Assembly (NCBI GenBank): GCA_965207735.1
Contig: OZ242296.1
Location: 3,936,001-4,000,000, forward strand
Reading direction: 5' to 3'
Source: Candidatus Versatilivorator sp.
Lineage (GTDB): Bacteria; Acidobacteriota; Terriglobia; Versatilivoradales; Versatilivoraceae
Length of the DNA stretch: 64,000 bases
Positions 1-64,000 of this stretch are shown here, one piece after another. The translations under genes were made by a program, and so were the position numbers. The notes under the pieces were generated by a model. The model was given only the letters and a program-made list of their open reading frames with translations. It did no database searches and was not told where the DNA came from. How positions within the stretch are numbered: position 1 is the first letter of the stretch; each line of letters starts with the position of its first letter.

Positions 1-610
1 TCTTGTCCAGAGCCACCAGGCTGGCCTGATCGCCGCCGGGCATCACGATCAGCCGGTCGCCGTCCACCAGAGGCGACTCGCTGATGAGCCACTTGGGATT
101 CTCGCCCTTGAAATCCTTGAGGATGTTGCGGTGCCACAAGGTCTTGCCGTCGCCGGCCTGCAGGCAGGCCAGGTCGCCGTTTTCGGTCAGCACGTAAATG
201 CGGTCCTCGTGGATGGTGGGAGTGCCCCGGGGACCGGGGCCGCGGCCATGGTCCAATCGATCCCCCAGGGACACGGTCCAGAGCGTCCGGCCGCTGCTTT
301 CCTCGAGACAATACAGGGTGCTGTCGTTTTCGCGGGTGCCCTGGACGAAGATCCGGCCTCCCTGGATGGCCACGCTCCCATAGCCCTCTCCCAGGTCGGA
401 AGTGGACCAGACCAGAGCGGGGCCGCCGGCCGGCCACTGCCCAAGCAATCCGGTTTCGGTGGAAAGGCCGGTTCTTTCCGGTCCCCGCCACTGGGGCCAC
501 AGGCCCTCGGGAAAGGAATGGTTCGATTGGGGAAGCTGTACCTGGCTGCAGGAAGCCAAAACAATGACGGTGGCAATCAGTGCTGCGGTCGGGAGCCTCT
601 TGTGGCTCAT
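1..610 (-). CDS. PQQ-like beta-propeller lipoprotein, second copy (5' part; continues off the left edge)
   Basis: Near-identical to 23091-23700 with a few substitutions; ATG at 608-610 and the same RBS region. Confidence 0.85.
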   Translation of the reverse strand, partial: MSHKRLPTAALIATVIVLASCSQVQLPQSNHSFPEGLWPQWRGPERTGLSTETGLLGQWPAGGPALVWSTSDLGEGYGSVAIQGGRIFVQGTRENDSTLYCLEESSGRTLWTVSLGDRLDHGRGPGPRGTPTIHEDRIYVLTENGDLACLQAGDGKTLWHRNILKDFKGENPKWLISESPLVDGDRLIVMPGGDQASLVALDK

Positions 611-629
611 GGCGATTCTCCTTTCGCTC
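1..629 (+). repeat. Direct repeat of 23091-23719, bracketing the defence island
   Basis: Colinear match at offset 23090; identity ends abruptly after GGCGATTCTCCTTTCGCTC. Confidence 0.95.
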
Positions 630-657
630 GGGAGGAAGCAGGGGACGGGAGGAAGCA

Positions 658-773
658 GGGGACGTTGTTGAATTACTGGAATAACTTGTAAAGAGCGCGT
701 AGGTGCCGTTATCGAACAAAGGCAATTCAGGAGCGGCCGATCAAAGTAATTCCAGCAATTCAACAACGTCCCC
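658..773. mobile_element. 116-bp MITE-like element with 30-bp terminal inverted repeats
   Basis: GGGGACGTTGTTGAATTACTGGAATAACTT (658-687) vs AAGTAATTCCAGCAATTCAACAACGTCCCC (744-773), 2 mismatches; preceded by a 17-bp tandem duplication (629-662). Confidence 0.6.
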
Positions 774-785
774 AGCGCTGTACGA

Positions 786-804
786 CGATTATTGCAAAAG
801 GCTC
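786..804. mobile_element. Orphan IS end related to the IS at 6196-7682
   Basis: CGATTATTGCAAAAGGCTC vs IS end CGAATTTTGCAAAAGGCTC (17/19). Confidence 0.55.
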
Positions 805-832
805 CAAGATGAAAGGGTGAGTAGAATTGGAC

Positions 833-875
833 TTGACAATGTCACATAATTTTATTATATAAATGACATTGGAGG
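833..875 (+). promoter_or_regulatory. Sigma70-like promoter with overlapping palindromic operator and RBS
   Basis: TTGACA 833-838, 17-bp spacer, TATATA 856-861; inverted repeat CAATGTCA(837-844)-N19-TGACATTG(864-871); GGAGG 871-875. Confidence 0.7.
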
Positions 876-881
876 ATTCAA

Positions 882-1451
882 ATGAGCGACGGGCCACACA
901 GAAGCCTACCGATGTCGTGGGGCTGGAGGCGGTTCGTGGAGCGCATCTATATCGAAGCGTTCAGTCATGACGAAGAACGCAATGCTCTGGTAACGGCGCT
1001 GGAACAGGATTGGCGCAAAGGGAATATGGAAGGACTAGTCCAGAGAGTTGGTGAGACTCTGCGCGACCGCCAAACCCATTTCTTCTGCGATCAAGGCGCT
1101 GAAAAACTCAAGTTACTTCGAAGAGAAGCAGCTTTGTCCCCACTTCAGTATGCATTTCTCGACTTTTTGGACAACGCTGTGGCCGCAGGGCATTCAGGAG
1201 ATGGTGCAATAATCGAGGCGGCTTATCAGACCCTTTCCGATCTCGCGGCGCGCCGCACACGCCAAGTCGAGGAACACTGTCTACGAAAACTGGGGCAAAG
1301 ACGCGGCACCTATTTCAGACAACGCATCGAAGGCGCAATTAATGAATTGGAAACTGCGGCGCCCGCCCACCGTCTTCTCGGCATCGATCAGAATGAGCCC
1401 CCACTAACGCTTGCAAAGAAGACGGGTCTGGACGACGGAGTGCGCCTCTAA
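882..1451 (+). CDS. Hypothetical helical protein, putative QueC partner/substrate (QatB-like position)
   Basis: 189-aa ORF with good RBS; stop overlaps the queC-like start (TAATG). Confidence 0.8.
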   Translation: MSDGPHRSLPMSWGWRRFVERIYIEAFSHDEERNALVTALEQDWRKGNMEGLVQRVGETLRDRQTHFFCDQGAEKLKLLRREAALSPLQYAFLDFLDNAVAAGHSGDGAIIEAAYQTLSDLAARRTRQVEEHCLRKLGQRRGTYFRQRIEGAINELETAAPAHRLLGIDQNEPPLTLAKKTGLDDGVRL

Positions 1452-2875
1452 TGGAGAATGCAACAGCATTGAACACCACTTTGCCGACACATCGGGTCCA
1501 TGTCGTGGAACAGGGAGCGTCTGCCCGTCGCCATTGGGTCAGCTGCGAGATCGGCGAGAACCTCAAGTTCGACATGGGTGGTCTCCAAAGCTATTGCCTC
1601 GCCAATTGGGATGCACGGGTTTACGACGCGTTTGTCGTTGCTGCGGCGGTGCAGTTTTGCGATCACACGAAGCGTCGACCTTCGGCTGAGTGGGGACGCA
1701 ATTTTGTCTTGCGAATTCCGGTTCATGATCCGGGGCACTGGAAGTCGGCGGATGTCTCGATTCCCCTGCATGACGCCTTGAGGTTGCTCACCTGCGATCA
1801 GTGGCAGATTACCTTCGAGACAAGGAAGACCGCTGCATCGGTTCCCCGCTCCGGTAACTTCAATGTGCCTGACGACACCTCGGTAATCATTCCCTTCAGC
1901 GACGGTCTTGATTCACATGCAGTGGCTGGTCTCATGAAGTTGGAACATGCTTACAACGTGATCCGAGTACGGCTTGGGCAGAAATTGTGGCACGGAAACC
2001 AAAACGGCAGTCGATTGCCGCAATTCACCTCCGTTCCGTACCGTATAGGATATGGCAAGAATCGCGCCGTTGAAATGAGCGGGAGGTCACGTGGTTTCAA
2101 GTTCGCGGTTCTCAGCGGCGTCGCAGCCTATTTGTCGGGAGCCAAAGATGTCTTTATGCCCGAAAGTGGCCAGGGTGCCCTGGGACCGAGTCTTGTTCCG
2201 GTTGGTCAAGAGTACGAAGACTACCGAAATCACCCCTTGTTTACGGATCTAATTGCGACTTTCCTGTCTGCTCTTCTCGGTCATACGGTTCGTTTTGCCT
2301 ATCCCCGTCTCTGGCACACCAAGGCGGAGACCCTTGCCGAATTCGTGGCCAAATGTCCGGAGGACGTACGGAGTTGGGATCAAACCCGGTCCTGCTGGCA
2401 GGGTCAAAGGCATGTGTCGGTGTCCGGAAAGATGCGCCAGTGCGGCACCTGTGCCGCCTGTATGCTCAGGCGCATGAGCGTCCACGCTGCAGGTCTCTCG
2501 GAATGTAAACAATTATATGTCTGGGAGGATCTGACCACGATGCGATATGAAGACGGTGCCGCTCCTACATTTGAAAAAAGAAAGCCGAAAGGCGCCATGT
2601 ATGAGTACGCGATTGCAGGAACGCTTCATCTCGATCATTTGGCAGGTATCCTGCATTCCCGTGCAAACCAGGCCACGCTCTTTCGACAGGTCTTTCTGTT
2701 GAGCAGATCCCTTGGACGTCCTAAAGGGGAAATTCGAGCAAAACTGGAACGGTTGATAAGGAAACACACGGATGAGTGGCAGGGTTTTGTCGAGTCCTTG
2801 GGGTCGGCGTCATTTGTAACTCAGTGGGTTGAAAGGAGAGATAAACATGTCTCGCCCGGAGGTGAATGTCGTTGA
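1451..2875 (+). CDS. QueC-family (7-cyano-7-deazaguanine synthase-like) protein, long QatC-like defence type
   Basis: PP-loop PFSDGLDS; RSRGFKF; NHPLF; TKAE; Zn ligands SCW...CGTCAAC; N-terminal extension (AAAVQFCD...W.R.F.L.IPV.DP..W) typical of QatC-like proteins. Confidence 0.85.
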   Translation: MENATALNTTLPTHRVHVVEQGASARRHWVSCEIGENLKFDMGGLQSYCLANWDARVYDAFVVAAAVQFCDHTKRRPSAEWGRNFVLRIPVHDPGHWKSADVSIPLHDALRLLTCDQWQITFETRKTAASVPRSGNFNVPDDTSVIIPFSDGLDSHAVAGLMKLEHAYNVIRVRLGQKLWHGNQNGSRLPQFTSVPYRIGYGKNRAVEMSGRSRGFKFAVLSGVAAYLSGAKDVFMPESGQGALGPSLVPVGQEYEDYRNHPLFTDLIATFLSALLGHTVRFAYPRLWHTKAETLAEFVAKCPEDVRSWDQTRSCWQGQRHVSVSGKMRQCGTCAACMLRRMSVHAAGLSECKQLYVWEDLTTMRYEDGAAPTFEKRKPKGAMYEYAIAGTLHLDHLAGILHSRANQATLFRQVFLLSRSLGRPKGEIRAKLERLIRKHTDEWQGFVESLGSASFVTQWVERRDKHVSPGGECR

Positions 2876-4025
2876 TGTCGGCCGGCGTTTGCGAATCGCG
2901 CGTGAGGCAGCCGGCATGACCCAGGCGCAGGTGGCCGCCAACATCAATGCGGCCCGCACGACGCTGGTTGCCATAGAGAAAGGTCAGCGCACGGTTCGGT
3001 TTGCTGAACTTCGGCCCTTGGCCCGGCTGTACGGCACGTCGGTCAATGCGCTGCTGCGGCGAGAATCCGTATACACCGATCTCGTGCCTCGATTTCGCAA
3101 GCTCCCTGGCAGCGACGACGAGGCGTCCGCCGAGGCGTGCCGGCTGCTGGCAGACCTCGTTCGAGCCGAAGTGGAACTTGAAAACCTTCTCGGGATCACC
3201 CATCCACGAAACTATCCTCAGGAACGAGTGTTGCTGCCCGGGGACGTGCGCACCCAGGCCGAAAATGACGCGACGGAACTTCGGCAGAAACTCGGGCTGG
3301 GATTGGCGCCGGTCCGAGACCTGATGAGTCTGCTGGAACTCGACCTTGGGATTCGCCTTTACGTTCGGCGGCTTGCTCCTCAGGTGTCTGGACTGTTCGC
3401 TTTTGATGAGCAGGTTGGCGCATGCATGCTGCTGAATGCCAGCCATCCGCGCGGACGGAGGATGCAGACCGCGGCGCATGAGCTCGGTCACCTTGTTTCA
3501 AACCGCCGATTCCCGGACGTTCAGTACCGCGATGGAGGTGAGGGCTCACGTGAGGAGAGATACGCGGACGCTTTCGGCCGCGCTTTTCTGACGCCGGCGC
3601 GGACGGTGATGCAGAGATTCAGAGAGGTGACGCAGGGCGCTTTCCAACTGACGCGCCGGCACGTCATTGTGCTCGCTTACACCTTCGGCGTATCGCGTGA
3701 AGCACTGGTTCGGCGGCTTGAAGAACTCAACCTAACGAAAGAGGGCACCTGGGATTGGTTTCAGGCGAACGGTAGCATCACGGACGAACAGGCTCGACAG
3801 GTCCTTGGCGATCTCGAGGGCACGGATAGGGACACAATAGATGCAACGCGGCCCACGACGCTGCGCTTGAGTCTGCTCGCTGCTGAAGCATGGCGGCAAG
3901 AACTGCTCAGCGAGGGACAGCTTGCCCGCCTCTTCCATCTTGACCGTATTCAGTTGCGCGAAATTCTGGATGGAGTGGAAACGGAAGGAGTTGAGGCGGA
4001 TGGTGCGCCAAAACTGCCTGCATGA
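2847..4025 (+). CDS. XRE-family HTH fused to ImmA/IrrE (M78) Zn metallopeptidase
   Basis: N-terminal HTH (LRIAREAAGMTQAQVA...IEKGQR); AHELGH HExxH; ERYADAFG motif; RBS AGGAGAG before ATG 2847. Confidence 0.92.
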   Translation: MSRPEVNVVDVGRRLRIAREAAGMTQAQVAANINAARTTLVAIEKGQRTVRFAELRPLARLYGTSVNALLRRESVYTDLVPRFRKLPGSDDEASAEACRLLADLVRAEVELENLLGITHPRNYPQERVLLPGDVRTQAENDATELRQKLGLGLAPVRDLMSLLELDLGIRLYVRRLAPQVSGLFAFDEQVGACMLLNASHPRGRRMQTAAHELGHLVSNRRFPDVQYRDGGEGSREERYADAFGRAFLTPARTVMQRFREVTQGAFQLTRRHVIVLAYTFGVSREALVRRLEELNLTKEGTWDWFQANGSITDEQARQVLGDLEGTDRDTIDATRPTTLRLSLLAAEAWRQELLSEGQLARLFHLDRIQLREILDGVETEGVEADGAPKLPA

Positions 4026-4626
4026 TCGGACCGTTCCCGTCATCGCAGACACGAGCGTGGTGATTAATCTGAATGCCACCCAATGTGCCGAAACGATTCT
4101 GGCCGCTTTGCCCAATCCATTTCTCGTTGTGTCGGAAGTGGTGCTGGAGCTTGAGAGCGGCCTGCAAACCGGCCGAAACGACGCTGCCGCGCTCAAGGAA
4201 TGGCGTACTTCGGGGCGAGTGCAAATCGTGACGCTTGGGGACACCGGGGCGCAGCATTTCTTCAACCTCGTTTCCGGCCCCGCCGCTCAAACACTTGATG
4301 ATGGGGAAGCCGCAACCATCGCCCATGCCTTGGAAACCAAACCCCCTGCCATCCCCCTTATAGACGAACGCAAGGCAAACCGCATCTGCGCTGACCGATT
4401 CGCTCACCTTGTAACGGGCAGCACCGTTGATCTCTTGGCTCAAGACGATGTTCAGGCAACACTTGGGACCGCCCGGCTCGCCGATGCGGTTTTCGATGCT
4501 CTACTCGGTGGCCGCATGCGAGTTCTACCGCATCACTTGAACTGGGTCGTCAACTTGATTGGCCCGGAGCGTGCGAGACAGAGTGAGTCTTTGCCGAGAT
4601 CCATTCGTTCCGGTTCACCCAATTGA
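4000..4626 (+). CDS. PIN-domain nuclease
   Basis: VIADTSVVINL, SEVVLEL, LDDGEAATIAHA and LIDERKA acidic PIN motifs; start overlaps the end of the peptidase gene. Confidence 0.85.
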   Translation: MVRQNCLHDRTVPVIADTSVVINLNATQCAETILAALPNPFLVVSEVVLELESGLQTGRNDAAALKEWRTSGRVQIVTLGDTGAQHFFNLVSGPAAQTLDDGEAATIAHALETKPPAIPLIDERKANRICADRFAHLVTGSTVDLLAQDDVQATLGTARLADAVFDALLGGRMRVLPHHLNWVVNLIGPERARQSESLPRSIRSGSPN

Positions 4627-5530
4627 TTAGCCGGACAGCGGTCTTATATTCAATGTGGCCGCCGGATAGATGCAATAAAGAAGAAAGAGAGGAAGAGTGA
4701 CTAAAGACACCGCTCCCATCCGCGGACTCGCTACTGTGGCTCTCCTAAAGACGAATTTCGACAAGGGGAAAGACCATCTTGGGATGTTTCTTCCCTTTAT
4801 CGTCGATTCAGTGGCGAATCTTCCACGTGATGACTTTTCTGTCCATGAATTGAAGGAATGCCTCTATGACAGGCATGGGCTTTCTGTTCCACAAGGAACT
4901 CTTCGAGTTCTGATCACCCGAGCGACAAGGAAGGGGTTTATTCGACGTGAAGAGGGTCGGTACTTTAGGCTAACAAAGGTCCGTAAGGTTCCGGACCTCA
5001 AGCCTCAACAGGACTCAGTAATGCGGGAGCATGAGGAGCTTGCAGAGGCCTTTCGAAGTTACGCAGCATCGTGGAAACTCGATTTGAAGACTCATGCTGA
5101 AGCCCTTTCGCTCCTTATATCATTCCTGGCAGAGAACGAAATGGCGGTACTGCTCCATGATGACTCGACAGGGATTGAGACCATTACCCCGCACAGAACA
5201 CAACGCATTGTTGCGAGATTCTTTCGGAAAACTCTCGGTGACAATTCCCGCTTGACTCGAATTCTGGAACAATTAATTCAAGGCTATGTTCTCCAAAACG
5301 CGCTTCTCTTGAAAGATATTAGTCAGGCAAGCAGGCCATTTCAAAACTTGGAAGTCTTTCTTGATTCGAATTGCGTACTGCGCGCGCTTGGTCTAGAGGG
5401 TGGTCCCAACAAGATAGCCACGCGTGAAGCGCTCTCAATCTTGAAGACAATGCATGCTCGGCTGACAGTCTTTCATTCTACCATCGATGAAATTAGACGA
5501 ATTCTAAGCCTTTACGAGCACAGGATAGGC

Positions 5531-6030
5531 CGAGCAAAATCTGCGGCAGTTGGGAATCGGGCTGAAACAGTTTCCCAAGCGACAGAAGCAGTTTACGCTC
5601 ACTGAACGATCCCTGACTCTAAAACTCAAGAGACCCAATGAATCTGAAACGGAACCTCGAATTGTTCACGACGTCGATTGCATCGCGGCTATTCTTACGT
5701 TCCGAAGGGGAATGGAACCAAGAAGCTAGGCACGACAGCAGGTCGTAAGAGCCTTCGTCCAGGAGCACTTGCACAGCATTTTTTCACGAATAACTATTCA
5801 CCAGCAGACGTGCGACAGGCGAGCGCTTTAGTCGAGCAAAATCTGCGGCAGTTGGGAATCGGGCTGAAACAGTTTCCCAAGCGACAGAAGCAGTTTACGC
5901 TCACTGAACGATCCCTGACTCTAAAACTCAAGAGACCCAATGAATCTGAAACGGAACCTCGAATTGTTCACGACGTCGATTGCATCGCGGCTATTCTTAC
6001 GTTCCGAAGGGGAATGGAACCAAGAAGCTA
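5531..6030 (+). repeat. 198-bp non-tandem duplication (5531-5728 = 5833-6030)
   Basis: Identical sequence; upstream copy flanked by TAGGC at 5526-5530 and 5727-5731. Confidence 0.95.
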
Positions 6031-6195
6031 TGATAATGCAGGTGCTGTTTTCTTAACAACGAACAACAGGCTTGTAGCTACAGTAAGCGAGTGGATGACA
6101 GAGGAAGGAGTCGACGGACTCCCACCGATCGTACACCAAATACGCCTGACTAACTTCGCTTGGCTAAAAAAGCCCGCAGCAGCTATTAAGCTAAA

Positions 6196-7682
6196 GAGCC
6201 TTTTGCAAAATTCGGAATCGGGCATGACATTGGGCTGGCAACAGTGATGTTCCGGCGGTGACTACCCAGCTGCAAAGACCCTTTTGAAGGAAAAAGCCCG
6301 AATCTGATGGCCGGATGGCCAGCGGTCGCCGGACGCAGGCACAGCTTACCCTCTCCCGGCCTTGAGGCGGGCGAACCTGCTGTGCGGTTGGGGGTGGCAA
6401 CCCGGTCTTCAGAGCGTCAGGCGCATCAACTGATCCACCGTCAGGGCCAGAATGCCGAACATCAGGTGGCACCTCACCTTGTCGGGGCCGCGAACCCTCA
6501 CCTGCCTCCCGCCAAACTCCTCCTTGAGCCGTCCGTTGACCCGCTCCACCGTCGAGCGTTCCCGGTAGCGCCGCGCCTCGGGAGTCACTTGGCCGATACA
6601 GCGCCGGGCCAGTGCCTCCCGCTTCCGCTCGGCTTTCAAGGTAGCTCTTCGGCGGGGGTTGACGTCAATAATCGGCACATGCCCCAGCTTCTCACTGAAG
6701 GCCCGGATCTCCGGCGCATCGTAGGCGCTGTCCATCAAGTCGTAGAGACTCTCGACCCGCCTTGCCGTCAGCGTCGCCAGCGGAATGGCTGCCTGAGAGT
6801 CATGCACCGAGGCCGAGGTCAGCAGACAACTGACCGGAATCCCGCCGTCAATGGCGTCGAGGTGTAGCTTGTAGCCGGTCCAGCTCTCCTGATGCCCCTT
6901 GGCGTTGCGCTTGACGCCGATGTCGCAGGCCTTGGGCAACTCCTTCAACATTTCCTCCAGCGTCATCGACCCCTGCCGCTCCAGCCGGCTCAACCGCTTG
7001 GGCCGTCGCTCGCCCTTCGGCGGCCGGCCCCGCCGGCGTTTCCGCTTGGCCTCCGGCGCAGCCTTGGCCGCTGGCTTTTCCCGTCCCGCAATCGCCGTCG
7101 AGTCCCTCGACACATGCCCCGCCAAGTGGCCCTTCAGCGTCTCCTCCAGCAATGCCTCGTGCAAACGCCCCGGCAGGTCGCTCTCAGCGAATTCCGCAAA
7201 GGCCCGCGAGAAGGTCGACTCGCTCGGTACCTCCCACGCCCTCTCCCAGCCGCACAGCCGCCGCAGCCTCCCCTCACTCCTCAGCCGCTCCACCAATCCC
7301 CGCGTGGTCGCCACCTCCAGCATCGACTTCGCCAGATAGGCTCGCGCCAGCACTGCCCGATCCTCCAGCGGCCGGCCACGCCAGCCCCGACTGTAAGGCA
7401 GCAACTCCTCCACCCGCACCAACTCCAATACCTGCACCAGCCGCTGGTAACGCTCTCCCAGAGGCCCCAAAACTTCCTCCAGCAGGGGAAACAGCTCTCG
7501 TTGAAACCGGAACCAGTGTCGTGATAGGGTTTCCCTAAGGGGCAAGTTCCACCTCCGTTCATCATGTGGTTCAGACACCTTCATGATACAACAGACAGTG
7601 GTCTTGCCCCTCCTTCCACCTGCCCTCCTTGATCTTTCCCCACGTGAAAATTCCCGCTATCTGCGAATTTTGCAAAAGGCTC
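6196..7682 (-). mobile_element. IS (IS5/IS1182-like DDE element), 1487 bp, copy 1
   Basis: 19-bp IR GAGCCTTTTGCAAAATTCG; TAAA target duplication; same element at 46158-47644. Confidence 0.93.
6409..7584 (-). CDS. DDE transposase
   Basis: PSESTFSR, DST, GYKLHL, DSAYD and R.TVER.N..LK motifs. Confidence 0.93.
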   Translation of the reverse strand: MKVSEPHDERRWNLPLRETLSRHWFRFQRELFPLLEEVLGPLGERYQRLVQVLELVRVEELLPYSRGWRGRPLEDRAVLARAYLAKSMLEVATTRGLVERLRSEGRLRRLCGWERAWEVPSESTFSRAFAEFAESDLPGRLHEALLEETLKGHLAGHVSRDSTAIAGREKPAAKAAPEAKRKRRRGRPPKGERRPKRLSRLERQGSMTLEEMLKELPKACDIGVKRNAKGHQESWTGYKLHLDAIDGGIPVSCLLTSASVHDSQAAIPLATLTARRVESLYDLMDSAYDAPEIRAFSEKLGHVPIIDVNPRRRATLKAERKREALARRCIGQVTPEARRYRERSTVERVNGRLKEEFGGRQVRVRGPDKVRCHLMFGILALTVDQLMRLTL

Positions 7683-7914
7683 TAAAGACAAACGAATTGA
7701 TAGCTCTTTGCACAGCTGCGCTTAAACCACGCCGGGAGATCTGGAATAAGTTCACAAGACATCTACAGCAACTACAAGAACAAGATGAAATCACTTCTGA
7801 CGAAGCCGTCGCTATCTTAGCCTCGAGTTACTTGAACAAGTATCTCTCCGATGCTGAAGACGAGGATGAAACAGACACAGGCTCGATCATTGAGATAATT
7901 GACCGGGTGAAAGG

Positions 7915-8051
7915 GAAATATCGGGCCGATGCTGAAGCCAGGATCCTTGAAGCGAAACGTCAAGCGCATGCAGAGGGCGAGAAATATCGCGCCGATGCGG
8001 AAACCAGAGTCCTTGAAGCGAAACGTCAAGCACATTCAGAAGGTGAGAAAT
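7915..8051 (+). repeat. 66-bp (22-aa) tandem repeat x2 in a coiled-coil region
   Basis: KYRADAEARILEAKRQAHAEGE / KYRADAETRVLEAKRQAHSEGE. Confidence 0.9.
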
Positions 8052-9765
8052 CTCGTCAGCTTGAACTTCAGGTCCAAGGGTTCGTTGGCCGTATAGCGAC
8101 AATGGTTTCCCTGCTCACCATAAGTGTGGTAGGAGTTGCGATCCTAGTAGGTCTAGCCCTCTGCTTGCCGGGACTATTCGACCTATGGCCAGGTCCAAGT
8201 TGGACTGGATGGGTCATGATCGCCGTATTTGGGGTTTTTACGGCATTAAGTTTGTTTCGAGGAACCGCGTTGAAAAATGTATTCCTCAAACTCCAGTCAA
8301 CAATAGCTCAGAGGCTCGCAACGTACATTCACTTGCGGTAATCCTTGGGAAGACGGTTAACGCAAGGCGGCTAGCGTCTACGGGATGCGGAGAGGAATAT
8401 CGTTTTCCGGCGGTCCCCGGTGTCGCTAATGGTCCATACAACACGCCTCAACTAAGTTCCCCCGCACTTTGCCGTCTTTGATAAGGCTCGCTTCCAACTG
8501 GTCGCAGATCGCCATTAGCTCATCCAGTTTGGCGATAATGCGGTGTTGCTCGGCGAGGGGTGGAAGAGGAAACACATAGGCTGCGAGGCCCTTGCCGGTG
8601 AAATGTTTGATACCGGTTCCGGTGAAATACTCGGCCAAACGTCCGTCATCGGCACTCGCCCGGAGCGCCCTCACAAAATAATCGCTAGCTACGAGGTTCA
8701 CAAAACGAACACGATGAATCGCTTTCTGAAAGTAGATATCGGTTTCGCGGGTGTCCCACACCGCCGCTCGACCAGGCTCGCCTCCCTCGCATATCAACAC
8801 ATCGCCGAATCGAAGCGCGAACTCTGGAAGCTCCGAATCTTCGAATCGCATCTCCAGCAGGTTGGATAGATCGAAGTCGAACCATCTCACGTTGATGTTG
8901 CGGAGATATTTGTGAGGCGTTCCTTTGTTTTTGGACTTGTCGAGCATCTTACCGAGGCGGGAGTCAGCTACCGCGCCCACCTTCACCCAAGTCCACGATT
9001 CGGGAAGCTCAAATGAGCCAGTGCGTAGAACAGGAATCTTTTTGCGCTTCAGCAATTGCGACGCCGGCTCATCGTTTGGGTCCTGCGGCACCAGTTTGCC
9101 GCGTACAGCCAAGTTAAGGATGGTCTGGCGCAGGGCCTTGATCTGGTCGGGACGGGTGGTGATCGGACCAAGGCTGTTGACGGCAAAGGTGACATCATGC
9201 CGGAATGTCGCCGGGTCGGGGTCAGGTGCGTTGAGGCGAGCGAGGCTTGCCGTCGCCAGCCGATCCCGCGTCGCCTCCCGGTCAGCCCGCGCTGCCTCCA
9301 GCCGGTCGCAGAGCGCCATCAGTTCTTCGACTTTGGCGACGATGCGGTGTTGTTCGGCAAGGGGTGGGAGCATCACCGGAATTTCTAGCGCTTTGGCTTG
9401 GTTAAGCTTTGACCTCGTTGCACCAACCACTCGCCCTGAGTAATCAAAGACATTCAAATAGTGGACCAAGTACGCGTTGGAAACGAGGACACCGCGAAAG
9501 ACATGGGCATGGTTATTCACCCAAGACGTGCCAGCGATCAGATAGGCTTTAGGCCGTAGGGAATCGAAAAAAGGTACGCCGTCTTCGCCGAGTAGTACAA
9601 GCTCCTCATCGAAAATGTATTCGTCGATCCAACCTTGCTGTTGTGTCGCACCAAAGTATGGAAACAGTTGTGAATGGGACTTCCCCGCAATCCTCCGTTT
9701 GCGCTCAGTTCCGTTTACGGGCTTTCGCATGTAGTCCAAACACACAGCAACCAGTCCGAGTCTAG

Positions 9766-11345
9766 GAGTCTGCGCCGCAGGACGATTTCGGAAAGTTCAA
9801 GAGCGAGAGGCTACTGCGCAAGGCCGGTTCCAAGGAGTGCTTGGGAGCCACTTGGGCGTTGATAGAGTCTCAAGCGTCCTGTGGGCTCCCACAATGGGCG
9901 GTTGAGGACCTCCGTGGCCCTGGGTATTGGGTGGAAATCCCTTGCTTCAGGCCGCCATCAACGCACTCATCCTCTTGATGTTGAGGGCCAGACACACCAA
10001 GTCCCACTCCCCCTGCACTGATTGCAAGCCCCGCAGACTGAACCGTCGGAATCCCAGCCCCTCCTTGATCCACCCATGAGGGGCTTCGGCAATCCACTTC
10101 CTCCGCCGATACTCCACCTGACCGGCTAGGCTGGCCAGCTTCTTCCTCATACGACTCTTGGCCGGATGCTTCCTGGGATCGATCTCTACCGCCCGCTTCC
10201 CCTCGCGCCCCAGCGCAACATAACCGTCCACTCCTCTCTCTTCCAGGGCCTGCAAGTCCTCCTCATTGCAGTAGCCCGCATCCGCCAGCACCTGTTTCGG
10301 TATCTCCTGGAAGCTCTCCTCCACCTCCTCCAGCAACTCCATCATCTGCCCCTGATCGCTCGCCTGCGCCGTTACCTCGGTGGCCACAATGATCTGGTGC
10401 TCTCCGTCCACCGCCACCTGCGCGTTGTAGCATTGCTGGAACCCCTCGGTGGAAGTCTTCATGATCCGGCTTTCCGGATCGGTGAAATTACTCTGCGCCT
10501 TCTCCTCCGGTTCTCCGTAGGCCCGCTTGTAGGGCCGTCGTGCTTTCGGGTTGCGGTCCTGTCCCGGTTTGCGCCCCCGCTCCTCATCGGCCTCCCGCTG
10601 GGCCGCCTCCAGCCGCTGCTTGGCCGCCTCGATCGCCGCCAGCCGGTCCTCCCGCCGCCGCAACTCCTCGGGCAACTCATCCCCACGCCGGTCTTCCCCG
10701 TACCGCTCATCTTCCTCCCGGTCCTCCCGCCGCGCCTTCTTCAACAACTCATGGATCTCTGCCTTCAGTTGCCGCTCCCGCTCCTTCATCCGACCATAGC
10801 TCATCGCCTTGCGCCGGCTCGCGTTCGCCCGCACCTTCGTCCCGTCGATCCCCAATCGCCCCAACCCCACCATCCCCATCTCCCGCGCCAAGCTCACCAC
10901 CTGTACGAACAGCTGCTTGAAGTCCTTCAAATGCCGGCGGCGAAACTCGCACAACGTCCGATGCTGCGGAAAGTTCCCCGCCGCCAGCATCCGAAACGCC
11001 ACGTCTTCCTCCAGCTTCCTCGCGATCTTGCGCGACGAGAACACCCCTGTCGCATAGGCGTAAATCAACACCTTCACCATCATCCGCGGCTCGTAGGGCG
11101 AGTTGCGCCTCCCGTCCTCTTCATAGGGCCGGTAAAACGCTCTCAACTCCAGCCCATCCACCAACTCACTCACCTGATGGGCCAAGTGCCCTTCCGGTAC
11201 CCACTCCCCCAGGTCCGGCGGCAACATCAACAGTTGCTTCGGCTGATACGGGCGAAACCTTGTCCCCATCCACCACCTCCTATGATGTCTCTAAGCCCGT
11301 TATTGTATCATTCAGCCCTGCCCGGGTTTTCTGCGGCGCAGACTC
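9766..11345 (-). mobile_element. IS1182-family element
   Basis: 15-bp IR GAGTCTGCGCCGCAG; CTAG on both sides (9762-9765, 11346-11349). Confidence 0.92.
9947..11269 (-). CDS. IS1182-family transposase
   Basis: YEPRMMVKVLIYAY, SSRKI, IDGTKVRANAS, NFTDPESRIM and LADAGY motifs. Confidence 0.95.
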   Translation of the reverse strand: MGTRFRPYQPKQLLMLPPDLGEWVPEGHLAHQVSELVDGLELRAFYRPYEEDGRRNSPYEPRMMVKVLIYAYATGVFSSRKIARKLEEDVAFRMLAAGNFPQHRTLCEFRRRHLKDFKQLFVQVVSLAREMGMVGLGRLGIDGTKVRANASRRKAMSYGRMKERERQLKAEIHELLKKARREDREEDERYGEDRRGDELPEELRRREDRLAAIEAAKQRLEAAQREADEERGRKPGQDRNPKARRPYKRAYGEPEEKAQSNFTDPESRIMKTSTEGFQQCYNAQVAVDGEHQIIVATEVTAQASDQGQMMELLEEVEESFQEIPKQVLADAGYCNEEDLQALEERGVDGYVALGREGKRAVEIDPRKHPAKSRMRKKLASLAGQVEYRRRKWIAEAPHGWIKEGLGFRRFSLRGLQSVQGEWDLVCLALNIKRMSALMAA

Positions 11346-11362
11346 CTAGCCCGCATTTCTCA

Positions 11363-12231
11363 GTGCGCCATGGAAAGGCGCCTTCTTCCAACGGGTGCGA
11401 AACCCGTCCAACAACTGTCGCTCCGGTTGGTAGCAGCCAGGGCGGATCATGGAGGTAACGATATGGTCTGAAGCCCTCTGGTGTCAAAGGGCCGCTTAAG
11501 GCGGTTCAGCGAGCATGCGGGCCGGAACGCGAGTGAACGTCGAGCAGGCCTCGAAACGGGCAATGCGGGGGCCGACCCACCTGAGAAATGGGGAAGGCCG
11601 AAGACGGAGGGGGAAGCGAGCGACGCGGGCACCCCTTTGGACCCGCCGGGGTAGTGGCGCTGGCACGCATGGAAGGGGAAGAAGGCAGCAACATGGGAAG
11701 CCCTGTGGGTGGTGAGGCACGCACCGAACCGGAAGCTCGCGAGAGTCAGTCTAGGCCGACAGGGTGGCGGAGAGGCCTGTAGTACCGGAGAAGCCGGGTA
11801 ATACCGGTGGAGGGAAGGGGCCTCAGGTGAGGAGCGGTGACCGAAGGGGGAAGGGTCCCGGGAGTGGCGAAAGCCTGAAACCCCGACCAAAAAAGGGCCG
11901 GAGACTCCGGAAGCATCACATGCAAAAGTGAAAGGGTCGTCGGAGGAGGACGGCGTCGTCAGGGCATCAACAGGCCTGGCGGCAACCCGGGAGCGGAAGT
12001 GGATGGAGTGGGGGACGGGTGCCAATCCCATAGGAGTCGTCCACGGATGCGAGCGGGGACCTGTGTGCGAGACGCATGATCCCACTGGAGAGCCGAGATG
12101 CGGGAAAACCGCACGTCCGGTTCGGAGAGCGGGGACTGGAAACGTGATAAGGGAGCCGGACTGAGGCCCGAAGCGAAAGCGACGGAATAGCCACCGGACC
12201 CTATAGTCAACGCGCCAGTCCTCGACTCTAC
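11363..12231 (+). ncRNA. ORF-less group II intron (IIB-like), 869 nt
   Basis: 5' GUGCG; domain V GAGCCGAGAUGCGGGAAAACCGCACGUCCGGUUC (~12089-12123); long domain VI ending CUCUAC; precise removal restores the IS IR; EBS1 UGAGAA (11582-11587) complementary to exon UUCUCA. Confidence 0.92.
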
Positions 12232-12453
12232 CCAGAGTTCGCACAGGAGCGGTAAAAGGGGCCATGGAGGCATTTGAGGCCGAGTTTAACAACGTTGGTG
12301 GCTGGATCGGTAGGCAAAGGCCAACAGCGGAGGCTTCTGAGGCTCTCCGAGGAACCTCAGGCGGCATTTTCCCTCGAAAACAGCGACACCTCTGCCATCG
12401 GGCCTGGTGGCCGCGTCTTCAAGGGCCAGGAGTGACGGTCGGGTCAGGGCACC

Positions 12454-13821
12454 TCAGGGCGGCAGGTGAGCCCAAGCGATGCGGAACTCCCTCTGGTAAG
12501 GACATCCGGAAGCCATGGCGACCTTGATGCGACGGACCGAGATGGTGACCTGAGCGCCGATCTTGAGCAGTTTGAGTCTGATGGAACCGACGGTGGCCCG
12601 GGCCAGGCAGGTGGATTGCAGCGCCCGCCGGCGCAAGCCCTCCACCAGCACATAGGCGAAAGAGGTCATCAGGAGCCGGAGCTGATTCGCCCGGAAGGAG
12701 TGGGTGGAGGTGCGATCGGCAAACAGGTCGAGTTGCTGCTCCTTGATGCGGTTTTCCATCTCACCGCGGGCACAGTAGATCTTCTCATAGAGGAACTGGG
12801 CGGGGTAGTCCTGGACCGACAGAGAGGTGACGACGAAGCGGGGGTTGGGGCCGCGGGGCAGGACCTCGGCTTTGGCGACCAGGCGGCGCTCGTGGGACCA
12901 GCTCTTGTGAGTGCGGTAGGAGAGGTCGGTGAAGATCCGGGCGGGCTGCTGTTGCTGGTCTGAGAGGGCCTGGGCCTGAGCCAACTCGGGGGCGATGGCG
13001 TCTTGGAGGCGGGAGTTGCGGGCCAGGCCGAAGAGATAGTCGACCTGATGCTGCTCACACCACCCCATCAGCTCCTCACGGGCAAAGCCGGAGTCGGCCC
13101 GCAGCAGGATCTTGACCTGAGGCCAGACACGCCGTAGGCGGGAGACGATGCGCTGGACCTGCTCCAGAGCGCCGGCGGAGGCATCGATGTTGGCGGGTCT
13201 GAGCAGGGCCGAGAGCAGATGGCGGCCCGAGAAGATGTAGAGGGGCAGGTAGCAGTAGCCTCGGTAGTAGCCGTGGAAGAAGCGGTCCTCTTGTTCCCCG
13301 TGGAGGGGATCGTCAGTGGCGTCGAGGTCGAGGATGATCTCATCGGGGGGTTGGGGATGGGCTTGCAGAAACAGTTTCACCAGGAGGGCTTGCAAGGCCT
13401 CGGGGTCGTGGTCAATCTTGTGGTAGCGGGTGGGGCCTTGGGTGGGGGCGTGTTCGAGTCGGTTGAGGGTGCTCTTGCCTGCCAGGGGAGGCGAGTCGCC
13501 ACGACGGCCTTTCTCTGAAAACAAGGCCATGAGGGGATCGTGACGGAGTTGGTCGTGGTCGATGAGATCCTCGTAGCCGAGGGCGATGCCACGGATGCGC
13601 TGAGCGATGAGGGTGCGCAGGCTGTATTGGGTCCGCTTGGGGTCGCGGTGATCGGTGAAACAGTCGGCCACCTGGTCGGAGAGAGATAAGCCCCGATCCA
13701 CCCGGCGCAACAGCAGGGAGCCGGCATCGGAAGTGATGGGACCGCCGTCGAAATCAGCCACCACGCGGCGGCGGCCGTGGGGTTCAAACTCCAGGGGTTT
13801 GGTGTTACACTGTGTCGGCAT
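12454..13821 (-). CDS. IS1380-family transposase
   Basis: FDGGPITSDAG, LDLDATDDPLHGEQE, LRADSGF and YCARGEMENRIKE motifs. Confidence 0.95.
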   Translation of the reverse strand: MPTQCNTKPLEFEPHGRRRVVADFDGGPITSDAGSLLLRRVDRGLSLSDQVADCFTDHRDPKRTQYSLRTLIAQRIRGIALGYEDLIDHDQLRHDPLMALFSEKGRRGDSPPLAGKSTLNRLEHAPTQGPTRYHKIDHDPEALQALLVKLFLQAHPQPPDEIILDLDATDDPLHGEQEDRFFHGYYRGYCYLPLYIFSGRHLLSALLRPANIDASAGALEQVQRIVSRLRRVWPQVKILLRADSGFAREELMGWCEQHQVDYLFGLARNSRLQDAIAPELAQAQALSDQQQQPARIFTDLSYRTHKSWSHERRLVAKAEVLPRGPNPRFVVTSLSVQDYPAQFLYEKIYCARGEMENRIKEQQLDLFADRTSTHSFRANQLRLLMTSFAYVLVEGLRRRALQSTCLARATVGSIRLKLLKIGAQVTISVRRIKVAMASGCPYQREFRIAWAHLPP

Positions 13822-14238
13822 CGGTTCTCCTTTAAGAATCTGGTTAACTCCTTAGACAAGAGTATTTTACCAGATTCCGAGAACCGATGCTTCCTACCTC
13901 TGGTGAGAAATGCGGGCTAGTTGGGAACCAGCCACTTGGCAGGTCAACCGCTTGCTGTGTTTCCTTAAGCCGGGCCACGGGCTTTTGCTTCCCAATCTCC
14001 CCCGCCTTCACCAACCGCGCTTTCTCTGCCGTGATTCGCTTCAGCAGTTCCGAGGCCGGTTCATCGTTCGGGTCCTGTGGCAGCAGTTTGCCGCGTACCG
14101 CCAGGTCGAGAATGAAGCGGCGCAGGCGATGAACGGATTCGGGAGACTGAATCAGTCGATCGAAATCATCGAAAAGAAAGTCGATACTCATCGCTCGGCT
14201 CTGACGAACAGCACGCATCTCGTCAGCAGTCACCTTGT

Positions 14239-14601
14239 TTATTCTTCGGGCGGACCCAGTTCGGCAAGCAGGGTTTGCGCGATTTGGCGCAGTTGCGGCA
14301 GGTGGTTTTTGGCGTCGTCCCATACAGGTTCGGGGTTAACGCTGGAATAGCCGTGGATCAGCAGGTTGCGGAAGTCGATTACCTTGCGTTTCCGAGGCAC
14401 CCGTTCGGCAAGTTCGGGGTTGGATGGGCTCAGAATGTTCAGTGCTTCGCCAATGATTTCGAACTTCCGTTCGACGGCCGCTTGGGTACGGGAATCACTC
14501 GCGTAGGCCGCTTGATCCATACCCTCTGTGAAGCGCTTAATGGCCTCGCCCGCTTGTTCGACGTCCGCCAGCAAGACGCGAGGATCAGGATGCATAGACA
14601 A
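14239..14601 (-). CDS. HepT-like HEPN (DUF86) ribonuclease toxin
   Basis: AVERKFEIIGEA and RNLLIHGY (Rx4H) motifs. Confidence 0.9.
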   Translation of the reverse strand: MSMHPDPRVLLADVEQAGEAIKRFTEGMDQAAYASDSRTQAAVERKFEIIGEALNILSPSNPELAERVPRKRKVIDFRNLLIHGYSSVNPEPVWDDAKNHLPQLRQIAQTLLAELGPPEE

Positions 14602-14896
14602 GTTCGCGGGATTTGTTGATGGCGGTGCGGAGGTAAAGGCTGTTGATGGCAGCGGTTTCGACGAGGTCGACGCGACGGCCCAGGGCCGTTTTCAAGGCTT
14701 CGGCGAAGTCGAAGAATTGATCGAAGGGCGACAGGTCGCTTTCGGGTTCGAATTCGACCAGGAAATCTGCGTCACTTGTTTGTGGATCGAAGTCCGTGCC
14801 GCGCGCGGCTGAGCCGAAGACTTCGAGGCGCGCCACGTGGTATTGGCGGCAGAGTTCAATCAGCCTGGCCTTTTTGTCGGCGATGGCGGTGTGCAT
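14585..14896 (-). CDS. MntA-like minimal nucleotidyltransferase antitoxin
   Basis: VFGSAARG...SDADFLV and GRRVDLV motifs; overlaps the HEPN gene. Confidence 0.9.
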   Translation of the reverse strand: MHTAIADKKARLIELCRQYHVARLEVFGSAARGTDFDPQTSDADFLVEFEPESDLSPFDQFFDFAEALKTALGRRVDLVETAAINSLYLRTAINKSRELVYAS

Positions 14897-14996
14897 GGCA
14901 AATTCTCAGCGATTGTTCCGGTTGGCGGATAATGGCGGATAACGGTTTGTTTGGCAAGAGCTTCCACCACCCCAGCGGGGCCTCCGACAATGCCGT

Positions 14997-15164
14997 CTAC
15001 AACGGGTCGCGCAGCCTGGCGGCTTCGACCTCGGCGGCAAACGGTCTGGCCAGCAGTTCTTCGTTAGCCGAAAGTCCCCTCGCCGCTTCTTTCAATTCAT
15101 TGAAACGGCGGCGTTCCGGTTCATTATTCATGATGGCGATGAGTGCCGATGTGTCGATCACCAT
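14997..15164 (-). pseudogene. vapC: Truncated VapC (N-terminal ~23 aa) fused to a decayed hsdM tail
   Basis: MVIDTSALIAIMNNEPERRRF, then ELLARPFAAEVEAARLRDPL resembling HsdM ELLAKLNAAEAEAARLREQL. Confidence 0.75.
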
Positions 15165-15418
15165 CAGACCGGAAGACCGCGTTCGTCATAACCGATGATC
15201 TGTTCGGTGCTCCGTCTGTCGCGGCGGGGCAAAGCGGCGCAATGCAGGGCAATGTGGTCCAGCTCATCGGCGAGCCGGATGCCATGCTGGCTCTTTTCCA
15301 CCCTTGCAAGTCTTTCCTGGACGGCCTGCTTGACGGCTTGGGTCAGCGATTCTGCGGTCAGGCTTGCCAGCCGCTTCGCCAAGGCGTGCGTTTCGGAGTC
15401 TTTGGTGATTAACGGCAT
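15164..15418 (-). CDS. vapB: VapB-family antitoxin (Rv0623-like)
   Basis: KDSETHALAKRLASLTAESLTQAV...IIGYDERGLP; TGATG coupling to vapC'. Confidence 0.85.
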   Translation of the reverse strand: MPLITKDSETHALAKRLASLTAESLTQAVKQAVQERLARVEKSQHGIRLADELDHIALHCAALPRRDRRSTEQIIGYDERGLPV

Positions 15419-15518
15419 CGAAAAATCCTCCATAGCTCGATTTGTGGAGGAGTGAAGGAATAATCAACCAGAGCCCGCAGCAGCGCAAGCCCCGGACGGC
15501 TCAAGGTCAACATCATCC

Positions 15519-15690
15519 CTATTGCAGCGACGCGCTCGCCAGAATCGCTTTCAGTTGCTTGTGTAGACTTGGGCTATAGGTTGTTCGGTATTGGGAGCAA
15601 CGCCACGCGGTCGCCGCGGTCGTCTTCGGATGTGTATGGGATTGATGTCGAGGTTGTAGCTGCGCGGCTTCACCGTCTCAGCAGTCACCA
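15519..15690 (-). pseudogene. Decayed copy of the hsdM 3' end
   Basis: Reads VTAETVKPRSYNLDI..TSEDDRGD..QLKAILA vs HsdM VTVGEVKARGYNLDIKNPHTSEDDHGD..QLKAILA, with frameshifts. Confidence 0.8.
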
Positions 15691-16110
15691 TACGGCGGCG
15701 TTCGGACGATCTTTCCAGCGCGATGCATCTGCCAGCTCTTGCGCGTGCCGTTGCTGTTCCTCGCGGTCATCGGCTGCGGTTTCGGGCAGGAGGATATCGG
15801 CATGATACGGGTTATCGGGTAACGGGGTAGCAACCACTTCTCGCCTATTCTCCCGGATGCGTTTAGCAATGACGATTGCCCACCCGTAGAAGCTAGCGCC
15901 GCGCCCAACGGCCACGCGCTCTGCGACTTTAACGACCGCGTCCAGCGGCGCAACACTCAGCCTGTCAACGGAAATTTTGGGTTCGCCTAGTTTTTCCAAA
16001 AACACATGTGCCGGGACCCGTGAACGTTTGGCGCGTTTTGCATTCTTGCTTGAAAATACACCGCGTCCGAGTTCCTCTTGGAGGCCAACTTGCTCAAATA
16101 TTTCCGCCAA
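15685..16110 (-). CDS. Putative ADP-ribosyltransferase-fold toxin
   Basis: 141 aa; early Arg strand (LGRGVF), ISVDR and NPYHADI motifs; fold is an inference. Confidence 0.55.
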   Translation of the reverse strand: MAEIFEQVGLQEELGRGVFSSKNAKRAKRSRVPAHVFLEKLGEPKISVDRLSVAPLDAVVKVAERVAVGRGASFYGWAIVIAKRIRENRREVVATPLPDNPYHADILLPETAADDREEQQRHAQELADASRWKDRPNAAVW

Positions 16111-16112
16111 GT

Positions 16113-16799
16113 TCAGTCGCCCTTTAGTTCAAGTTCCACCAGAGCTTCACGCACAAAACCGTCGGGCAGGGCATCGCCAGAGGAGTACTTGGCCCGGCGA
16201 TGGTTGCCTCTCATATTGACCAGGCAGAGCGCACCACCGTCCGAATCACATAACAACAGCACCGAACTCCCTTGACCATCGGACGCGTCAATGGCGATCT
16301 CACCATCGGGCATGGGATAGACCTCAAAGCGACGTCGCGACAGCCGGTACATTTCCTTCAATAACCGGCTTGCGTTCTTGCAAGCCACATCCGTCGGCGT
16401 TCGAAAGCCTTCTGTACGGGCTTCGTCGGTGACCTCTTCCAAATCACGCAGGGCGTCGGCGAGCCTGACTGGGAAGTCCTCCAAGCCATGGGCGACCAAT
16501 TCGCCTAGGACGTCCCATTCTAATGCGCCAAGCTTCGACCTTCCCTCAAGACTTATCCAGCCAGACAACCCCACCAAAGCTGTTTTACGCTGTGCTTCGG
16601 ATTGTCGAGTGCCGGAGAAGGATGCGCCGATTTCCGTAGAACGCCAACCTGATGAGCCAAGCGGGTCGATTGAGGAGGGCGCCCAAAATAGAGCCTGACG
16701 TTTCGCAATCTCATCGACCCCGACATCCGTCGGAGACGAAATGAACTCAACAAAATCGAACGAATGCGCAGTGTGAGCCAAACCGCCATCGGTAGGCAT
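16113..16799 (-). CDS. Hypothetical protein, putative antitoxin
   Basis: Poorly structured N-terminus plus compact C-domain (YPMPDGEIAID); abuts both neighbours. Confidence 0.6.
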   Translation of the reverse strand: MPTDGGLAHTAHSFDFVEFISSPTDVGVDEIAKRQALFWAPSSIDPLGSSGWRSTEIGASFSGTRQSEAQRKTALVGLSGWISLEGRSKLGALEWDVLGELVAHGLEDFPVRLADALRDLEEVTDEARTEGFRTPTDVACKNASRLLKEMYRLSRRRFEVYPMPDGEIAIDASDGQGSSVLLLCDSDGGALCLVNMRGNHRRAKYSSGDALPDGFVREALVELELKGD

Positions 16800-17492
16800 T
16801 CATTTCTCCTCGTAGAATCTGCCTGTCAACTTCTGAAAATCTTCTAGATCGCTTTTCCATGAATTCAGAACGGATTGTAGGAATTGGATACGTGACGCCG
16901 CATTCGTTTCGGTCAAGTCGCGGTGGACATTGGCTTGAAACAAGATCCCGGCTATTTTTTGATTGTTTTCCGTTCTTTGTGTGCTCATGACATCCAGGGA
17001 AATGACTCTTCCGTGGTAGCGATATATGGCTTTGAGTCGAACATCCGGATTGACGTCCTGGAACGACATCCATGTTCCTCTATTACGCAGCATGTTTACA
17101 ATGACGTTGGGTTCCTGCACAAGCATGCGGCGGAATCCTTTTGGATTGATGCCGATGGCGCTGTAGGGAACGTGCGGGACACACTGAAGATAGCGTTTCG
17201 CAATTCCTGGGGACATCATATTAGCTTTAGTGAGTTCCTTGCTTTGCTGAATCAGCACACGAGCGGGGTCGGACGTCACCGTGATCCCGTTCTTGTAGGC
17301 CACCTGGGAAAAGGCTGGCGTGGAGATCGGAAAATCTTTAACCTCAAAACTAGGATCTACGATCCCGTTGTACTTCAGGAAGTCTGGATTGATGATGGAA
17401 GGGTTGTTGGAATCCGCTACCAAAACAACGGACAATTCAATCAACTCAAGATCGTTTTCCCCTCGCTGACCGGACGGTTGCGCCTGCTCCAT
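16800..17492 (-). CDS. Hypothetical protein, TIGR04255-like (putative chaperone/sensor)
   Basis: 230 aa alpha/beta pattern; NPSIINPDFL, SAIGIN and FQANVHRDL motifs. Confidence 0.55.
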   Translation of the reverse strand: MEQAQPSGQRGENDLELIELSVVLVADSNNPSIINPDFLKYNGIVDPSFEVKDFPISTPAFSQVAYKNGITVTSDPARVLIQQSKELTKANMMSPGIAKRYLQCVPHVPYSAIGINPKGFRRMLVQEPNVIVNMLRNRGTWMSFQDVNPDVRLKAIYRYHGRVISLDVMSTQRTENNQKIAGILFQANVHRDLTETNAASRIQFLQSVLNSWKSDLEDFQKLTGRFYEEK

Positions 17493-17588
17493 GCTGCGGG
17501 ACCCTCCTCCCTGCAGGACTGTTTTTTCAATCGGAGTATGTAGCCTTTATCCAGAAAACGCAACAACCCGGGTTCTCTCTCTCCACAC

Positions 17589-19046
17589 CTATCTCAGCAG
17601 CGCCTCCGCCAATATCGCTTTCAACTGCTCGCGCAACCTCGCGGCTTCGGCCTCGGCTGCGTTCAGCTTGGCCAGCAGTTCTTGCGGGTCGCCGTGGTCG
17701 TCTTCGGAGGTGTGCGGGTTCTTGATGTCCAGGTTGTAGCCCCGCGCCTTCACCTCGCCAACCGTTACCTTCCAGGCACGGTCCGTTTGCTTGCGATCTT
17801 TGCGCTCCGCTCCGCCCCACCAGTCGATGCAGGGTTGCAGGTGCTCCAGCCGGATGGGCCTGGTCATGGAGTAGGCTTTCTGGCCCTGAGGCACCAGGTG
17901 CTCGTAGAACCAGATGTTCCGGGTGGGTTCGCCCTTCTCGAAGAAGAGTAGATTGGTGCCGATGGAGGCGTAGGGTCTGAAGACCGAGTTGGGCAGGCGG
18001 ACGATGGTGTGCAGGTAACACTCCTCCAGCAGATGCTCCTTAAGCCGTGTCTTGACGCCCTCTCCGAACAGGGTGCCGTCGGGCAGCACCACGGCGGCAC
18101 GCCCGCCGGGCTTCAACAATCGCACGATCAGAGCCAGGAACAAATCGGCGGTCTCCTTGGTTCGGAAGTGCTGGGGGAAATTGCTCTCGATTCCCTCTTC
18201 TTCCTTGCCGCCGAAGGGCGGATTGGTGAGCACGATGTCCACCCGGTCCTTCTGTTCCCAACTGATATAGGGCCGGGCCAGCGTGTTGTCGTGGCGGACG
18301 AAGCTGGGGTCTTCGATGCCGTGCAGCAACATGTTGGTGACACACAGCATGTGGGGGAGCTGCTTTTTCTCTACGGCGCGCAGGGCGGCCTGCATGGTGT
18401 GCTCGTCCTCGGGACGCCTGACGTAGCGGGTGCGCATGTGGCGCAGGGAACAGGTCAGGAACCCTCCGGTGCCGCAGGCCGGGTCGAACAGGGTTTCGCC
18501 GGGCTTGGGGTCGATGCGGTCGGCCATGAAGGCGGTAACGGCTCGCGGGGTGTAGTACTCGCCGGCGTTGCCGGCCGATTGCAGATCGTTGAGGATCTGT
18601 TCGTAGATGTCACCAAAGTGCTGGCGGGCAGTCAGGTCGTTGAAGTCGACGTCGTTGATCTTGTTGACCACTTGGCGCATCAACTGGCCCGACTTCATGT
18701 AGTTGTAGGCATCCTCAAACACATCACGCACGACGCGCCCGCGGTCCCCGGGCTGGCCGCTCGGGCGGAGATTCTTCAGGGCAGGGAACAGGTCGTTATT
18801 GATGAAGTCAAGCAGGGCATCGCCGGTGGAGCCCTCGGGGTCGGCCGCCCAGGTGCGCCACTGGAGGCGCTCGGGAATCGGCGAGGTGTAGTCGGACTGC
18901 ATCAACTCCAGTTCCTGATCCTGATCGTCGATGATCTTGAGAAAGAACATCCAGCACAACTGGCTGATGCGTTGGGCGTCGCCGTCCACGCCGGTATCCA
19001 GGCGCATGATGTTCTGGATGGATTTGACCTGGGTGCGGACGGCCAT
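17589..19046 (-). CDS. hsdM: Type I R-M m6A methyltransferase
   Basis: GEYYTPR, DPACGTGGFL and NPPF motifs. Confidence 0.97.
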   Translation of the reverse strand: MAVRTQVKSIQNIMRLDTGVDGDAQRISQLCWMFFLKIIDDQDQELELMQSDYTSPIPERLQWRTWAADPEGSTGDALLDFINNDLFPALKNLRPSGQPGDRGRVVRDVFEDAYNYMKSGQLMRQVVNKINDVDFNDLTARQHFGDIYEQILNDLQSAGNAGEYYTPRAVTAFMADRIDPKPGETLFDPACGTGGFLTCSLRHMRTRYVRRPEDEHTMQAALRAVEKKQLPHMLCVTNMLLHGIEDPSFVRHDNTLARPYISWEQKDRVDIVLTNPPFGGKEEEGIESNFPQHFRTKETADLFLALIVRLLKPGGRAAVVLPDGTLFGEGVKTRLKEHLLEECYLHTIVRLPNSVFRPYASIGTNLLFFEKGEPTRNIWFYEHLVPQGQKAYSMTRPIRLEHLQPCIDWWGGAERKDRKQTDRAWKVTVGEVKARGYNLDIKNPHTSEDDHGDPQELLAKLNAAEAEAARLREQLKAILAEALLR

Positions 19047-19048
19047 GG

Positions 19049-21463
19049 CTACGCGATCTCCCGATAGAGGGCGTCTTGCATTTCGCGGACGGCCTCAACG
19101 AAGCCCTCCCTGCCGCCAAAGGCCTTGAGTAATTGCACCGGGGTGCCGAGTTCCGTTAAAGGCGGGATGCGGAGCACGGTAACGTCGTCCAGGTTGAATA
19201 CGCCCTCGTCGGCGTACTTGGCGAGGAGCGCATCGAGCACGGCTCGGGCCTTGCCGCCGTACTTGTGGAACACGTCTCGCTTCTTGACGTCGGCGGCGCG
19301 CTCGCGCCGGGTCAAGGGCTTGGCGTCGAAGGCCACGTGGCAGATGAGGTCGAAGGGGTCGAGCTCTCTGTTCAGTTCCTTGGTTATCACATCGAGTTCC
19401 AGGCCTTCGGCTGCCAGCTCGTCGATGATGGCTTGCTTGCGATCGGCCGCGTTCCATCGCCTGAGGAAGTCGTCCAGGCTGGCAAAACGTCTCTTGAGGG
19501 CTTTCTTGGTGAAGTCACGCAGGGATTCTGTGATGAGTTTGCCGTACTGGTCCACGTAGGAGACGCGCTCCGCGACTATGGACGCCCGCACGCCGTTGAC
19601 GTAAATCTTGTACCGGCCACCCTTCGGGGGTGGGTCCGGCGTAACATCGCCGTTGGTTTCGTCCTCATCCGATTGTGGCGGGGTATCATCCTCGTCCGGC
19701 GGCGTGACGGGATCGTTCTCGCCGGGCTCGTAAATCTGGACCGGCTCTCCGTCGAACTCCGGATCGGCGAAGTGGTTGGTGACTCCCCGGAAATCTATCA
19801 GCGTGAAGTAGAGTTTGCGGGTGTTCTCGTGCACTCGGGTGCCGCGCCCAAGGATTTGCTTGAACTCGGTCATGGAGCCGCACTCGCGGTCAAGCGCAAT
19901 CAACCGGCAGGTCTGAACATCGACCCCGGTGGAGAGCAGCCGCGAGGTGGTAACCAGCACGGGATACTTGGATTCGGGGTCGATGAAGTTGTCCAGTTGT
20001 GCCTGGCCTTCGGCGTCACTGCCTGTGATGCGCATGACGTAACGGTGATTCCGGTCCACCAGGTCGGAGTTTTCGTTGATGAGCGCCTGCCTCATGCGGG
20101 CGGCGTGTTCCTGGTCCACGCAAAAGACGATCGTCTTCTGGAAGCGATCGCCGCCTTCCTTCAGGTACCGGGTGACCTTGCGGGCCACCAGCTTGGTGCG
20201 TTCGTCCAGAACCAGGGTGCGGTCGAAGTCTTTGCGGTTGTAGAGACGGTCTTCGACCTCGTTGCCGCCCCGGTCGAGTTGCCCTCGCTCGGGGCGATAA
20301 CCTTCCACGTCCCGGTCGATATGGACCTTGATGACCTTGTAGGGCGCCAGGAAACCATCGAGAATGCCCTGTTTCAGGGAATAGGAATAGACCGGCTCTC
20401 CGAAGTAGTGGATGTTGGAAACGTACCGGGTTTCCTTGGGCGTGGCCGTCAGGCCGATCTGGGTGGCGGTGGAAAAGTATTCCAGGATTTCTCGCCAAGC
20501 CGAATCCTCGGCGGCGCTGCCCCGGTGGCACTCGTCGACCACGATCAGGTCGAAGAAGCCCGGGGAGAATTCGCGGAAAATCTTCCGTTGTTCCTCCGGC
20601 CCGGTGATCGCTTGGTAGAGGCTGAGGTAAATCTCGTAGGCGGTGTCGATGCGGCGCTTCTTGCTGATGGCAGTGGCCAGATCCTCAAAGGACCCGTCCG
20701 CGCGTTCGATGGTTTTAGAGTGGGTCGAGAGCTTGGCCATGGCGGGGCCGAAGGGCCGGAAGTCGTTGACCATGGTCTGATTGACCAATACGTTGCGGTC
20801 GGCCAGGAACAGGATGCGCTTTTTGCGGCCCGCCTTCCACAGCCGCCAGATGATCTGGAAGGCGGTGTAGGTCTTGCCTGTTCCCGTGGCCATGACCAGC
20901 AGGACGCGGTCGCGGCCCTTGGCGATGGCCTCGACTGCGGCGTTGATGGCGTTGACCTGATAGTAGCGCGGCGCCTTGCCGCCGCCGTCGTCGAAATAGT
21001 CCTGAAGGACGATCTTCTCGGACTCGGCCGTCAGTCCCTTCCAGGCGCGAAAACGCGACCACAGGTCGCCCGGCGGCGGAAAGGCATCGAGGGCGAGCGT
21101 GGTTTCCTTGGCGGTGGCGCTGGTGCGGTCATGGAACAGGAAGCCGTCGCCATTGGAGGAGAAGACGAAGGGAATGTTCAACGCGTCGGCGTAGTCAAGG
21201 GCCTGCTGGATGCCGTCGCCGATGGAATGGTTGTTGTCCTTGGCTTCGATCAGAGCGATGGGCAGGTTGGACTTGTAGTAGAGAACGTAGTCGGCCCGCT
21301 TGCCTTTACCCCGGCTGACCAGCTTGCCGCGCACTACGATGCGTCCCTTGGTGAAGTGGACTTCCTCGCGGATTTGCGTCATCTCGTCCCAGCCGGCTTT
21401 CCGCAGGGCCGGGGTGATGAACTTGGTGCAGATGTCCCGTTCGCTCAGGCTCTTCTTGTCCAT
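19049..21463 (-). CDS. hsdR: Type I restriction subunit R (EcoAI/EcoEI-like)
   Basis: IEAK, MATGTGKT, DECHRG, TATP and QILGRGTR motifs; EcoEI-type C-terminus; likely start MDKKSLSERD. Confidence 0.96.
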   Translation of the reverse strand: MDKKSLSERDICTKFITPALRKAGWDEMTQIREEVHFTKGRIVVRGKLVSRGKGKRADYVLYYKSNLPIALIEAKDNNHSIGDGIQQALDYADALNIPFVFSSNGDGFLFHDRTSATAKETTLALDAFPPPGDLWSRFRAWKGLTAESEKIVLQDYFDDGGGKAPRYYQVNAINAAVEAIAKGRDRVLLVMATGTGKTYTAFQIIWRLWKAGRKKRILFLADRNVLVNQTMVNDFRPFGPAMAKLSTHSKTIERADGSFEDLATAISKKRRIDTAYEIYLSLYQAITGPEEQRKIFREFSPGFFDLIVVDECHRGSAAEDSAWREILEYFSTATQIGLTATPKETRYVSNIHYFGEPVYSYSLKQGILDGFLAPYKVIKVHIDRDVEGYRPERGQLDRGGNEVEDRLYNRKDFDRTLVLDERTKLVARKVTRYLKEGGDRFQKTIVFCVDQEHAARMRQALINENSDLVDRNHRYVMRITGSDAEGQAQLDNFIDPESKYPVLVTTSRLLSTGVDVQTCRLIALDRECGSMTEFKQILGRGTRVHENTRKLYFTLIDFRGVTNHFADPEFDGEPVQIYEPGENDPVTPPDEDDTPPQSDEDETNGDVTPDPPPKGGRYKIYVNGVRASIVAERVSYVDQYGKLITESLRDFTKKALKRRFASLDDFLRRWNAADRKQAIIDELAAEGLELDVITKELNRELDPFDLICHVAFDAKPLTRRERAADVKKRDVFHKYGGKARAVLDALLAKYADEGVFNLDDVTVLRIPPLTELGTPVQLLKAFGGREGFVEAVREMQDALYREIA

Positions 21464-21673
21464 GGCGACTGGTTCGGCAGGAACCCTGGCCTGGCTGGCC
21501 CGGGGGCGGCTGCGAGCTTCCGCGCGATCTTGAGCCTCCATGGGAAGCGCGCGTTTGTGCCGCCAGCGCCATCCCCTCAATCCAACGTTCGTCTTGGGGT
21601 GCTTCCCGTCTTTTCAGTGTCGCTGAATGCGGGAGTCCCGAAGCAGCTTTGATTGCGCAGCCGAAAAGAAACG

Positions 21674-22069
21674 TTAACCGAGTTGCTCCCAGAACGCACG
21701 CGGCGAGACGATTGGAACGGTGACTTCGGCTGCGACTTCAAGCAGGTCACGATCACCAGTGACAAGGAAGTCGGCACGTCCCTCTATCGCGGCCGCAACG
21801 ACCCAACGATCATCCGGGTCGCGCTTCGGCCACACGGCGGGGACGGCGGGCTCAACGACCTCGGCCTGCCTTCGCAGAAAGGACGAAAGCGTCTTGGCCT
21901 GCAGGGGAGGCAAGTGAAGCTTCTGTACGAGGACGCGCTCAAATTCGGCCAGCACGGTCTCGCTCACGACCATCTCGTGTTCCGCCAAAGTGACTCGGAA
22001 GATGTCCTCACAAAGCCCGTGCGTCGCGTATGCCGCGACCAGCACGTTGGTGTCCAGGAACACCCTCAT
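21674..22069 (-). CDS. PIN-domain toxin
   Basis: VFLDTNVLVAA, RDPDDRWVV and LVTGDRDLL motifs. Confidence 0.92.
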   Translation of the reverse strand: MRVFLDTNVLVAAYATHGLCEDIFRVTLAEHEMVVSETVLAEFERVLVQKLHLPPLQAKTLSSFLRRQAEVVEPAVPAVWPKRDPDDRWVVAAAIEGRADFLVTGDRDLLEVAAEVTVPIVSPRAFWEQLG

Positions 22070-22281
22070 GAGACGTTTCGAGAAACGTCTTCATCCGTTA
22101 GCCAACCTTTGGCCTTTGCGAAAGGCGCGACACTCTGACGCAGTTCTTCAAATTGGGCCAAGGCCAGTTGGCGGCGCAAGGCACGGCGAATCAACTCGCT
22201 CTTGGGGCGTCCCGTGCGTTTTGCGAGTTTCGTCAACTCAAGGGCGAGTTCTTCATCCAGGCGAACCGTGATCGTGTTCAT
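22066..22281 (-). CDS. Ribbon-helix-helix (CopG) antitoxin
   Basis: TITVRLDEEL...KSELIRRAL; ATGA overlap with the PIN gene. Confidence 0.88.
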   Translation of the reverse strand: MNTITVRLDEELALELTKLAKRTGRPKSELIRRALRRQLALAQFEELRQSVAPFAKAKGWLTDEDVSRNVS

Positions 22282-22338
22282 GGCACCTATTTTGAGACAT
22301 GGATGAGGAGGGAGCAAGCCGTATTCGGAACTTGACCT

Positions 22339-22376
22339 GGCGCATGATGTCCCGGGTGGATTTGACCAGGATGCGG
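22339..22376 (-). pseudogene. Short decayed copy of the hsdM 5' end
   Basis: GGCGCATGATGTCCCGGGTGGATTTGACCAGGATGCGG vs 19001-19038 GGCGCATGATGTTCTGGATGGATTTGACCTGGGTGCGG (33/38). Confidence 0.7.
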
Positions 22377-22398
22377 GCTCCGATCCGCGGGCACCCCC

Positions 22399-23700
22399 TC
22401 AGTATTCCAGGCTCGGCTGCGCCCCGCCGTTCTTGCTTGCCCGGATGTCGTAGCAGTTGAGCACGCCCTGGTTGCGGATGTAGAGTCTGCCGCCGCTCAC
22501 CACCGGGTGGGCCCAACTGGGCCATCCCTGGTCGGCCACCTCGAAGCGGCCTTTCTCCCGGTACTCTTCGGTCGTAGCTTCGGCCAGGCCCACCACGTTC
22601 TTTTCGCTGAAGAGGTAGAGATGGCCGTCGGCATAGATGACCGATCCCTTGCCCACGCTGCGGTCCTTCCACATCACCTTGCCGGTCTCGAACTCCATGC
22701 AGGTGAGGATGGCGTTGGAGAACCCGTAGAGGTAGCCGTCGACCAGGACCACCCCGCCGTGGTGGTTCATCATTTCGCGGTTGAAGTAGACCTCCTCGGC
22801 ATCCATGGAGCCGTTGTCGGCCTTGAGCTGCAGCAAGGCGCAGCCGGTGCCGTAGGCGGAGCTGTAGAAAGCCCGGTCCCGGTATAGGACCGGAGTGGTG
22901 ACGTTGGCGGTCCGGTTGGCCACCGGCTCATAGCGCCACAACAGGTGCCCGTCATCGGCCCTCAGCCCCACGGCCGCGGCGGCGGTAAAGGCCAGCAGGG
23001 TGCGGATGCCCTGGACTTCAGCCACCACGCAGGAGGAGTAGCCGGCCCGGTCGCTGAGCTCCTTGCTGGTCCAAATGGTTTTTCCGGTATTCTTGTCCAG
23101 AGCCACCAGGCTGGCCTGATCGCCGCCGGGCATCACGATCAGCCGGTCGCCGTCCACCAGAGGCGACTCGCTGATGAGCCACTTGGGATTCTCGCCCTTG
23201 AAATCCTTGAGGATGTTGCGGTGCCACAAGGTCTTGCCGTCGCCGGCCTGCAGGCAGGTCAGGTCGCCGTTTTCGGTCAGCACGTAAATGCGGTCCTCGT
23301 GGATGGTGGGAGTCCCCCGGGGACCGGGTCCGCGGCCATGGTCCAATCGATCCCCCAGGGACACGGTCCAGAGCGTCCGGCCGCTGCTTTCCTCGAGACA
23401 ATACAGGGTACTGTCGTTTTCGCGGGTGCCCTGGACGAAGATCCGGCCTCCCTGAATGGCCACGCTCCCATAGCCCTCTCCCAGGTCGGAAGTGGACCAG
23501 ACCAGAGCGGGGCCGCCGGCCGGCCACTGCCCAAGCAATCCGGTTTCGGTGGAAAGGCCGGTTCTTTCCGGTCCCCGCCACTGGGGCCACAGGCCCTCGG
23601 GAAAGGAATGGTTCGATTGGGGAAGCTGTACCTGGCTGCAGGAAGCCAAAACGATGACGGTGGCAATCAGTGCTGCGGTCGGGAGCCTCTTGTGGCTCAT
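22399..23700 (-). CDS. PQQ-binding-like beta-propeller (BamB-like) lipoprotein
   Basis: Lipobox LASC; WPQWRGP; repeated G...W blade motifs. Confidence 0.9.
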   Translation of the reverse strand: MSHKRLPTAALIATVIVLASCSQVQLPQSNHSFPEGLWPQWRGPERTGLSTETGLLGQWPAGGPALVWSTSDLGEGYGSVAIQGGRIFVQGTRENDSTLYCLEESSGRTLWTVSLGDRLDHGRGPGPRGTPTIHEDRIYVLTENGDLTCLQAGDGKTLWHRNILKDFKGENPKWLISESPLVDGDRLIVMPGGDQASLVALDKNTGKTIWTSKELSDRAGYSSCVVAEVQGIRTLLAFTAAAAVGLRADDGHLLWRYEPVANRTANVTTPVLYRDRAFYSSAYGTGCALLQLKADNGSMDAEEVYFNREMMNHHGGVVLVDGYLYGFSNAILTCMEFETGKVMWKDRSVGKGSVIYADGHLYLFSEKNVVGLAEATTEEYREKGRFEVADQGWPSWAHPVVSGGRLYIRNQGVLNCYDIRASKNGGAQPSLEY

Positions 23701-24199
23701 GGCGATTCTCCTTTCGCTCAAGATGGCCGCATTGTACACCTTTGCGCCCGGGCTTGGACCCATTCAATTGGGGCCGGCGGACGTCATTGCCGGAAACGCC
23801 CGCCGGCCTCTCGCGAGGCAGGTGCTCTCAGGGATTCGTCATCCCACCTGCCTGCTGCGGGCAGGTGACATTCCTTTTTTGACCTGCACCCGGCGGCCCA
23901 GGCTCTCCTACCTCGGGCCGGCTTATCGTGGTACACTGGCCGGGAGAGCCGTCAACAAAACACCCCCTCACCTGGTCTGATCTCCCTCACAGCAGGTCCG
24001 TCAAAGTGGAAGGAGAATCGGCAATGAGAATCAGCGCGGAGTTGATCGCCATCGGCATTTTGGGCGTATCCCTGGTCAGTTTTGGATGGAAGGTTTCTTC
24101 CGCAAGAGGTGTTTTTCTCCTGGCCGAGTTAATGAGAATGTGAATCGTCCCTCGGCCCCTGCAGGCTTATGGCGAGGCCGGGTTCACGGGGAGGGCCTT

Positions 24200-25885
24200 A
24201 TGAAGTTGGGATTGATTGGCTTGTTGGGCGTCGCTATAGCGTTGGCCGTCGCCTATTTTCCGAAAGAATCGGAAGAACCATTGGAAACTGAAATGAGTTG
24301 GAAGGCTTCAGGTCGGGTCGGGGCGGTGGCGGCCGGCGACAGCCGCGCCGTGGACGCCGGGATCGAAATTCTCCGCGACGGCGGCAACGCCGCCGATGCC
24401 GCGGTGGCCGTCATCCTGGCGCTCAGCGTGACCGATTACGGGCAATATTGCATCGGTGGAGAGGTCCCGTTTCTCATTTACGACACCCGGCGTGAAGCCG
24501 TGGAGGTGCTCTCGGGTCAGGGAGCGGCTCCCAAGCTGGCGACGCTGGAGCATTTCAGCAAGATCGGCGGGATCCCCCAGGGAGGAGACCCCAACAACCT
24601 CCAGTCCGCGGCGGTCCCGGCGGTCATCGACCTGTGCGTGACCGCGTTGGAGCGTTACGGCACCCGAACCTTCGCCCAAGCTGCCCGCCCGGTGCTGGAG
24701 ATCCTGGACGCGGGAGAGGAATCCTGGCACCCGAAGCTGGCCGGAACGCTGCGGCGCCTGATCGAGGCCGAGAACCAGGCCGAGGGTGGACGGATGCAGG
24801 GGCTGCGCGCCGTTTCCGACCGCTTCTACCGGGGAGACATTGCCGAGGAGCTGGACGCCTGGTACCGGAAACATGGCGGACTGCTGCGGAAGGAGGATCT
24901 GGCCGCCCACCGGACCTGGGTGGAGGAGCCGGTCACGGTTGACTATCGCGGCTATACCGTCTGCAAGGCCGGGGTCTGGACCCAGGGCCCCTATCTCTCC
25001 CAAACCCTGCGATTGCTGGAGGGTTACGACCTGCGGCAACTGGGTCACCTTTCCGCCGACTACATTCATGTCGTCACCGAGGCCATGAAGCTGGTCCTGG
25101 CCGACCGTGATCTCTACTACGGAGATCCGCGTTTTGTGGAGGTGCCCCTGGCCAACCTCTTGTCCGACCGGTACACGCTACTGCGCCGTCCGCTGATCGA
25201 CCTCGGGAAGGCCTCGCTCGCGGTCCGTCCGGGAGATCCCCACGGCATGCGCCCGGTCCAGGTGTCTCGCAAGCAGGCTCCGCGGAGTGTTGGACGGTCC
25301 AGCGATACCACCACCTGCGTGGTGGCCGACCGCTGGGGCAACGTGGTGGCGGCCACGCCCAGCGGGTGGGGCAGCCAGGTGGATGAGGGCGGAAGCACCG
25401 GTGTCACCCACGGGACCCGCCTGGTCAGCCTGAACACCTGGGAGGGCCACCCCAACGTGGTGGCTCCCGGCAAACGGCCTCGAATCACCCTGACGCCCAC
25501 CATCGTCCTCAAGCAGGGCAAGCCGGTCATCGCCATCAGCGTGGCCGGGGGCGATCATCAGGACCAGGTGAGCCTGCAACTGCTGCTGGATGCCGTCGAG
25601 TTCGGGATGAAGCCGGCTCAGGCCGTCACCGTCCCCCGTTTCGCCACCGCCCATCACACGGGCTCCTTCAGCCAGCCTCCTCCCCAATTGGGAAGCCTGA
25701 GCCTCTATGAGGGCACCGACAAGGGGGTGGCCGACGAGCTCAAGGGCCGCGGACACAGCCTGCAGTTCGTGGAGCGGGTGGCCAGTCCGGTCATGCTTCA
25801 GGTAGATCCTGAGGATGGAACGGTTCTGGTGGCCGGCGATCCCAAGGCGGGCCGCCACGCCGCGGCGCTAGAGAGTGGAGAGTGA
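24200..25885 (+). CDS. Gamma-glutamyltransferase family protein
   Basis: GGNAADAAVA, DTTTCVVADRWGN (Thr nucleophile) and PGKRP motifs. Confidence 0.92.
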   Translation: MKLGLIGLLGVAIALAVAYFPKESEEPLETEMSWKASGRVGAVAAGDSRAVDAGIEILRDGGNAADAAVAVILALSVTDYGQYCIGGEVPFLIYDTRREAVEVLSGQGAAPKLATLEHFSKIGGIPQGGDPNNLQSAAVPAVIDLCVTALERYGTRTFAQAARPVLEILDAGEESWHPKLAGTLRRLIEAENQAEGGRMQGLRAVSDRFYRGDIAEELDAWYRKHGGLLRKEDLAAHRTWVEEPVTVDYRGYTVCKAGVWTQGPYLSQTLRLLEGYDLRQLGHLSADYIHVVTEAMKLVLADRDLYYGDPRFVEVPLANLLSDRYTLLRRPLIDLGKASLAVRPGDPHGMRPVQVSRKQAPRSVGRSSDTTTCVVADRWGNVVAATPSGWGSQVDEGGSTGVTHGTRLVSLNTWEGHPNVVAPGKRPRITLTPTIVLKQGKPVIAISVAGGDHQDQVSLQLLLDAVEFGMKPAQAVTVPRFATAHHTGSFSQPPPQLGSLSLYEGTDKGVADELKGRGHSLQFVERVASPVMLQVDPEDGTVLVAGDPKAGRHAAALESGE

Positions 25886-26373
25886 AGAGTGGAGAGTGGA
25901 GAATGATGAGTGACCGGTGGAAAGTTGCGAGGCACTTCATGCTCCTTTCAGTGGTCCTTGCGCCGCTGGTTTTGTTCAGCGCAATTCCCTTGCTTGCGGG
26001 TTCCAGGGTGGCTGTCACCGTCAACAAGGTCAGGCCGGGAAAGGGAATGTTGCACATTACGCTGGTCAACAAGGCCCAGTTTCTGATGCGGCGGAAGTTG
26101 AAAAAGCCCTTGATGAAAGGCATCGTCAAGGCGCTGGGCAAGTCGGTTCAGTATGAGTTCAAGGATGTGCCTCCGGGGGATTACGCGGTTCAGGTGTTGC
26201 AGGACTTCGACGGAGACGGTGATATGACCGACAACTGGCTGGGTCTTCCGAAGGAGCCTTGGGGGATGTCCAACAACCCGCCCATCGGGTTGGGCGGTCC
26301 CAAATGGGAACGCGCCAAGTTCACCGTCACCGACGACTCCGAGGTGGTGACGGTCAGCCTCGACTTGAGGTAG
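25882..26373 (+). CDS. DUF2141 family exported protein
   Basis: PPGDYAVQVLQDFDGDG...GLPKEPWGMSNN. Confidence 0.85.
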   Translation: MKSGEWRMMSDRWKVARHFMLLSVVLAPLVLFSAIPLLAGSRVAVTVNKVRPGKGMLHITLVNKAQFLMRRKLKKPLMKGIVKALGKSVQYEFKDVPPGDYAVQVLQDFDGDGDMTDNWLGLPKEPWGMSNNPPIGLGGPKWERAKFTVTDDSEVVTVSLDLR

Positions 26374-26405
26374 TTTGAGAAAGCGAGGGCGCAACCCCTC
26401 TGCCA

Positions 26406-27530
26406 TCAGAGGGATCGACCCGGCCCAAAGGGGTTGGGGGCCGCGCTGGGAGACTCTTGCACGACCAGGCTGGCCGCAAGAAGCCCCACCGAGTAGCTGG
26501 TGGTCACGCCGTGCCCCGCCAGGCCCGCCAGCCAGAAGAACCCCTTCACCGACGAGTCCCATCCCACAACGAATCGACCGTCGGGCGCCAGAGTTCTGAG
26601 TCCGGCCCAGGATCGCCGGATGGGAAGATCGGAAAGCCCGGGATAGTGGCGGGTCACTTTGTCGGCCAGCATCTGCAGGGCCGCCGGATCGTCCGCCGCC
26701 GTCCCGGGTTCCTGAGCTTCCTCATCGCAAGGGCAGAGGAGAAGGCCCCCCGATTCGGGGCGAAAGTAGAGTTCCTGGCTGAGGTCCCAGACAATGGGCC
26801 ATCGAGGATCGACCCGGTCAAGCGGCTTGGTCACGAACAGATGGCGGCGATAGGGGACCAGCGGGACCGTGGAGGCGCCGGCCAATTGACCGATCTGTTG
26901 AGCCCAGGCTCCGGCCGCATTGACCACGACATCGGCCGATATTTCTTCGGATTCCGTTTGGACGGCGCAAATCTTGTCCTGGCGGACTACAACCCGGCGC
27001 AGGGCGCTTGAGGTCCTCAACCGGGCACCGGCCGAGGCTGCCGCCTTCAGATAACCGTGCAGCAGGCCGTGGATATCGACCACGCCGTCGGTGGGGCACC
27101 ACAAGCCTCCTTCTGCCGGAGCACCCTCCAGGATCGGCACGGCCTCGACAATGCGTTCGATGGGCCACCACTCCGCCGGCACCCCCCGTTCGCGGCTGCG
27201 GGCGCCGTCCTGCTTCAGCCTGGCTGAATCCTTGGCCGAGGCCAGCAAGAAGGAGCCATTCTGTTCGAAGCGGGTTTCCAGGGGCCAATCCGGGGGCAGG
27301 CGGCGAAGGAAGGCCGCTCCTCCCCGGGCCAGGGCGGCGACGGACTCATGGGGAACCACCTGGCGGACCATGGCCGCGTTTCTTCCGGAGGCGTGCATCC
27401 CGGCAACGTCCTCCTGTTCCAGGATGGTGACCCGATCCATCCCCATGCGGGTCAGATGAAAGGCCGTGGCCGCTCCGGCGAACCCGGCTCCGACCACCAC
27501 GATGGACGGTTGATGATTGCTCGAAATCAT
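26406..27530 (-). CDS. FAD-dependent oxidoreductase (DadA/glycine oxidase family)
   Basis: VVGAGFAG, ASGRNA, VVNAAGAW and WAGLR motifs. Confidence 0.92.
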   Translation of the reverse strand: MISSNHQPSIVVVGAGFAGAATAFHLTRMGMDRVTILEQEDVAGMHASGRNAAMVRQVVPHESVAALARGGAAFLRRLPPDWPLETRFEQNGSFLLASAKDSARLKQDGARSRERGVPAEWWPIERIVEAVPILEGAPAEGGLWCPTDGVVDIHGLLHGYLKAAASAGARLRTSSALRRVVVRQDKICAVQTESEEISADVVVNAAGAWAQQIGQLAGASTVPLVPYRRHLFVTKPLDRVDPRWPIVWDLSQELYFRPESGGLLLCPCDEEAQEPGTAADDPAALQMLADKVTRHYPGLSDLPIRRSWAGLRTLAPDGRFVVGWDSSVKGFFWLAGLAGHGVTTSYSVGLLAASLVVQESPSAAPNPFGPGRSL

Positions 27531-27673
27531 GATCCGGGGAGAAATCGATGTACGGGAATGGCGTCCCTACCGAGCGGCTGCCAACGACAGGGAAGCGAGT
27601 GTTCCTTGCCGCCGGCCGTCCGCTCTTGAGATAATGCAGCTCCCGCTAACGCGCTTGCGAAAGGAACCCTGCC

Positions 27674-28549
27674 ATGAAATTCGCCATGCACAACTGGATG
27701 CGCCAGGAACCCATTGAAACCACCATTGAACGTCTCCACCGCCTCGGGTATGACGGGATCGAGATCAGCGGAGAACCGACCCAATATGATACAAGCCACG
27801 TCGCCGGATTGCTGGAAAAGTACCGGCTGGCCTGCTGGGGCTCACACAGCATCATGATGCCGGGGCGGGACCTGGTGTCCGAGGAGGCGTCGGTTCGGGA
27901 CGAAACGGTGGAATACATGCAGGCCTGCGTGCGCATGGTTCATGAGCTCGGAGGATCGATTTTCGTGATCTTCCCCAGCGAGTGCAACCGGCTCGCCCGG
28001 GTGGCCAATCCCGACCAGGAGTGGCGCTGGGGGATCGAGGGAGTCCGCCGGATTGCCGAATATGCGGCCGAGCGCGGCATTCGCGTGGGCATCGAAGCCC
28101 TGAACCGGTTCGAGACCCATTTCATCAACCGCCACGATCAAGCCCTGGCCTTGGCCGACGAGGTGGGGCCGGAAGTGGGCGTGGCGCTGGATGCCTTTCA
28201 CATGAACATCGAGGAAGTCGATCCCCTGCAGGCCATACGCAACGTGGGCTCGCGCCTGATCGACTTCCACGTGGCCGATAACAACCGGCGGCCGCCGGGA
28301 CAGGGAAGCTACGACTGGAAAGCGGTGATTCGGACCCTGCGCGAGGTGGGGTACGACGCCTACCTCACCCAGGAGTTTGTCAATCCCATCGATCGAACCC
28401 CCCTTGGAGTCCGGAAGGACACCGGTTCGGGAGAGGTCTCGGCCGATATGCTGAAATTCCTGCAGGACCACGGGTCGGGCGTGCTCAGCGCCGAGGAGTA
28501 CGACGAATCGGTCCGGCAAGGCATTACCTACCTGAAGACGCTCGTGTGA
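27674..28549 (+). CDS. Sugar phosphate isomerase/epimerase (D-tagatose 3-epimerase-like)
   Basis: EALNRFE, LDAFHMNIEE and HVADNNRRPPGQG motifs. Confidence 0.92.
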   Translation: MKFAMHNWMRQEPIETTIERLHRLGYDGIEISGEPTQYDTSHVAGLLEKYRLACWGSHSIMMPGRDLVSEEASVRDETVEYMQACVRMVHELGGSIFVIFPSECNRLARVANPDQEWRWGIEGVRRIAEYAAERGIRVGIEALNRFETHFINRHDQALALADEVGPEVGVALDAFHMNIEEVDPLQAIRNVGSRLIDFHVADNNRRPPGQGSYDWKAVIRTLREVGYDAYLTQEFVNPIDRTPLGVRKDTGSGEVSADMLKFLQDHGSGVLSAEEYDESVRQGITYLKTLV

Positions 28550-28559
28550 AGACCGCCTG

Positions 28560-28982
28560 TCAGACGTGCAGAACGATCCATTGGCGTTCCACCGTCACCG
28601 GGAAGGTCTCCACCCTGGGCTCATTCTCCATTTGGGACCCTGAACAGGCGGGTTCCACCGTCACCGGATAGACCTTCAGCTTCACACGGTCCGGTTTGAA
28701 GACCGACTTGCCGGTTGTCAAATCGAACTCCCACCCGTGCCAGGGGCAGCGGATGATCCGGCCTTCGAGGCCGTAGCGGAACTCTCCGACCGGGGAGGGC
28801 AGCATGGTGCCGGTCACTTGCCCCAGGCAGAGGGGGCCTCTTTGGTGGGGGCAGAGGTTCAGCAGCGCGTGGTAGCTGCCCCCGACGTTGAAGACGCCGA
28901 TGGAACGGCCGTCGGCATCCACGATCTTTCGCTCTCCCGGCTGCAGCTCCTCGGTGGTGCACACCCTGTACCGCTTAGCCAT
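28560..28982 (-). CDS. Rieske 2Fe-2S protein
   Basis: CPHQ...CPWHGW. Confidence 0.93.
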   Translation of the reverse strand: MAKRYRVCTTEELQPGERKIVDADGRSIGVFNVGGSYHALLNLCPHQRGPLCLGQVTGTMLPSPVGEFRYGLEGRIIRCPWHGWEFDLTTGKSVFKPDRVKLKVYPVTVEPACSGSQMENEPRVETFPVTVERQWIVLHV

Positions 28983-30120
28983 TCCTTCGCTCCCCGCCCT
29001 CCGGGGCTTGGATGTCCAGGCCGTAGAGTTCCTGGGCGTTGCGCCAGAAAATGCGTTCTCCCAGCTCTTTCGGGACCTTGGGAAAGGCCGCGAACGGAGA
29101 ATCGAAGTCCCAGTGGGGATAGTCGCTGGCGAACATCAGGACCCGGTCGGCTCGCATCATCTCGAACAGTTCCAGCAACTGTGAAGTCTTGGGTGGCTCT
29201 TCGATGGGCTGGCTGGTAAAGCGCACGTGGTCGAGAATGGTCTCGCTGGGCAGGCGCTTCAACCAGGGGGTTTGAATCCGCAGAGCCTTGTAGTTCTTGT
29301 CGAAGCGCCACATCAAGTGGGGGACCCAGCCGAATCCGCCTTCGATGCAGACGAATTTGAGCTTGGGAAACTTCTCGAATACCCCTTCCGAGACCAGGCT
29401 GACTAGTTGGGCCATGTAGCTCTGACTGATGTTGGTGTGTTTTTCGAAGTAGCTGGACGGGTATCCGGCCGAGCTGGGCGGCCCGGAGATTCCCGATCCC
29501 TCGTGGCCGGGATGTATCGCCACCGGCAGGTTGCATTCCTGGGCGGCCTCGTAGACGGCATGGTAGAAGGGGTTCCCGTAGGGGATGCGCGAGGCCGAGG
29601 TCATGATCGTCTGCTTGATGCGCGGGTGCCCGCCCAGCCGGCGGATTTCCCGGGCCGCCGCGGGCGGGTTCTGAGGCGCAATCACCAGGGAGCCGAACAG
29701 GCGCGGGTCCTCGCCGAGCCAGGCCTCGATCAACCAGTCGTTGTAGGCCCGAGCCATCACCGGGGCATAGTAGTAGTCGGCCGAGGTGCCGATGCCCACG
29801 ATCTCGGCGCCCGTCAGGATGGCGTAGTCGAGGTCGTAGGCGTCCAGCAGTTGCTTGCGCAGCGTCTGGTAGCAGGAGCCGGGAGGCCCGCCCCTGGGGG
29901 GAAAGGCATCGCGCCGCAGTACCCCGATCGGATTGGCGTAACCGGTGCCGGCCGTGTCCGGAATGGGGAATCCGCGCTCGCGCATTCCGGCGGGCAGATA
30001 AGGCTTGAGATCGTCCCAGGAACGGGGCTGGGTGTGAACGTCGGTGTCGATCAGGGGCAGGCGTCGGTCTCGCTTCCTGCCGGCCTTTCTTGTGGGATTG
30101 GCGCTCCCTTGCTGGCCCAT
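28975..30120 (-). CDS. Amidohydrolase family 2 protein
   Basis: IDTDVH, VAIHP and FASDYPHWD motifs; start uncertain. Confidence 0.9.
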   Translation of the reverse strand: MGQQGSANPTRKAGRKRDRRLPLIDTDVHTQPRSWDDLKPYLPAGMRERGFPIPDTAGTGYANPIGVLRRDAFPPRGGPPGSCYQTLRKQLLDAYDLDYAILTGAEIVGIGTSADYYYAPVMARAYNDWLIEAWLGEDPRLFGSLVIAPQNPPAAAREIRRLGGHPRIKQTIMTSASRIPYGNPFYHAVYEAAQECNLPVAIHPGHEGSGISGPPSSAGYPSSYFEKHTNISQSYMAQLVSLVSEGVFEKFPKLKFVCIEGGFGWVPHLMWRFDKNYKALRIQTPWLKRLPSETILDHVRFTSQPIEEPPKTSQLLELFEMMRADRVLMFASDYPHWDFDSPFAAFPKVPKELGERIFWRNAQELYGLDIQAPEGGERRNG

Positions 30121-30316
30121 GGTCTCTCCGGCGGTTCTCAAACGATGGGAAGTTTGCAACCCATGGAGCGAACGCTGTCGCTCATGTCCGGTCCCCTCAA
30201 ACTGTACCGTTTCCGGCATTTTCTCCCGATCGGGACCCAAAAGACAACGGGTTCCCGTATCCGGCGGGACTTGCCTTGCCTGATACAAAGGAAAAAAGAC
30301 AAAGGGAAAAAGAGCT

Positions 30317-30920
30317 ATCCACGAAGACACACGAAGAACGACGAAGGGCCACTAAGGCGTTGAGGTGAACCGCGACGGGATACCAAGGTCGCGAAAGGAT
30401 TATCGATTTCTGATAGTTTCACTCTCGAATGATCCGCCCGGCAGGGAAGGGGCCGGACTGTTTTGTAATTGATAATCCCCGGGCGAACGCCCGGGCGACC
30501 CATTGAGCCGCGGAGCGGCGGCAGCAGGTAGCCGTGGGCGTAAGCCCATGGAAAGGGGTAGCTCCACGTCGAGCCGCGAAGGCGGCGACAGCAGAGGGCC
30601 GAAAGCGCGAGGCCCCGGAGACCGGCTCTCCTGAGACAAAAGAAAAAGAGGAATCCACGAAGGGCCACGAAGAACGACGAAGGACCACTAAGGCGTTGAG
30701 GTGAACCGCAACGGGATACCAAGGTCGCGAAGGGATAGCCGATTTCTGATTGTTTCACTCTCGAATGATCCGCACACCAGGGAAGGGGCCGGACTTACCT
30801 GAGAATATGCTGCTTTAGCCGGCTTCCTTGAGAGCGGCGAAGCCGCGGCAGCACTTAGCCGTGGGCGTCAGCCCATGGGAAACGTCGCCTATGGGTTCGA
30901 GCCGCGTAGGCGGCGGTAGC
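30317..30920. repeat. Composite REP/BIME-like element: ~143-bp direct repeats (30317-30459, 30653-30795) around GC-rich palindromes
   Basis: 336-bp period; AGCCGCG..GCGGCG and CCGTGGGCGTAAGCCCATGG hairpins; inverted copy at ~43980-44325. Confidence 0.85.
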
Positions 30921-31459
30921 AAATGCCGGTGAGCCCAAGTGAAGCACAAGCCGACGCAATGATGTTAATTTGAAACAACGCCTTGTGCCGGGTGGCGGAA
31001 AATCCGTTCAAAGTCCAGCATCGTCAGACGGCTAATTTACATGGATGGACAGGATTATTGGGCGAGAGTTTCCACCGTCTTGAGTTCAACCATCGCCTCT
31101 GTTCCAACACGGATTTCCCAGAACCCGCTCCCGGGCTCTTGGATCACTTCCAACACCCACCCGATCATCAAGCGGGTCTGCTTCTGTGGCACAGCCTCTC
31201 GTGCCGTTTGTCCTGTTTATCCTGTGCATCCATGTTCAATAAGTAGAAAACCGGTCTTGCACGACATGGCCCTTGTTCTCGACAGGCCATGAAGATTCGT
31301 TGTTTCACTCTCGCATGATCCGCACGCGGGGACGGAGAAGCGGCTAACCTCCGTGGCGGGCGCGGAGTTCGTCAAAAGCCTGTCCGATTCCGAGGGAGTC
31401 CGGGTATACTCCGGGACGGAAGGCAGCAACCTGCAACCGTTCAACTGAAAGGGATTTCC

Positions 31460-32260
31460 ATGCGCATACCGGATCTGGTGGCCATCGTCACAGGCGGCGC
31501 CGGGGCTGTCGGCGGCGGCATCTCCCGCTGCCTGGCTCGGGAGGGCGCCCACATCGTGGTCGCCGACATTGCCCTGGAGCCTGCGGAAAAGCGCGCCGAA
31601 GAGATCCGCGGGATGGGGCGGCGGTCTCTGGCGGTCAAGGCCGACATCACCTTGGAAAAGGACTGTCAGGAGCTGGTCCGGGCATCCTTGAAGGAGTTCG
31701 GGCGCATTGACATCCTGGTCAACAACGCCGGCCATTTCGGCGACCGCCTGGGGTTGCCCTTCACCAATCAGACCGAGGAGGAGTGGGACGACAATTACAC
31801 CATTAACGTCAAGGGCCCCTTCTTCCTCTGCAAGGCGGTAGCTCCACACATGATGGAGCGCCGTTCCGGCAAGATCATCAACATCTCCTCGATCGCCGCC
31901 AAGCGCGATCCCCAGATCGTGCCGGCCTACGCCGCCGGCAAGAACGCCCTGCTCACCCTCACCCGCATCGTGGCCAAGGACCTGGCTCCCTACAACATCA
32001 ACGTCAACGCCATCTGTCCGGGAATGGTCTGGGGACATTTCTGGAAGCGCCTGGCGCCCCTGGTGGCGGCGGGAGAACCCTCCTTTACGGGAATGGAGCC
32101 CCGCGAGCTGTTTGAAGCCTGGTTCCACAAGAGCACACCCCTGCAGCGCGAGCAGACACCCGAGGACATCGGCAACCTCGCCGCCTTTCTGGCCTCGGAG
32201 GAAGCCCGCAATATCACCGGCCAAACCATTCACGTGGATGGCGGGGCGGCCATGAACTGA
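31460..32260 (+). CDS. Short-chain dehydrogenase/reductase
   Basis: VTGGAG, NNAG and YAAGK motifs. Confidence 0.95.
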   Translation: MRIPDLVAIVTGGAGAVGGGISRCLAREGAHIVVADIALEPAEKRAEEIRGMGRRSLAVKADITLEKDCQELVRASLKEFGRIDILVNNAGHFGDRLGLPFTNQTEEEWDDNYTINVKGPFFLCKAVAPHMMERRSGKIINISSIAAKRDPQIVPAYAAGKNALLTLTRIVAKDLAPYNINVNAICPGMVWGHFWKRLAPLVAAGEPSFTGMEPRELFEAWFHKSTPLQREQTPEDIGNLAAFLASEEARNITGQTIHVDGGAAMN

Positions 32261-32274
32261 ACAGTCGGGGGACC

Positions 32275-33039
32275 TCAGACGCCCTTCCTCAGTCCGGCGA
32301 AGAAGGCCGGCTCGAACAGCTCCTCGGCCTGCTTGAAGCGTTCCCGGCTGCCCAGGTCCGCCCACTTGGCCTCGTCGGCGCGGTAGGCCCCGACGGGCTG
32401 TCCCTGGCCCGCCACTTGCAGGTAGGCGTCCACCAGCGAAAAGGGTGGGGAGAGGGTGAGCCTGTCCAGCAGGGCGGGGGAGACTACCTGAATACCCATG
32501 AAGGACAGGGGCGTGAGGGGACCGTCGGGAGAGCGGGCCATGCGCTCTTGCCCGGTGGCCAGGGACTGCCAGCCGCACAGCCTTTCCCGGGAGTCGAAGA
32601 GCAGGCGCCGGGAGCTTTTTCGCTGGTGGACCGCCAGGGTCGCCAGGGCTCCGGAATCGAGGTGGGCCTGCAACAGTCGTCCCAGGTGCAGGTCGCTGAG
32701 CACGTCCACGTTGTGGACCAGAAAGGGTTCCCCGCCGTCGAAGAACCAGCCGGCTCGTTGCAGGCCGCCGCCGGTGTCCAGCAGTTGCTCTTCCCGGGAA
32801 ACCGCCAGCGTGAGGCCGGCCAGGCGGTGACGCCGGCGGTAGCCGGTCAGGAATTCCGCCACCTGGTCGGCCAGGTGGTGGGTGTTGACGATGATCTCCC
32901 TGAAGCCCTGTTGAGCCAATCGAGAGATGACCCCGGCCAACAGGGGGATTCCCTGAATTTCCACCAGCGCCTTGGGCTTTTGGCGGCCCAGCGGACCCAG
33001 GCGCGTTCCCCGTCCGGCTGCCAGGATCATGGCTTTCAT
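32275..33039 (-). CDS. Sugar-phosphate nucleotidyltransferase (MurU-like)
   Basis: MKAMILAAGRGTRL and LLDTGGGL motifs; coupled to the upstream kinase. Confidence 0.9.
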   Translation of the reverse strand: MKAMILAAGRGTRLGPLGRQKPKALVEIQGIPLLAGVISRLAQQGFREIIVNTHHLADQVAEFLTGYRRRHRLAGLTLAVSREEQLLDTGGGLQRAGWFFDGGEPFLVHNVDVLSDLHLGRLLQAHLDSGALATLAVHQRKSSRRLLFDSRERLCGWQSLATGQERMARSPDGPLTPLSFMGIQVVSPALLDRLTLSPPFSLVDAYLQVAGQGQPVGAYRADEAKWADLGSRERFKQAEELFEPAFFAGLRKGV

Positions 33040-34481
33040 GGCAAGGCCGCCAACTCGCGGTGATGAAGATCGACCCGAAGGTCCTTCCGGGATTGCAGGT
33101 GGGCAGCCATGCGCTCGGCGCAGAACACCGAACGGTGGCGCCCACCGGTGCAGCCGAAGGCGACGGTCAGATCGGTGAAGTTTCGCCCCAGGTGGTGATT
33201 CACCGCCTGATCCACCAGCGTCCTGGTCTGAGTCAGGAAGCGCTGCACCTCGCGGTCCTCTTGCAGGAAGCCGACGACCTCCTGGTCCCGGCCGGTGAGA
33301 GGGGCGTAGGCTGGATTGCGGCCGGGGTTGGGCAGGATGCGGCAGTCGAACACGTATCCTCCCCCATGCCCGGTCCGGTCCCGGGGCAGGCCCTGCTTGT
33401 AGGAAAAGCTCTTGACGTGAACGGTGAGCCCCGGTCGTTGCTCCTGTCCTTTCCGGCGCAGGGAATCGCATCCGATCATGCGCCGCCATACCTCCGACAA
33501 CGCGGGCAGCCGGACCGGCAAGGCGCCCTGAGCCAGGAGTCCTTCCAGAGTGTGCAGGCCATAGGGAATGCTGGCCACGAAGTGGCTCTTGCCCTGGTGG
33601 AGTCCCCGGTAGCCGTAGGCGCCGAAGGCCTGCATCAGGCGCAACAGGGCGTAGGGCCGGTAGAAGCGCAAGAAGGTCTCCGGCTGGAGGGAGGTCAGAT
33701 TGGCGGCCACTCCCAGGTAGTGATTCAGCAACTCATTCCTCAAGGACCAGGGCAGGTCCGCCTTGGAGTCCAGCAGCAGTGAAGCCACGTCATACTGCAG
33801 CGCGCCCTTCCGCCCCCCCTGGTAGTCGATGCAGTAAAGCCTTTCCTGAAACCACATGAGGTTGCGGGACTGGAAATCGCGGTAGAGGAAGTGGTTGGTG
33901 TCGGCTTCCATCAGGAAATCGATCAAGGTGTCGAAGTCATCCTCCAGCGCCTGTTCCTCGAAAGGGACATCCACCAGCTTCAGGAAGTGGTACTTGAAAT
34001 AGTTCAGGTCCCAGCGCATGGACTGCCGATCGAAGCAGGGTCTGGGGTAGCACTCGGCATAGTCGAGATCCCGGCCGCCGACGATCTGAAATCGGGCCAG
34101 CGTCTCCAGGGCCTGGCGGTAGAGACCGTCCAGGCGTTCGGAGAATGCCTCCTCCCGGGTCAGGGTCGAGACCAGGGAAAAGAGGGTGACGTCACCCAGG
34201 TCCTGCTGCAGGTAGATATGGCGGTCCAGGTCCGAGGCGTAGATTTCGGGCACAGGCAGGCCCTGGCGGCGAAAGTGGCGGGAGAGCTTCAGGAAAGCCC
34301 GGTTTTCCTTGCGGTCGGGGTTGAAGGCTCCGATGACGGTCCGCCCCATTCCGGTCATGCGGAAGTAGCGGCGGACCGATCCATCGGCCGAGACCGAAGC
34401 CATCGTCTCGGCCGGTTCACCGCACCACTGCCGGTAGAGTTTCTGCAGGCGGGTTGTGACGTCGAAGCCCATCGGTCTCAC
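33036..34481 (-). CDS. AmgK-like phosphotransferase fused to a RapZ C-terminal domain
   Basis: DGSVRRYFR, YRDFQSRN, IDYQ; C-terminal FDCRILPNP and GCTGGRHRSV. Confidence 0.88.
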   Translation of the reverse strand: MRPMGFDVTTRLQKLYRQWCGEPAETMASVSADGSVRRYFRMTGMGRTVIGAFNPDRKENRAFLKLSRHFRRQGLPVPEIYASDLDRHIYLQQDLGDVTLFSLVSTLTREEAFSERLDGLYRQALETLARFQIVGGRDLDYAECYPRPCFDRQSMRWDLNYFKYHFLKLVDVPFEEQALEDDFDTLIDFLMEADTNHFLYRDFQSRNLMWFQERLYCIDYQGGRKGALQYDVASLLLDSKADLPWSLRNELLNHYLGVAANLTSLQPETFLRFYRPYALLRLMQAFGAYGYRGLHQGKSHFVASIPYGLHTLEGLLAQGALPVRLPALSEVWRRMIGCDSLRRKGQEQRPGLTVHVKSFSYKQGLPRDRTGHGGGYVFDCRILPNPGRNPAYAPLTGRDQEVVGFLQEDREVQRFLTQTRTLVDQAVNHHLGRNFTDLTVAFGCTGGRHRSVFCAERMAAHLQSRKDLRVDLHHRELAALP

Positions 34482-34591
34482 GGAACCGGATTGCTTCCAG
34501 CTGCACCTCGAAGATCATACACCAAGGGCTATATACGGGCGCCTCATCCACGGCTGTGGGGTGATATAATCGCTTTTCGGAGGGTTTCATC

Positions 34592-37500
34592 GTGTCGGAA
34601 ACAGGGCAGACGGCGGGACGACGGCAGAGAGGCTGGATCGCCCAGAATTGCGGCTCTGGATGGCGAAAGGGATGGCTCATCCTGGGGTTGATGAGCATGC
34701 GGGTCCTGTCCCTGCCGGCTCAGGAGGTTGGTCCTCCCGGCTTCGATACCGACGTGCTGCCCATCTTTCAGCAGCATTGCCTGCAGTGTCACAGTGACCA
34801 GGCGCGTCAAGGGGGATTGTCCCTGGAGACCCTGGAAAGGGTACTGGCCGGCGGAGACTCGGGTGCGGTGGTGGTGGCCCACGATCCTCTGGCAAGTCGG
34901 CTGCTGGTCCTGATCAACTCCGGCGGCATGCCCATGGGAGCACCGCCGCTGGGGGCGGGGGCCATCGACCTGGTTCGCCGCTGGATCGAAGCCGGGATGC
35001 CCGGGGAGACCGCGGAGACCCCTGTTCCCGCGACCGAGTCTCCCGTGCGCGAGCGGGAGGTGATGGCGGCCATTCTGGGGGCCAAGTGCCTGCCTTGCCA
35101 CGGGCGCAGGCGCCAGGAAGCCGCCCTGGACCTGAGGACTCGAGAGGGTTTGTTGAAAGGGGGAAAGTCGGGCCCCGCCGTCGTTCCCGGCAAGCCGGAG
35201 GAAAGCCTGCTGGTTCGGCGCATCCGGGCGCAGGAGATGCCGCCGCCCCATCTGCAGGAACAGTTCTCGGTGCGTGGCTTGACCTCGGTCGAGTTTGAGA
35301 AGGTGCAGGCCTGGATTGCCCAGGGAGCCCTGCCCGATCCCGAAAAGCCTCCCGAAACCGACCCGGGTCGGGATCCGATGGCAGGCTCCAAGGACCGGCA
35401 ATTCTGGTCCTTTCGACCGCCCAGCCGGCCGGTCGAACCCCGCGTGAAGGGAAAGGATCGCGTCCGGAACCCGATAGACGCCTTCCTGCTGGCTCGATTG
35501 GAAGCAGAGGGCCTGGGCTTTTCCCCGCCGGCTGACCGCCTGACCTTGATGAGGCGGGCCTATCTCGACCTGGTGGGCCTTCCTCCTTCGCCCGAAGAGA
35601 TTCAGTCCTACCTGGCCGACTCCGAACCCGGCGCTTACCAACGCCTGGTCGACCGTCTTCTGGAATCACCCCACTACGGTGAGCGCTGGGCCCGCTACTG
35701 GCTGGACGCCGTGGGCTATGCCGATTCCGAAGGAGGGGTTTCCTCCGACAACATCCGGCCCCACGCCTTCCGTTACCGCGATTACGTCATTCGGTCGCTG
35801 AATGCGGACAAGCCCTACGACCGGTTCCTGATCGAGCAGATCGCCGGCGACGAGCTGTTCGACTACAAGGCCGTGGAGACCTACAGCCCCGATCAGTTGG
35901 ACCTGCTGGTGGCCACCGGATTTCTGCGAATGGGACCGGACTCGACCTACAGCACCGAGCAGAACAACCTGCCGGAACGCCTGGATGTGGTGGCCACCCA
36001 GATTGAAATCCTGAGTTCCTCCACCCTGGGGCTGACACTGGCTTGCGCCCGCTGCCACGACCACAAGTACGATCCGCTGTCCCAACGGGACTACTATCGG
36101 CTGAGCGCCATCTTGAGGACGGCCTACGATCCCTACGACTGGCTGTCGCCCAGCATGGGCTGCATCGGGGTGGGAGCCAACTGCAACGAGACCAACACCC
36201 GCTTGTTGCCGCTGCCTTCGTCCGGCGAGCTGCGGGAGGTGGAGGAGTACAACGCTCCCTTCAAGCGCAAGATCGCGGAACTGGAGCGGCAACTGGAGGA
36301 GAAAGCCCGCCCCCTTCGCAAGAAGCTCCTCCAGGAAAAGATGGCGGCCCTGCCCGAGTCCCTGCGGCAGGATTTGAAAGAGGCCTCTCAGGCCGGTCCC
36401 GAAGAACGAACCCCGGTTCAGAAGTATCTGTTGGGCAAGTTTGCGGAGACCCTTCAGGTAACCGAGGCCGAAATACTTCAGCGGTTCAAGGACTTTGCCG
36501 AGACCTCCAAGGAGATCGAGGAGCAGATCAAGGACGAGAAAAAGAAGCTGAAGGCCAAGCCCAAGATACGGGCGCTGTTCGACATGGGAGGTCGTCCCAC
36601 CCCCACTCGGGTTTTGGGACGGGGAGAATACACCAATCCCGAGGACCGGGTGCTGCCGGGAGTGCCGGCGGTGCTCAACGGAGAGTTGATGCCCTACCGG
36701 CTGGAAAAGCCCGACTGGAGCACCGAAACCACCGGGCGGCGTCTGGCCCTGGCCAAATGGTTGACTCAACCCAACCACCCCCTGACGGCCCGCGTCGTGG
36801 TGAACCGCATTTGGCAGCATCATTTCGGCGTGGGGCTGGTGAGCACACCCGGCAACTTCGGCAGCACCGGTGCGCGGCCATCCCATCCCGAGCTGCTGGA
36901 TTGGCTGGCCCGAGAATTCGTGGATAGCGGTTGGAGCCTCAAGTCCCTGCACCGCTTGATCATGAGGTCCACGGCCTACCGTCAGACATCCAGCGCCGGA
37001 CGGCTCTCCCTGGAGCGCGACCCCGACAATCGCCTGGTGTCCCGTTTTCTCCTCAGGCGATTGGATGCGGACGCTCTCAGGGATTCCATTCTCAAGGTTT
37101 CGGGCCGGCTGGACCCGACCCGTTACGGTCCCGCCGACGAGCTGGAGATCGAGCCCGACGGAGAGGTGATCGCCAAAGAGAGTTCCAAGGGTTACAGGAG
37201 AAGCATCTACGTGAGGCAGAGGCGTTCCCAACCCCTCAGCCTGTTGGAGTCCTTCGATGCCCCGCTGCTGGTGCCCAACTGCCTCAAGCGGCCCCATTCC
37301 ACGGTTTCATCCCAGGCCCTGCACCTGGAGAACAGCCAGTTGGTGCGCCTCAGCGCACAGCACATGGCCGGTCGGGTGATTGACGCCGTGAGGGAGGATC
37401 CTACCAGGCAGATCGAGCGGGTCTACCTGCTGGCGCTGAGCCGACCGCCCAGTGCCGAGGAGTCCGCGACGGCCGAGGAGGCCCTCCGCCAGTTGACTCG

Positions 37501-37627
37501 AGAATGGAAACGGCATCTGGAAGTGGAGGTCCCGGCGGAGCCGGTTGCCAGCAAAGCCCGGTGGCTGGCGCTGGCATCCTTGTGCCACACTTTCCTCAAC
37601 TCCGCCGAATTTCTGTATGTGAATTGA
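34592..37627 (+). CDS. Planctomycete-type cytochrome c / DUF1549 / DUF1553 protein
   Basis: CLQCH, CLPCH, CARCHDHKYDP, YGERWAR.WLD and HPELLDWLA motifs; start uncertain. Confidence 0.93.
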   Translation: MSETGQTAGRRQRGWIAQNCGSGWRKGWLILGLMSMRVLSLPAQEVGPPGFDTDVLPIFQQHCLQCHSDQARQGGLSLETLERVLAGGDSGAVVVAHDPLASRLLVLINSGGMPMGAPPLGAGAIDLVRRWIEAGMPGETAETPVPATESPVREREVMAAILGAKCLPCHGRRRQEAALDLRTREGLLKGGKSGPAVVPGKPEESLLVRRIRAQEMPPPHLQEQFSVRGLTSVEFEKVQAWIAQGALPDPEKPPETDPGRDPMAGSKDRQFWSFRPPSRPVEPRVKGKDRVRNPIDAFLLARLEAEGLGFSPPADRLTLMRRAYLDLVGLPPSPEEIQSYLADSEPGAYQRLVDRLLESPHYGERWARYWLDAVGYADSEGGVSSDNIRPHAFRYRDYVIRSLNADKPYDRFLIEQIAGDELFDYKAVETYSPDQLDLLVATGFLRMGPDSTYSTEQNNLPERLDVVATQIEILSSSTLGLTLACARCHDHKYDPLSQRDYYRLSAILRTAYDPYDWLSPSMGCIGVGANCNETNTRLLPLPSSGELREVEEYNAPFKRKIAELERQLEEKARPLRKKLLQEKMAALPESLRQDLKEASQAGPEERTPVQKYLLGKFAETLQVTEAEILQRFKDFAETSKEIEEQIKDEKKKLKAKPKIRALFDMGGRPTPTRVLGRGEYTNPEDRVLPGVPAVLNGELMPYRLEKPDWSTETTGRRLALAKWLTQPNHPLTARVVVNRIWQHHFGVGLVSTPGNFGSTGARPSHPELLDWLAREFVDSGWSLKSLHRLIMRSTAYRQTSSAGRLSLERDPDNRLVSRFLLRRLDADALRDSILKVSGRLDPTRYGPADELEIEPDGEVIAKESSKGYRRSIYVRQRRSQPLSLLESFDAPLLVPNCLKRPHSTVSSQALHLENSQLVRLSAQHMAGRVIDAVREDPTRQIERVYLLALSRPPSAEESATAEEALRQLTREWKRHLEVEVPAEPVASKARWLALASLCHTFLNSAEFLYVN

Positions 37628-37658
37628 AAAGCTTGGCTGAAATCGAGGAACGAGTCCT

Positions 37659-39134
37659 ATGAATTCCAGACAAAGGCATGCTGCCCCCGGGAGTCGTCCC
37701 GCACCCATCGACCGGCGGACCTTCTTTTCCCAGGTGGGAGACGGCCTTCAGGGAGCCGCCCTGGCCACCTTGCTGGGGAAGGACCTTCTGGCGCCCGGTT
37801 CCCTCCTGGCGGCGGGTTCGCGACAGGTCTACGATCTGAAAAAGCAGCAACCCCATTACGAGCCCAGGGCCACCTCGGTCATTCAGTTGTTCATGAACGG
37901 CGGACCGAGCCAGGTGGATCTGCTGGATCCCAAACCCGCCCTGGAGAAATTTGCCGGTCAGCCTCCCAGCCGAGACCTGGCCAGTGAAATTCGAGCAGTG
38001 CGGGAAGCCGGCGGTCTGATGCCGTCCCCGTTCAAGTTCGCCAAGCGGGGTGAATCGGGTACCGAGGTGTCGGAGGTGATGCCTCACCTGGCGGAGCAGG
38101 TGGACGATATCACGGTGATCCGGTCCATGTTCACGCCCCACATCGCCCACGAATCCTCGCTGTTTGTCATGCATTCGGGGCGCATGTTTCCCGGGCGGCC
38201 TTCGCTGGGCGCCTGGGTGGTCTACGGCCTGGGCAGCGAGAACCGGAACCTGCCCGCCTACGTGGTGCTGGACGATCCCAAGGGACTGCCCATCAACGAC
38301 ATCCAGAACTGGCAGGCAGGCTTTCTGCCGGCCGTCTACCAGGGGACCCGGGTGCGGTCCCAGGGTTCACCGCTACTCAACCTGCATCCCAGGGAGGAGT
38401 GGCCCAATCCGGTGGTGAAGCTGTCCCGTTCTCTGCTCGGACACCTGGACCGAAACCACTTGAGCCGGCACCCGGACGAAGCGGAGCTGGAAGCTCGCAT
38501 CGCCGGTTACGAGTTGGCGGCCCGCATGCAATTGGCCGCTTCGGATGCTCTGGATGTGTCGGGGGAATCCGAGGCCACCAAGGAGATGTACGGCCTCAAC
38601 GACGAGTTGACGGCTTCCTACGGCAAACGCTGCCTGATGGCTCGAAGATTGGTGGAGCGGGGAGTCCGGCTGGTTCAAGTCTACATCGAAGGCCAGATCT
38701 GGGACAACCACAGCGCCCTGGTCAAGAACCTGGGCTATGCCTGTGGCAAGACCGACAAACCGGCCGCGGCCCTGCTAAAGGACTTGAAGCTGCGGGGATT
38801 GCTGGATCGAACCCTGGTGGTTTGGGGAGGGGAATTCGGCCGGCTTCCCATCGCCCAGCAGCCCGCCAGTGGTGAGGTGGGCCGTGATCACGGCCCCTCG
38901 GGATTCAGCGTCTGGCTGGCCGGAGGCGGGATCAAGGGGGGCACCGTCTACGGAGCCACCGATGACATCGGCTTCAAGGCCGTGGACAACCCCGTCAGCG
39001 TGCACGACTTCCACGCCACCATCCTTCACCTGCTGGGTATGAACCACCGGCAGTTGATCTTCGAGCGCGAGGGCCGTAGCGAAAGACTGACGGACGAGTT
39101 TCCCGCCCGCATCGTCCAGGATATTATTGCCTAG
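37659..39134 (+). CDS. DUF1501 family protein (Tat signal)
   Basis: DRRTFF, GGPSQVDLLDPKP, GEFGRLP and GRDH motifs. Confidence 0.93.
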   Translation: MNSRQRHAAPGSRPAPIDRRTFFSQVGDGLQGAALATLLGKDLLAPGSLLAAGSRQVYDLKKQQPHYEPRATSVIQLFMNGGPSQVDLLDPKPALEKFAGQPPSRDLASEIRAVREAGGLMPSPFKFAKRGESGTEVSEVMPHLAEQVDDITVIRSMFTPHIAHESSLFVMHSGRMFPGRPSLGAWVVYGLGSENRNLPAYVVLDDPKGLPINDIQNWQAGFLPAVYQGTRVRSQGSPLLNLHPREEWPNPVVKLSRSLLGHLDRNHLSRHPDEAELEARIAGYELAARMQLAASDALDVSGESEATKEMYGLNDELTASYGKRCLMARRLVERGVRLVQVYIEGQIWDNHSALVKNLGYACGKTDKPAAALLKDLKLRGLLDRTLVVWGGEFGRLPIAQQPASGEVGRDHGPSGFSVWLAGGGIKGGTVYGATDDIGFKAVDNPVSVHDFHATILHLLGMNHRQLIFEREGRSERLTDEFPARIVQDIIA

Positions 39135-39147
39135 CGTGCTACTGCAT

Positions 39148-39360
39148 TTACTGAATGCTTACCACGTTGCTGGCCTTCAGCCCCTTCGGACCGCGCTCGA
39201 TGGTGAATTCCACCCGCTGTCCCTCATCCAGCGACCGGTAGCCATCCGACTGCACCGCCGAATAATGCACAAAGACATCCTCGCCGCCTTCATGAGAAAT
39301 GAAGCCGTAGCCTTTGCTTGAGTTAAACCACTTTACAGTTCCCTGAATTCTATCTGACAT
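39148..39360 (-). CDS. Cold-shock protein
   Basis: GTVKWFN, KGYGFI (RNP1) and VFVH (RNP2) motifs. Confidence 0.95.
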
Positions 39361-39420
39361 AGCCCTTCGCTCACTCCTTCTCCAAAATAGTTGACACCCC
39401 GGATCTCCGAGTGTCGGGAC

Positions 39421-39450
39421 AAAAAAAAGCCGCCTCAAACCGCGGCGGCT
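39421..39450 (-). terminator. Terminator-like hairpin + U8 in the csp leader
   Basis: Minus strand AGCCGCC-GCGGUUUGA-GGCGGCU followed by a U-tract. Confidence 0.6.
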
Positions 39451-39494
39451 GCTTCAAAACCGAACAGACACTCGCCTCACCAGAGTCAGAGGCC

Positions 39495-39523
39495 ACTATA
39501 CGCTTCGGGTTTTTCCTTGTCAA
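39495..39523 (-). promoter_or_regulatory. Sigma70 promoter of the csp gene
   Basis: Minus strand TTGACA-N17-TATAGT. Confidence 0.8.
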
Positions 39524-39539
39524 TCCCGAGCGTTGAAAC

Positions 39540-40289
39540 TCAGATCCCGAGCAGGCGGCAGGCGTTCTCGCCCAGGATCTGCCGCTTGGCCTGATCGCCG
39601 ATGTCTGCCGTGAGGATCTTGCCGATCTGGGATCGCGGGTCCATCAGAGGGGTGTCGGAACCGAACAGGACCCGCTCCGCTCCGGCCTTATGCACCAGTT
39701 CCTCCACCACTCCCGGACTGCGAAAGGTCGAGCAGGTCTCCAGGTAGACGTTGGGGTATGACCGGGCGGCTTGAATGGCCTGGCTGCGAGGGGGCTCCAC
39801 GTTGCCGGAGTGGCCGGCCACAAAGCTCGCGCCGGGGAATCGTGGCGCCACCTGAGACAGGAATCGTGGCGCGGCCGTGGGTTCGATACCGGTGTGGCTA
39901 ATGATCGGCAGCCCGCGCCGATGGGCGAAGTCGTAGATGGGGTCCCAGATCGGATGGTCCAATGGAAAGGGCGTGTAGGGTGGGTAGATCTTGATGGCCC
40001 GCATCCCGAGGGAGTCGAAGGCTCGCTCCAATTCCGGCGCCATTGTGTCCGGCATCAGGGGAGACACGTAGGCGAAACCGATGAAGCGATCGGGGTGGGC
40101 CTCCACGAAGCGGGCGGTCAGGTCATTTCCGGTGCGGCCGTCGGGATGAAAGACATTGAAAACGCAGCTTTTGTCGATGCCGACCGCGTCCATGGCCCGA
40201 AGCATCTCGTCGGGATCATCGATCAGACCCATACAATTCTGCTTGCCCACGTGGCCGTGGAAATCGATCACCATTGTTCCCGCAATCAT
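39540..40289 (-). CDS. Amidohydrolase family protein
   Basis: IDFHGH and LFGSDTP motifs. Confidence 0.9.
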   Translation of the reverse strand: MIAGTMVIDFHGHVGKQNCMGLIDDPDEMLRAMDAVGIDKSCVFNVFHPDGRTGNDLTARFVEAHPDRFIGFAYVSPLMPDTMAPELERAFDSLGMRAIKIYPPYTPFPLDHPIWDPIYDFAHRRGLPIISHTGIEPTAAPRFLSQVAPRFPGASFVAGHSGNVEPPRSQAIQAARSYPNVYLETCSTFRSPGVVEELVHKAGAERVLFGSDTPLMDPRSQIGKILTADIGDQAKRQILGENACRLLGI

Positions 40290-41047
40290 GGTGTCTTCCT
40301 GTCTCCTAAAATCCGTTCGAGGTTACCGGCGCAAAGAATCGCCAGTGCACTTGGGTCCAGGCCCAAGTGATGAATCAAGAATAGAATGGGCCCCATGGCG
40401 TAGCGAGGGTAGAAGGAACCGTAAACCAGGCGTTCGATGCCGAATTCGTCGATCAGTGGTTGAAGCTTTTCCAGGCCCTCGTAGCGGCTCAGCTCCAAGT
40501 GGGCATTGGGCAACTGACGCAATAGCGGTCCGACCACCGCGTAATGGGCATAGTGGGCGCCCAGCAGGACGGTAACCAGATCCGGCAACCGGCGCAGCGT
40601 GTCCATGACTTCCACTGCCGGCGTGTCGGCCAGAGAAAGCCACAGGGGGATGCGCTCGACAGCCAACCATTCCAGCAACTCCCCATAGATCCAGTCCACG
40701 AAGGGAAGGCGACATTCCTCGGTGTTGTGGAGGCGGACGCTGGTGAGTCGCTTCGCTCGATGCAACTGCTGCAACTGGGCCAGGCTCTCGGGGGTGGGAT
40801 CGGCCACCCATTGGGGATGCAGCGCCGATTGCCCCTCCACCCAGGTCAATAGACTCTCGTTGCCTTCAAGAGTGCTGAGAGCTTCTCCCTGGAGGTGGTA
40901 GATCAGAGCTCGATCCACGCCGTGCCGGTTCATTTCCTCCAGGAGCTGGTCGCGGGTCTCAATCGGCGAGACCCGATCGCGGCGATGCCCCACGCCGACG
41001 TTGGCGTCGAAAACAGGGACCTGCGCTCGGAAGTTCAGGGTTGTCAT
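40286..41047 (-). CDS. Amidohydrolase-fold protein with degenerate metal site
   Basis: FDANVGVG and LVYGSFYP replace HxH and GSD; ATGA-coupled to the intact paralog. Confidence 0.8.
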   Translation of the reverse strand: MTTLNFRAQVPVFDANVGVGHRRDRVSPIETRDQLLEEMNRHGVDRALIYHLQGEALSTLEGNESLLTWVEGQSALHPQWVADPTPESLAQLQQLHRAKRLTSVRLHNTEECRLPFVDWIYGELLEWLAVERIPLWLSLADTPAVEVMDTLRRLPDLVTVLLGAHYAHYAVVGPLLRQLPNAHLELSRYEGLEKLQPLIDEFGIERLVYGSFYPRYAMGPILFLIHHLGLDPSALAILCAGNLERILGDRKTP

Positions 41048-41370
41048 GACCGATCGGGGTTCTGTAGGTGCAGCCGCGCTCCCGCGTGCAACCGTCGGCG
41101 ATTATCTCCCAAGTCCGGCCGCCTGTCGAGCATGGACTGACTGGGGCCGCCCCCTGTGCCGCAATCCCGGGGTGCACGTCAAATTCTTGAGGAGCCGTCC
41201 ACCGGCCCCCCACCGCGCTCTTGGGAGGTCATCATCCCATGGCATGCCTATGGGGACGTGCACCCCGGCGCCGCTTGACCCCGGCAGGCGGGCTTCGCTA
41301 GCATGGATCCGCCACCGGGTTGGAGACGCGGGCCGGGTGGCGTGGCATCGATCCAATCCGGGGGATACCC

Positions 41371-42219
41371 ATGGCAACACGAACAGACAAGATTGTGGAT
41401 ACCGACTGGTCCGCGCTGACGCTGGGGCAGCGCATCCGGCATCTGGAGGTTGAAGGTTACGTCGTCTTACCCGACCTCCTGGACAGCCAACACATTGAGC
41501 GCTTGAAGGCCGAGACCGCCAGGATGGAGACCGTACCCCGGGACTACAGCATTCACCAGCGCGGCCGGTCCAGCGTCCAGTTCTGGGGCGGTCCCGTTAC
41601 CGAGTTGATCGCCCACCCGCCGACCATCGCCTTCCTGAAGGCGCTTTTCGGCGACAAGATCATCATGATGAGCTACGGCTACGACCGGTCCGAGCCGGGT
41701 CACCCCGGGATCAGCCTGCACAGCGACGGACAGCCCTGGGGCTCCAGGATTTTCGGCTACAACATGAGTTGTCCCCGCCTGGTGCGGGTCCTCTATTACC
41801 TGGAAGACCTGACGCCGGAAGTCTCTCCCTTCAAGGTGATTCCCCGATCCCATCTGAGCTTTCACAACGACGGCAACCCCTACCTCCGCTACGACGATCA
41901 TCCCGAACAGGTGATGGTCACCTGCAGGGCGGGATCGGCCGCTCTGATCAACCAGAACGTTTTCCACGGGAACTTTCCCAACGTGGGCGCCTACGCCCGC
42001 GAGATGCTGGCCATCGCCTACCGCCCCGCCTGGGCAGGCCCGGGGAGCGAGATCGAGGCCTGGGATCCGGAAGAACTGGCCAAGGTCCCGCCGGCCGTCC
42101 GAGAGGTGATGGGTGACCGCAACACCCGTATCTGGAACTATGGAGGAGGCAACAAGCCTCCCCACATGCCCCTGGCGGCCCCCGGCATCGACCCCAGCCG
42201 CTGGGAACGCGTGAGTTGA
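41371..42219 (+). CDS. Phytanoyl-CoA dioxygenase (PhyH) family protein
   Basis: LHSD, IPRSH and FHG motifs. Confidence 0.85.
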   Translation: MATRTDKIVDTDWSALTLGQRIRHLEVEGYVVLPDLLDSQHIERLKAETARMETVPRDYSIHQRGRSSVQFWGGPVTELIAHPPTIAFLKALFGDKIIMMSYGYDRSEPGHPGISLHSDGQPWGSRIFGYNMSCPRLVRVLYYLEDLTPEVSPFKVIPRSHLSFHNDGNPYLRYDDHPEQVMVTCRAGSAALINQNVFHGNFPNVGAYAREMLAIAYRPAWAGPGSEIEAWDPEELAKVPPAVREVMGDRNTRIWNYGGGNKPPHMPLAAPGIDPSRWERVS

Positions 42220-42223
42220 CCTG

Positions 42224-43000
42224 TCAATCGGACGGAACAGCGCATACCCACTGGGCGAAGTAGGCGGGAGCCCATTTGCGGGCCAGGTGCATGTTCAGAA
42301 GGGCAAAACTGCTGTAGGGGAGTGCCGTCTCTACTTCCATCCAGGCCTCGGCCGCGGCAAAGGAGGGCAATTCGGCCAGGCACACCTCATGCCAGTCCGC
42401 CTGGGGAGCCACGAGCCGGAAACGCTCCAGCCGAATCAGCCCGTGGCTTTGGGCGACGGCCTTCAGCCGGCGGACCTGCTCCACCTCTCCGCGCTCCTCG
42501 GTCGACAGCTCGCCGGCCCCGGGCAACCAGCGCCGGAAGCTGAGAACCACCAGGCTGGTGGGGTCTATCCGCAAGGATGGAATTCGATGGGGATCTTCGC
42601 TGGCGGCCTGCAATTTTCCTACGGGGGGACGGGAAGTCCGGTCAGTGAATTGGTCCTGCGCCGCCCGTCGTGCAAGATGGTATTCGTAGTAGCCGTAGCG
42701 CCCATATGGAGGTGCCATCTCGGCCTGAATCCAGGCTTCGGCTCCCGCCAGCGAAGGGAATTCGATCACCCAGAATCGTTGCCAGTTGTCTTGGGGACCG
42801 AGCAGTCGAAAACCCTCCAGGTGCATCAGCCGGAATCGACGCGACACCGACAACATCAGGTCGACATGTTCCTGTGAGAAGGCCTCCTGTTCGCTTTGGG
42901 AGAGACGATGCCAGGTCGGGAGTCGGCCTCCCTTGAATAGGACCACCACCGAGTCGCCGGGATCGGCTGAATGTCCGGCGCTTTGACTACTGGAAGTCAT
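42224..43000 (-). CDS. Hypothetical protein with two internally repeated alpha/beta-barrel-like domains
   Basis: EFPSLAGAEAWIQAE / ELPSFAAAEAWMEVE duplication. Confidence 0.7.
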   Translation of the reverse strand: MTSSSQSAGHSADPGDSVVVLFKGGRLPTWHRLSQSEQEAFSQEHVDLMLSVSRRFRLMHLEGFRLLGPQDNWQRFWVIEFPSLAGAEAWIQAEMAPPYGRYGYYEYHLARRAAQDQFTDRTSRPPVGKLQAASEDPHRIPSLRIDPTSLVVLSFRRWLPGAGELSTEERGEVEQVRRLKAVAQSHGLIRLERFRLVAPQADWHEVCLAELPSFAAAEAWMEVETALPYSSFALLNMHLARKWAPAYFAQWVCAVPSD

Positions 43001-43021
43001 AGGTTCGTCAGCCCCAATTCC

Positions 43022-43804
43022 TCAATTTCCGTCGGCCTGCTCAAATGGTACGGGATTCCTTGGAAAGTGACCGTATTCGTCCCGACCGCAAACCAGGACC
43101 GGCCGGTAGTGTCTTCCCAGAGAGTTGGCTCGGACCTGCCTGACCCGCGGAGAAATGAATCGAATCGCCAGGCCGCAGCGCCGTCTGCCGGAGCGGTTGG
43201 GGTTGCTTCCGTGGATGAGCATGCCGTCGTGGACCGACATCTGGCCGGCCTTCAACACAAGGTCCACCGTTTGACTCGAGTCGAAGCTCTCCTCGGGGAT
43301 TTCCTGGTTGATGCTGAGCAGATTTCCAGCCGTTGCCGACGTTCCGTGGGTCAGAATGCCGTGGCGGTGGGACCCGGGAACCACCCGCATGCAGCCGTTG
43401 TCGACATCCACGTCGTCTATGGCCAGCCAGGCGGTGACCGCTCGCGGCGGTTCCAGTCCCCAGTAGGTCACGTCCTGGTGCCAGGCCACGAACTTGTCCC
43501 CTCGGGATGCGGAGGGATACTTGCAGAAAAAATGGTTGCCCAGGAGAAGGACATCGGGGCCGAGGACCGAACGGATCGCTTCCAGAACCGGAGGACGGGT
43601 GCTGAGCCTCCAGACGAACTCGTGGGTGAAGTGCAGATTGTTGAGCCCGATTTCGGCTTTGCTTCGTCCCCGATCTGCTTCCAGGGCGTCGAACTGCGAC
43701 CGGTAGTCCTTGATCTCGGATTCCGAGAAGACCTCCAGGCCGGTCAGGTACCCCTGGCTTTGCCACAGTTCTGAACGGGAACGCTCCAGGGTTGTGCTTG
43801 TCAT
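43022..43804 (-). CDS. Phytanoyl-CoA dioxygenase (PhyH) family protein
   Basis: WHQD, NGCMRVVPGSH and HGS.PN motifs. Confidence 0.92.
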   Translation of the reverse strand: MTSTTLERSRSELWQSQGYLTGLEVFSESEIKDYRSQFDALEADRGRSKAEIGLNNLHFTHEFVWRLSTRPPVLEAIRSVLGPDVLLLGNHFFCKYPSASRGDKFVAWHQDVTYWGLEPPRAVTAWLAIDDVDVDNGCMRVVPGSHRHGILTHGTSATAGNLLSINQEIPEESFDSSQTVDLVLKAGQMSVHDGMLIHGSNPNRSGRRRCGLAIRFISPRVRQVRANSLGRHYRPVLVCGRDEYGHFPRNPVPFEQADGN

Positions 43805-43979
43805 TCGGCTCGGCCCTCCGCGAGCTCAGTCTAATTCAGTTTGGTACAAGCCGAACAATTTTTTTGGCCGGCCACGACCGCGGGAGCCCGTGGCGCCGCT
43901 GTAGGTGTTTAGGGGCCCTCGCCCTGCCGATGCGGCAGAGGGGCCACGCCTGGTGGCCCTTCGTAATCCTTCGAATAAC

Positions 43980-44325
43980 TTCGTGGACAACTCTTTTTTC
44001 TTTTGTTTCAGGAGAGCCGGTCTCCGGGGCCTCGCGCTTTCGACCCTCTGCTGTCGCCGCCTTCGCGGCTCGACGTGGAGCTACCCCATTCCATGGGCTT
44101 ACGCCCACGGCTACCTGCTGCCGCCGCTCCGCGGCTCGATGGGTCGCCCGGGCGTTCGCCCGGGGATTATCAATTGCTAACAAGTGTCGCCCCCGCCCTG
44201 GTGTGCGGATCATACATAGAGTGAAACAATCAGAAATCGACAATCCCTTCGCGAACTTGGTATCCCGTCGCGACCAACCTCAGCGCCTTAGTGCCCCTTC
44301 GTCGTTCTTCGTGCCCCTTCGTGGT
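43980..44325. repeat. Inverted copy of the composite REP-like element at 30317-30660
   Basis: Reverse-complement match including the palindromes and flanking unit. Confidence 0.85.
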
Positions 44326-44583
44326 TAAGTCTTTTTCTTTTGTCGTTTTGTCGTTTGTCGGTTGTTTCAGGCAAGTCCCGCCTATTGGTCACGGAACACT
44401 ACGCTGCCTGCCGGCTGGCAAGACGGTGAAACGGAGGTGAAATCCCTTTCACCCGGTGCTATTCTTTCAGCACGGGCCGGTCGCGACAACCTTTCCGCCC
44501 CAGGCGGAACGCGATTCAAAGCTCCGGGTTAAAGCCGGACTTCTTTTCCTATCGGCTGGTTCGGCAGCAATGGGAGGTCAGGG

Positions 44584-45810
44584 ATGGAATCTCAAGCGAT
44601 ATCCAAACAGGAGTTTCAGAGCCGCTACGCTCGTGTGCAACGTTTCCTGGAGGAACGGCAGTTGGGGGCCTTGATGGCCTATTCTCCGGCGCGCGAGCAC
44701 AAATGGGGCCAGACGGGCCATGTCTCCTATCTGTCGGGTTGGGCCAACGATGACCGGATCGTGGAAACGGTGGTGGTGGTGCCCCGCCAGGGCGACCCGG
44801 TGATGCTGGCTGCCGGAATGCAATTCATGTTCGAGCAGGCCGCGGAGGTGTCTCCGATCGAAGATATGCGGCTGGTGGAAGCCGTCGACCCCAACGCGGT
44901 GGCGGGTCATCGGGGTGGGAACGGGGACGAGGGCCCCCGCGACTTTGCCGGCCAGACCCTGGCAGTCCTGGAAGAAAACGGCCTGGGAGGGGAGGGAGTG
45001 GGTGTGGTCGGGATCAGCACCATGCCGGCTCCCTTCTACGAGGGACTGGCTCTCGGCCTGGGAGACCGGCTCCATCGGGTGGACGATGTGGTTTCCCAAC
45101 TCCGAGCCGTCAAGAGCGAGGCCGAACTGCAGTTGATGCGACGGGCGGCAGAGCTGAGCGATCTGGGTTTTCAAACCATGCTGGAGGTTGCCAGGCCCGG
45201 TTTGCCCGGAATAGAAATCGTGGCCGAGATGGAGAGGGTGGCGCGCCGGGAAGGAGCCGACCACGCCAAGTACTGGATGGCTTCGGGCCCACCCCCGGAT
45301 TGGAACGACACCCGGCTCGACATCAGACCCCATGAGCGTATCCTTCAATACGGCGACCTGATGGCCAGTTGCTCCTATATTGTCTACCAGGGGTACTGGT
45401 GCCACGGGCACCGCACTGGAACCCTGGGAAAACCCTGCGACGCCCTCACCCGGCTGTGTCAGGTGACCCGGGAAGCCCATGATCGGGCTCAGGAGATACT
45501 GAAGCCGGGCACGCCCGTGGCCGAATTGGGCCGGACCATCCGGGAGCATGTGGCTCCCCACGGTCTGGATCTTCTGGGGGGGAGAATCGGACACGGCATC
45601 GGCATGGATTACAGCGAGCAGCCCGTCCCCTTCGACGACAGCAACCCGGCTCCCATGCAGGCCGGAATGACTGCCGTGATGCACGCCATCTTCGGCCTGC
45701 CGGGAACCGGCAAGATGTTTGTGCCGCTGGGCGACGTGTTCCACCTCACCGAGGATGGTCCGGAACTGCTGATGGGCTTCCCCCGAACCCCCTTTGTCGC
45801 CGGGCAGTAG
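44584..45810 (+). CDS. M24 (Xaa-Pro/creatinase) family peptidase-like protein
   Basis: LRAVKSEAE and GHGIG motifs; metal-binding Asp/Glu appear substituted. Confidence 0.85.
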   Translation: MESQAISKQEFQSRYARVQRFLEERQLGALMAYSPAREHKWGQTGHVSYLSGWANDDRIVETVVVVPRQGDPVMLAAGMQFMFEQAAEVSPIEDMRLVEAVDPNAVAGHRGGNGDEGPRDFAGQTLAVLEENGLGGEGVGVVGISTMPAPFYEGLALGLGDRLHRVDDVVSQLRAVKSEAELQLMRRAAELSDLGFQTMLEVARPGLPGIEIVAEMERVARREGADHAKYWMASGPPPDWNDTRLDIRPHERILQYGDLMASCSYIVYQGYWCHGHRTGTLGKPCDALTRLCQVTREAHDRAQEILKPGTPVAELGRTIREHVAPHGLDLLGGRIGHGIGMDYSEQPVPFDDSNPAPMQAGMTAVMHAIFGLPGTGKMFVPLGDVFHLTEDGPELLMGFPRTPFVAGQ

Positions 45811-46009
45811 ACTATCGTCTGCGCATGCTGTTTCAGCCGCTGCACTTGCCGCTGATATTCACTTACGAGACGCCGCGTTGGCCCCCCTCCGGATCGACTG
45901 CGGGCTGCGCCCTCTCGCGACGCCAAGGCCTGCGAGCGGCAGCGCTGTGCACAGGGGATGCGGCTCTTAATCCGCCGCATACGCGGCTAGGTTGGCGCAG
46001 GATTCCAAC

Positions 46010-46126
46010 GACCCCGGGCTTCCGCCCGGGGCTACACGAGGCCGCAGCTACGCTGCTCGATAGGGATGGCCTTTAGGCGACCTTGTCACAGGCAACCCAC
46101 GCCAACCGCCGCCTACGCGGCTCTCC
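46010..46126. repeat. Degenerate REP-like palindromes
   Basis: CCCCGGGCTTCCGCCCGGGG and CGCCGCCTACGCGGCTC resemble motifs at 30476-30920. Confidence 0.6.
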
Positions 46127-46157
46127 CGTAACCCACGACACTGTCGGTGTATAGAAT

Positions 46158-47644
46158 GAGCCTTTTGCAAAATTCGCAGATAGCGGGAATTTTCACGTGG
46201 GGAAAGATCAAGGAGGGCAGGTGGAAGGAGGGGCAAGACCACTGTCTGTTGTATCATGAAGGTGTCTGAACCACATGATGAACGGAGGTGGAACTTGCCC
46301 CTTAGGGAAACCCTATCACGACACTGGTTCCGGTTTCAACGAGAGCTGTTTCCCCTGCTGGAGGAAGTTTTGGGGCCTCTGGGAGAGCGTTACCAGCGGC
46401 TGGTGCAGGTATTGGAGTTGGTGCGGGTGGAGGAGTTGCTGCCTTACAGTCGGGGCTGGCGTGGCCGGCCGCTGGAGGATCGGGCAGTGCTGGCGCGAGC
46501 CTATCTGGCGAAGTCGATGCTGGAGGTGGCGACCACGCGGGGATTGGTGGAGCGGCTGAGGAGTGAGGGGAGGCTGCGGCGGCTGTGCGGCTGGGAGAGG
46601 GCGTGGGAGGTACCGAGCGAGTCGACCTTCTCGCGGGCCTTTGCGGAATTCGCTGAGAGCGACCTGCCGGGGCGTTTGCACGAGGCATTGCTGGAGGAGA
46701 CGCTGAAGGGCCACTTGGCGGGGCATGTGTCGAGGGACTCGACGGCGATTGCGGGACGGGAAAAGCCAGCGGCCAAGGCTGCGCCGGAGGCCAAGCGGAA
46801 ACGCCGGCGGGGCCGGCCGCCGAAGGGCGAGCGACGGCCCAAGCGGTTGAGCCGGCTGGAGCGGCAGGGGTCGATGACGCTGGAGGAAATGTTGAAGGAG
46901 TTGCCCAAGGCCTGCGACATCGGCGTCAAGCGCAACGCCAAGGGGCATCAGGAGAGCTGGACCGGCTACAAGCTACACCTCGACGCCATTGACGGCGGGA
47001 TTCCGGTCAGTTGTCTGCTGACCTCGGCCTCGGTGCATGACTCTCAGGCAGCCATTCCGCTGGCGACGCTGACGGCAAGGCGGGTCGAGAGTCTCTACGA
47101 CTTGATGGACAGCGCCTACGATGCGCCGGAGATCCGGGCCTTCAGTGAGAAGCTGGGGCATGTGCCGATTATTGACGTCAACCCCCGCCGAAGAGCTACC
47201 TTGAAAGCCGAGCGGAAGCGGGAGGCACTGGCCCGGCGCTGTATCGGCCAAGTGACTCCCGAGGCGCGGCGCTACCGGGAACGCTCGACGGTGGAGCGGG
47301 TCAACGGACGGCTCAAGGAGGAGTTTGGCGGGAGGCAGGTGAGGGTTCGCGGCCCCGACAAGGTGAGGTGCCACCTGATGTTCGGCATTCTGGCCCTGAC
47401 GGTGGATCAGTTGATGCGCCTGACGCTCTGAAGACCGGGTTGCCACCCCCAACCGCACAGCAGGTTCGCCCGCCTCAAGGCCGGGAGAGGGTAAGCTGTG
47501 CCTGCGTCCGGCGACCGCTGGCCATCCGGCCATCAGATTCGGGCTTTTTCCTTCAAAAGGGTCTTTGCAGCTGGGTAGTCACCGCCGGAACATCACTGTT
47601 GCCAGCCCAATGTCATGCCCGATTCCGAATTTTGCAAAAGGCTC
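46158..47644 (+). mobile_element. IS copy 2 (same element as 6196-7682, inverted)
   Basis: Same IRs, length and transposase; no target duplication (GAAT/TACT). Confidence 0.93.
46256..47431 (+). CDS. DDE transposase
   Basis: Protein identical to 6409-7584. Confidence 0.93.
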   Translation: MKVSEPHDERRWNLPLRETLSRHWFRFQRELFPLLEEVLGPLGERYQRLVQVLELVRVEELLPYSRGWRGRPLEDRAVLARAYLAKSMLEVATTRGLVERLRSEGRLRRLCGWERAWEVPSESTFSRAFAEFAESDLPGRLHEALLEETLKGHLAGHVSRDSTAIAGREKPAAKAAPEAKRKRRRGRPPKGERRPKRLSRLERQGSMTLEEMLKELPKACDIGVKRNAKGHQESWTGYKLHLDAIDGGIPVSCLLTSASVHDSQAAIPLATLTARRVESLYDLMDSAYDAPEIRAFSEKLGHVPIIDVNPRRRATLKAERKREALARRCIGQVTPEARRYRERSTVERVNGRLKEEFGGRQVRVRGPDKVRCHLMFGILALTVDQLMRLTL

Positions 47645-48441
47645 TACTAATTTATACAATGCGGTAGTTTCGTCAAGCAAATAAACCGCACAAGGCCTTA
47701 ACGTTTTGAAAAGAAATGGGTTGAGTCTGTCTCAGAAGCCTGGATGAGCGCTCGACGTCCCGATTCTACTCCCGTGCCGGCACGGGAGTAGTGATCTGCA
47801 TTATCTTGCAGTCGGGGATAGTTGCTCAGATTACGGGGTACAGAGCCGTTGCGTGCCGATCGAGGCGTGTTAAGGGACTGGAGGGGCAAATACCCCAGCG
47901 GGGTATGCCACGTAATGCGGGCGGTTGTTCCGAACTCTTTCCGCTTCAAGAAGTTGAGGGAATGTTCGTGCCTCCGGCGTGCCGAAGGGCGGATCGGACC
48001 CGGTGACGGGAAGGCGGCCGATCCGGCCAGGAAGCCAACAGCAAAAAACAGTAGACCATACTGGCCCTCGGTGGAGAGAGGCAGGCTTAGGGGATGAACA
48101 CAACTCGATATCTCCGATCCTCAGCACGGGCAGCTTGCCACCCCGTCAAGCAGAGATATACCAAGGATTCACGTTACTGGCACGACGGCATGACCGACTG
48201 GGATCCGTTCCTGGAGGCCCTGGGACAGGAGGATCTGGTGGTTCCCGAGAAGCTTACGGCCCTTGCCGGCTGGGTTTCGAAAGCGACGCCGCTTTTTGGG
48301 AAGTCCGGACGTTTCGTACTGCTACGCGGCATTCACCACATAAAGCTGGTCGTTTCCGGAGATCGGCTTCGAAAAGCCAAGGCATATGTGTTCATGGTCC
48401 TTTCGGCTGCGGTCGACCGTTGACATCTACCTGACCCGGGC

Positions 48442-48484
48442 AAAAAAAACCCCGCCTGCCCCACAATGGGGGGCGACGGGGGTT
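48442..48484 (-). terminator. Intrinsic terminator downstream of the RiPP precursor remnant
   Basis: GC-rich hairpin followed by U8 on the minus strand. Confidence 0.65.
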
Positions 48485-48555
48485 CAATTCAAGCGATGTA
48501 CGGATGCGGATTCGGATTGCTCCGTGTCTTGACAGGCTGCACGCCTGCCATGGGT

Positions 48556-48705
48556 CTACCAGCAGCAGCAAAGGCCGGCTGAGACGGCTTCGAGCTGCTC
48601 CTGGGTGATGTTCGGATCCGGCGGCAAGGCGAGATGAACCGTCTGCATGTCGCTCTCATGGACCTGGATGGTCATCGAATCGGGAATCGTGATGCCCAAT
48701 TCGCC
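48556..48705 (-). pseudogene. 5'-truncated NHLP-leader (proteusin) RiPP precursor with LCCCW core (SrpE-like)
   Basis: Translates GELGITIPDSMTIQVHESDMQTVHLALPPDPNITQEQLEAVSAG-LCCCW*; in-frame stop directly upstream; absent from the ORF track. Confidence 0.85.
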
Positions 48706-48995
48706 TTATATTCTCTGTAACAAACGAGTGACAAACGACGCCAATAAATTCATCAACTGATCGCAACACAAATGTACCGCACGTTCAAGGCAGCAAAATG
48801 CCGAAAAACTTGATTCGATGTTCATCGGCTTGCGTCGAGGGCCATTTTTAGCCTCGCGGTCTGGATGGAAGTCCCCTCCGAGGACTTCCATCCGGTGGGG
48901 TTGGCAACTCGTGACGGTGGGAATAGACACCGACCTCCGTACACTCCCCTCTATCAGGGCTAACCCCCAATCCAGCAGCAAGATAGTGCGGGCTG

Positions 48996-51900
48996 CTACT
49001 CCCGGGCAGGCAAGTATGCACCATCGCCGCTACGTTCTCCCGGAGCCCCGCCGTCGTTGACCACCCCATAGGCCAGAAACGGGTTCTCCCCCGACACCTT
49101 CTCGATCCGGATATACCCCTGCCGGGTCTCCGAAGAGGCTCTGCCCAGGATCCCGTTGATCTGATACCAGCTCCGCGCCGGGATCGGCCTGGTCACCACC
49201 GTCTCGGCCAGCATCCCCGTCTCCCCGTCGTAGATCTCCAGGTGGAAGACGCTCTCACTGCCGTCCACCTCCCCCGTGTTCACCAGCGCCAGGTTGCTGC
49301 GGTTCTCCTGGTTCTGCTGCAATCCCTCCACCCAGGCCTCCTCGGTGAAACCCTCACCCCGCGGCACCGCGTTGTAGAAAACGCTGTATTGCCCGCCCCC
49401 TCCCTTTGAACCTGTCCTGGCTCCGATCACGATCCCGCTCAGGTCTCCCTCTCCGGCCCTGACGAACACCGGTCCCGCGTAGAACCCCCGCGTCGCCCCC
49501 AGCCCCGCCACTCCCTGGCGCCGCAACTCCTCCACCACCTCGGGCACGATCGCCTGCTCGCTCCCTTCCAGCTCCATGCTGAAAGCAGCCGTCTTGTCGT
49601 CGGTCTTGACTTGCTCGCCCACAAACTCGAATTCCAGCCTCCTGGGCTCCTCGGAGAAGTTCGTCACCGTCAACTCGCTGGTGAACTCGCTCGTCTCCAC
49701 GATCACCGGCAAGGTCTGCGCCACCTTCCCCTCCAGCGAACCTGCCGTCACCGGAAAGACGAACGACCCGTCCGAGTTCCCCTGGTCGTTGATCACCCCG
49801 TAGGCGTAGAAGGGGGCCTCTCCCTCCACACGCTCCACCTTCACGTAGCCGTTCTCCACACCGCCCAGCACTCCCGAAAACTGATGAAACTCTCCCGGCA
49901 TCAGCACCACGTCCTTCAGCACCCGGAGCGTCGTATCCCCCGCCTCTCCCGAATAGACCGTGGTCCTCAGCGTGATCGTTCCCTCTTCCGGCGCCCCCAT
50001 GTTCTGGAAGGCCACGTTCGAGCGATCCTGGCTGTTCTGCCTGAGCCCGCACAGATAGACCGCCTCCTCAAAGCCCTCTCCCTCCGCCACCCCCGGGTAG
50101 GCCAGCCCCGCCCTCCCCTCTGGCACCAGCGTGGTGGTCCGCACCACCGCCTCCACCTCGGACTTCACTGCCACCTCCACCCTCAATGTCCCGATCCGGT
50201 TCCCCGTTGCGGGAATCGGTACCCCCAGACCCCTCAGATAGTCCAGGGCGTCGGTCTCGATCTTCTGCCGGCCTGCCTCGAGCCGGTCGGTGGCCGTGCC
50301 GCTTCCCCCGCCTGCATCCGACGTGTAGATGTAGTGGAGCGTGGCCTCTTCCATCCCACGGTTGGTCAGCGTCAGCTCCGAGGTGAAAAACGAGTTGTTC
50401 CGCCCCGCCGAGGACAGGATCACCGGAACGAACAGCGACCCCGTCGTCAGCCGGAAGCTCCCCTCGGCCACCTCCCCTTCCCCGCAGTCGTAGAGGTACC
50501 CGCCCACTCCCGACTCGGTGAAGCTCAAACGAAGCTCGCAGGAGGCCCCGTCATCGTAGTCGAGCCTCACCGTCCCCCTGCCCGCACCTGTCCTCTCATA
50601 GGCGTAGCTGCCCGATCGCGAAGTGGTGCTCTCCGATCGGGAGTCGGCGCTCTCCGACCGAATCGCCGCCCGCGCTTCCACCCTCTCGATCTGCTCGAAT
50701 CGGTTGCCTTCTGCAAACCGCAGTTCAATGCGTCTGGCGGTCCCCTCTTCGCCCGTGATCCTCAGGGTCGCCCGCCTCCCCTCCAGGTCCTCCTCGCTGA
50801 AGTCCGCCGGATCCTCTGCGTCGGGCTCCTCCATCCCCGTCCTGCCTTCCCCCGGCTGCGACCACTCACCCCTCCCCTCTTCGTTCACGGCTCTCACCTC
50901 CACCCGGTAGAGCCTCTCCTCCTCCAGGCCCGTCAGCGTCAACATGAGTCCCGTCCCCTCGTGCCCCCCGTCCCGGTAGCCTTCCTCTCCCTCCTCCCGG
51001 TAGCGCACCTCATAGCCGGTGATCTCAGGCCCTCGGTTCTCAGGCTCGGACCAGCTCACCGTCAGGCTGTCCGTGCCCTCCGCTCTCACCTCCGGCGTCC
51101 CCACCGCCCCCGGCGGCTCCTCCTCGTCACTCACCCGCACCCGTATGGCCCTCTGTCTCCTCCGCTCCCTCTCCCCCTCTCCGCTCCTCGCCTCCACCAC
51201 CACCACGTATTCGTTGTCTCCTGCAGGGCTTTCGGGCTCCGCGCTCACCGCATCGGCAGGCCTCTCATAGTCCGGCGCCTCCGTGAAGCTCAGCTCTCCC
51301 GTCTCCTCAACTACCCTAAACAGTGCCCCGTCCGCTCCTCCCGCGATCCCGTAGCCGGCAACCTCGTCCCCCTCGTCGGAGTCCACCGCCTCCAGCCGCA
51401 CTACCTTCCTCTGGTTCTCCACCACCTCGAACTGCCCCGGGCTGGTGATCTCAGGCACCCGGTTCAGCTCGCTCAGCCGGAAGCTCCCCTGTCCCTGCAA
51501 CGCGCCCCCGCAGCGGTAGCTGTAGCTGCCTGCTCCCACTCCGCTGAAGCTCATCCGCAGCTGGCACGACTCCCCCCCGTCGTAGTCCAGGCTCAGCTCT
51601 CCCGTCGTCCGGCTGGTGTAGCGGTACCGGTAGCTCCCCATGCGGGTCGCCGTCACTTCCCCCGCTGTGTCCAGCTCCCTCTCCTCGAACCGCAGCCCCC
51701 CTCCAAACCTCACCTTCAGACTCCGCCGGCTTCCTCCAAACGGCGTCCACTCCAATCCGGCCTCTCCACCCTCCAGGTCCTCCGCCCGGAAGTTCGACCG
51801 ATAGGCCGGGTCCAGAGGCATCACCGCCTCCACCGTCTCCGTCTCCCGCCCGTTGCCGATCTGGTTGACCCCACGCAGCTCCAAGGCATAGACCGTCCCG

Positions 51901-54900
51901 TTGAGAAGCCCCATGAGGGTGTAGCCGGAGGCGTTGACCTCCCCGGGGGCGCTGTCCGGGATGGGTGTCCACTCGCCGACCTCGCCCAGGCCTTCTTTGA
52001 GGCGGTACTCGTAGCGCAGGATCTCGGCGCCCCCGTCGCTTTCCGGCGGGCTCCACGCCAACCGCACCGCCCCGTCCCCGGGCGTCGCCGTCAGGACTGC
52101 CGGCGCTTCCGGCGCAAACAGCAGGCCACCGCCGCCGCCACCACCTCCTCCGCCTCCTCCACCGACGCCACGACCTCCTCCTCCAGCTATCGGCGTGGCC
52201 ATCGCCGTCTCTACCCCGCCCTTGCCCAGAGCATTGACCGCCCGCGCCTCGATGACATATTCCCGGCCGTTGATCAGGCCTCCCACCGTCACCCCGATCG
52301 ACCCAGCTCCCACGTTCTCCCACTCGCTCCACGCGTCTCCCACCGCTTGATACCGGTACTCGTAGCGGATGATGGCCGAGCCTCCGTTATCCGACGGCCG
52401 ATTCCATCTCAACCTCACCGATTCGTTGCTCCCGTTGGCCGCAAGACTCAATGTCGAAATCGGTTCGGGCGCCCCAGGCGGCGACACCCGCACCGCAAGC
52501 GGCTCCTCGGGATCTTCGTTCGGCTTGCTGTCCGCAGACGAGTTCACACGGCCCGCCGGCACCGTCAACGTCAAGGTGTAGCTGTGGGCCACACTGCCGG
52601 TATGCGGGGTCACCGTGGTGGTGAAAACCCGGTCGTCAGCCGTTTGCAGGGCCCCGATCCCCGGATCGCAAGACACCGGATTGTTCAGATCGTCAGTGCA
52701 CTCAGGATCCTGGTCGGACTCGATGTCGCTCCCGCTGAACCCCGGCACCGGCTCAGAGAAGCTGATTCTCACCGTGAACGAACCCGACACCGGAGGCTCG
52801 GTGCCGCTCGTCATCACGACCGTCAGCGGCGTCACGGTCATCCCCTCGCCCGATTCCGACCAGTCACTCGTCCCCTCGTCGTTTCTGGCCCGCACCTGTA
52901 CCTCGTAGTCCGTGCCCGGCTCGAGGTCGGAAAGGGGCAAGCTGAGGCCCGGCCCGTCGTGGCCTCCGTCACGGAAGCCCCCCCTGTCCTTTTCCCGGTA
53001 CTGCACGTCATAGTCGGTGATCGGAGGGCCGGTGTTGTCCGGCTCGTTCCAGTTCACCGTCAGACTGTCGGTCGTCTCCTCCGAAAACGTGGGTGCGTCC
53101 GGAACACCAGGAGGTTCCCGCTCGTCGGTCACCGTGATCGTGAACGTCTTCTCCACCGTCAGCTCCCTGGATCCCGTCCCGCTGGTCACTTCCACCGTTA
53201 CCTCGTACTCGTTGTCTCCGGGACCTTCGAAATCCGACTGATCCCGGAAGCTCAACTCCCCTGTGTCCGAGGTAATCTCAAACCGCGACTGATCAGCCCC
53301 GCCCGTAATCGCCCAGCCCGTCACTTCGTCCCCCGGGTCGGTGTCCCTCCCCGCCAGACGCCTCGCCGCCGTCTGGTTCTCCGGAACTTCGAACGAACTC
53401 GGACTCGTGATCTCCGGGTCCGTGTTGGGCGCACCCGTCGTGTTGGTTACCGACCGGTTGCTCAGCCCCGCTGCGTCATTGCCCACCTCGTCCTGGATCG
53501 GGTTGGTCCCCACTGTGTAGCTCACCCGAATCCCCGTATCCCCGTGCTCCACCTCGGGGTTGAGAGTCAGGGTCACCACAGTCCCGCCGATCAAGACTCC
53601 CGAAACGGTTCGCCCACTCCCGTCCACCTCTGCCGTGAAGTCTTCTGGAGCGGGCCTCGATCCTTCGTCCAGCGCCTCTCCGTAGGTCAGCGTCAGCGAG
53701 GCCCCGTCCACCGCCGCACTCGCAAACGCCGGCCTCACCCCGTCCACCTGGTGCCCCGCCTGCGTCGCCACCGTCTCATGGGCCAGCGCCGCCGCATTGT
53801 CCGCCTCATCCTTAATGCTTCCTCCGTTGAGCGTCAGTTGGTCTGCCTCCACGCTCACGCCGTCGGTGTCTTCGTCGCCATCGACCACCTCATAGCCGAA
53901 CACCAGCGCCGCCGTGCCCGTGCCGCTCTCATAGCCGGCCATGCGATTCCTGCCCCCCACGCTCAGCCTCAGCCGCGGTGTTCCCGTTACCGTCACCGTC
54001 TCGTTGAACCTCACCGTCACCTCGATCTCGTCCCCCGCCGCATAGATCTGATCCCCCCCGGGGTTCGAGGTGATGGCCAAACTGCTCACCGTCGGCGGGG
54101 TCGTGTCCGGAGTTTCGTTGGTCACCGGCACGCGGCTCAGCGTCATCGCCGCGTTGCCCACCGCGTCCCGAATCGGGTTCATTCCCGGCGTATAGCTCAC
54201 CCGGATCCCTGCTTCCTCGTGCTCGGCTCCCACATCCAGGGTCAACTCCACCGTCGCACCGCGGAGCGCAACTCGGGTGATCGTCCGCGTATGATCGCCT
54301 CCATCCACCGTGAAGTCCCCCGGCTCAGGGGTCGAGCTCCCGTCGAGCGGCTCGTCGTAGGTCAGTGTCAGCATCGTCCCGTCGACCACCGCTCCGCCGG
54401 TGACAACCAGCTGCGGGTTGACCGCATCCACTTTGTGGCCCGAGTCGGCGGCCACCGCATCATGGTCCAGTTCAGCATCATTGCTCGAGCCGTCTTTGAT
54501 CGTCCCCCCGTTCCGGTCGATGCGGCCGGCAGCAAGGCTCACCCCGTCGGTGTCCAGGTCGCCGCTCGCCACCGGGTAGGCGAACACCAGCGTGTCGCTG
54601 TTCGAACCGCGGGCGTAGGTCGCCGGCTTTGTCTGCACCCCCACCGTCAGGGACAACCGCGGCAGCCCCGTCACCACCACGGTTTCATCGAACGTCACCG
54701 TCACCTCGATCTCCTCGCCGATCGCATAGGTCAGGTCCGGCCCCGGGTTCGAGCTGATCTCGACCCTACTCACCGTCGGCGCCGTGGTGTCTTCGGCGAT
54801 CCTGAGTATGCGGTCCGCGCTGCCGCCGTTCGAGGTGGTCACATACAGGGCTCCGTCAGGACCCAACATCGGGGTCCGCAGCCGACCGAAAGCGCCGTTT

Positions 54901-57900
54901 AGCTCGGGCACGATGACCTGACTCACGAAGGCCCCTTCCGGGGTGAACTCGAAGAGGCGTAGCTTGCTGTCCGCGAGCGTAGCCACCGCCAGTCGCCCCT
55001 CCCAGACGCCCCAATGCTCGCCCTCGAGGAAGATGCCGCCGCTAGTAGCCAAGGTTGAGGAACCCGACGACCACTTGGCCTCAAGGGCGTCAGGGAACTT
55101 CGCGAGGTCGGTCATGGAGACCCTTTCGCTGTAGCCGGGCACTGGGTCCCAGCCGTAGTTGCGGCCGGCAACCAGCAGGTTGATCTCGTCGTCCACTCTC
55201 GGGCCGTGCTCCACCGACCACATCTGGCTCGTGCCTGGGCGGAGAGCCAAGCCCTGCACGTTCCTGTGGCCATAGGTGTAGACCGGTGATGGAGCGAATG
55301 GGTTGGTCGGCGCCCCGGCGCCCGTGGATGCGTCGACTCGAAGGACCTTCCCTCCGAGCGAGCTCAGATTCTGCGGGACCGTCCCGGATGCCGCGTCGCC
55401 GGTCGCGATCCACAGATAGCCCTGCGGTCCGAAGCGCAGCCGGCAGCCGCCGTGACGACCGCTGGTGATGGGCATGTCCCCGACAAGGGGATCGGCGTCT
55501 CGGGTGGCCGCATTGTAGGTGGTGTCGATGGTCCAGGCGATCACCTGTATCTCAGGCCCGGTGTGGCCCTGGCAGGTGTAGAAGCGCCGGTTGGAGGCAA
55601 AACTCGGATCGACGACGATGCCCATCAATCCGGTCTCTCCGCTAGCGAACAAGTCGCTGAAATCGGCGGTGACGGTCTGGACCGTGCCATCGGTGAGTCG
55701 ACGGCTCAGCACACCCCCCCGCTGGGTGAACAGCATCGTCCCGTCGGGCGCGAAGGCGATGTCCCAGGGGATCGACAGGCCGGAGACGAGAGTGTCAACC
55801 TGGAGATCGGGCGGGGCGATCTCGCTGCTGCTTACCCCCTGCGCCTGCTTGCCGGAACCCTGCGCGTCGTTGTAGGACGCTGTGGCTCGCAGGTACATTT
55901 CTTTATCGTCGCTGGACGGCGTATAGCTGGCCGAGGTAGCGCTGCCGATATCGGTCCAGCCCGTGCTGCGGTCCGAAGACCTGGCCCATTGCCAGCTCCT
56001 GCTGTTCACACCGCCGTCGGGATCACTCAAGGTCGCCCTGATTGCAGACCCGATCTGGGAGAAGCTGACCGTTCCGGCTTCCTCCAGGTTGCGCACGCTG
56101 ACGGTGATCGTGTGCTCCGCCGTCAGCGCCCGATCGGCCGTGCCGCCGGTCGCCGTCACGGTCACGACGTACTCGTTGTTTCCCGCCTCGTTGAGGGGAT
56201 CCGTGCTGGCGACATCCGCTGCACTCTCGTAGTTCGGCGGGACCTTGAAGGTCAGCACACCCGTCGTTTCGCCGATATCGAACTTCATAGAGTCGGCCCC
56301 GCCGGTAATCGCATAGCTGACCCCGTCGACGCTGTCCGGGTCCGCGGCGGCCACAGTGGCTGCCGCCGTCTGGTTCTCGTCCGCTTGGAAGCTCGCCATG
56401 CTGGTGAAGGACGGCGCGGTGTTGACCGACTGGCGAGTGAAAGTCAGGGTCGCGATCCGCTGGTTCGAGAACTTGCCCTTTCCCCGGAGGCTGGTGATCG
56501 TTTCCTGGGGGATGGTCTTGGTGGTTGACAGCCCGAACCCCTCGCCCTCCGCGGTCCCGGAGTCCCAGGGATACAGCTTCACCTCGTGCGACGCCAGCCA
56601 GTTGCCGTCCACGTCAAGCAGCGAGAGCCCGGAAACGCCCACGAACCAGTCGGGGCTCGGGGCGATCATCGTCAGCAGGGTGACCCGGGGATGGTCCGTG
56701 GTCAGCGTAACCATCTGGATGGTCTCGGTATCCTCCGCGCCGAGGCCGCCCGCGCTCTGGAGGACGCTGAGGCTGTCGGTTCCGGCGGCATTCACTTCGG
56801 CGGCCAACGTGGTCGTGGTCCCGCGTTCCGCCATCGCCGCGACCCCGGCGGTGGCGGTGCCGCCGGCTTCCAGGAAGGTCACGGCGTCGTTGTGGATGCC
56901 GCCGATCAGGGTCGTGAAGTGTGCGGTGTTGGGTACGCCGCCGGGGGTGACGGACGTGGTCCACTCGCTGGTGAAAACCACCCTGTAGACAGCCTTCGAC
57001 CTGATCGCGACCTCCGGGTCGTCCGGGCTCGGTGTCAACGACGGGTCGGTGCCGGCGATGAGGGCCGAAATCCCCGCCGCGTTCTTGCCCGAGTCCAGCG
57101 GGTCGGTGTAGGACGCCGTCGCCCGCAGGTAGTTCCCCGTGTCGGCGGCAACCGGCGTGTAGCTCGAGGTGGCGCCGTTGCCGGTGGCTCCGGTGACGGC
57201 GGTCCAGGGGCCGGAGACGCTGGTGGACTTATCCCACCTCCAGGTGACGTCGCTCACCGCGCCGTCCGGGTCGGTCAGTGTCGCGGTCACTGCCGTGCCC
57301 ACCGTAGGCAGCGCCGACACCGACACCCTCCCGGCCTCATCCGCGTTGGTGACGGTGATCGTCACGTCGACCCTGTCGTCGGTGAGGGTGTCGGGCTCGC
57401 CGCTGCCGTCCTTGCTGTCGCGAACCGTGACGGTGACGGCATAGCTCGACCTGGTCTCGTAGTCGAGGGCGGCCTTCGTCTGCAACTGCCCGCTCGTCTC
57501 AACGATATCGAAGGCGGCGGCGTCCGTCCCGCCCAAGGTATACGTCAGCGTGTCGCCGTCCGCGTCGATGGCCGCCACGGCCGCGCCGATGTTCTCGCCC
57601 GGCCCCGCGTCCTCCGCCACCGCGCGGGCGCCGGTCTCGCTGGAGGGGAACGCCGGCTGGTTGTTGCTGCCGATCGAGGTCGGGCGGGTGACGTTGACGG
57701 TGTAGGTCTTGCTCGCCGAACCGTTCGTGACCGCGAAGCTGATGGCCGTGGTGGCGCCCGCGGCAACGTTCACCTGGTGGCCGTTGGCGTCGTCGCCGTC
57801 CGCGTCGGCGGGGGTGATGACGACCGCGGCCCGGCCCTGGACCGGGTCGGCCGCCACGGTGACGACGGCCACACCGGCGGCGACATCGACGGCGTAGGTC

Positions 57901-60746
57901 TCGGTGCTCAAGGAAAAGCCGGGAATGTCCGTGGAGTCGACGGTCAGCGATTTGAGGTAGGCGCTGGCCGGCATGTTGTAGGCGTACAGCTTGTCGTCTT
58001 CGTCGTCCGCCACCCACATGGTCTCGCCGTCGGACCACAGGCCCCAGGCGTCGGCGTTCTCGGCGACCAGATCGACGGACCTGGGCTCGTCTTGGGAGCC
58101 GCCCAACGTATAGGCGCGCAACATGGGGCCCGACGGGTTCGTGATCCACAAGGTGATTCCGTCGGAGTGGGCCGCTCCGTTCGCCCGGCCACCATGGATA
58201 GTGAAATCCTTACTGTCGTCGTCGGCCCCGGTCGCCAGCACGTAGGCATGAGCTATAGTCTCGCTGGGAGTCATCACCCACATGGTCTCGCCGTCGGTCC
58301 AGATAGTGGCGGCGCCGAGGGTGTTGTCGGATGCCGTGATGTCCCGATCGGCCACGCGCGCCCCGGCCGCCAGGGTGTAGGCGTACAGCTTCTTGCCGTT
58401 CAAGTCCGCCACCCACAGGATCTCACCGTCGGACGCGAGGTCGTAGGGGTCGTCGTTGGCGGCATCCAGGGTGATGTCCCGACCGTCAACGCGCGCCCCG
58501 GTCGCCAGATTGTAGGCGAACAGCTTCTTGTCGCTCGAGTCCGCGACCCACATGATCTCGCCGTCGGACCACAGGCCGCGGGGGGAGGTGTTGCCGGCGC
58601 CGATCAGGGTGTTCAGGTCCTTCTCCAGATTCCAGCCTTTGGGCTCCGTGGAGCTCCGGCTGATGACGAGGGTGTAGGTCTTCGTGTTTCCTTGCGCGGC
58701 GGTGACGGTGATCGTCATCTCGTTGCGGCCGGGACTGAGGTTCCACTGATGGCCGGGGGCGGTGTCGGCGTCGGCGACGGAATACTCCACCGACGCCGCG
58801 GTGTCGGCCCTGGTCGCCGTGACCGTGGTTTGGGTCACCGCGTTGGCGACGCCCATCGAATACTCAAGGACGTCGGGCATGAAGCTACCGAGGTTCGTGG
58901 GGCCGACAGGAGTGGCGTCGACGGTGAGGGCGCTCAGGTCGGCGTTGGCCGACAGCGTGACCTCGCCCGTCGCGGTGGCTGACCAGAGCCCGTCGACGTC
59001 GGTAACCGCCCGCACCTGCACCTTGTAGGTCCCGGGTGTCAGGCCGGTGATCTGAGCCTCCAGCCCGCCGCTGGTCCAGGCATTGTCGAGCACGGTCCAG
59101 TTCGCGTCGTCCTCGCTGTTGGCGATATCGGGGATGTGACGCAAGTCGTAGGCGGTGATCGCGCTGCCGCCGTTATTGCTGGGCGCCCGCCACTCCACGT
59201 CCAGCGTTAGCGTTCCGGGGCTTGGCTGCTGCGCGCGGACGTTCCGCGGCGGGCCGGGGCCGCCCTTGTCGATCGTGAGGGTGTAGTCTCGGGTGGCGCC
59301 GCTCTGGGCGGTGACGGTGATCGTCACGGCATTGTCGCCTGACGAGAGGTTCACCTGGTGGCCGTCCGTGTTCGTGTCGGCGTCTGTCGGCGAGGTGACG
59401 GCAGCCGTAGCCTTGAGCTGGCGCGCAGTCGGTGTGATAGTGACCTGCTGCACGCCGCCGTGGACACGATGGCTGTACGTCTCCGCCGGCGTATCGGTGA
59501 CGGTGATCTTGGCGTCGCCTACCAGCAGGCCGCCCAGGTCGGTGTTGGTCGACTCCGGCATGTGGTAGGAGAACACCTTGTCCACATGGCCGTCGGAGAC
59601 CCACATGGTGACGCCGTCGGACCACAAGCCCCCGGCGCCCTCTACTTCCTCGACCTCGAACTGCTTGTCCGTGTCGAGCGCCTGGGTTGCCAGGTCGTAG
59701 GCGTAGACCTTGTCGTCGTCCGAGTCCACCACCCACATGGTGACGCCGTCGGACCAGATGCCCATGGGATGCTCGTTGCCGGCCGTGGCCATGGTGGAAA
59801 TGCTGATGTCCTTGGCCGGCAACCTGGCGTCGTCCGCGTTGCCTCGCTCCCAGTCCGCCAGCGTGTAGGCATACACCCTGGCGGCGTCCGCGTTCGTGTT
59901 CTTCAGGACCCACGCGGTCTCGCCGTCCGACCACAGGTCGGCGATCTTGTCGTTGCCGATGGGGAGATCCCTGTCGTTTGCCCGCGCCTTGGTCGTCAGA
60001 TTGTAGGCGTAGAAGCGCTGGTCCGGCCGGCGATACCGCACCCACAGGATCTCGCCATCGGACCAGATGTTGAAGGGATTCTTGCTACCTGACAAGTCCG
60101 AGCTGGTGAAGTCCTTGTCCGCGTCGCGCGCCTTGGTTGCCAGATTGTAGGCGTACAGGTCGCGATCGTTTGAGTCGGCCACCCACATCGTTTCGCCGTC
60201 GGACCAGATGTCGCGGACGAACTTGCTGGTGTCCACAAGGTTCTCGATGTCGTCCACGACCGTCCATCCGAAGTCCACGCGCCGGACGATCCTGAGGGTG
60301 TAGGTCTGCATGGCGGTCCCATCCGTGACGACGATCGAGAACGTGTTGACGCCCTCGTCCAGGTTGACCGTGTGGGCGCTGCCGCTGGTCACGGACGTGC
60401 CGTCGATGGTGAGCGTGGCGGTGGACGCGCTTGCGGTGGCGGTAACCGTCGCGGTGGCGTCCGCATTGCCGACACCAACGGCGTAGCTGACGGTGCCGGG
60501 GGTAAAACCGGGCACGGACGTCCCGTTAACGCTGAGATCGCTCAGCGTGGCGTCGGGGGTCTGGGCAAAGGCGGCCGGGGCCAGAAGGAGGGCCGCTGCC
60601 GATACGGCAATGGCTGCTGACAGCGTGAAGAGACTGGAGTGGACCTTGGCGCGTATGAGGAACCGGCCTCCTATTCGAGACCCGGGCGCTCCGGATGTCC
60701 TGATCAAGATCTTGCAATGGCGTCGGTGCATCGCCTTGAAGCGCAA
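48996..60746 (-). CDS. Giant secreted/surface protein (cadherin-like, WSDG-repeat propellers, FN3, spondin-like, PQQ sugar dehydrogenase-like and SwmB-like domains)
   Basis: 3916-aa ORF; signal peptide ending AFA-Q; WSDGETMWV repeats; LDYE cadherin motif; MIAPSPDWFVG spondin motif; YGHRNVQG/EHGP GSDH motifs; start uncertain. Confidence 0.92.
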   Translation of the reverse strand: MRFKAMHRRHCKILIRTSGAPGSRIGGRFLIRAKVHSSLFTLSAAIAVSAAALLLAPAAFAQTPDATLSDLSVNGTSVPGFTPGTVSYAVGVGNADATATVTATASASTATLTIDGTSVTSGSAHTVNLDEGVNTFSIVVTDGTAMQTYTLRIVRRVDFGWTVVDDIENLVDTSKFVRDIWSDGETMWVADSNDRDLYAYNLATKARDADKDFTSSDLSGSKNPFNIWSDGEILWVRYRRPDQRFYAYNLTTKARANDRDLPIGNDKIADLWSDGETAWVLKNTNADAARVYAYTLADWERGNADDARLPAKDISISTMATAGNEHPMGIWSDGVTMWVVDSDDDKVYAYDLATQALDTDKQFEVEEVEGAGGLWSDGVTMWVSDGHVDKVFSYHMPESTNTDLGGLLVGDAKITVTDTPAETYSHRVHGGVQQVTITPTARQLKATAAVTSPTDADTNTDGHQVNLSSGDNAVTITVTAQSGATRDYTLTIDKGGPGPPRNVRAQQPSPGTLTLDVEWRAPSNNGGSAITAYDLRHIPDIANSEDDANWTVLDNAWTSGGLEAQITGLTPGTYKVQVRAVTDVDGLWSATATGEVTLSANADLSALTVDATPVGPTNLGSFMPDVLEYSMGVANAVTQTTVTATRADTAASVEYSVADADTAPGHQWNLSPGRNEMTITVTAAQGNTKTYTLVISRSSTEPKGWNLEKDLNTLIGAGNTSPRGLWSDGEIMWVADSSDKKLFAYNLATGARVDGRDITLDAANDDPYDLASDGEILWVADLNGKKLYAYTLAAGARVADRDITASDNTLGAATIWTDGETMWVMTPSETIAHAYVLATGADDDSKDFTIHGGRANGAAHSDGITLWITNPSGPMLRAYTLGGSQDEPRSVDLVAENADAWGLWSDGETMWVADDEDDKLYAYNMPASAYLKSLTVDSTDIPGFSLSTETYAVDVAAGVAVVTVAADPVQGRAAVVITPADADGDDANGHQVNVAAGATTAISFAVTNGSASKTYTVNVTRPTSIGSNNQPAFPSSETGARAVAEDAGPGENIGAAVAAIDADGDTLTYTLGGTDAAAFDIVETSGQLQTKAALDYETRSSYAVTVTVRDSKDGSGEPDTLTDDRVDVTITVTNADEAGRVSVSALPTVGTAVTATLTDPDGAVSDVTWRWDKSTSVSGPWTAVTGATGNGATSSYTPVAADTGNYLRATASYTDPLDSGKNAAGISALIAGTDPSLTPSPDDPEVAIRSKAVYRVVFTSEWTTSVTPGGVPNTAHFTTLIGGIHNDAVTFLEAGGTATAGVAAMAERGTTTTLAAEVNAAGTDSLSVLQSAGGLGAEDTETIQMVTLTTDHPRVTLLTMIAPSPDWFVGVSGLSLLDVDGNWLASHEVKLYPWDSGTAEGEGFGLSTTKTIPQETITSLRGKGKFSNQRIATLTFTRQSVNTAPSFTSMASFQADENQTAAATVAAADPDSVDGVSYAITGGADSMKFDIGETTGVLTFKVPPNYESAADVASTDPLNEAGNNEYVVTVTATGGTADRALTAEHTITVSVRNLEEAGTVSFSQIGSAIRATLSDPDGGVNSRSWQWARSSDRSTGWTDIGSATSASYTPSSDDKEMYLRATASYNDAQGSGKQAQGVSSSEIAPPDLQVDTLVSGLSIPWDIAFAPDGTMLFTQRGGVLSRRLTDGTVQTVTADFSDLFASGETGLMGIVVDPSFASNRRFYTCQGHTGPEIQVIAWTIDTTYNAATRDADPLVGDMPITSGRHGGCRLRFGPQGYLWIATGDAASGTVPQNLSSLGGKVLRVDASTGAGAPTNPFAPSPVYTYGHRNVQGLALRPGTSQMWSVEHGPRVDDEINLLVAGRNYGWDPVPGYSERVSMTDLAKFPDALEAKWSSGSSTLATSGGIFLEGEHWGVWEGRLAVATLADSKLRLFEFTPEGAFVSQVIVPELNGAFGRLRTPMLGPDGALYVTTSNGGSADRILRIAEDTTAPTVSRVEISSNPGPDLTYAIGEEIEVTVTFDETVVVTGLPRLSLTVGVQTKPATYARGSNSDTLVFAYPVASGDLDTDGVSLAAGRIDRNGGTIKDGSSNDAELDHDAVAADSGHKVDAVNPQLVVTGGAVVDGTMLTLTYDEPLDGSSTPEPGDFTVDGGDHTRTITRVALRGATVELTLDVGAEHEEAGIRVSYTPGMNPIRDAVGNAAMTLSRVPVTNETPDTTPPTVSSLAITSNPGGDQIYAAGDEIEVTVRFNETVTVTGTPRLRLSVGGRNRMAGYESGTGTAALVFGYEVVDGDEDTDGVSVEADQLTLNGGSIKDEADNAAALAHETVATQAGHQVDGVRPAFASAAVDGASLTLTYGEALDEGSRPAPEDFTAEVDGSGRTVSGVLIGGTVVTLTLNPEVEHGDTGIRVSYTVGTNPIQDEVGNDAAGLSNRSVTNTTGAPNTDPEITSPSSFEVPENQTAARRLAGRDTDPGDEVTGWAITGGADQSRFEITSDTGELSFRDQSDFEGPGDNEYEVTVEVTSGTGSRELTVEKTFTITVTDEREPPGVPDAPTFSEETTDSLTVNWNEPDNTGPPITDYDVQYREKDRGGFRDGGHDGPGLSLPLSDLEPGTDYEVQVRARNDEGTSDWSESGEGMTVTPLTVVMTSGTEPPVSGSFTVRISFSEPVPGFSGSDIESDQDPECTDDLNNPVSCDPGIGALQTADDRVFTTTVTPHTGSVAHSYTLTLTVPAGRVNSSADSKPNEDPEEPLAVRVSPPGAPEPISTLSLAANGSNESVRLRWNRPSDNGGSAIIRYEYRYQAVGDAWSEWENVGAGSIGVTVGGLINGREYVIEARAVNALGKGGVETAMATPIAGGGGRGVGGGGGGGGGGGGGLLFAPEAPAVLTATPGDGAVRLAWSPPESDGGAEILRYEYRLKEGLGEVGEWTPIPDSAPGEVNASGYTLMGLLNGTVYALELRGVNQIGNGRETETVEAVMPLDPAYRSNFRAEDLEGGEAGLEWTPFGGSRRSLKVRFGGGLRFEERELDTAGEVTATRMGSYRYRYTSRTTGELSLDYDGGESCQLRMSFSGVGAGSYSYRCGGALQGQGSFRLSELNRVPEITSPGQFEVVENQRKVVRLEAVDSDEGDEVAGYGIAGGADGALFRVVEETGELSFTEAPDYERPADAVSAEPESPAGDNEYVVVVEARSGEGERERRRQRAIRVRVSDEEEPPGAVGTPEVRAEGTDSLTVSWSEPENRGPEITGYEVRYREEGEEGYRDGGHEGTGLMLTLTGLEEERLYRVEVRAVNEEGRGEWSQPGEGRTGMEEPDAEDPADFSEEDLEGRRATLRITGEEGTARRIELRFAEGNRFEQIERVEARAAIRSESADSRSESTTSRSGSYAYERTGAGRGTVRLDYDDGASCELRLSFTESGVGGYLYDCGEGEVAEGSFRLTTGSLFVPVILSSAGRNNSFFTSELTLTNRGMEEATLHYIYTSDAGGGSGTATDRLEAGRQKIETDALDYLRGLGVPIPATGNRIGTLRVEVAVKSEVEAVVRTTTLVPEGRAGLAYPGVAEGEGFEEAVYLCGLRQNSQDRSNVAFQNMGAPEEGTITLRTTVYSGEAGDTTLRVLKDVVLMPGEFHQFSGVLGGVENGYVKVERVEGEAPFYAYGVINDQGNSDGSFVFPVTAGSLEGKVAQTLPVIVETSEFTSELTVTNFSEEPRRLEFEFVGEQVKTDDKTAAFSMELEGSEQAIVPEVVEELRRQGVAGLGATRGFYAGPVFVRAGEGDLSGIVIGARTGSKGGGGQYSVFYNAVPRGEGFTEEAWVEGLQQNQENRSNLALVNTGEVDGSESVFHLEIYDGETGMLAETVVTRPIPARSWYQINGILGRASSETRQGYIRIEKVSGENPFLAYGVVNDGGAPGERSGDGAYLPARE

Positions 60747-61137
60747 GAACTCGTCCAGGACGTCGCCGTTGAATGGCTATACAGGCCAGAGCGATCCGCA
60801 ACTCAAATCGGTGAACGTGAATGCGCGCTTTGTATCTTTTGTCGTGCGCTAAGTGAACGAGGACTGTGCCCCCCTCTCGCGCATACGCACTTTACAAAAC
60901 CCATGTGAATCTAAGGTGACTAGATGAGTTTTTAGGTGAATAACATGCGAATTCTTTTCCATTACTGCTAGAATCGACTCGGTTGCGCCTTGGCGACACT
61001 CGCATCCGGCTCTTCCACAGAGCCGAGACCGGCCGACAACCAACTGGTCTTACTCAAATATTTTGTTTGTTGGAGCTGTTTGATAATCAAGAAGCAGGGC
61101 AGGGGCCCCGGTCACCTGGACTTGGTATGGGGGCCGG

Positions 61138-61410
61138 ATGGTGAGGCCTGAGGACTTCCTGGGTCTGCCCGTGCCCGAGCAGAAGCCCACCCGCCGCCCC
61201 GGGGCCCAGCGCAGGATGCTTCTCGGCCACCATTCCCAGAGCGAAAGGGACTGCGCCGCAGCGGGCGACGCGCTGTGGAGGGGGGAAGATCCCGAGGCCG
61301 TCATCTCACGCCTTGAGCAGCAGAGCCATGACAAGCCGAATCCCGGCTACTACGCCCGCCGGACGGTCCGGCGAAAGGCAGAAGAACTCAAAGGTTGGAA
61401 AGATGACTGA
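61138..61410 (+). pseudogene. Possible fragment of a RepB/primase C-terminal helical domain
   Basis: SQSERD...L.RG...KPNPGYYARRTV motif; no upstream catalytic domain. Confidence 0.4.
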
Positions 61411-61707
61411 GTGGATCTGGACGCACTCATGCTCACCGTCAAGGCCTGCAAACCATCGGAACCGACAATTATCGGGTTCTGCTCACGATAGTTCCGCCTC
61501 GGCCGAGCCGTGACGGAGACGAAGCCAGGAGCCTCTTGTGGCAGGGAGCCATGACGCCCTCTATCAGGCCTTGTTCAGCCGCAATGACCCCGTCGCCTAG
61601 CCCATGCCCGGCACCGCCTTGGGGCCGACGGCGAGACCCTTCATATCCCCGGATAAAGGTTGTTATCAAGGCTAACCCCTAATTCAGCAGCAGGATAGAG
61701 CAAGCTG

Positions 61708-64000
61708 CTACTCCCGGGCAGGCAAGTAGGCACCATCGCCACTACGTTCTCCCGGTGCCCCGCCGTCGTTGATCACCCCGTAGGCCAGAAACGGGTTCTC
61801 CCCCGACACCTTCTCGATCCGGATATACCCCTGACGGGTCTCGGCTGAGGCTCGCCCCAAAATCCCGTTGATCTGATGCCAGCCCCGTGCCGGGATCGCC
61901 TTCGTCACCACCGTCTCCACCAGCAGTCCCGTCTCCCCGTTGTAGATCTCCAGATGGAAGACACTCTCACTGTCGTCCACCTCCCCCGTGTTGACCAGCG
62001 CCAGGTTGCTGCGGTTCTCCTCGTTCTGCTGCAATCCATTTACCCAAGCCTCCCGGGAGAAGGCGTCGCCGAAGGGCACCGCGTCGTAGAAGACACTGTA
62101 TTGCCCACCGCCTCCCTTCGAGCCCGTCCTGGCCCCGATCACGATCCCGCTCAGGTCTCCCTCTTCGGCCATGACGAACACCGGCCCCAGGTAAAAGCCC
62201 CGGCTTGTGCCCAGCCCCGCCACTCCCTGGCGCCGCAACTCCTCCACCAGCTCGGGAACGATCTGCTGTTCGCCCCCTTCCAGCTCCATGCTGAACTCCA
62301 CCCTCTTGTCCTCCCCTTTGATCTGCTCCGATACAAACTCGAAATCCAGCCTCCTGGGCTGCTGGGAGAAGTTCGTCACCGTCAGCTCGCTGGTGAACTC
62401 GCTCGTCTCCACGATCACCGGCAAGGTCTGCGCCACCTTCCCCTCCAGCGAACTGGCCGTTACCGGAAAGATGAACGACCCGTCCGAGTTCACCTGGTCG
62501 TTGATCACCCCGTAGGCGTAGAAGGGCGCCTCTCCCTCCACACGCTCCACCCTCACGTAGCCGCTGGCATTGCCGCCCACTGCATTCAGCACTGCGTTGT
62601 GCTGGTGAAATCCTCCTGGCTCCAACCTTACCTCGTCCAGCTCCCGGGCAGTCCCATCCCCCGCCTCTCCTGAGTAGACCGTGGTCTTGAGGGTGATCGC
62701 TCCCTCCCCCGCAGTCCCCATGTTCTGAAAGGCTACGTTGGAGCGGTCCTGGCTGTTCTGCCTGAGCCCGCACAGGTAGACCGGCCCGTCAAACCCCTCC
62801 TCCTCGGCTATCCCCAGGTAGGCCAGCCCCGCCCGTCCGTCAGGCACTACCGTCGTGGTGCGCACCACCGCCCCCACCTCCGAACCCAGCTTGACCTCCA
62901 CCCGCAGTGTCCCCACCCGGTTCCCCGTCTCGGGAATCGGTACCCCCAAACCCCTCAGATAGGTGAGGGCGTCGGTCTCGACGATTTGTCTGCCGGCTGC
63001 CAGTCTGTCGGAAGCCGTCCCGCTCCCTCCTCCCGCATCGGCCCTGTAGAGGTAGTCCACCCTCGCTTCCTTCTCCCCACGGTTGGTCAGCGTCAGCTCC
63101 GAGGTGAAGAAGGACTGTTTCCGGCCTGCAGAGGAGAGGATCACCGGAACGAACAGCGACCCCGTCGTCAGCCGGAAGCTCCCCTCGGCCACCTCCCCTT
63201 CCCCACAGTCGTAGAGGTACCCGCCCACTTCCGACTCGGTGAAGCTCAAACGAAGCTCGCAGGAGGCCCCGTCATCGTAGTCGAGCCTCACCGTCCCCAT
63301 CCCGGGCCCTGTCCTCTCATAGGCGTAGCTGCCCAATCGCGAAGTGGTGCTCTCCGATCGGGAGTCGGCGCTCTCCGACCGAATCGCCGCCTGCGCTTCC
63401 ACCCTCTCGATCTGCTCGAATCGGTTGCCTTCTGCAAACCGCAGTTCAATGCGTCTGGCGGTCCCCTCTTCGCCCGTGATCCGTAACCTCAACCGTCTGC
63501 CCTCCAGGTCCTCCCCGGTGAAGTGAGAAGGATCGTCCGGGTCGGGCTCCTCTGCCTCCGTCCTGCCTTCCCCCGGCTGCGACCACTCACCCCTCCCCTC
63601 TTCGTTCATGGCCCTCACCTCCACCCGGTAGAGCGCCTCCTCCTCCAGGCCCGTCAGCGTCAACCTCAGTCCCGTCCCCTCGTGCCCTCCGTCCCGGTAG
63701 CCTTCCTCTCCCTCCTCCCGGTAGCGCACCTCATAGCCGGTGATCTCAGGCCCCCGGTTCTCAGGCTCGGACCAGCTCACCTTCAGGCTGTCCGTGCCCT
63801 CAGCGGTCACCTCCGGCGCCCCCACCGCCGCCGGCGGCTCCTCCTCGTCACTTACCCGCACCCGTATGGTCCTCTGCCCCTTCCGCTCCCTCTCCCCCTC
63901 CCCGCTCCTCGCCTCCACCACCACCACGTATTCGTTGTCTCCTGCAGGGCTTTCGGGCTCCGCGCTCACCGCATCGGCAGGCCTCTCATAGTCCGGCGCC
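61708..64000 (-). CDS. Paralogous giant surface protein, C-terminal part (starts beyond the right edge)
   Basis: Highly similar to the last ~760 aa of 48996-60746; same terminus GDGAYLPARE. Confidence 0.92.
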   Translation of the reverse strand, partial: APDYERPADAVSAEPESPAGDNEYVVVVEARSGEGERERKGQRTIRVRVSDEEEPPAAVGAPEVTAEGTDSLKVSWSEPENRGPEITGYEVRYREEGEEGYRDGGHEGTGLRLTLTGLEEEALYRVEVRAMNEEGRGEWSQPGEGRTEAEEPDPDDPSHFTGEDLEGRRLRLRITGEEGTARRIELRFAEGNRFEQIERVEAQAAIRSESADSRSESTTSRLGSYAYERTGPGMGTVRLDYDDGASCELRLSFTESEVGGYLYDCGEGEVAEGSFRLTTGSLFVPVILSSAGRKQSFFTSELTLTNRGEKEARVDYLYRADAGGGSGTASDRLAAGRQIVETDALTYLRGLGVPIPETGNRVGTLRVEVKLGSEVGAVVRTTTVVPDGRAGLAYLGIAEEEGFDGPVYLCGLRQNSQDRSNVAFQNMGTAGEGAITLKTTVYSGEAGDGTARELDEVRLEPGGFHQHNAVLNAVGGNASGYVRVERVEGEAPFYAYGVINDQVNSDGSFIFPVTASSLEGKVAQTLPVIVETSEFTSELTVTNFSQQPRRLDFEFVSEQIKGEDKRVEFSMELEGGEQQIVPELVEELRRQGVAGLGTSRGFYLGPVFVMAEEGDLSGIVIGARTGSKGGGGQYSVFYDAVPFGDAFSREAWVNGLQQNEENRSNLALVNTGEVDDSESVFHLEIYNGETGLLVETVVTKAIPARGWHQINGILGRASAETRQGYIRIEKVSGENPFLAYGVINDGGAPGERSGDGAYLPARE

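Follow-up and report, generated by a model that had tools for sequence, protein, structure and literature searches.

The window examined in our study, a stretch of 64,000 nucleotides from Candidatus Versatilivorator sp. (contig OZ242296.1, assembly GCA_965207735.1, positions 3,936,001-4,000,000 of the forward strand), was found to contain a four-gene cassette at its positions 833-4626. The genes follow one another on the + strand. The first encodes a 189-aa protein starting with MSDGPH (882..1451), hereafter the partner, which is the likely substrate of the second gene product, a QatC-like QueC-family PP-loop enzyme of 474 aa containing PFSDGLDS (1451..2875). These are followed by a 392-aa protein with an XRE HTH, an IrrE/M78 Zn peptidase and a C-terminal helical domain (XRE-IrrE; 2847..4025) and by a PIN-domain protein of 208 aa, a predicted RNase toxin (4000..4626). 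The start of XRE-IrrE was taken as the ATG with an RBS at 2847; the list of open reading frames has a TTG at 2829. Along the cassette the genes overlap by 1, 29 and 26 nt, respectively. The match to contigs of related strains ends at 4626, the right edge of the mobile unit.

The promoter and operator (833..871, + strand) comprise a -35 element, a palindrome, an AT-rich spacer and a third half-site. The -35 TTGACA (833-838) lies within the palindrome TGACA-A-TGTCA (834-844), the third half-site TGACAT is present at 864-869, and the -10 is TATATA; a sigma70 scan missed this promoter. The preliminary description of four overlapping genes behind one promoter with a palindromic operator thus agrees with the ORFs and sites found. 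In the 5.26-Mb genome this palindrome is unique. TTGACA[AT]TGTC was found 5' of the partner gene in 64 of 80 GTDB loci, with a single match in their other 1,239,236 nt, and a pair of TGACA sites spaced 24-27 nt apart was present in 71 of the 80. The TGACA operator is kept across phyla, and its likely ligand, judged from the sequences, is the XRE domain.

As described earlier, queD, queE, folE and tgt were absent from the 57 ORFs of the window that were scanned. The host genome contains a separate canonical queC elsewhere, together with a QueD/PTPS gene. The term 'defence island' is only modestly true of this window, which contains an IS-interrupted type I R-M system (hsdS 8426-9745, hsdM 17592-19046, hsdR 19052-21580); four DDE transposases are also present. 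In four metatranscriptomes of a single study, contigs span approximately 890-4626 at 88-100% identity, one of them continuous across the partner, QueC and the XRE start. Since they come without strand or level and DNA carry-over is possible, they were not counted as expression evidence.

Co-inheritance and genomic setting

The four genes are conserved and inherited together as one unit. The order partner, QueC, XRE-IrrE was found in all 80 QueC-anchored GTDB loci, and PIN was also present in 76 of them, the others being three contig ends and one loss. Among partner-anchored metagenome loci, 45 of 80 contained all four genes, and the 35 remaining loci stop short of the absent gene. On plasmids, one and the same set of 25 records has QueC (34-54% identity), XRE-IrrE (51-66%) and PIN; below these 25 records the XRE-IrrE identity falls to 27-32%. 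Trees of the four genes over 70 loci gave distance correlations of 0.80-0.90, with 0-4 conflicts per 21-36 well-supported splits. The conservation of the neighbourhood proposed earlier was therefore borne out by fixed order (80/80), congruent trees and shared plasmids. No fifth conserved gene was found, and no neighbour family exceeded 16 of 160 loci. The NCBI annotation of the enzyme, 7-cyano-7-deazaguanine synthase, might suggest a stray queuosine gene lying by chance beside a TA pair. This is scarcely credible, and was ruled out by the fixed order in 80/80 loci, the congruent trees, the shared operator and the separate host queC.

Two short patterns picked out the cassette in 309 GTDB loci, and its bearers include Acidobacteriota, Pseudomonadota, Chloroflexota, Planctomycetota and others. 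Culturable bearers include Methylocystis, Bradyrhizobium, Iodidimonas and Cupriavidus. Its occurrence among kin is patchy: of 13 genomes of the same genus, 3 gave a full-length match, and of 27 others, none. In viral contigs, 61 pattern matches yielded no confirmed QueC relative.

By raw count, defence, TA or mobility families were found within 8 kb in at least 42 of 60 long GTDB loci. Integrases and relaxases lie near 28 of these 60 loci, and 20 of 26 PIN-bearing plasmid records are conjugative or mobilizable. Together with the non-phage roles that the VapBC52 paper also gives to that system (PMC13273310), this would suit a mobile-element module for dormancy or addiction that DNA damage induces, with QueC and partner as cargo and no anti-phage function. 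We regard such a module as quite unlikely, as the nearest relative of the enzyme, QatC, is an anti-phage protein and defence or TA neighbours (e.g., R-M, AbiE, OLD-UvrD, Shedu, Lit) were present in 32 of the 60 long loci. Defence against viruses is the likely role of the cassette.

The QueC-family enzyme and its partner

The enzyme matched PF06508 in Pfam (E 6e-6) and QatC in PADLOC (E 6.5e-24). It contains the SDGLDS loop, RSRGF, ESGQG and YxDxRxHP motifs, N- and C-terminal extensions, and four invariant Zn cysteines (C315, C331, C334, C337); the 474-aa length, N-terminal extension and SDGLDS PP-loop reported earlier were all recovered. Foldseek aligned the whole chain to QatC 9y01/9y02 (E 1e-13, TM 0.58-0.61), and profile-profile comparison with QatC gave a probability of 99.95 over 372 columns, whereas the score on the QatC model NF041925 was 97.2 bits against a cut-off of 280. 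In a quick tree, the cassette clade (24 rows, SH-aLRT 99) was sister to QatC (11 rows, 98). Canonical QueC has ~220 aa, YxQxHxxE and VPxRN motifs and queD/queE neighbours (PMC13329287). The cassette enzyme is longer and lacks both motifs and these neighbours, so a canonical preQ0-type QueC was rejected; a role in queuosine synthesis was likewise rejected, the canonical queC of the host lying elsewhere in its genome.

The D257, R259, H261 and P262 residues were conserved in 96/96 sequences and Y255 in 82/96; YPD was found in 12/96. HMMER aligned D257-R259 with the DCR of QueC 2pg3, the ungapped alignment to QatC places D257/R259 on QatC Thr-Thr positions, and hhalign against the host QueC gave another register for YxDxR. 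The register of this motif against QueC and QatC is hence ambiguous.

The partner is all-helical, with a conserved N-terminal tail (M)S/T-D-G-P-x-x-S-L-x-M...W15, the core RQxEEH and a likewise conserved C-terminal GLDDGV. Its family contains 968 clusters at 50% identity. The extreme N-terminus is the best-conserved part, with D3 and G4 in 80/80 QueC-chosen loci, as expected of a QueC-family substrate and in line with the N-terminal conservation anticipated for this ORF. Residue 2 was Ser in 77 and Gly in none of 80 GTDB loci, rarely substituted by Asn, Pro or Arg; four remote plasmid members contained Thr and one Arg. Of 142 representatives, 130 begin directly with the motif and 12 are annotated with a later start.

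No match to the partner was found in Pfam, NCBIfam, PADLOC, PDB sequences or Atlas. Against QatB there was no HMM or profile match, and hhalign against 11 QatB sequences gave a probability of 0.6%. The predicted structure (pLDDT 79.7), in which only ~11 residues precede helix 1, gave nothing in Foldseek at E<=0.001. Compared with QatB 9y02_A it gave Z 5.3 and rmsd 5.1 across 143 residues; none of the other best 50 of 995 structural matches listed aligned over a greater length. By score this match was at rank 16 of 995 and inside the helical background. A wide structural search returned partial helical bundles (best Z 8.1 over 75 residues), with QatB absent from the best 50 matches. The fold likeness is weak, and the partner is possibly a remote QatB relative on the basis of the model.

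Both characterised QueC substrates, QatB and CdnD, start with Gly. The Ser/Thr followed by Asp in the partner sequences therefore counts against our best model, in which the N-terminal amine is the acceptor. Asparagine-synthetase-like enzymes adenylate the carboxylate of Asp. The enzyme might similarly adenylate Asp3, held by Arg259, or the partner might be a scaffold while the target of QueC is a nucleic acid or a metabolite. D3 and G4 are indeed stricter (80/80) than residue 2 (77/80), and the first substrate of QatC is reported as unknown (PMC13376578). We nevertheless hold a non-acceptor partner to be improbable: residue 2 is small in nearly all members, the motif lies at the exact start in most representatives, as in QatB and CdnD, and the nucleic-acid version is opposed by QatC binding neither DNA nor RNA (PMC13376578). 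By analogy, the partner is likely the substrate of QueC.

XRE-IrrE, PIN and the proposed mechanism

XRE-IrrE contained HTH_31 and Peptidase_M78 (E 1e-13) in Pfam and matched RmrA (E 5e-26) and capP (E 2e-13) in PADLOC. Its best solved relative is a VapB52-type chain, 9vzy (E 4.6e-10). The P81-x-F83-R84 and H211-E212-x-x-H215 motifs are invariant, with F83, R84, H211, E212 and H215 in 60/60 and E237 in 59/60 sequences. No conserved Cys was found between H215 and E236/E237, and the switch cysteine of VapB52 is missing. PIN matched PDC-S70 models alone in PADLOC (E 1e-7) and nothing in Pfam, where 8 of 60 relatives contained PF01850. Its acidic site is intact (D17, E50, D101, E103, D122; 60/60), and it has no sequence match to VapC52. 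From their motifs, XRE-IrrE is predicted to be a VapB52-like antitoxin/repressor and PIN an RNase toxin. The pair is present as described earlier but resembles a VapBC52-type module and is no new invention. As to the earlier suggestion that the peptidase may expose or release something that activates the PIN RNase, the VapB52 type cleaves itself at the FR motif, invariant here in 60/60, and exposes no third protein; self-cleavage would be expected by analogy.

We propose, at about an even chance of being right, that the operon is a two-armed anti-phage or stress system in which XRE-IrrE restrains PIN and QueC tags the partner N-terminus. The proposal starts from the fixed gene order, the shared operator and the intact catalytic motifs in the three enzymes. 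At rest, as in VapB52, XRE-IrrE would sit on the TGACA operator over the -35 and hold PIN bound. Following VapB52, CapP and IrrE, ssDNA that arises in phage replication or after DNA damage would switch on the Zn peptidase, which would cut its own F83-R84 linker; the HTH would drop off, the operon would be induced and PIN freed. The freed PIN would cut RNA (tRNA in the case of VapC52) and stop translation. The induced QueC, as with QatBC and Cap9, would bind the partner 1:1, adenylate a carboxylate and move it to the N-terminal amine, presumably that of Ser/Thr2 after Met removal. The carboxylate donor is plausibly 7-carboxy-7-deazaguanine (CDG) from the host pathway, because the clade keeps YxDxR like the YPDCR of QueC, where QatC has STRTT. 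QatBC alone defends against some phages (PMC13279940); the QueC arm may therefore run parallel to, not upstream of, the PIN arm. Against the proposal stand the weak likeness of the partner to QatB, its Ser/Thr-Asp start and short pre-helix tail, the ambiguous YxDxR register, the missing YxQ and VPxRN motifs of QueC, the missing VapB52 switch cysteine and the lack of a sequence match between PIN and VapC52.

That both arms are so strictly retained points to a coupling tighter than parallel arms. In a sharper form of the earlier idea, QueC could sense a phage-linked or nucleotide-pool cue and tag the partner, which could then, itself or through its second D-G tail, be the ligand that activates the peptidase and frees PIN. 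Such a linear pathway would account for four genes that are almost never apart, for the unusually strong conservation of this XRE-IrrE subfamily (72% mean column identity) and its lack of the cysteine switch by which VapB52 senses ssDNA, and for two conserved partner tails that exceed what QueC binding alone needs. We consider it doubtful, because distant XRE-IrrE and PIN pairs without QueC were found in 3/3 plasmid loci opened, beside type III R-M and ThiF/ubiquitin-like genes, which indicates that the module can function by itself. A QueC-less second copy of the module in locus L002 and a metatranscriptome contig with a gap at 1042-2772 also oppose it. Equally tentative is the idea of a third QueC immune system, in which a tag on the N-terminal Ser/Thr-Asp-Gly-Pro (nucleobase-derived or another acyl), or activation of Asp, would trigger the peptidase and free PIN. 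Beside a distant XRE-IrrE in locus L167, a divergent pair of 189 and 451 aa had the look of a rearranged cassette but was rejected, having no match to the partner or QueC profiles.

Comparison with named systems

Like qatABCD, the cassette contains a small helical gene directly 5' of a QueC of ~450 aa extended at both termini, the common motifs D(x4)R(x)WxR, DxW, RxRxxxF, ExG, HP, TK and CGxCxxCxxRR, and a partner conserved at its extreme N-terminus. It differs in lacking QatA and QatD, in the separate sister clade of its enzyme, and in SDGLDS and YEDYRNHP instead of the SGGxDS and STRTTHP of QatC. The partner has 189 aa, S/T-D-G-P and a short pre-helix tail (~11 residues), whereas QatB has 250-295 aa, MGTS and a tail of 30-90. 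The QatA KAP NTPase and QatD TatD were absent from the window and from the 70 largest neighbour families, and both were present in all 13 true qatC plasmid loci that were opened. The absence of QatA, TatD and cyclase reported earlier was thus confirmed by window scans and recurrent neighbours.

In qat, G2D in QatB abolishes defence (PMC13279940). Deazaguanylation of QatB by QatC, previously taken as known, is not settled: the adduct was seen at peptide level only (PMC13639016), whereas QatC with CDG had no activity in vitro (PMC13376578) and reconstitution of its activity failed (PMC13279940).

VapBC52 likewise pairs an HTH-IrrE peptidase-CTD protein (~390 aa, HExxH..E, FR motif in the linker) with a PIN whose gene comes next and overlaps (PMC13273310). 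The cassette lacks the cysteine switch, its PIN is longer (208 aa) and unmatched to VapC52, and its pair sits 3' of the QueC pair in one operon; 'QueC' does not occur in the main text of the VapBC52 paper (PMC13273310). With type IV CBASS the cassette shares a QueC-family enzyme likely acting on a partner N-terminus, as in Cap9-CdnD (bioRxiv 10.1101/2025.04.06.647259), and possibly YxD-type base-binding residues; it differs by the absence of the cyclase, Cap10 TGT and Cap11, and Cap9 is a minimal domain of ~185 aa. No CD-NTase, Cap10 TGT or minimal Cap9 was found in the cassette or its recurrent neighbours. In RosmerTA and CapH/CapP an HTH and an M78 peptidase also govern a toxin or immune operon, but as a separate divergent pair, whereas here they are fused inside the operon; the toxin slot holds a PDC-S70-like PIN, not a match to RmrT.

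None of the named systems matches the cassette, with PADLOC run at the level of single-gene models, which is consistent with the novelty claimed earlier. No published description of the combination was found in the papers searched, including the supplements of PMC13069673 and PMC13329287; large bioRxiv supplement tables and subscription journals were outside the reach of this search. Three 2026 structure papers leave unanswered which group QatC transfers, what the trigger is and how the modified partner leads to phage arrest. Relative to QatC, the cassette changes its acceptor motif together with its substrate-binding loop, giving a natural comparison for acceptor and donor specificity of QueC protein ligases, and the enzyme is placed behind a switch predicted to be inducible, whose RNase can be scored. 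If the tag acts as a switch, the cassette would give QueC systems their first recognisable effector and read-out and would reveal how Qat-type modification becomes defence. An induction condition (ssDNA, mitomycin C) might expose the adduct that is hard to catch in qatABCD, and the bearers of the cassette include culturable hosts and plasmids.

Gene content, co-occurrence and congruence of the cassette

The four cassette genes were found on the forward strand with the ends of their ORFs overlapping, as the preliminary description had reported: the partner (882-1451, 189 aa), followed by QueC (1451-2875, 474 aa), XRE-IrrE (2847-4025, 392 aa) and PIN (4000-4626, 208 aa). The QueC ORF matched Pfam QueC (E 6e-6) and PADLOC QatC (E 6.5e-24); its NCBIfam QatC score of 97 bits was under the cut-off of 280. 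The XRE-IrrE ORF contained HTH and Peptidase_M78 domains and matched PADLOC RmrA (E 5e-26), the PIN ORF gave a weak PDC-S70 match in the family scans, and no family was assigned to the partner by the Pfam, PADLOC or NCBIfam scans. The cassette is a widespread, real operon composed of two gene pairs, one QatBC-like and the other VapBC52-like. It is apparently undescribed: no description was found in the open full texts searched or in the supplements of PMC13069673 and PMC13329287.

The proposal that the four genes form one system was borne out by their neighbourhoods. A GTDB scan anchored on QueC gave 309 loci, and in all of the best 80 analysed the partner was directly upstream and XRE-IrrE directly downstream of QueC. 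PIN came next in 76 of these 80, the others being three contig edges and one locus that lacks it (L009); the four genes were intact in 70, the remainder being contig-cut or frameshifted. A metagenome scan anchored on the partner gave 344 loci; 45 of the best 80 contained the complete set, and each of the remaining 35 left the contig before the missing gene. Plasmids served as the converse co-occurrence test. QueC matched 73 plasmid records, of which 25 were 34-54% identical to it across 90% or more of the protein, and XRE-IrrE was present at 51-66% in exactly the same 25 (34 records matched; the remaining 9 dropped to 27-32%). PIN was found in 26 records, namely these 25 and one orphan in Microvirga, and the partner was present in all 6 of the 25 loci inspected for it. 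The weaker plasmid QueC matches were true qatABCD operons in 13/13 opened. The gene trees of 70 loci were congruent (Pearson 0.80-0.90), with 0-4 conflicts among 21-36 splits having support of at least 0.95.

No recurrent fifth gene was found, the largest neighbour family occurring in only 16 of 160 loci. The neighbours included AbiE, HipA, R-M, OLD-UvrD, Fic, integrases and relaxases, present in at least 42 of 60 long GTDB loci as a raw count without a background set (70 largest families labelled). A stress or addiction module with a non-phage role is quite unlikely. The full-length cassette was patchy among kin (3 of 13 same-genus genomes, 0 of 27 others searched), and the match to related-strain contigs ended at the PIN stop codon. 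In run X4, a related-strain contig fused 1041 to 2773, so that most of the partner and QueC was gone and the promoter side and XRE-IrrE were retained; this was a single contig, not seen in four other-kind runs. Genes for dTMP kinase, a radical SAM protein and dGTPase stood before a remote cassette on a Rhizobium plasmid (L163, 585-4125), possibly forming a nucleotide-depletion defence cluster.

The QueC enzyme and its partner

The QueC model (pLDDT 89.3) matched QatC over its whole length (Foldseek E 1e-13, TM 0.58-0.61) and resembled canonical QueC and Cap9 in the core only. It contained the QatC-cluster motifs given by Libby et al. (PMC13329287). In a quick tree with host QueC as outgroup, 24 cassette members and 11 QatC formed two clades (SH-aLRT 99 and 98). 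The base-binding loop of QueC and Cap9 is T-x-T in QatC, according to PMC13279940. The corresponding cassette loop contained Y-E/P-D-Y-R-x-H-P, with D257, R259, H261 and P262 in 96/96. HMMER set its D-x-R on the DCR of QueC, and other registers were given by ungapped alignment to QatC and by hhalign to host QueC. As these registers diverged, the loop may be either a retained ancestral motif binding 7-carboxy-7-deazaguanine (CDG) or a third pocket type. A different substrate chemistry, for which asparagine-synthetase chemistry is the comparison used, has a low probability. Far from the cassette, the host had a QueD/PTPS gene and a queC of the canonical type; the cassette QueC is therefore dispensable for queuosine, and the host pathway could supply it with CDG. 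Reports on QatC activity were split: no reconstitution in PMC13279940, inactivity with CDG in PMC13376578, and in PMC13639016 a low-level peptide with the NDG adduct on QatB, which LC-MS/MS detected and intact-mass measurement did not. The Cap9 reaction is demonstrated in 10.1101/2025.04.06.647259.

The Ser-start N-terminus of the partner, which the preliminary description had taken as the modification target, was found to be conserved in loci chosen by QueC alone: Ser2 in 77/80, D3 and G4 in 80/80, P5, M11 and W15 in 79/80 and L9 in 78/80. The codons of these residues varied freely at synonymous positions, and overall identity to the window protein was as low as 26-48%. A partner profile search gave 968 clusters; of 142 representatives examined, 130 included the N-terminus, with Ser (124), Thr (5) or Asn (1) at residue 2. 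Remote plasmid partners began with MTDGPF (four) or Arg-Asp-Gly (one). The Ser2 codon was AGY in 76 of the 77 GTDB cases. It differs in a single base from Gly GGY, so that an ancestor starting with Gly would be consistent with this codon usage. The D-G motif recurred at the C-terminal end, as LDDGV. The partner was modelled (pLDDT 79.7) as a bundle of eight helices whose free tails are short. No link to QatB was found by any sequence or profile method used; in structural comparison, QatB 9y02_A ranked 16 of 995 (Z 5.3, rmsd 5.1, 143 residues) and gave the longest alignment among the rows listed. Given its position before a QatC-like gene, the partner is plausibly remote QatB kin.

The predicted XRE-IrrE switch, PIN toxin and operator

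Among solved structures, 9vzy was the closest to the XRE-IrrE profile (E 4.6e-10), and its residues agreed with VapB52 as described in PMC13273310. According to that paper, the antitoxin VapB52 is an HTH-peptidase whose self-cleavage near an FR motif, in response to ssDNA, releases the PIN tRNase VapC52, and overexpressed VapC52 guards M. smegmatis against phage D29. In 10.64898/2026.05.16.725639, ssDNA activation is described as general for CapP/IrrE. The FR and HExxH motifs were kept in 60/60 cassette XRE-IrrE proteins; the switch cysteine was missing. The PIN acidic residues were intact, and no sequence match was found between the cassette PIN and VapC52. In the best model, to which we give about an even chance, DNA damage or phage would trigger the predicted self-cleavage of XRE-IrrE, which would both induce the QueC arm and free the predicted PIN RNase. 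A linear pathway leading from the tag to the toxin appears improbable.

Distant XRE-IrrE and PIN pairs without QueC adjoined type III R-M or ubiquitin-like genes in 3/3 opened. Because these pairs stand without QueC, XRE-IrrE and PIN are a portable switch, which was fixed to a QueC pair in the cassette lineage. An extra pair without QueC or partner was also found 1.1 kb upstream of a full cassette in the GTDB locus L002 (4546-6290). On plasmids, distant pairs were divergent from annotated ThiF/multiubiquitin genes (L166, 2933-6841) and from putative ubiquitin-like, JAB-like and ThiF-like genes (L167, 1973-6784), which places the same switch on bacterial ubiquitination operons.

TTGACA[AT]TGTC was present 5' of the partner in 64/80 GTDB loci and occurred just once in the other 1.24 Mb of sequence from these loci. 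In most loci, a further TGACA half-site lay about 30 nt further downstream. Two TGACA spaced 24-27 nt were found in 71/80. The window's palindrome occurred once in its genome. The HTH recognition region was equally fixed, with Q26, R37-T38-T39, A42 and E44 invariant (n=60). On the simplest reading of these sequences, XRE-IrrE would autorepress the cassette via the TGACA operator.

Surroundings in the window

The GC content was 0.52-0.58 across the cassette region versus about 0.62 in the remaining window. Just 5' of the promoter lies an inverted repeat of 33 nt whose spacer measures 56 nt (655-776). It had 108 blastn matches in the genome, and its depth in RNA-run contigs was high; this presumably REP-like dispersed repeat is outside the cassette system. 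A long unannotated gene (4697-8341) was apparently fragmented into 4697-5605, 5678-6247 and 7583-8341. It contained a 302-nt tandem duplication (5531-5728 = 5833-6030), an IS bounded by inverted ends of 20 nt (6195-6214, 7664-7683) and a VFLDSN stretch of PIN-like appearance; it had no Pfam or PADLOC match and fell with unnamed Atlas clusters at 0.93-0.96. After the cassette region, a type I R-M system riddled with IS (hsdS, hsdM, hsdR; 8426-21580, reverse strand) contained about 8 kb with transposases between hsdS and hsdM. A surface protein of 3916 aa (48999-60746) contained fn3, cadherin, spondin and sorbosone-dehydrogenase domains.

Follow-up and report, generated by a model that had tools for sequence, protein, structure and literature searches.

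How does a group II intron that carries no RT gene come to lie 13 bp inside the inverted repeat (IR) of an IS1380 element, and how could such an intron spread and change its targets? The question is raised by one locus of a 64,000-nucleotide stretch of "Candidatus Versatilivorator sp." DNA, the whole of which is referred to here as the window. The answer favored here, with a probability of about 0.8, is that this ORF-less intron, present in 28 near-identical copies 13 bp inside IS1380-type IRs, retrohomes with an RT borrowed from a related intron and acquires new targets through recombination of its domain I.

Two group II models of Rfam match the 869-nt intron, as had been anticipated when the check with Infernal was proposed: RF02003 for domain I (11389-11532, 80.8 bits) and RF00029 for domains V and VI (12088-12231, 41.2 bits). 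The intron has the GUGYG 5' end, the AY 3' end, the AGC-triad domain V, and the bulged A in domain VI by which group II introns are recognized, together with exon pairing by EBS1, EBS2, and EBS3 as judged by covariation. In the available text of PMC3753933, an alpha' sequence at the tip of a stem-loop and a five-nucleotide domain V loop are given as marks of IIE/IIF introns, and both are present here in the form of an 8-bp alpha/alpha' match and a GAAAA loop. Domain V has one base more than that of the co-resident ORF introns. Membership of group IIC, whose introns seek hairpins or attC sites and lack EBS2, was rejected because EBS2 covaries with the target. The initial annotation had found no RT ORF in domain IV, which holds for the entire intron (11363-12231), and had suggested a decayed start of an intron-encoded protein (IEP); the latter is recovered at the DNA level, where a collinear alignment to the ORF intron L118 scores 50 against a maximum of 44 in 200 shuffles, but is weak at the protein level (c-E, 0.054).

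Excision of the intron in silico restores an intact 19-bp IR equal to that at 13898-13916, with the CTAG duplication at both ends. The host element (11350-13916; 1,698 bp after intron removal) has an IS1380 DDE transposase, terminal IRs, and a short target duplication, as the family does. The intron is antisense in its host because the transposase is encoded on the minus strand. Together with the Rfam matches, the restored IR confirms the earlier placement of an 869-nt intron 13 bp inside the IS IR and antisense to the transposase, and the opposite IR, as had been noted, is an identical and empty target over 19 bp. Two sequencing runs of unrecorded type, possibly from the source sample, covered all 30 bins and contained the occupied IR as well as the empty one, which argues against an assembly artefact and for nothing more. 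The coordinates of the individual features are collected in Table 1.

Table 1. Features of the intron, its host element, and the adjoining element (positions within the window)
Feature	Position	Strand	Basis or remark
IS1182-family element, 1,580 bp	9766-11345	-	Transposase at 9947-11269; abuts the intron-bearing IR
CTAG target duplication	11346-11349		Common to IS1380 and IS1182
5' exon	11350-11362	+	13-bp tip of the IS1380 IR on the downstream side of the transposase
IBS2	11349-11353
Unpaired bases	11354-11355
IBS1	11356/7-11362
ORF-less group II intron, 869 nt, GUGCG...AC	11363-12231	+	IIE/IIF-type ribozyme; Rfam matches, fold
alpha, UGUCGCUC	11416-11423	+	8-bp complementarity to alpha', read from sequence
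EBS2, CGGGC	11557-11561	+	Pairs with GCCCG at -14 to -10; covariation, register peak at -14
Putative delta C	11581	+	Precedes EBS1
EBS1, UGAGAA(A)	11582-11588	+	Hairpin loop in fold
Predicted alpha', GAGCGACG	11618-11625		Tip region of a stem-loop
EBS3 (G)	11654	+
Decayed IEP start, domain IV	about 11844-11955	+	DNA-level alignment
Domain V	12090-12123	+	AGC triad, 5-nt loop GAAAA
Domain VI	12126-12229	+	Bulged A at 12225
IBS3 (C)	12232
Split IR, inner 6 bp	12232-12237	+
IS1380-family transposase, 455 aa, open frame	12454-13821	-	410.6 bits (cutoff, 180)
Empty second IR	13898-13916	-	Identical over 19 bp; CTAG at 13917-13920

The stack of insertion sequences splits an apparent specificity gene of type I restriction (Methylase_S match at 8426-9745), and a similar-looking piece of a specificity gene without a Pfam hit lies at 13844-14323. 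The surrounding type I restriction-modification locus (14239-14896 and 17589-19046) includes a HepT/nucleotidyltransferase pair and HsdM near the split gene. Elsewhere, the window contains four Acido-Lenti-1 RNA matches (30506-30878, 44091-44136, and 46012-46057).

The 5.26-Mb genome contains 28 ORF-less copies of the intron that are 99.6 to 100% identical, 22 of them without any difference, and the genome-wide search that had been called for placed every copy at the same position of an IR, 13 bp in, and none in an unrelated target. The upstream flank is CCCGCATTTCTCA in 27 copies and a one-mismatch version of it in the remaining copy, and a C follows on the 3' side in all 28. Six copies are hosted by IS1380 elements (four at the downstream end and two at the upstream end), 18 by MITEs of 130 to 243 bp with the same IR as IS1380, and four by solo ends. 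Counting the RT-bearing sister described below, 29 of the 220 IR-like sites with no more than one mismatch are filled, exact sites more often (27/147) than one-mismatch sites (2/73; P = 6e-4), and 14 of the 21 full-length IS1380 copies are still empty. The common site, the different hosts, and the RT-bearing sisters lend good support to the view of the intron as a non-autonomous retroelement that homes to IS ends, except that most of the hosts are MITEs and not insertion sequences. At one MITE (G000:C1:572744-572986), the end reads IR, GTGCGCC, and then MITE at unchanged length, apparently the scar of an intron lost through short microhomology.

Target recognition was analyzed with related introns from 61 searched genomes (32 with a match), GTDB contigs (72 loci kept of 267 relatives), and 20 fetched stretches. 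The 5' ends of 132 of 152 introns were parsed, giving 110 distinct targets and 29 EBS types. EBS1 pairs with its targets at 0.85, compared with 0.49 after shuffling, and EBS2, taken as the five bases after CCUCGAAA, pairs with positions -14 to -10 at 0.59, compared with 0.40 (29 EBS types); for both, P is <1e-4 by shuffling or permutation, a procedure that overstates significance because related introns are not independent. EBS3 forms a Watson-Crick pair with the first base of the 3' exon at 95 of 104 distinct sites. The comparison shows that EBS1 (-7/-6 to -1), EBS2 (-14 to -10), and EBS3 (+1) read the target. The last G of CTAG (11349) is position -14 and is paired by EBS2, so that the RNA covers 11 of the 13 bases of the IS tip plus the final base of the CTAG duplication, rather than the whole 13-nt tip as first proposed. 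A G at -14 was not enriched in occupied sites (23/28, compared with 100/120). As regards a possible recognition of the TA in the target duplication by the RT, sites with this TA were occupied in 25 of 116 cases and the others in 2 of 31 (P = 0.067), and across 24 types positions -16 and -15 are T and A at only 0.50 and 0.43.

The folding check that had been suggested for these motifs gave a divided result. EBS1 UGAGAA, as originally proposed, lies in a hairpin loop and covaries with the targets, but both positions offered for an EBS2 of AUGCGGG fall in internal stems by fold and covariation. The first (11515-11521) does not vary among siblings that have different targets and belongs to the paired core of domain I. 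The second (11563-11569) is a strand of a domain I stem in which GCGGG pairs with CCCGC at 11642-11646; this stem is complete in 8 of 12 distinct variants, retains four of five pairs in the rest, and shows compensatory changes, and the match of the candidate to the targets is 0.415, compared with 0.418 after shuffling (P = 0.61).

Separate comparison of the two ends of the ORF-less intron shows that it is a mosaic, with a 5' part that goes with RT introns of the same target and a 3' part that goes with all the other ORF-less copies. In a domain I tree of 24 rows from which EBS1 and EBS2 had been removed, introns group by target, and monophyly of the nine ORF-less rows is rejected (p-AU, 2e-87). 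In the tree of domains V and VI, the nine rows come together (support 85/89, not starred) within a 100/100 branch that includes L051, L079, and L118, apart from all the co-resident ORF introns; one of the rows, L092, forms a long branch, perhaps from being mis-cut. Over these domains the ORF-less copies are 97 to 100% alike and about 65% identical to the co-resident ORF introns. An ORF-less C-type intron of the source genome (G000:1135573) is 97.7 to 98.7% identical to the ORF-bearing C intron over nt 1 to 410 compared with 65.6% over domains V and VI, where it is 98.7% identical to the intron of the window. In four cases, the parent switches at nt 321-324, 385-428, 397-410, and 444-462 (P from 7e-7 to 2e-16, for a best split chosen after the fact). 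A single 3' body is joined to domain I modules with at least four different targets, each module being similar to an RT-bearing relative, and the EBS1 sequences found on it are UGAGAAA, UGUAAUU, UGUCUUU (L166), and UGUGUWU (L044 and L045). The same 3' half occurs in 6 of the 13 other genomes of the genus, and the best match of the decayed IEP start, to L118, is consistent with a separate origin of this half. A scan of metagenomes for the ORF-less domain V returned no matches. The genome also contains a 117-nt form of the ORF-less C-type intron (G000:C1:4260992-4261108) that has lost internal sequence but retains precise ends within the repeat that it targets.

Descent of the ORF-less copies from a co-resident RT intron by a single deletion was rejected on the basis of the mosaic and of the 65% identity in domains V and VI. 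We infer recombination as the probable cause of the mosaic, with gene conversion and template switching indistinguishable here. It is also conceivable that homing is real and that targets were changed by point mutations in the EBS loops of one ORF-less lineage, without any exchange of domains, a route published for Thermosynechococcus elongatus (in the accessible text of PMC2882425) and in keeping with the fast variation of these loops; however, this is unlikely given that the domain I tree still groups by target with EBS1 and EBS2 masked, that the ORF-less C-type intron is so unequally related to the ORF-bearing C intron at its two ends, and that the parent switch is sharp at informative sites.

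To be mobile by the established mechanism, an intron without its own gene would need an RT from elsewhere. The source genome has 19 RT matches and 15 ORF-type introns that are close relatives. One of these, an intact sister at G000:5004992 that encodes a 456-aa RT with a YADD motif, has the same EBS1 and EBS2, lies in a diverged IS1380 IR, and is present as a single copy. The other 14 have other targets; 13 are B-type (one frameshifted), directed to a short repeat, and one is C-type, directed to another repeat. The B-type target (e.g., C1:409328) is a CACGAAG-type repeat, which presumably resembles repeats beside GxxExxY genes; its motif matches at about 335 places, compared with about 40 for the C-type target. 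Two further RT genes (G000:C1:3462635-3463159 and 4583245-4583715; open frames of 317 and 320 aa) are not close to these introns. The sister RT has only the RVT_1 and GIIM domains of Pfam and no En domain, and its YADD motif contrasts with the FADD of g2. It is likely to be of class F, as judged from percent identity to three references: 44 to 46% for the two from g3/class F and 30% for the one from g1.

As in the TeI3 type, the genome thus contains an intact RT intron related to the ORF-less copies, and we infer mobilization in trans by a borrowed RT. The 3' half is so dissimilar to those of the co-resident RT introns that each of their RTs is only a candidate for binding it. In genome G011, the ORF-less 3' half has 12 matches, alongside nine intact RT introns, of which the eight that were read all have another EBS1, and the one same-target RT copy seen there is truncated; on these sequences, the driver need not be a same-target sister.

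Contigs from six RNA runs (four studies) cover the intron, including the domain IV specific to the ORF-less form, and leave the IS flanks mostly uncovered; these contigs mix strains and copies, and neither strand nor level can be read from them. No exon-exon or circle joint was found among the joints listed for the six runs, in contigs only. The search for a promoter feeding the intron found only a sigma-70-like match, antisense and inside the intron. The intron might splice without a borrowed group II RT, or might now be immobile and its copies the product of a finished burst, for which the extra domain V base, the divergence of the 3' half from the co-resident RT introns, and the small share of sites filled could be cited; this is quite unlikely, as the 22 identical copies imply recent spread, the 3' half recurs across the genus, and mobility by the established mechanism requires an RT.

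Retrohoming with a borrowed RT would proceed as follows. Spliced RNA would be bound by an endonuclease-less class F-like RT and would reverse splice into single-stranded DNA at the replication fork, where the inserted intron RNA would be copied from the nascent lagging strand. New targets would be gained when recombination, through gene conversion or RT template switching, places the domain I of a sister onto the gene-less body.

With dnaA at 3.54 Mb and a turn of GC skew near 0.7 to 0.8 Mb, 24 of the 28 copies are in the favored orientation, in which they have the sense of the leading strand and the lagging-strand template is entered (P = 1.8e-4), and exact sites are filled in 24 of 66 cases on one strand and 3 of 81 on the other (P = 2.5e-7). 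The bias is weaker for two other guesses of the origin (22/28) and by local skew (21 to 23/28). Family B introns showed no clear strand bias (10/13, P = 0.09; 6 to 8/13 by local skew). The GC skew opposes the dnaA-based replichore at 4.0 to 4.5 Mb and 2.8 to 3.1 Mb, which suggests inversions in a repeat-rich genome. The bias fits insertion at the replication fork by an intron that lacks an endonuclease, a pathway stated for RmInt1 and RmInt2 in the accessible text of PMC4615759. A lagging-template bias, combined with one constant position in either IR of an IS, is the pattern of the RmInt2 type.

Both ends of IS1380 are used, as expected if each copy offers two sites, but 25 of 61 two-ended elements are filled once and none twice (2.5 expected; P = 0.045). 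The two ends of an IS or MITE are opposed, so one of them is always on the favored strand; the two sites are in effect one because strand choice picks the end. Matching target duplications are retained in 21 of 25 intron-bearing elements, the 15 occupied 243-bp MITEs comprise 14 distinct sequences, and one intron variant was found in two different hosts. Strand bias and host diversity suggest that the introns came after the elements had landed and seldom travel with them, and it is plausible that insertion immobilizes the IS, which is compatible with this late arrival. Entry into one or a few elements followed by passive multiplication through IS1380 transposition or gene conversion, which the identity of 22 copies, the retained duplications, and a pair of identical intron-bearing MITEs (5027596 and 5213340) that could reflect joint movement would favor, is very unlikely in view of hosts that include either end of the IS and of the MITEs, solo ends, and varied MITE sequences, of the variant shared by different hosts, and of a strand bias that carriage would not yield.

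The left end of IS1182 lies directly against an IS1380-type IR in 9 of the 12 full-length copies in the source genome. IRs adjoining IS1182 are intron filled in 7 of 9 cases compared with 20 of 138 elsewhere (P = 1e-4), and on the favored strand of arcs with clear skew the counts are 6 of 6 and 11 of 32 (P = 0.004). Outward transcription, a common site preference, and age are candidate explanations of this excess.

Related introns are found at the ends of other transposons. Seven RT introns lie 13 bp inside elements of 2,083 to 2,085 bp with matching duplications, one of which was tested and is IS1634 (275 bits; cutoff, 100). L118 and L124 are in IS1380 ends, and L099 is in a 2,325-bp element whose transposase is below the family cutoffs. 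Specialization of the lineage on IS ends alone is unsupported, as many relatives have no IR or IS1380-like transposase nearby. The ORF-less introns L051, L161, L055, and L057 (909 nt; 721 to 723 nt), from other families of the class, follow TA(A/G)CCC-type sites. Head-to-tail tandem arrays of related introns occur at L105, L113, L114, L117, L081, and L126, several with a putative U at EBS3, and the L117 array mixes copies of 719 nt and 1,999 nt.

A broader proposition, offered tentatively and at somewhat less than even odds, is that the gene-less body is a genus-wide modular vector that repeatedly takes up the targeting domain of whichever RT introns are available, whose RTs need not match the target, and is thereby redirected among IS1380, MITE, and IS1634 ends and short repeats. 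If this is true, it would represent a natural targetron swap system that perhaps limits several transposon families, and domain I swapping would explain how ORF-less introns outlast saturation of their targets. The mosaic suggests that halves of ribozymes with only about 65% identity at the 3' end are able to combine. With the 28 copies, the choice of strand where targets are paired is put to a natural test across a whole genome, covariation fixes EBS2 for a little-studied IIE/IIF-type lineage, and sisters with known targets make RT promiscuity and IS blocking directly testable.

Homing to IRs and trans-driven spread of ORF-less introns are already published strategies; the domain-swap mosaic was not found in print. 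In a search of openly accessible literature, no paper was listed that dealt with introns at the ends of IS1380 or MITEs, and none with a change of target through exchange of domain I. Bacterial ORF-less introns are called rare in a review (PMC4424553, as far as its accessible text goes). The comparisons that follow likewise rest on the accessible parts of the cited papers. The endonuclease-less RmInt2 of Sinorhizobium meliloti GR4 homes into both IRs of ISRm17, and its authors propose that two IR targets double the number of sites and keep one on the lagging strand (PMC4615759 and PMC5894124). The 869-nt intron is likewise of an endonuclease-less type and found in both IRs of an IS; however, RmInt2 is of class D, has its own RT, and is present in seven copies, whereas the intron described here is ORF-less, class F-like, and mostly in MITEs, and, unlike in RmInt2, its EBS2 crosses into the target duplication. 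Ni.ha.I1, listed under group g3/bacterial class F (PMC3552965, Table S2), has an RT 44 to 46% identical to that of the sister and resembles the present intron in the core of domain I, in domain V, and at the 3' end, but encodes its own RT (PMC3552965). For c-Ha.de.I1, a gene conversion of approximately 700 bp between intron subgroups has been described (PMC3522654); intron copies recombine there, as is proposed here, in a passage that does not mention retargeting of an ORF-less body. A parallel in mode of spread is with TeI3/TeI4 of T. elongatus, where ORF-less copies are more numerous than those with an ORF, depend on driving in trans, and form families defined by EBS (PMC2882425); the present introns share these traits, driving in trans being the likely one among them. 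The TeI3/TeI4 ORF-less introns, in contrast, had one deletion origin and diverged in parallel (PMC2882425), whereas here the ORF-less 3' body comes from another sublineage, and its domain I follows differently targeted RT relatives.
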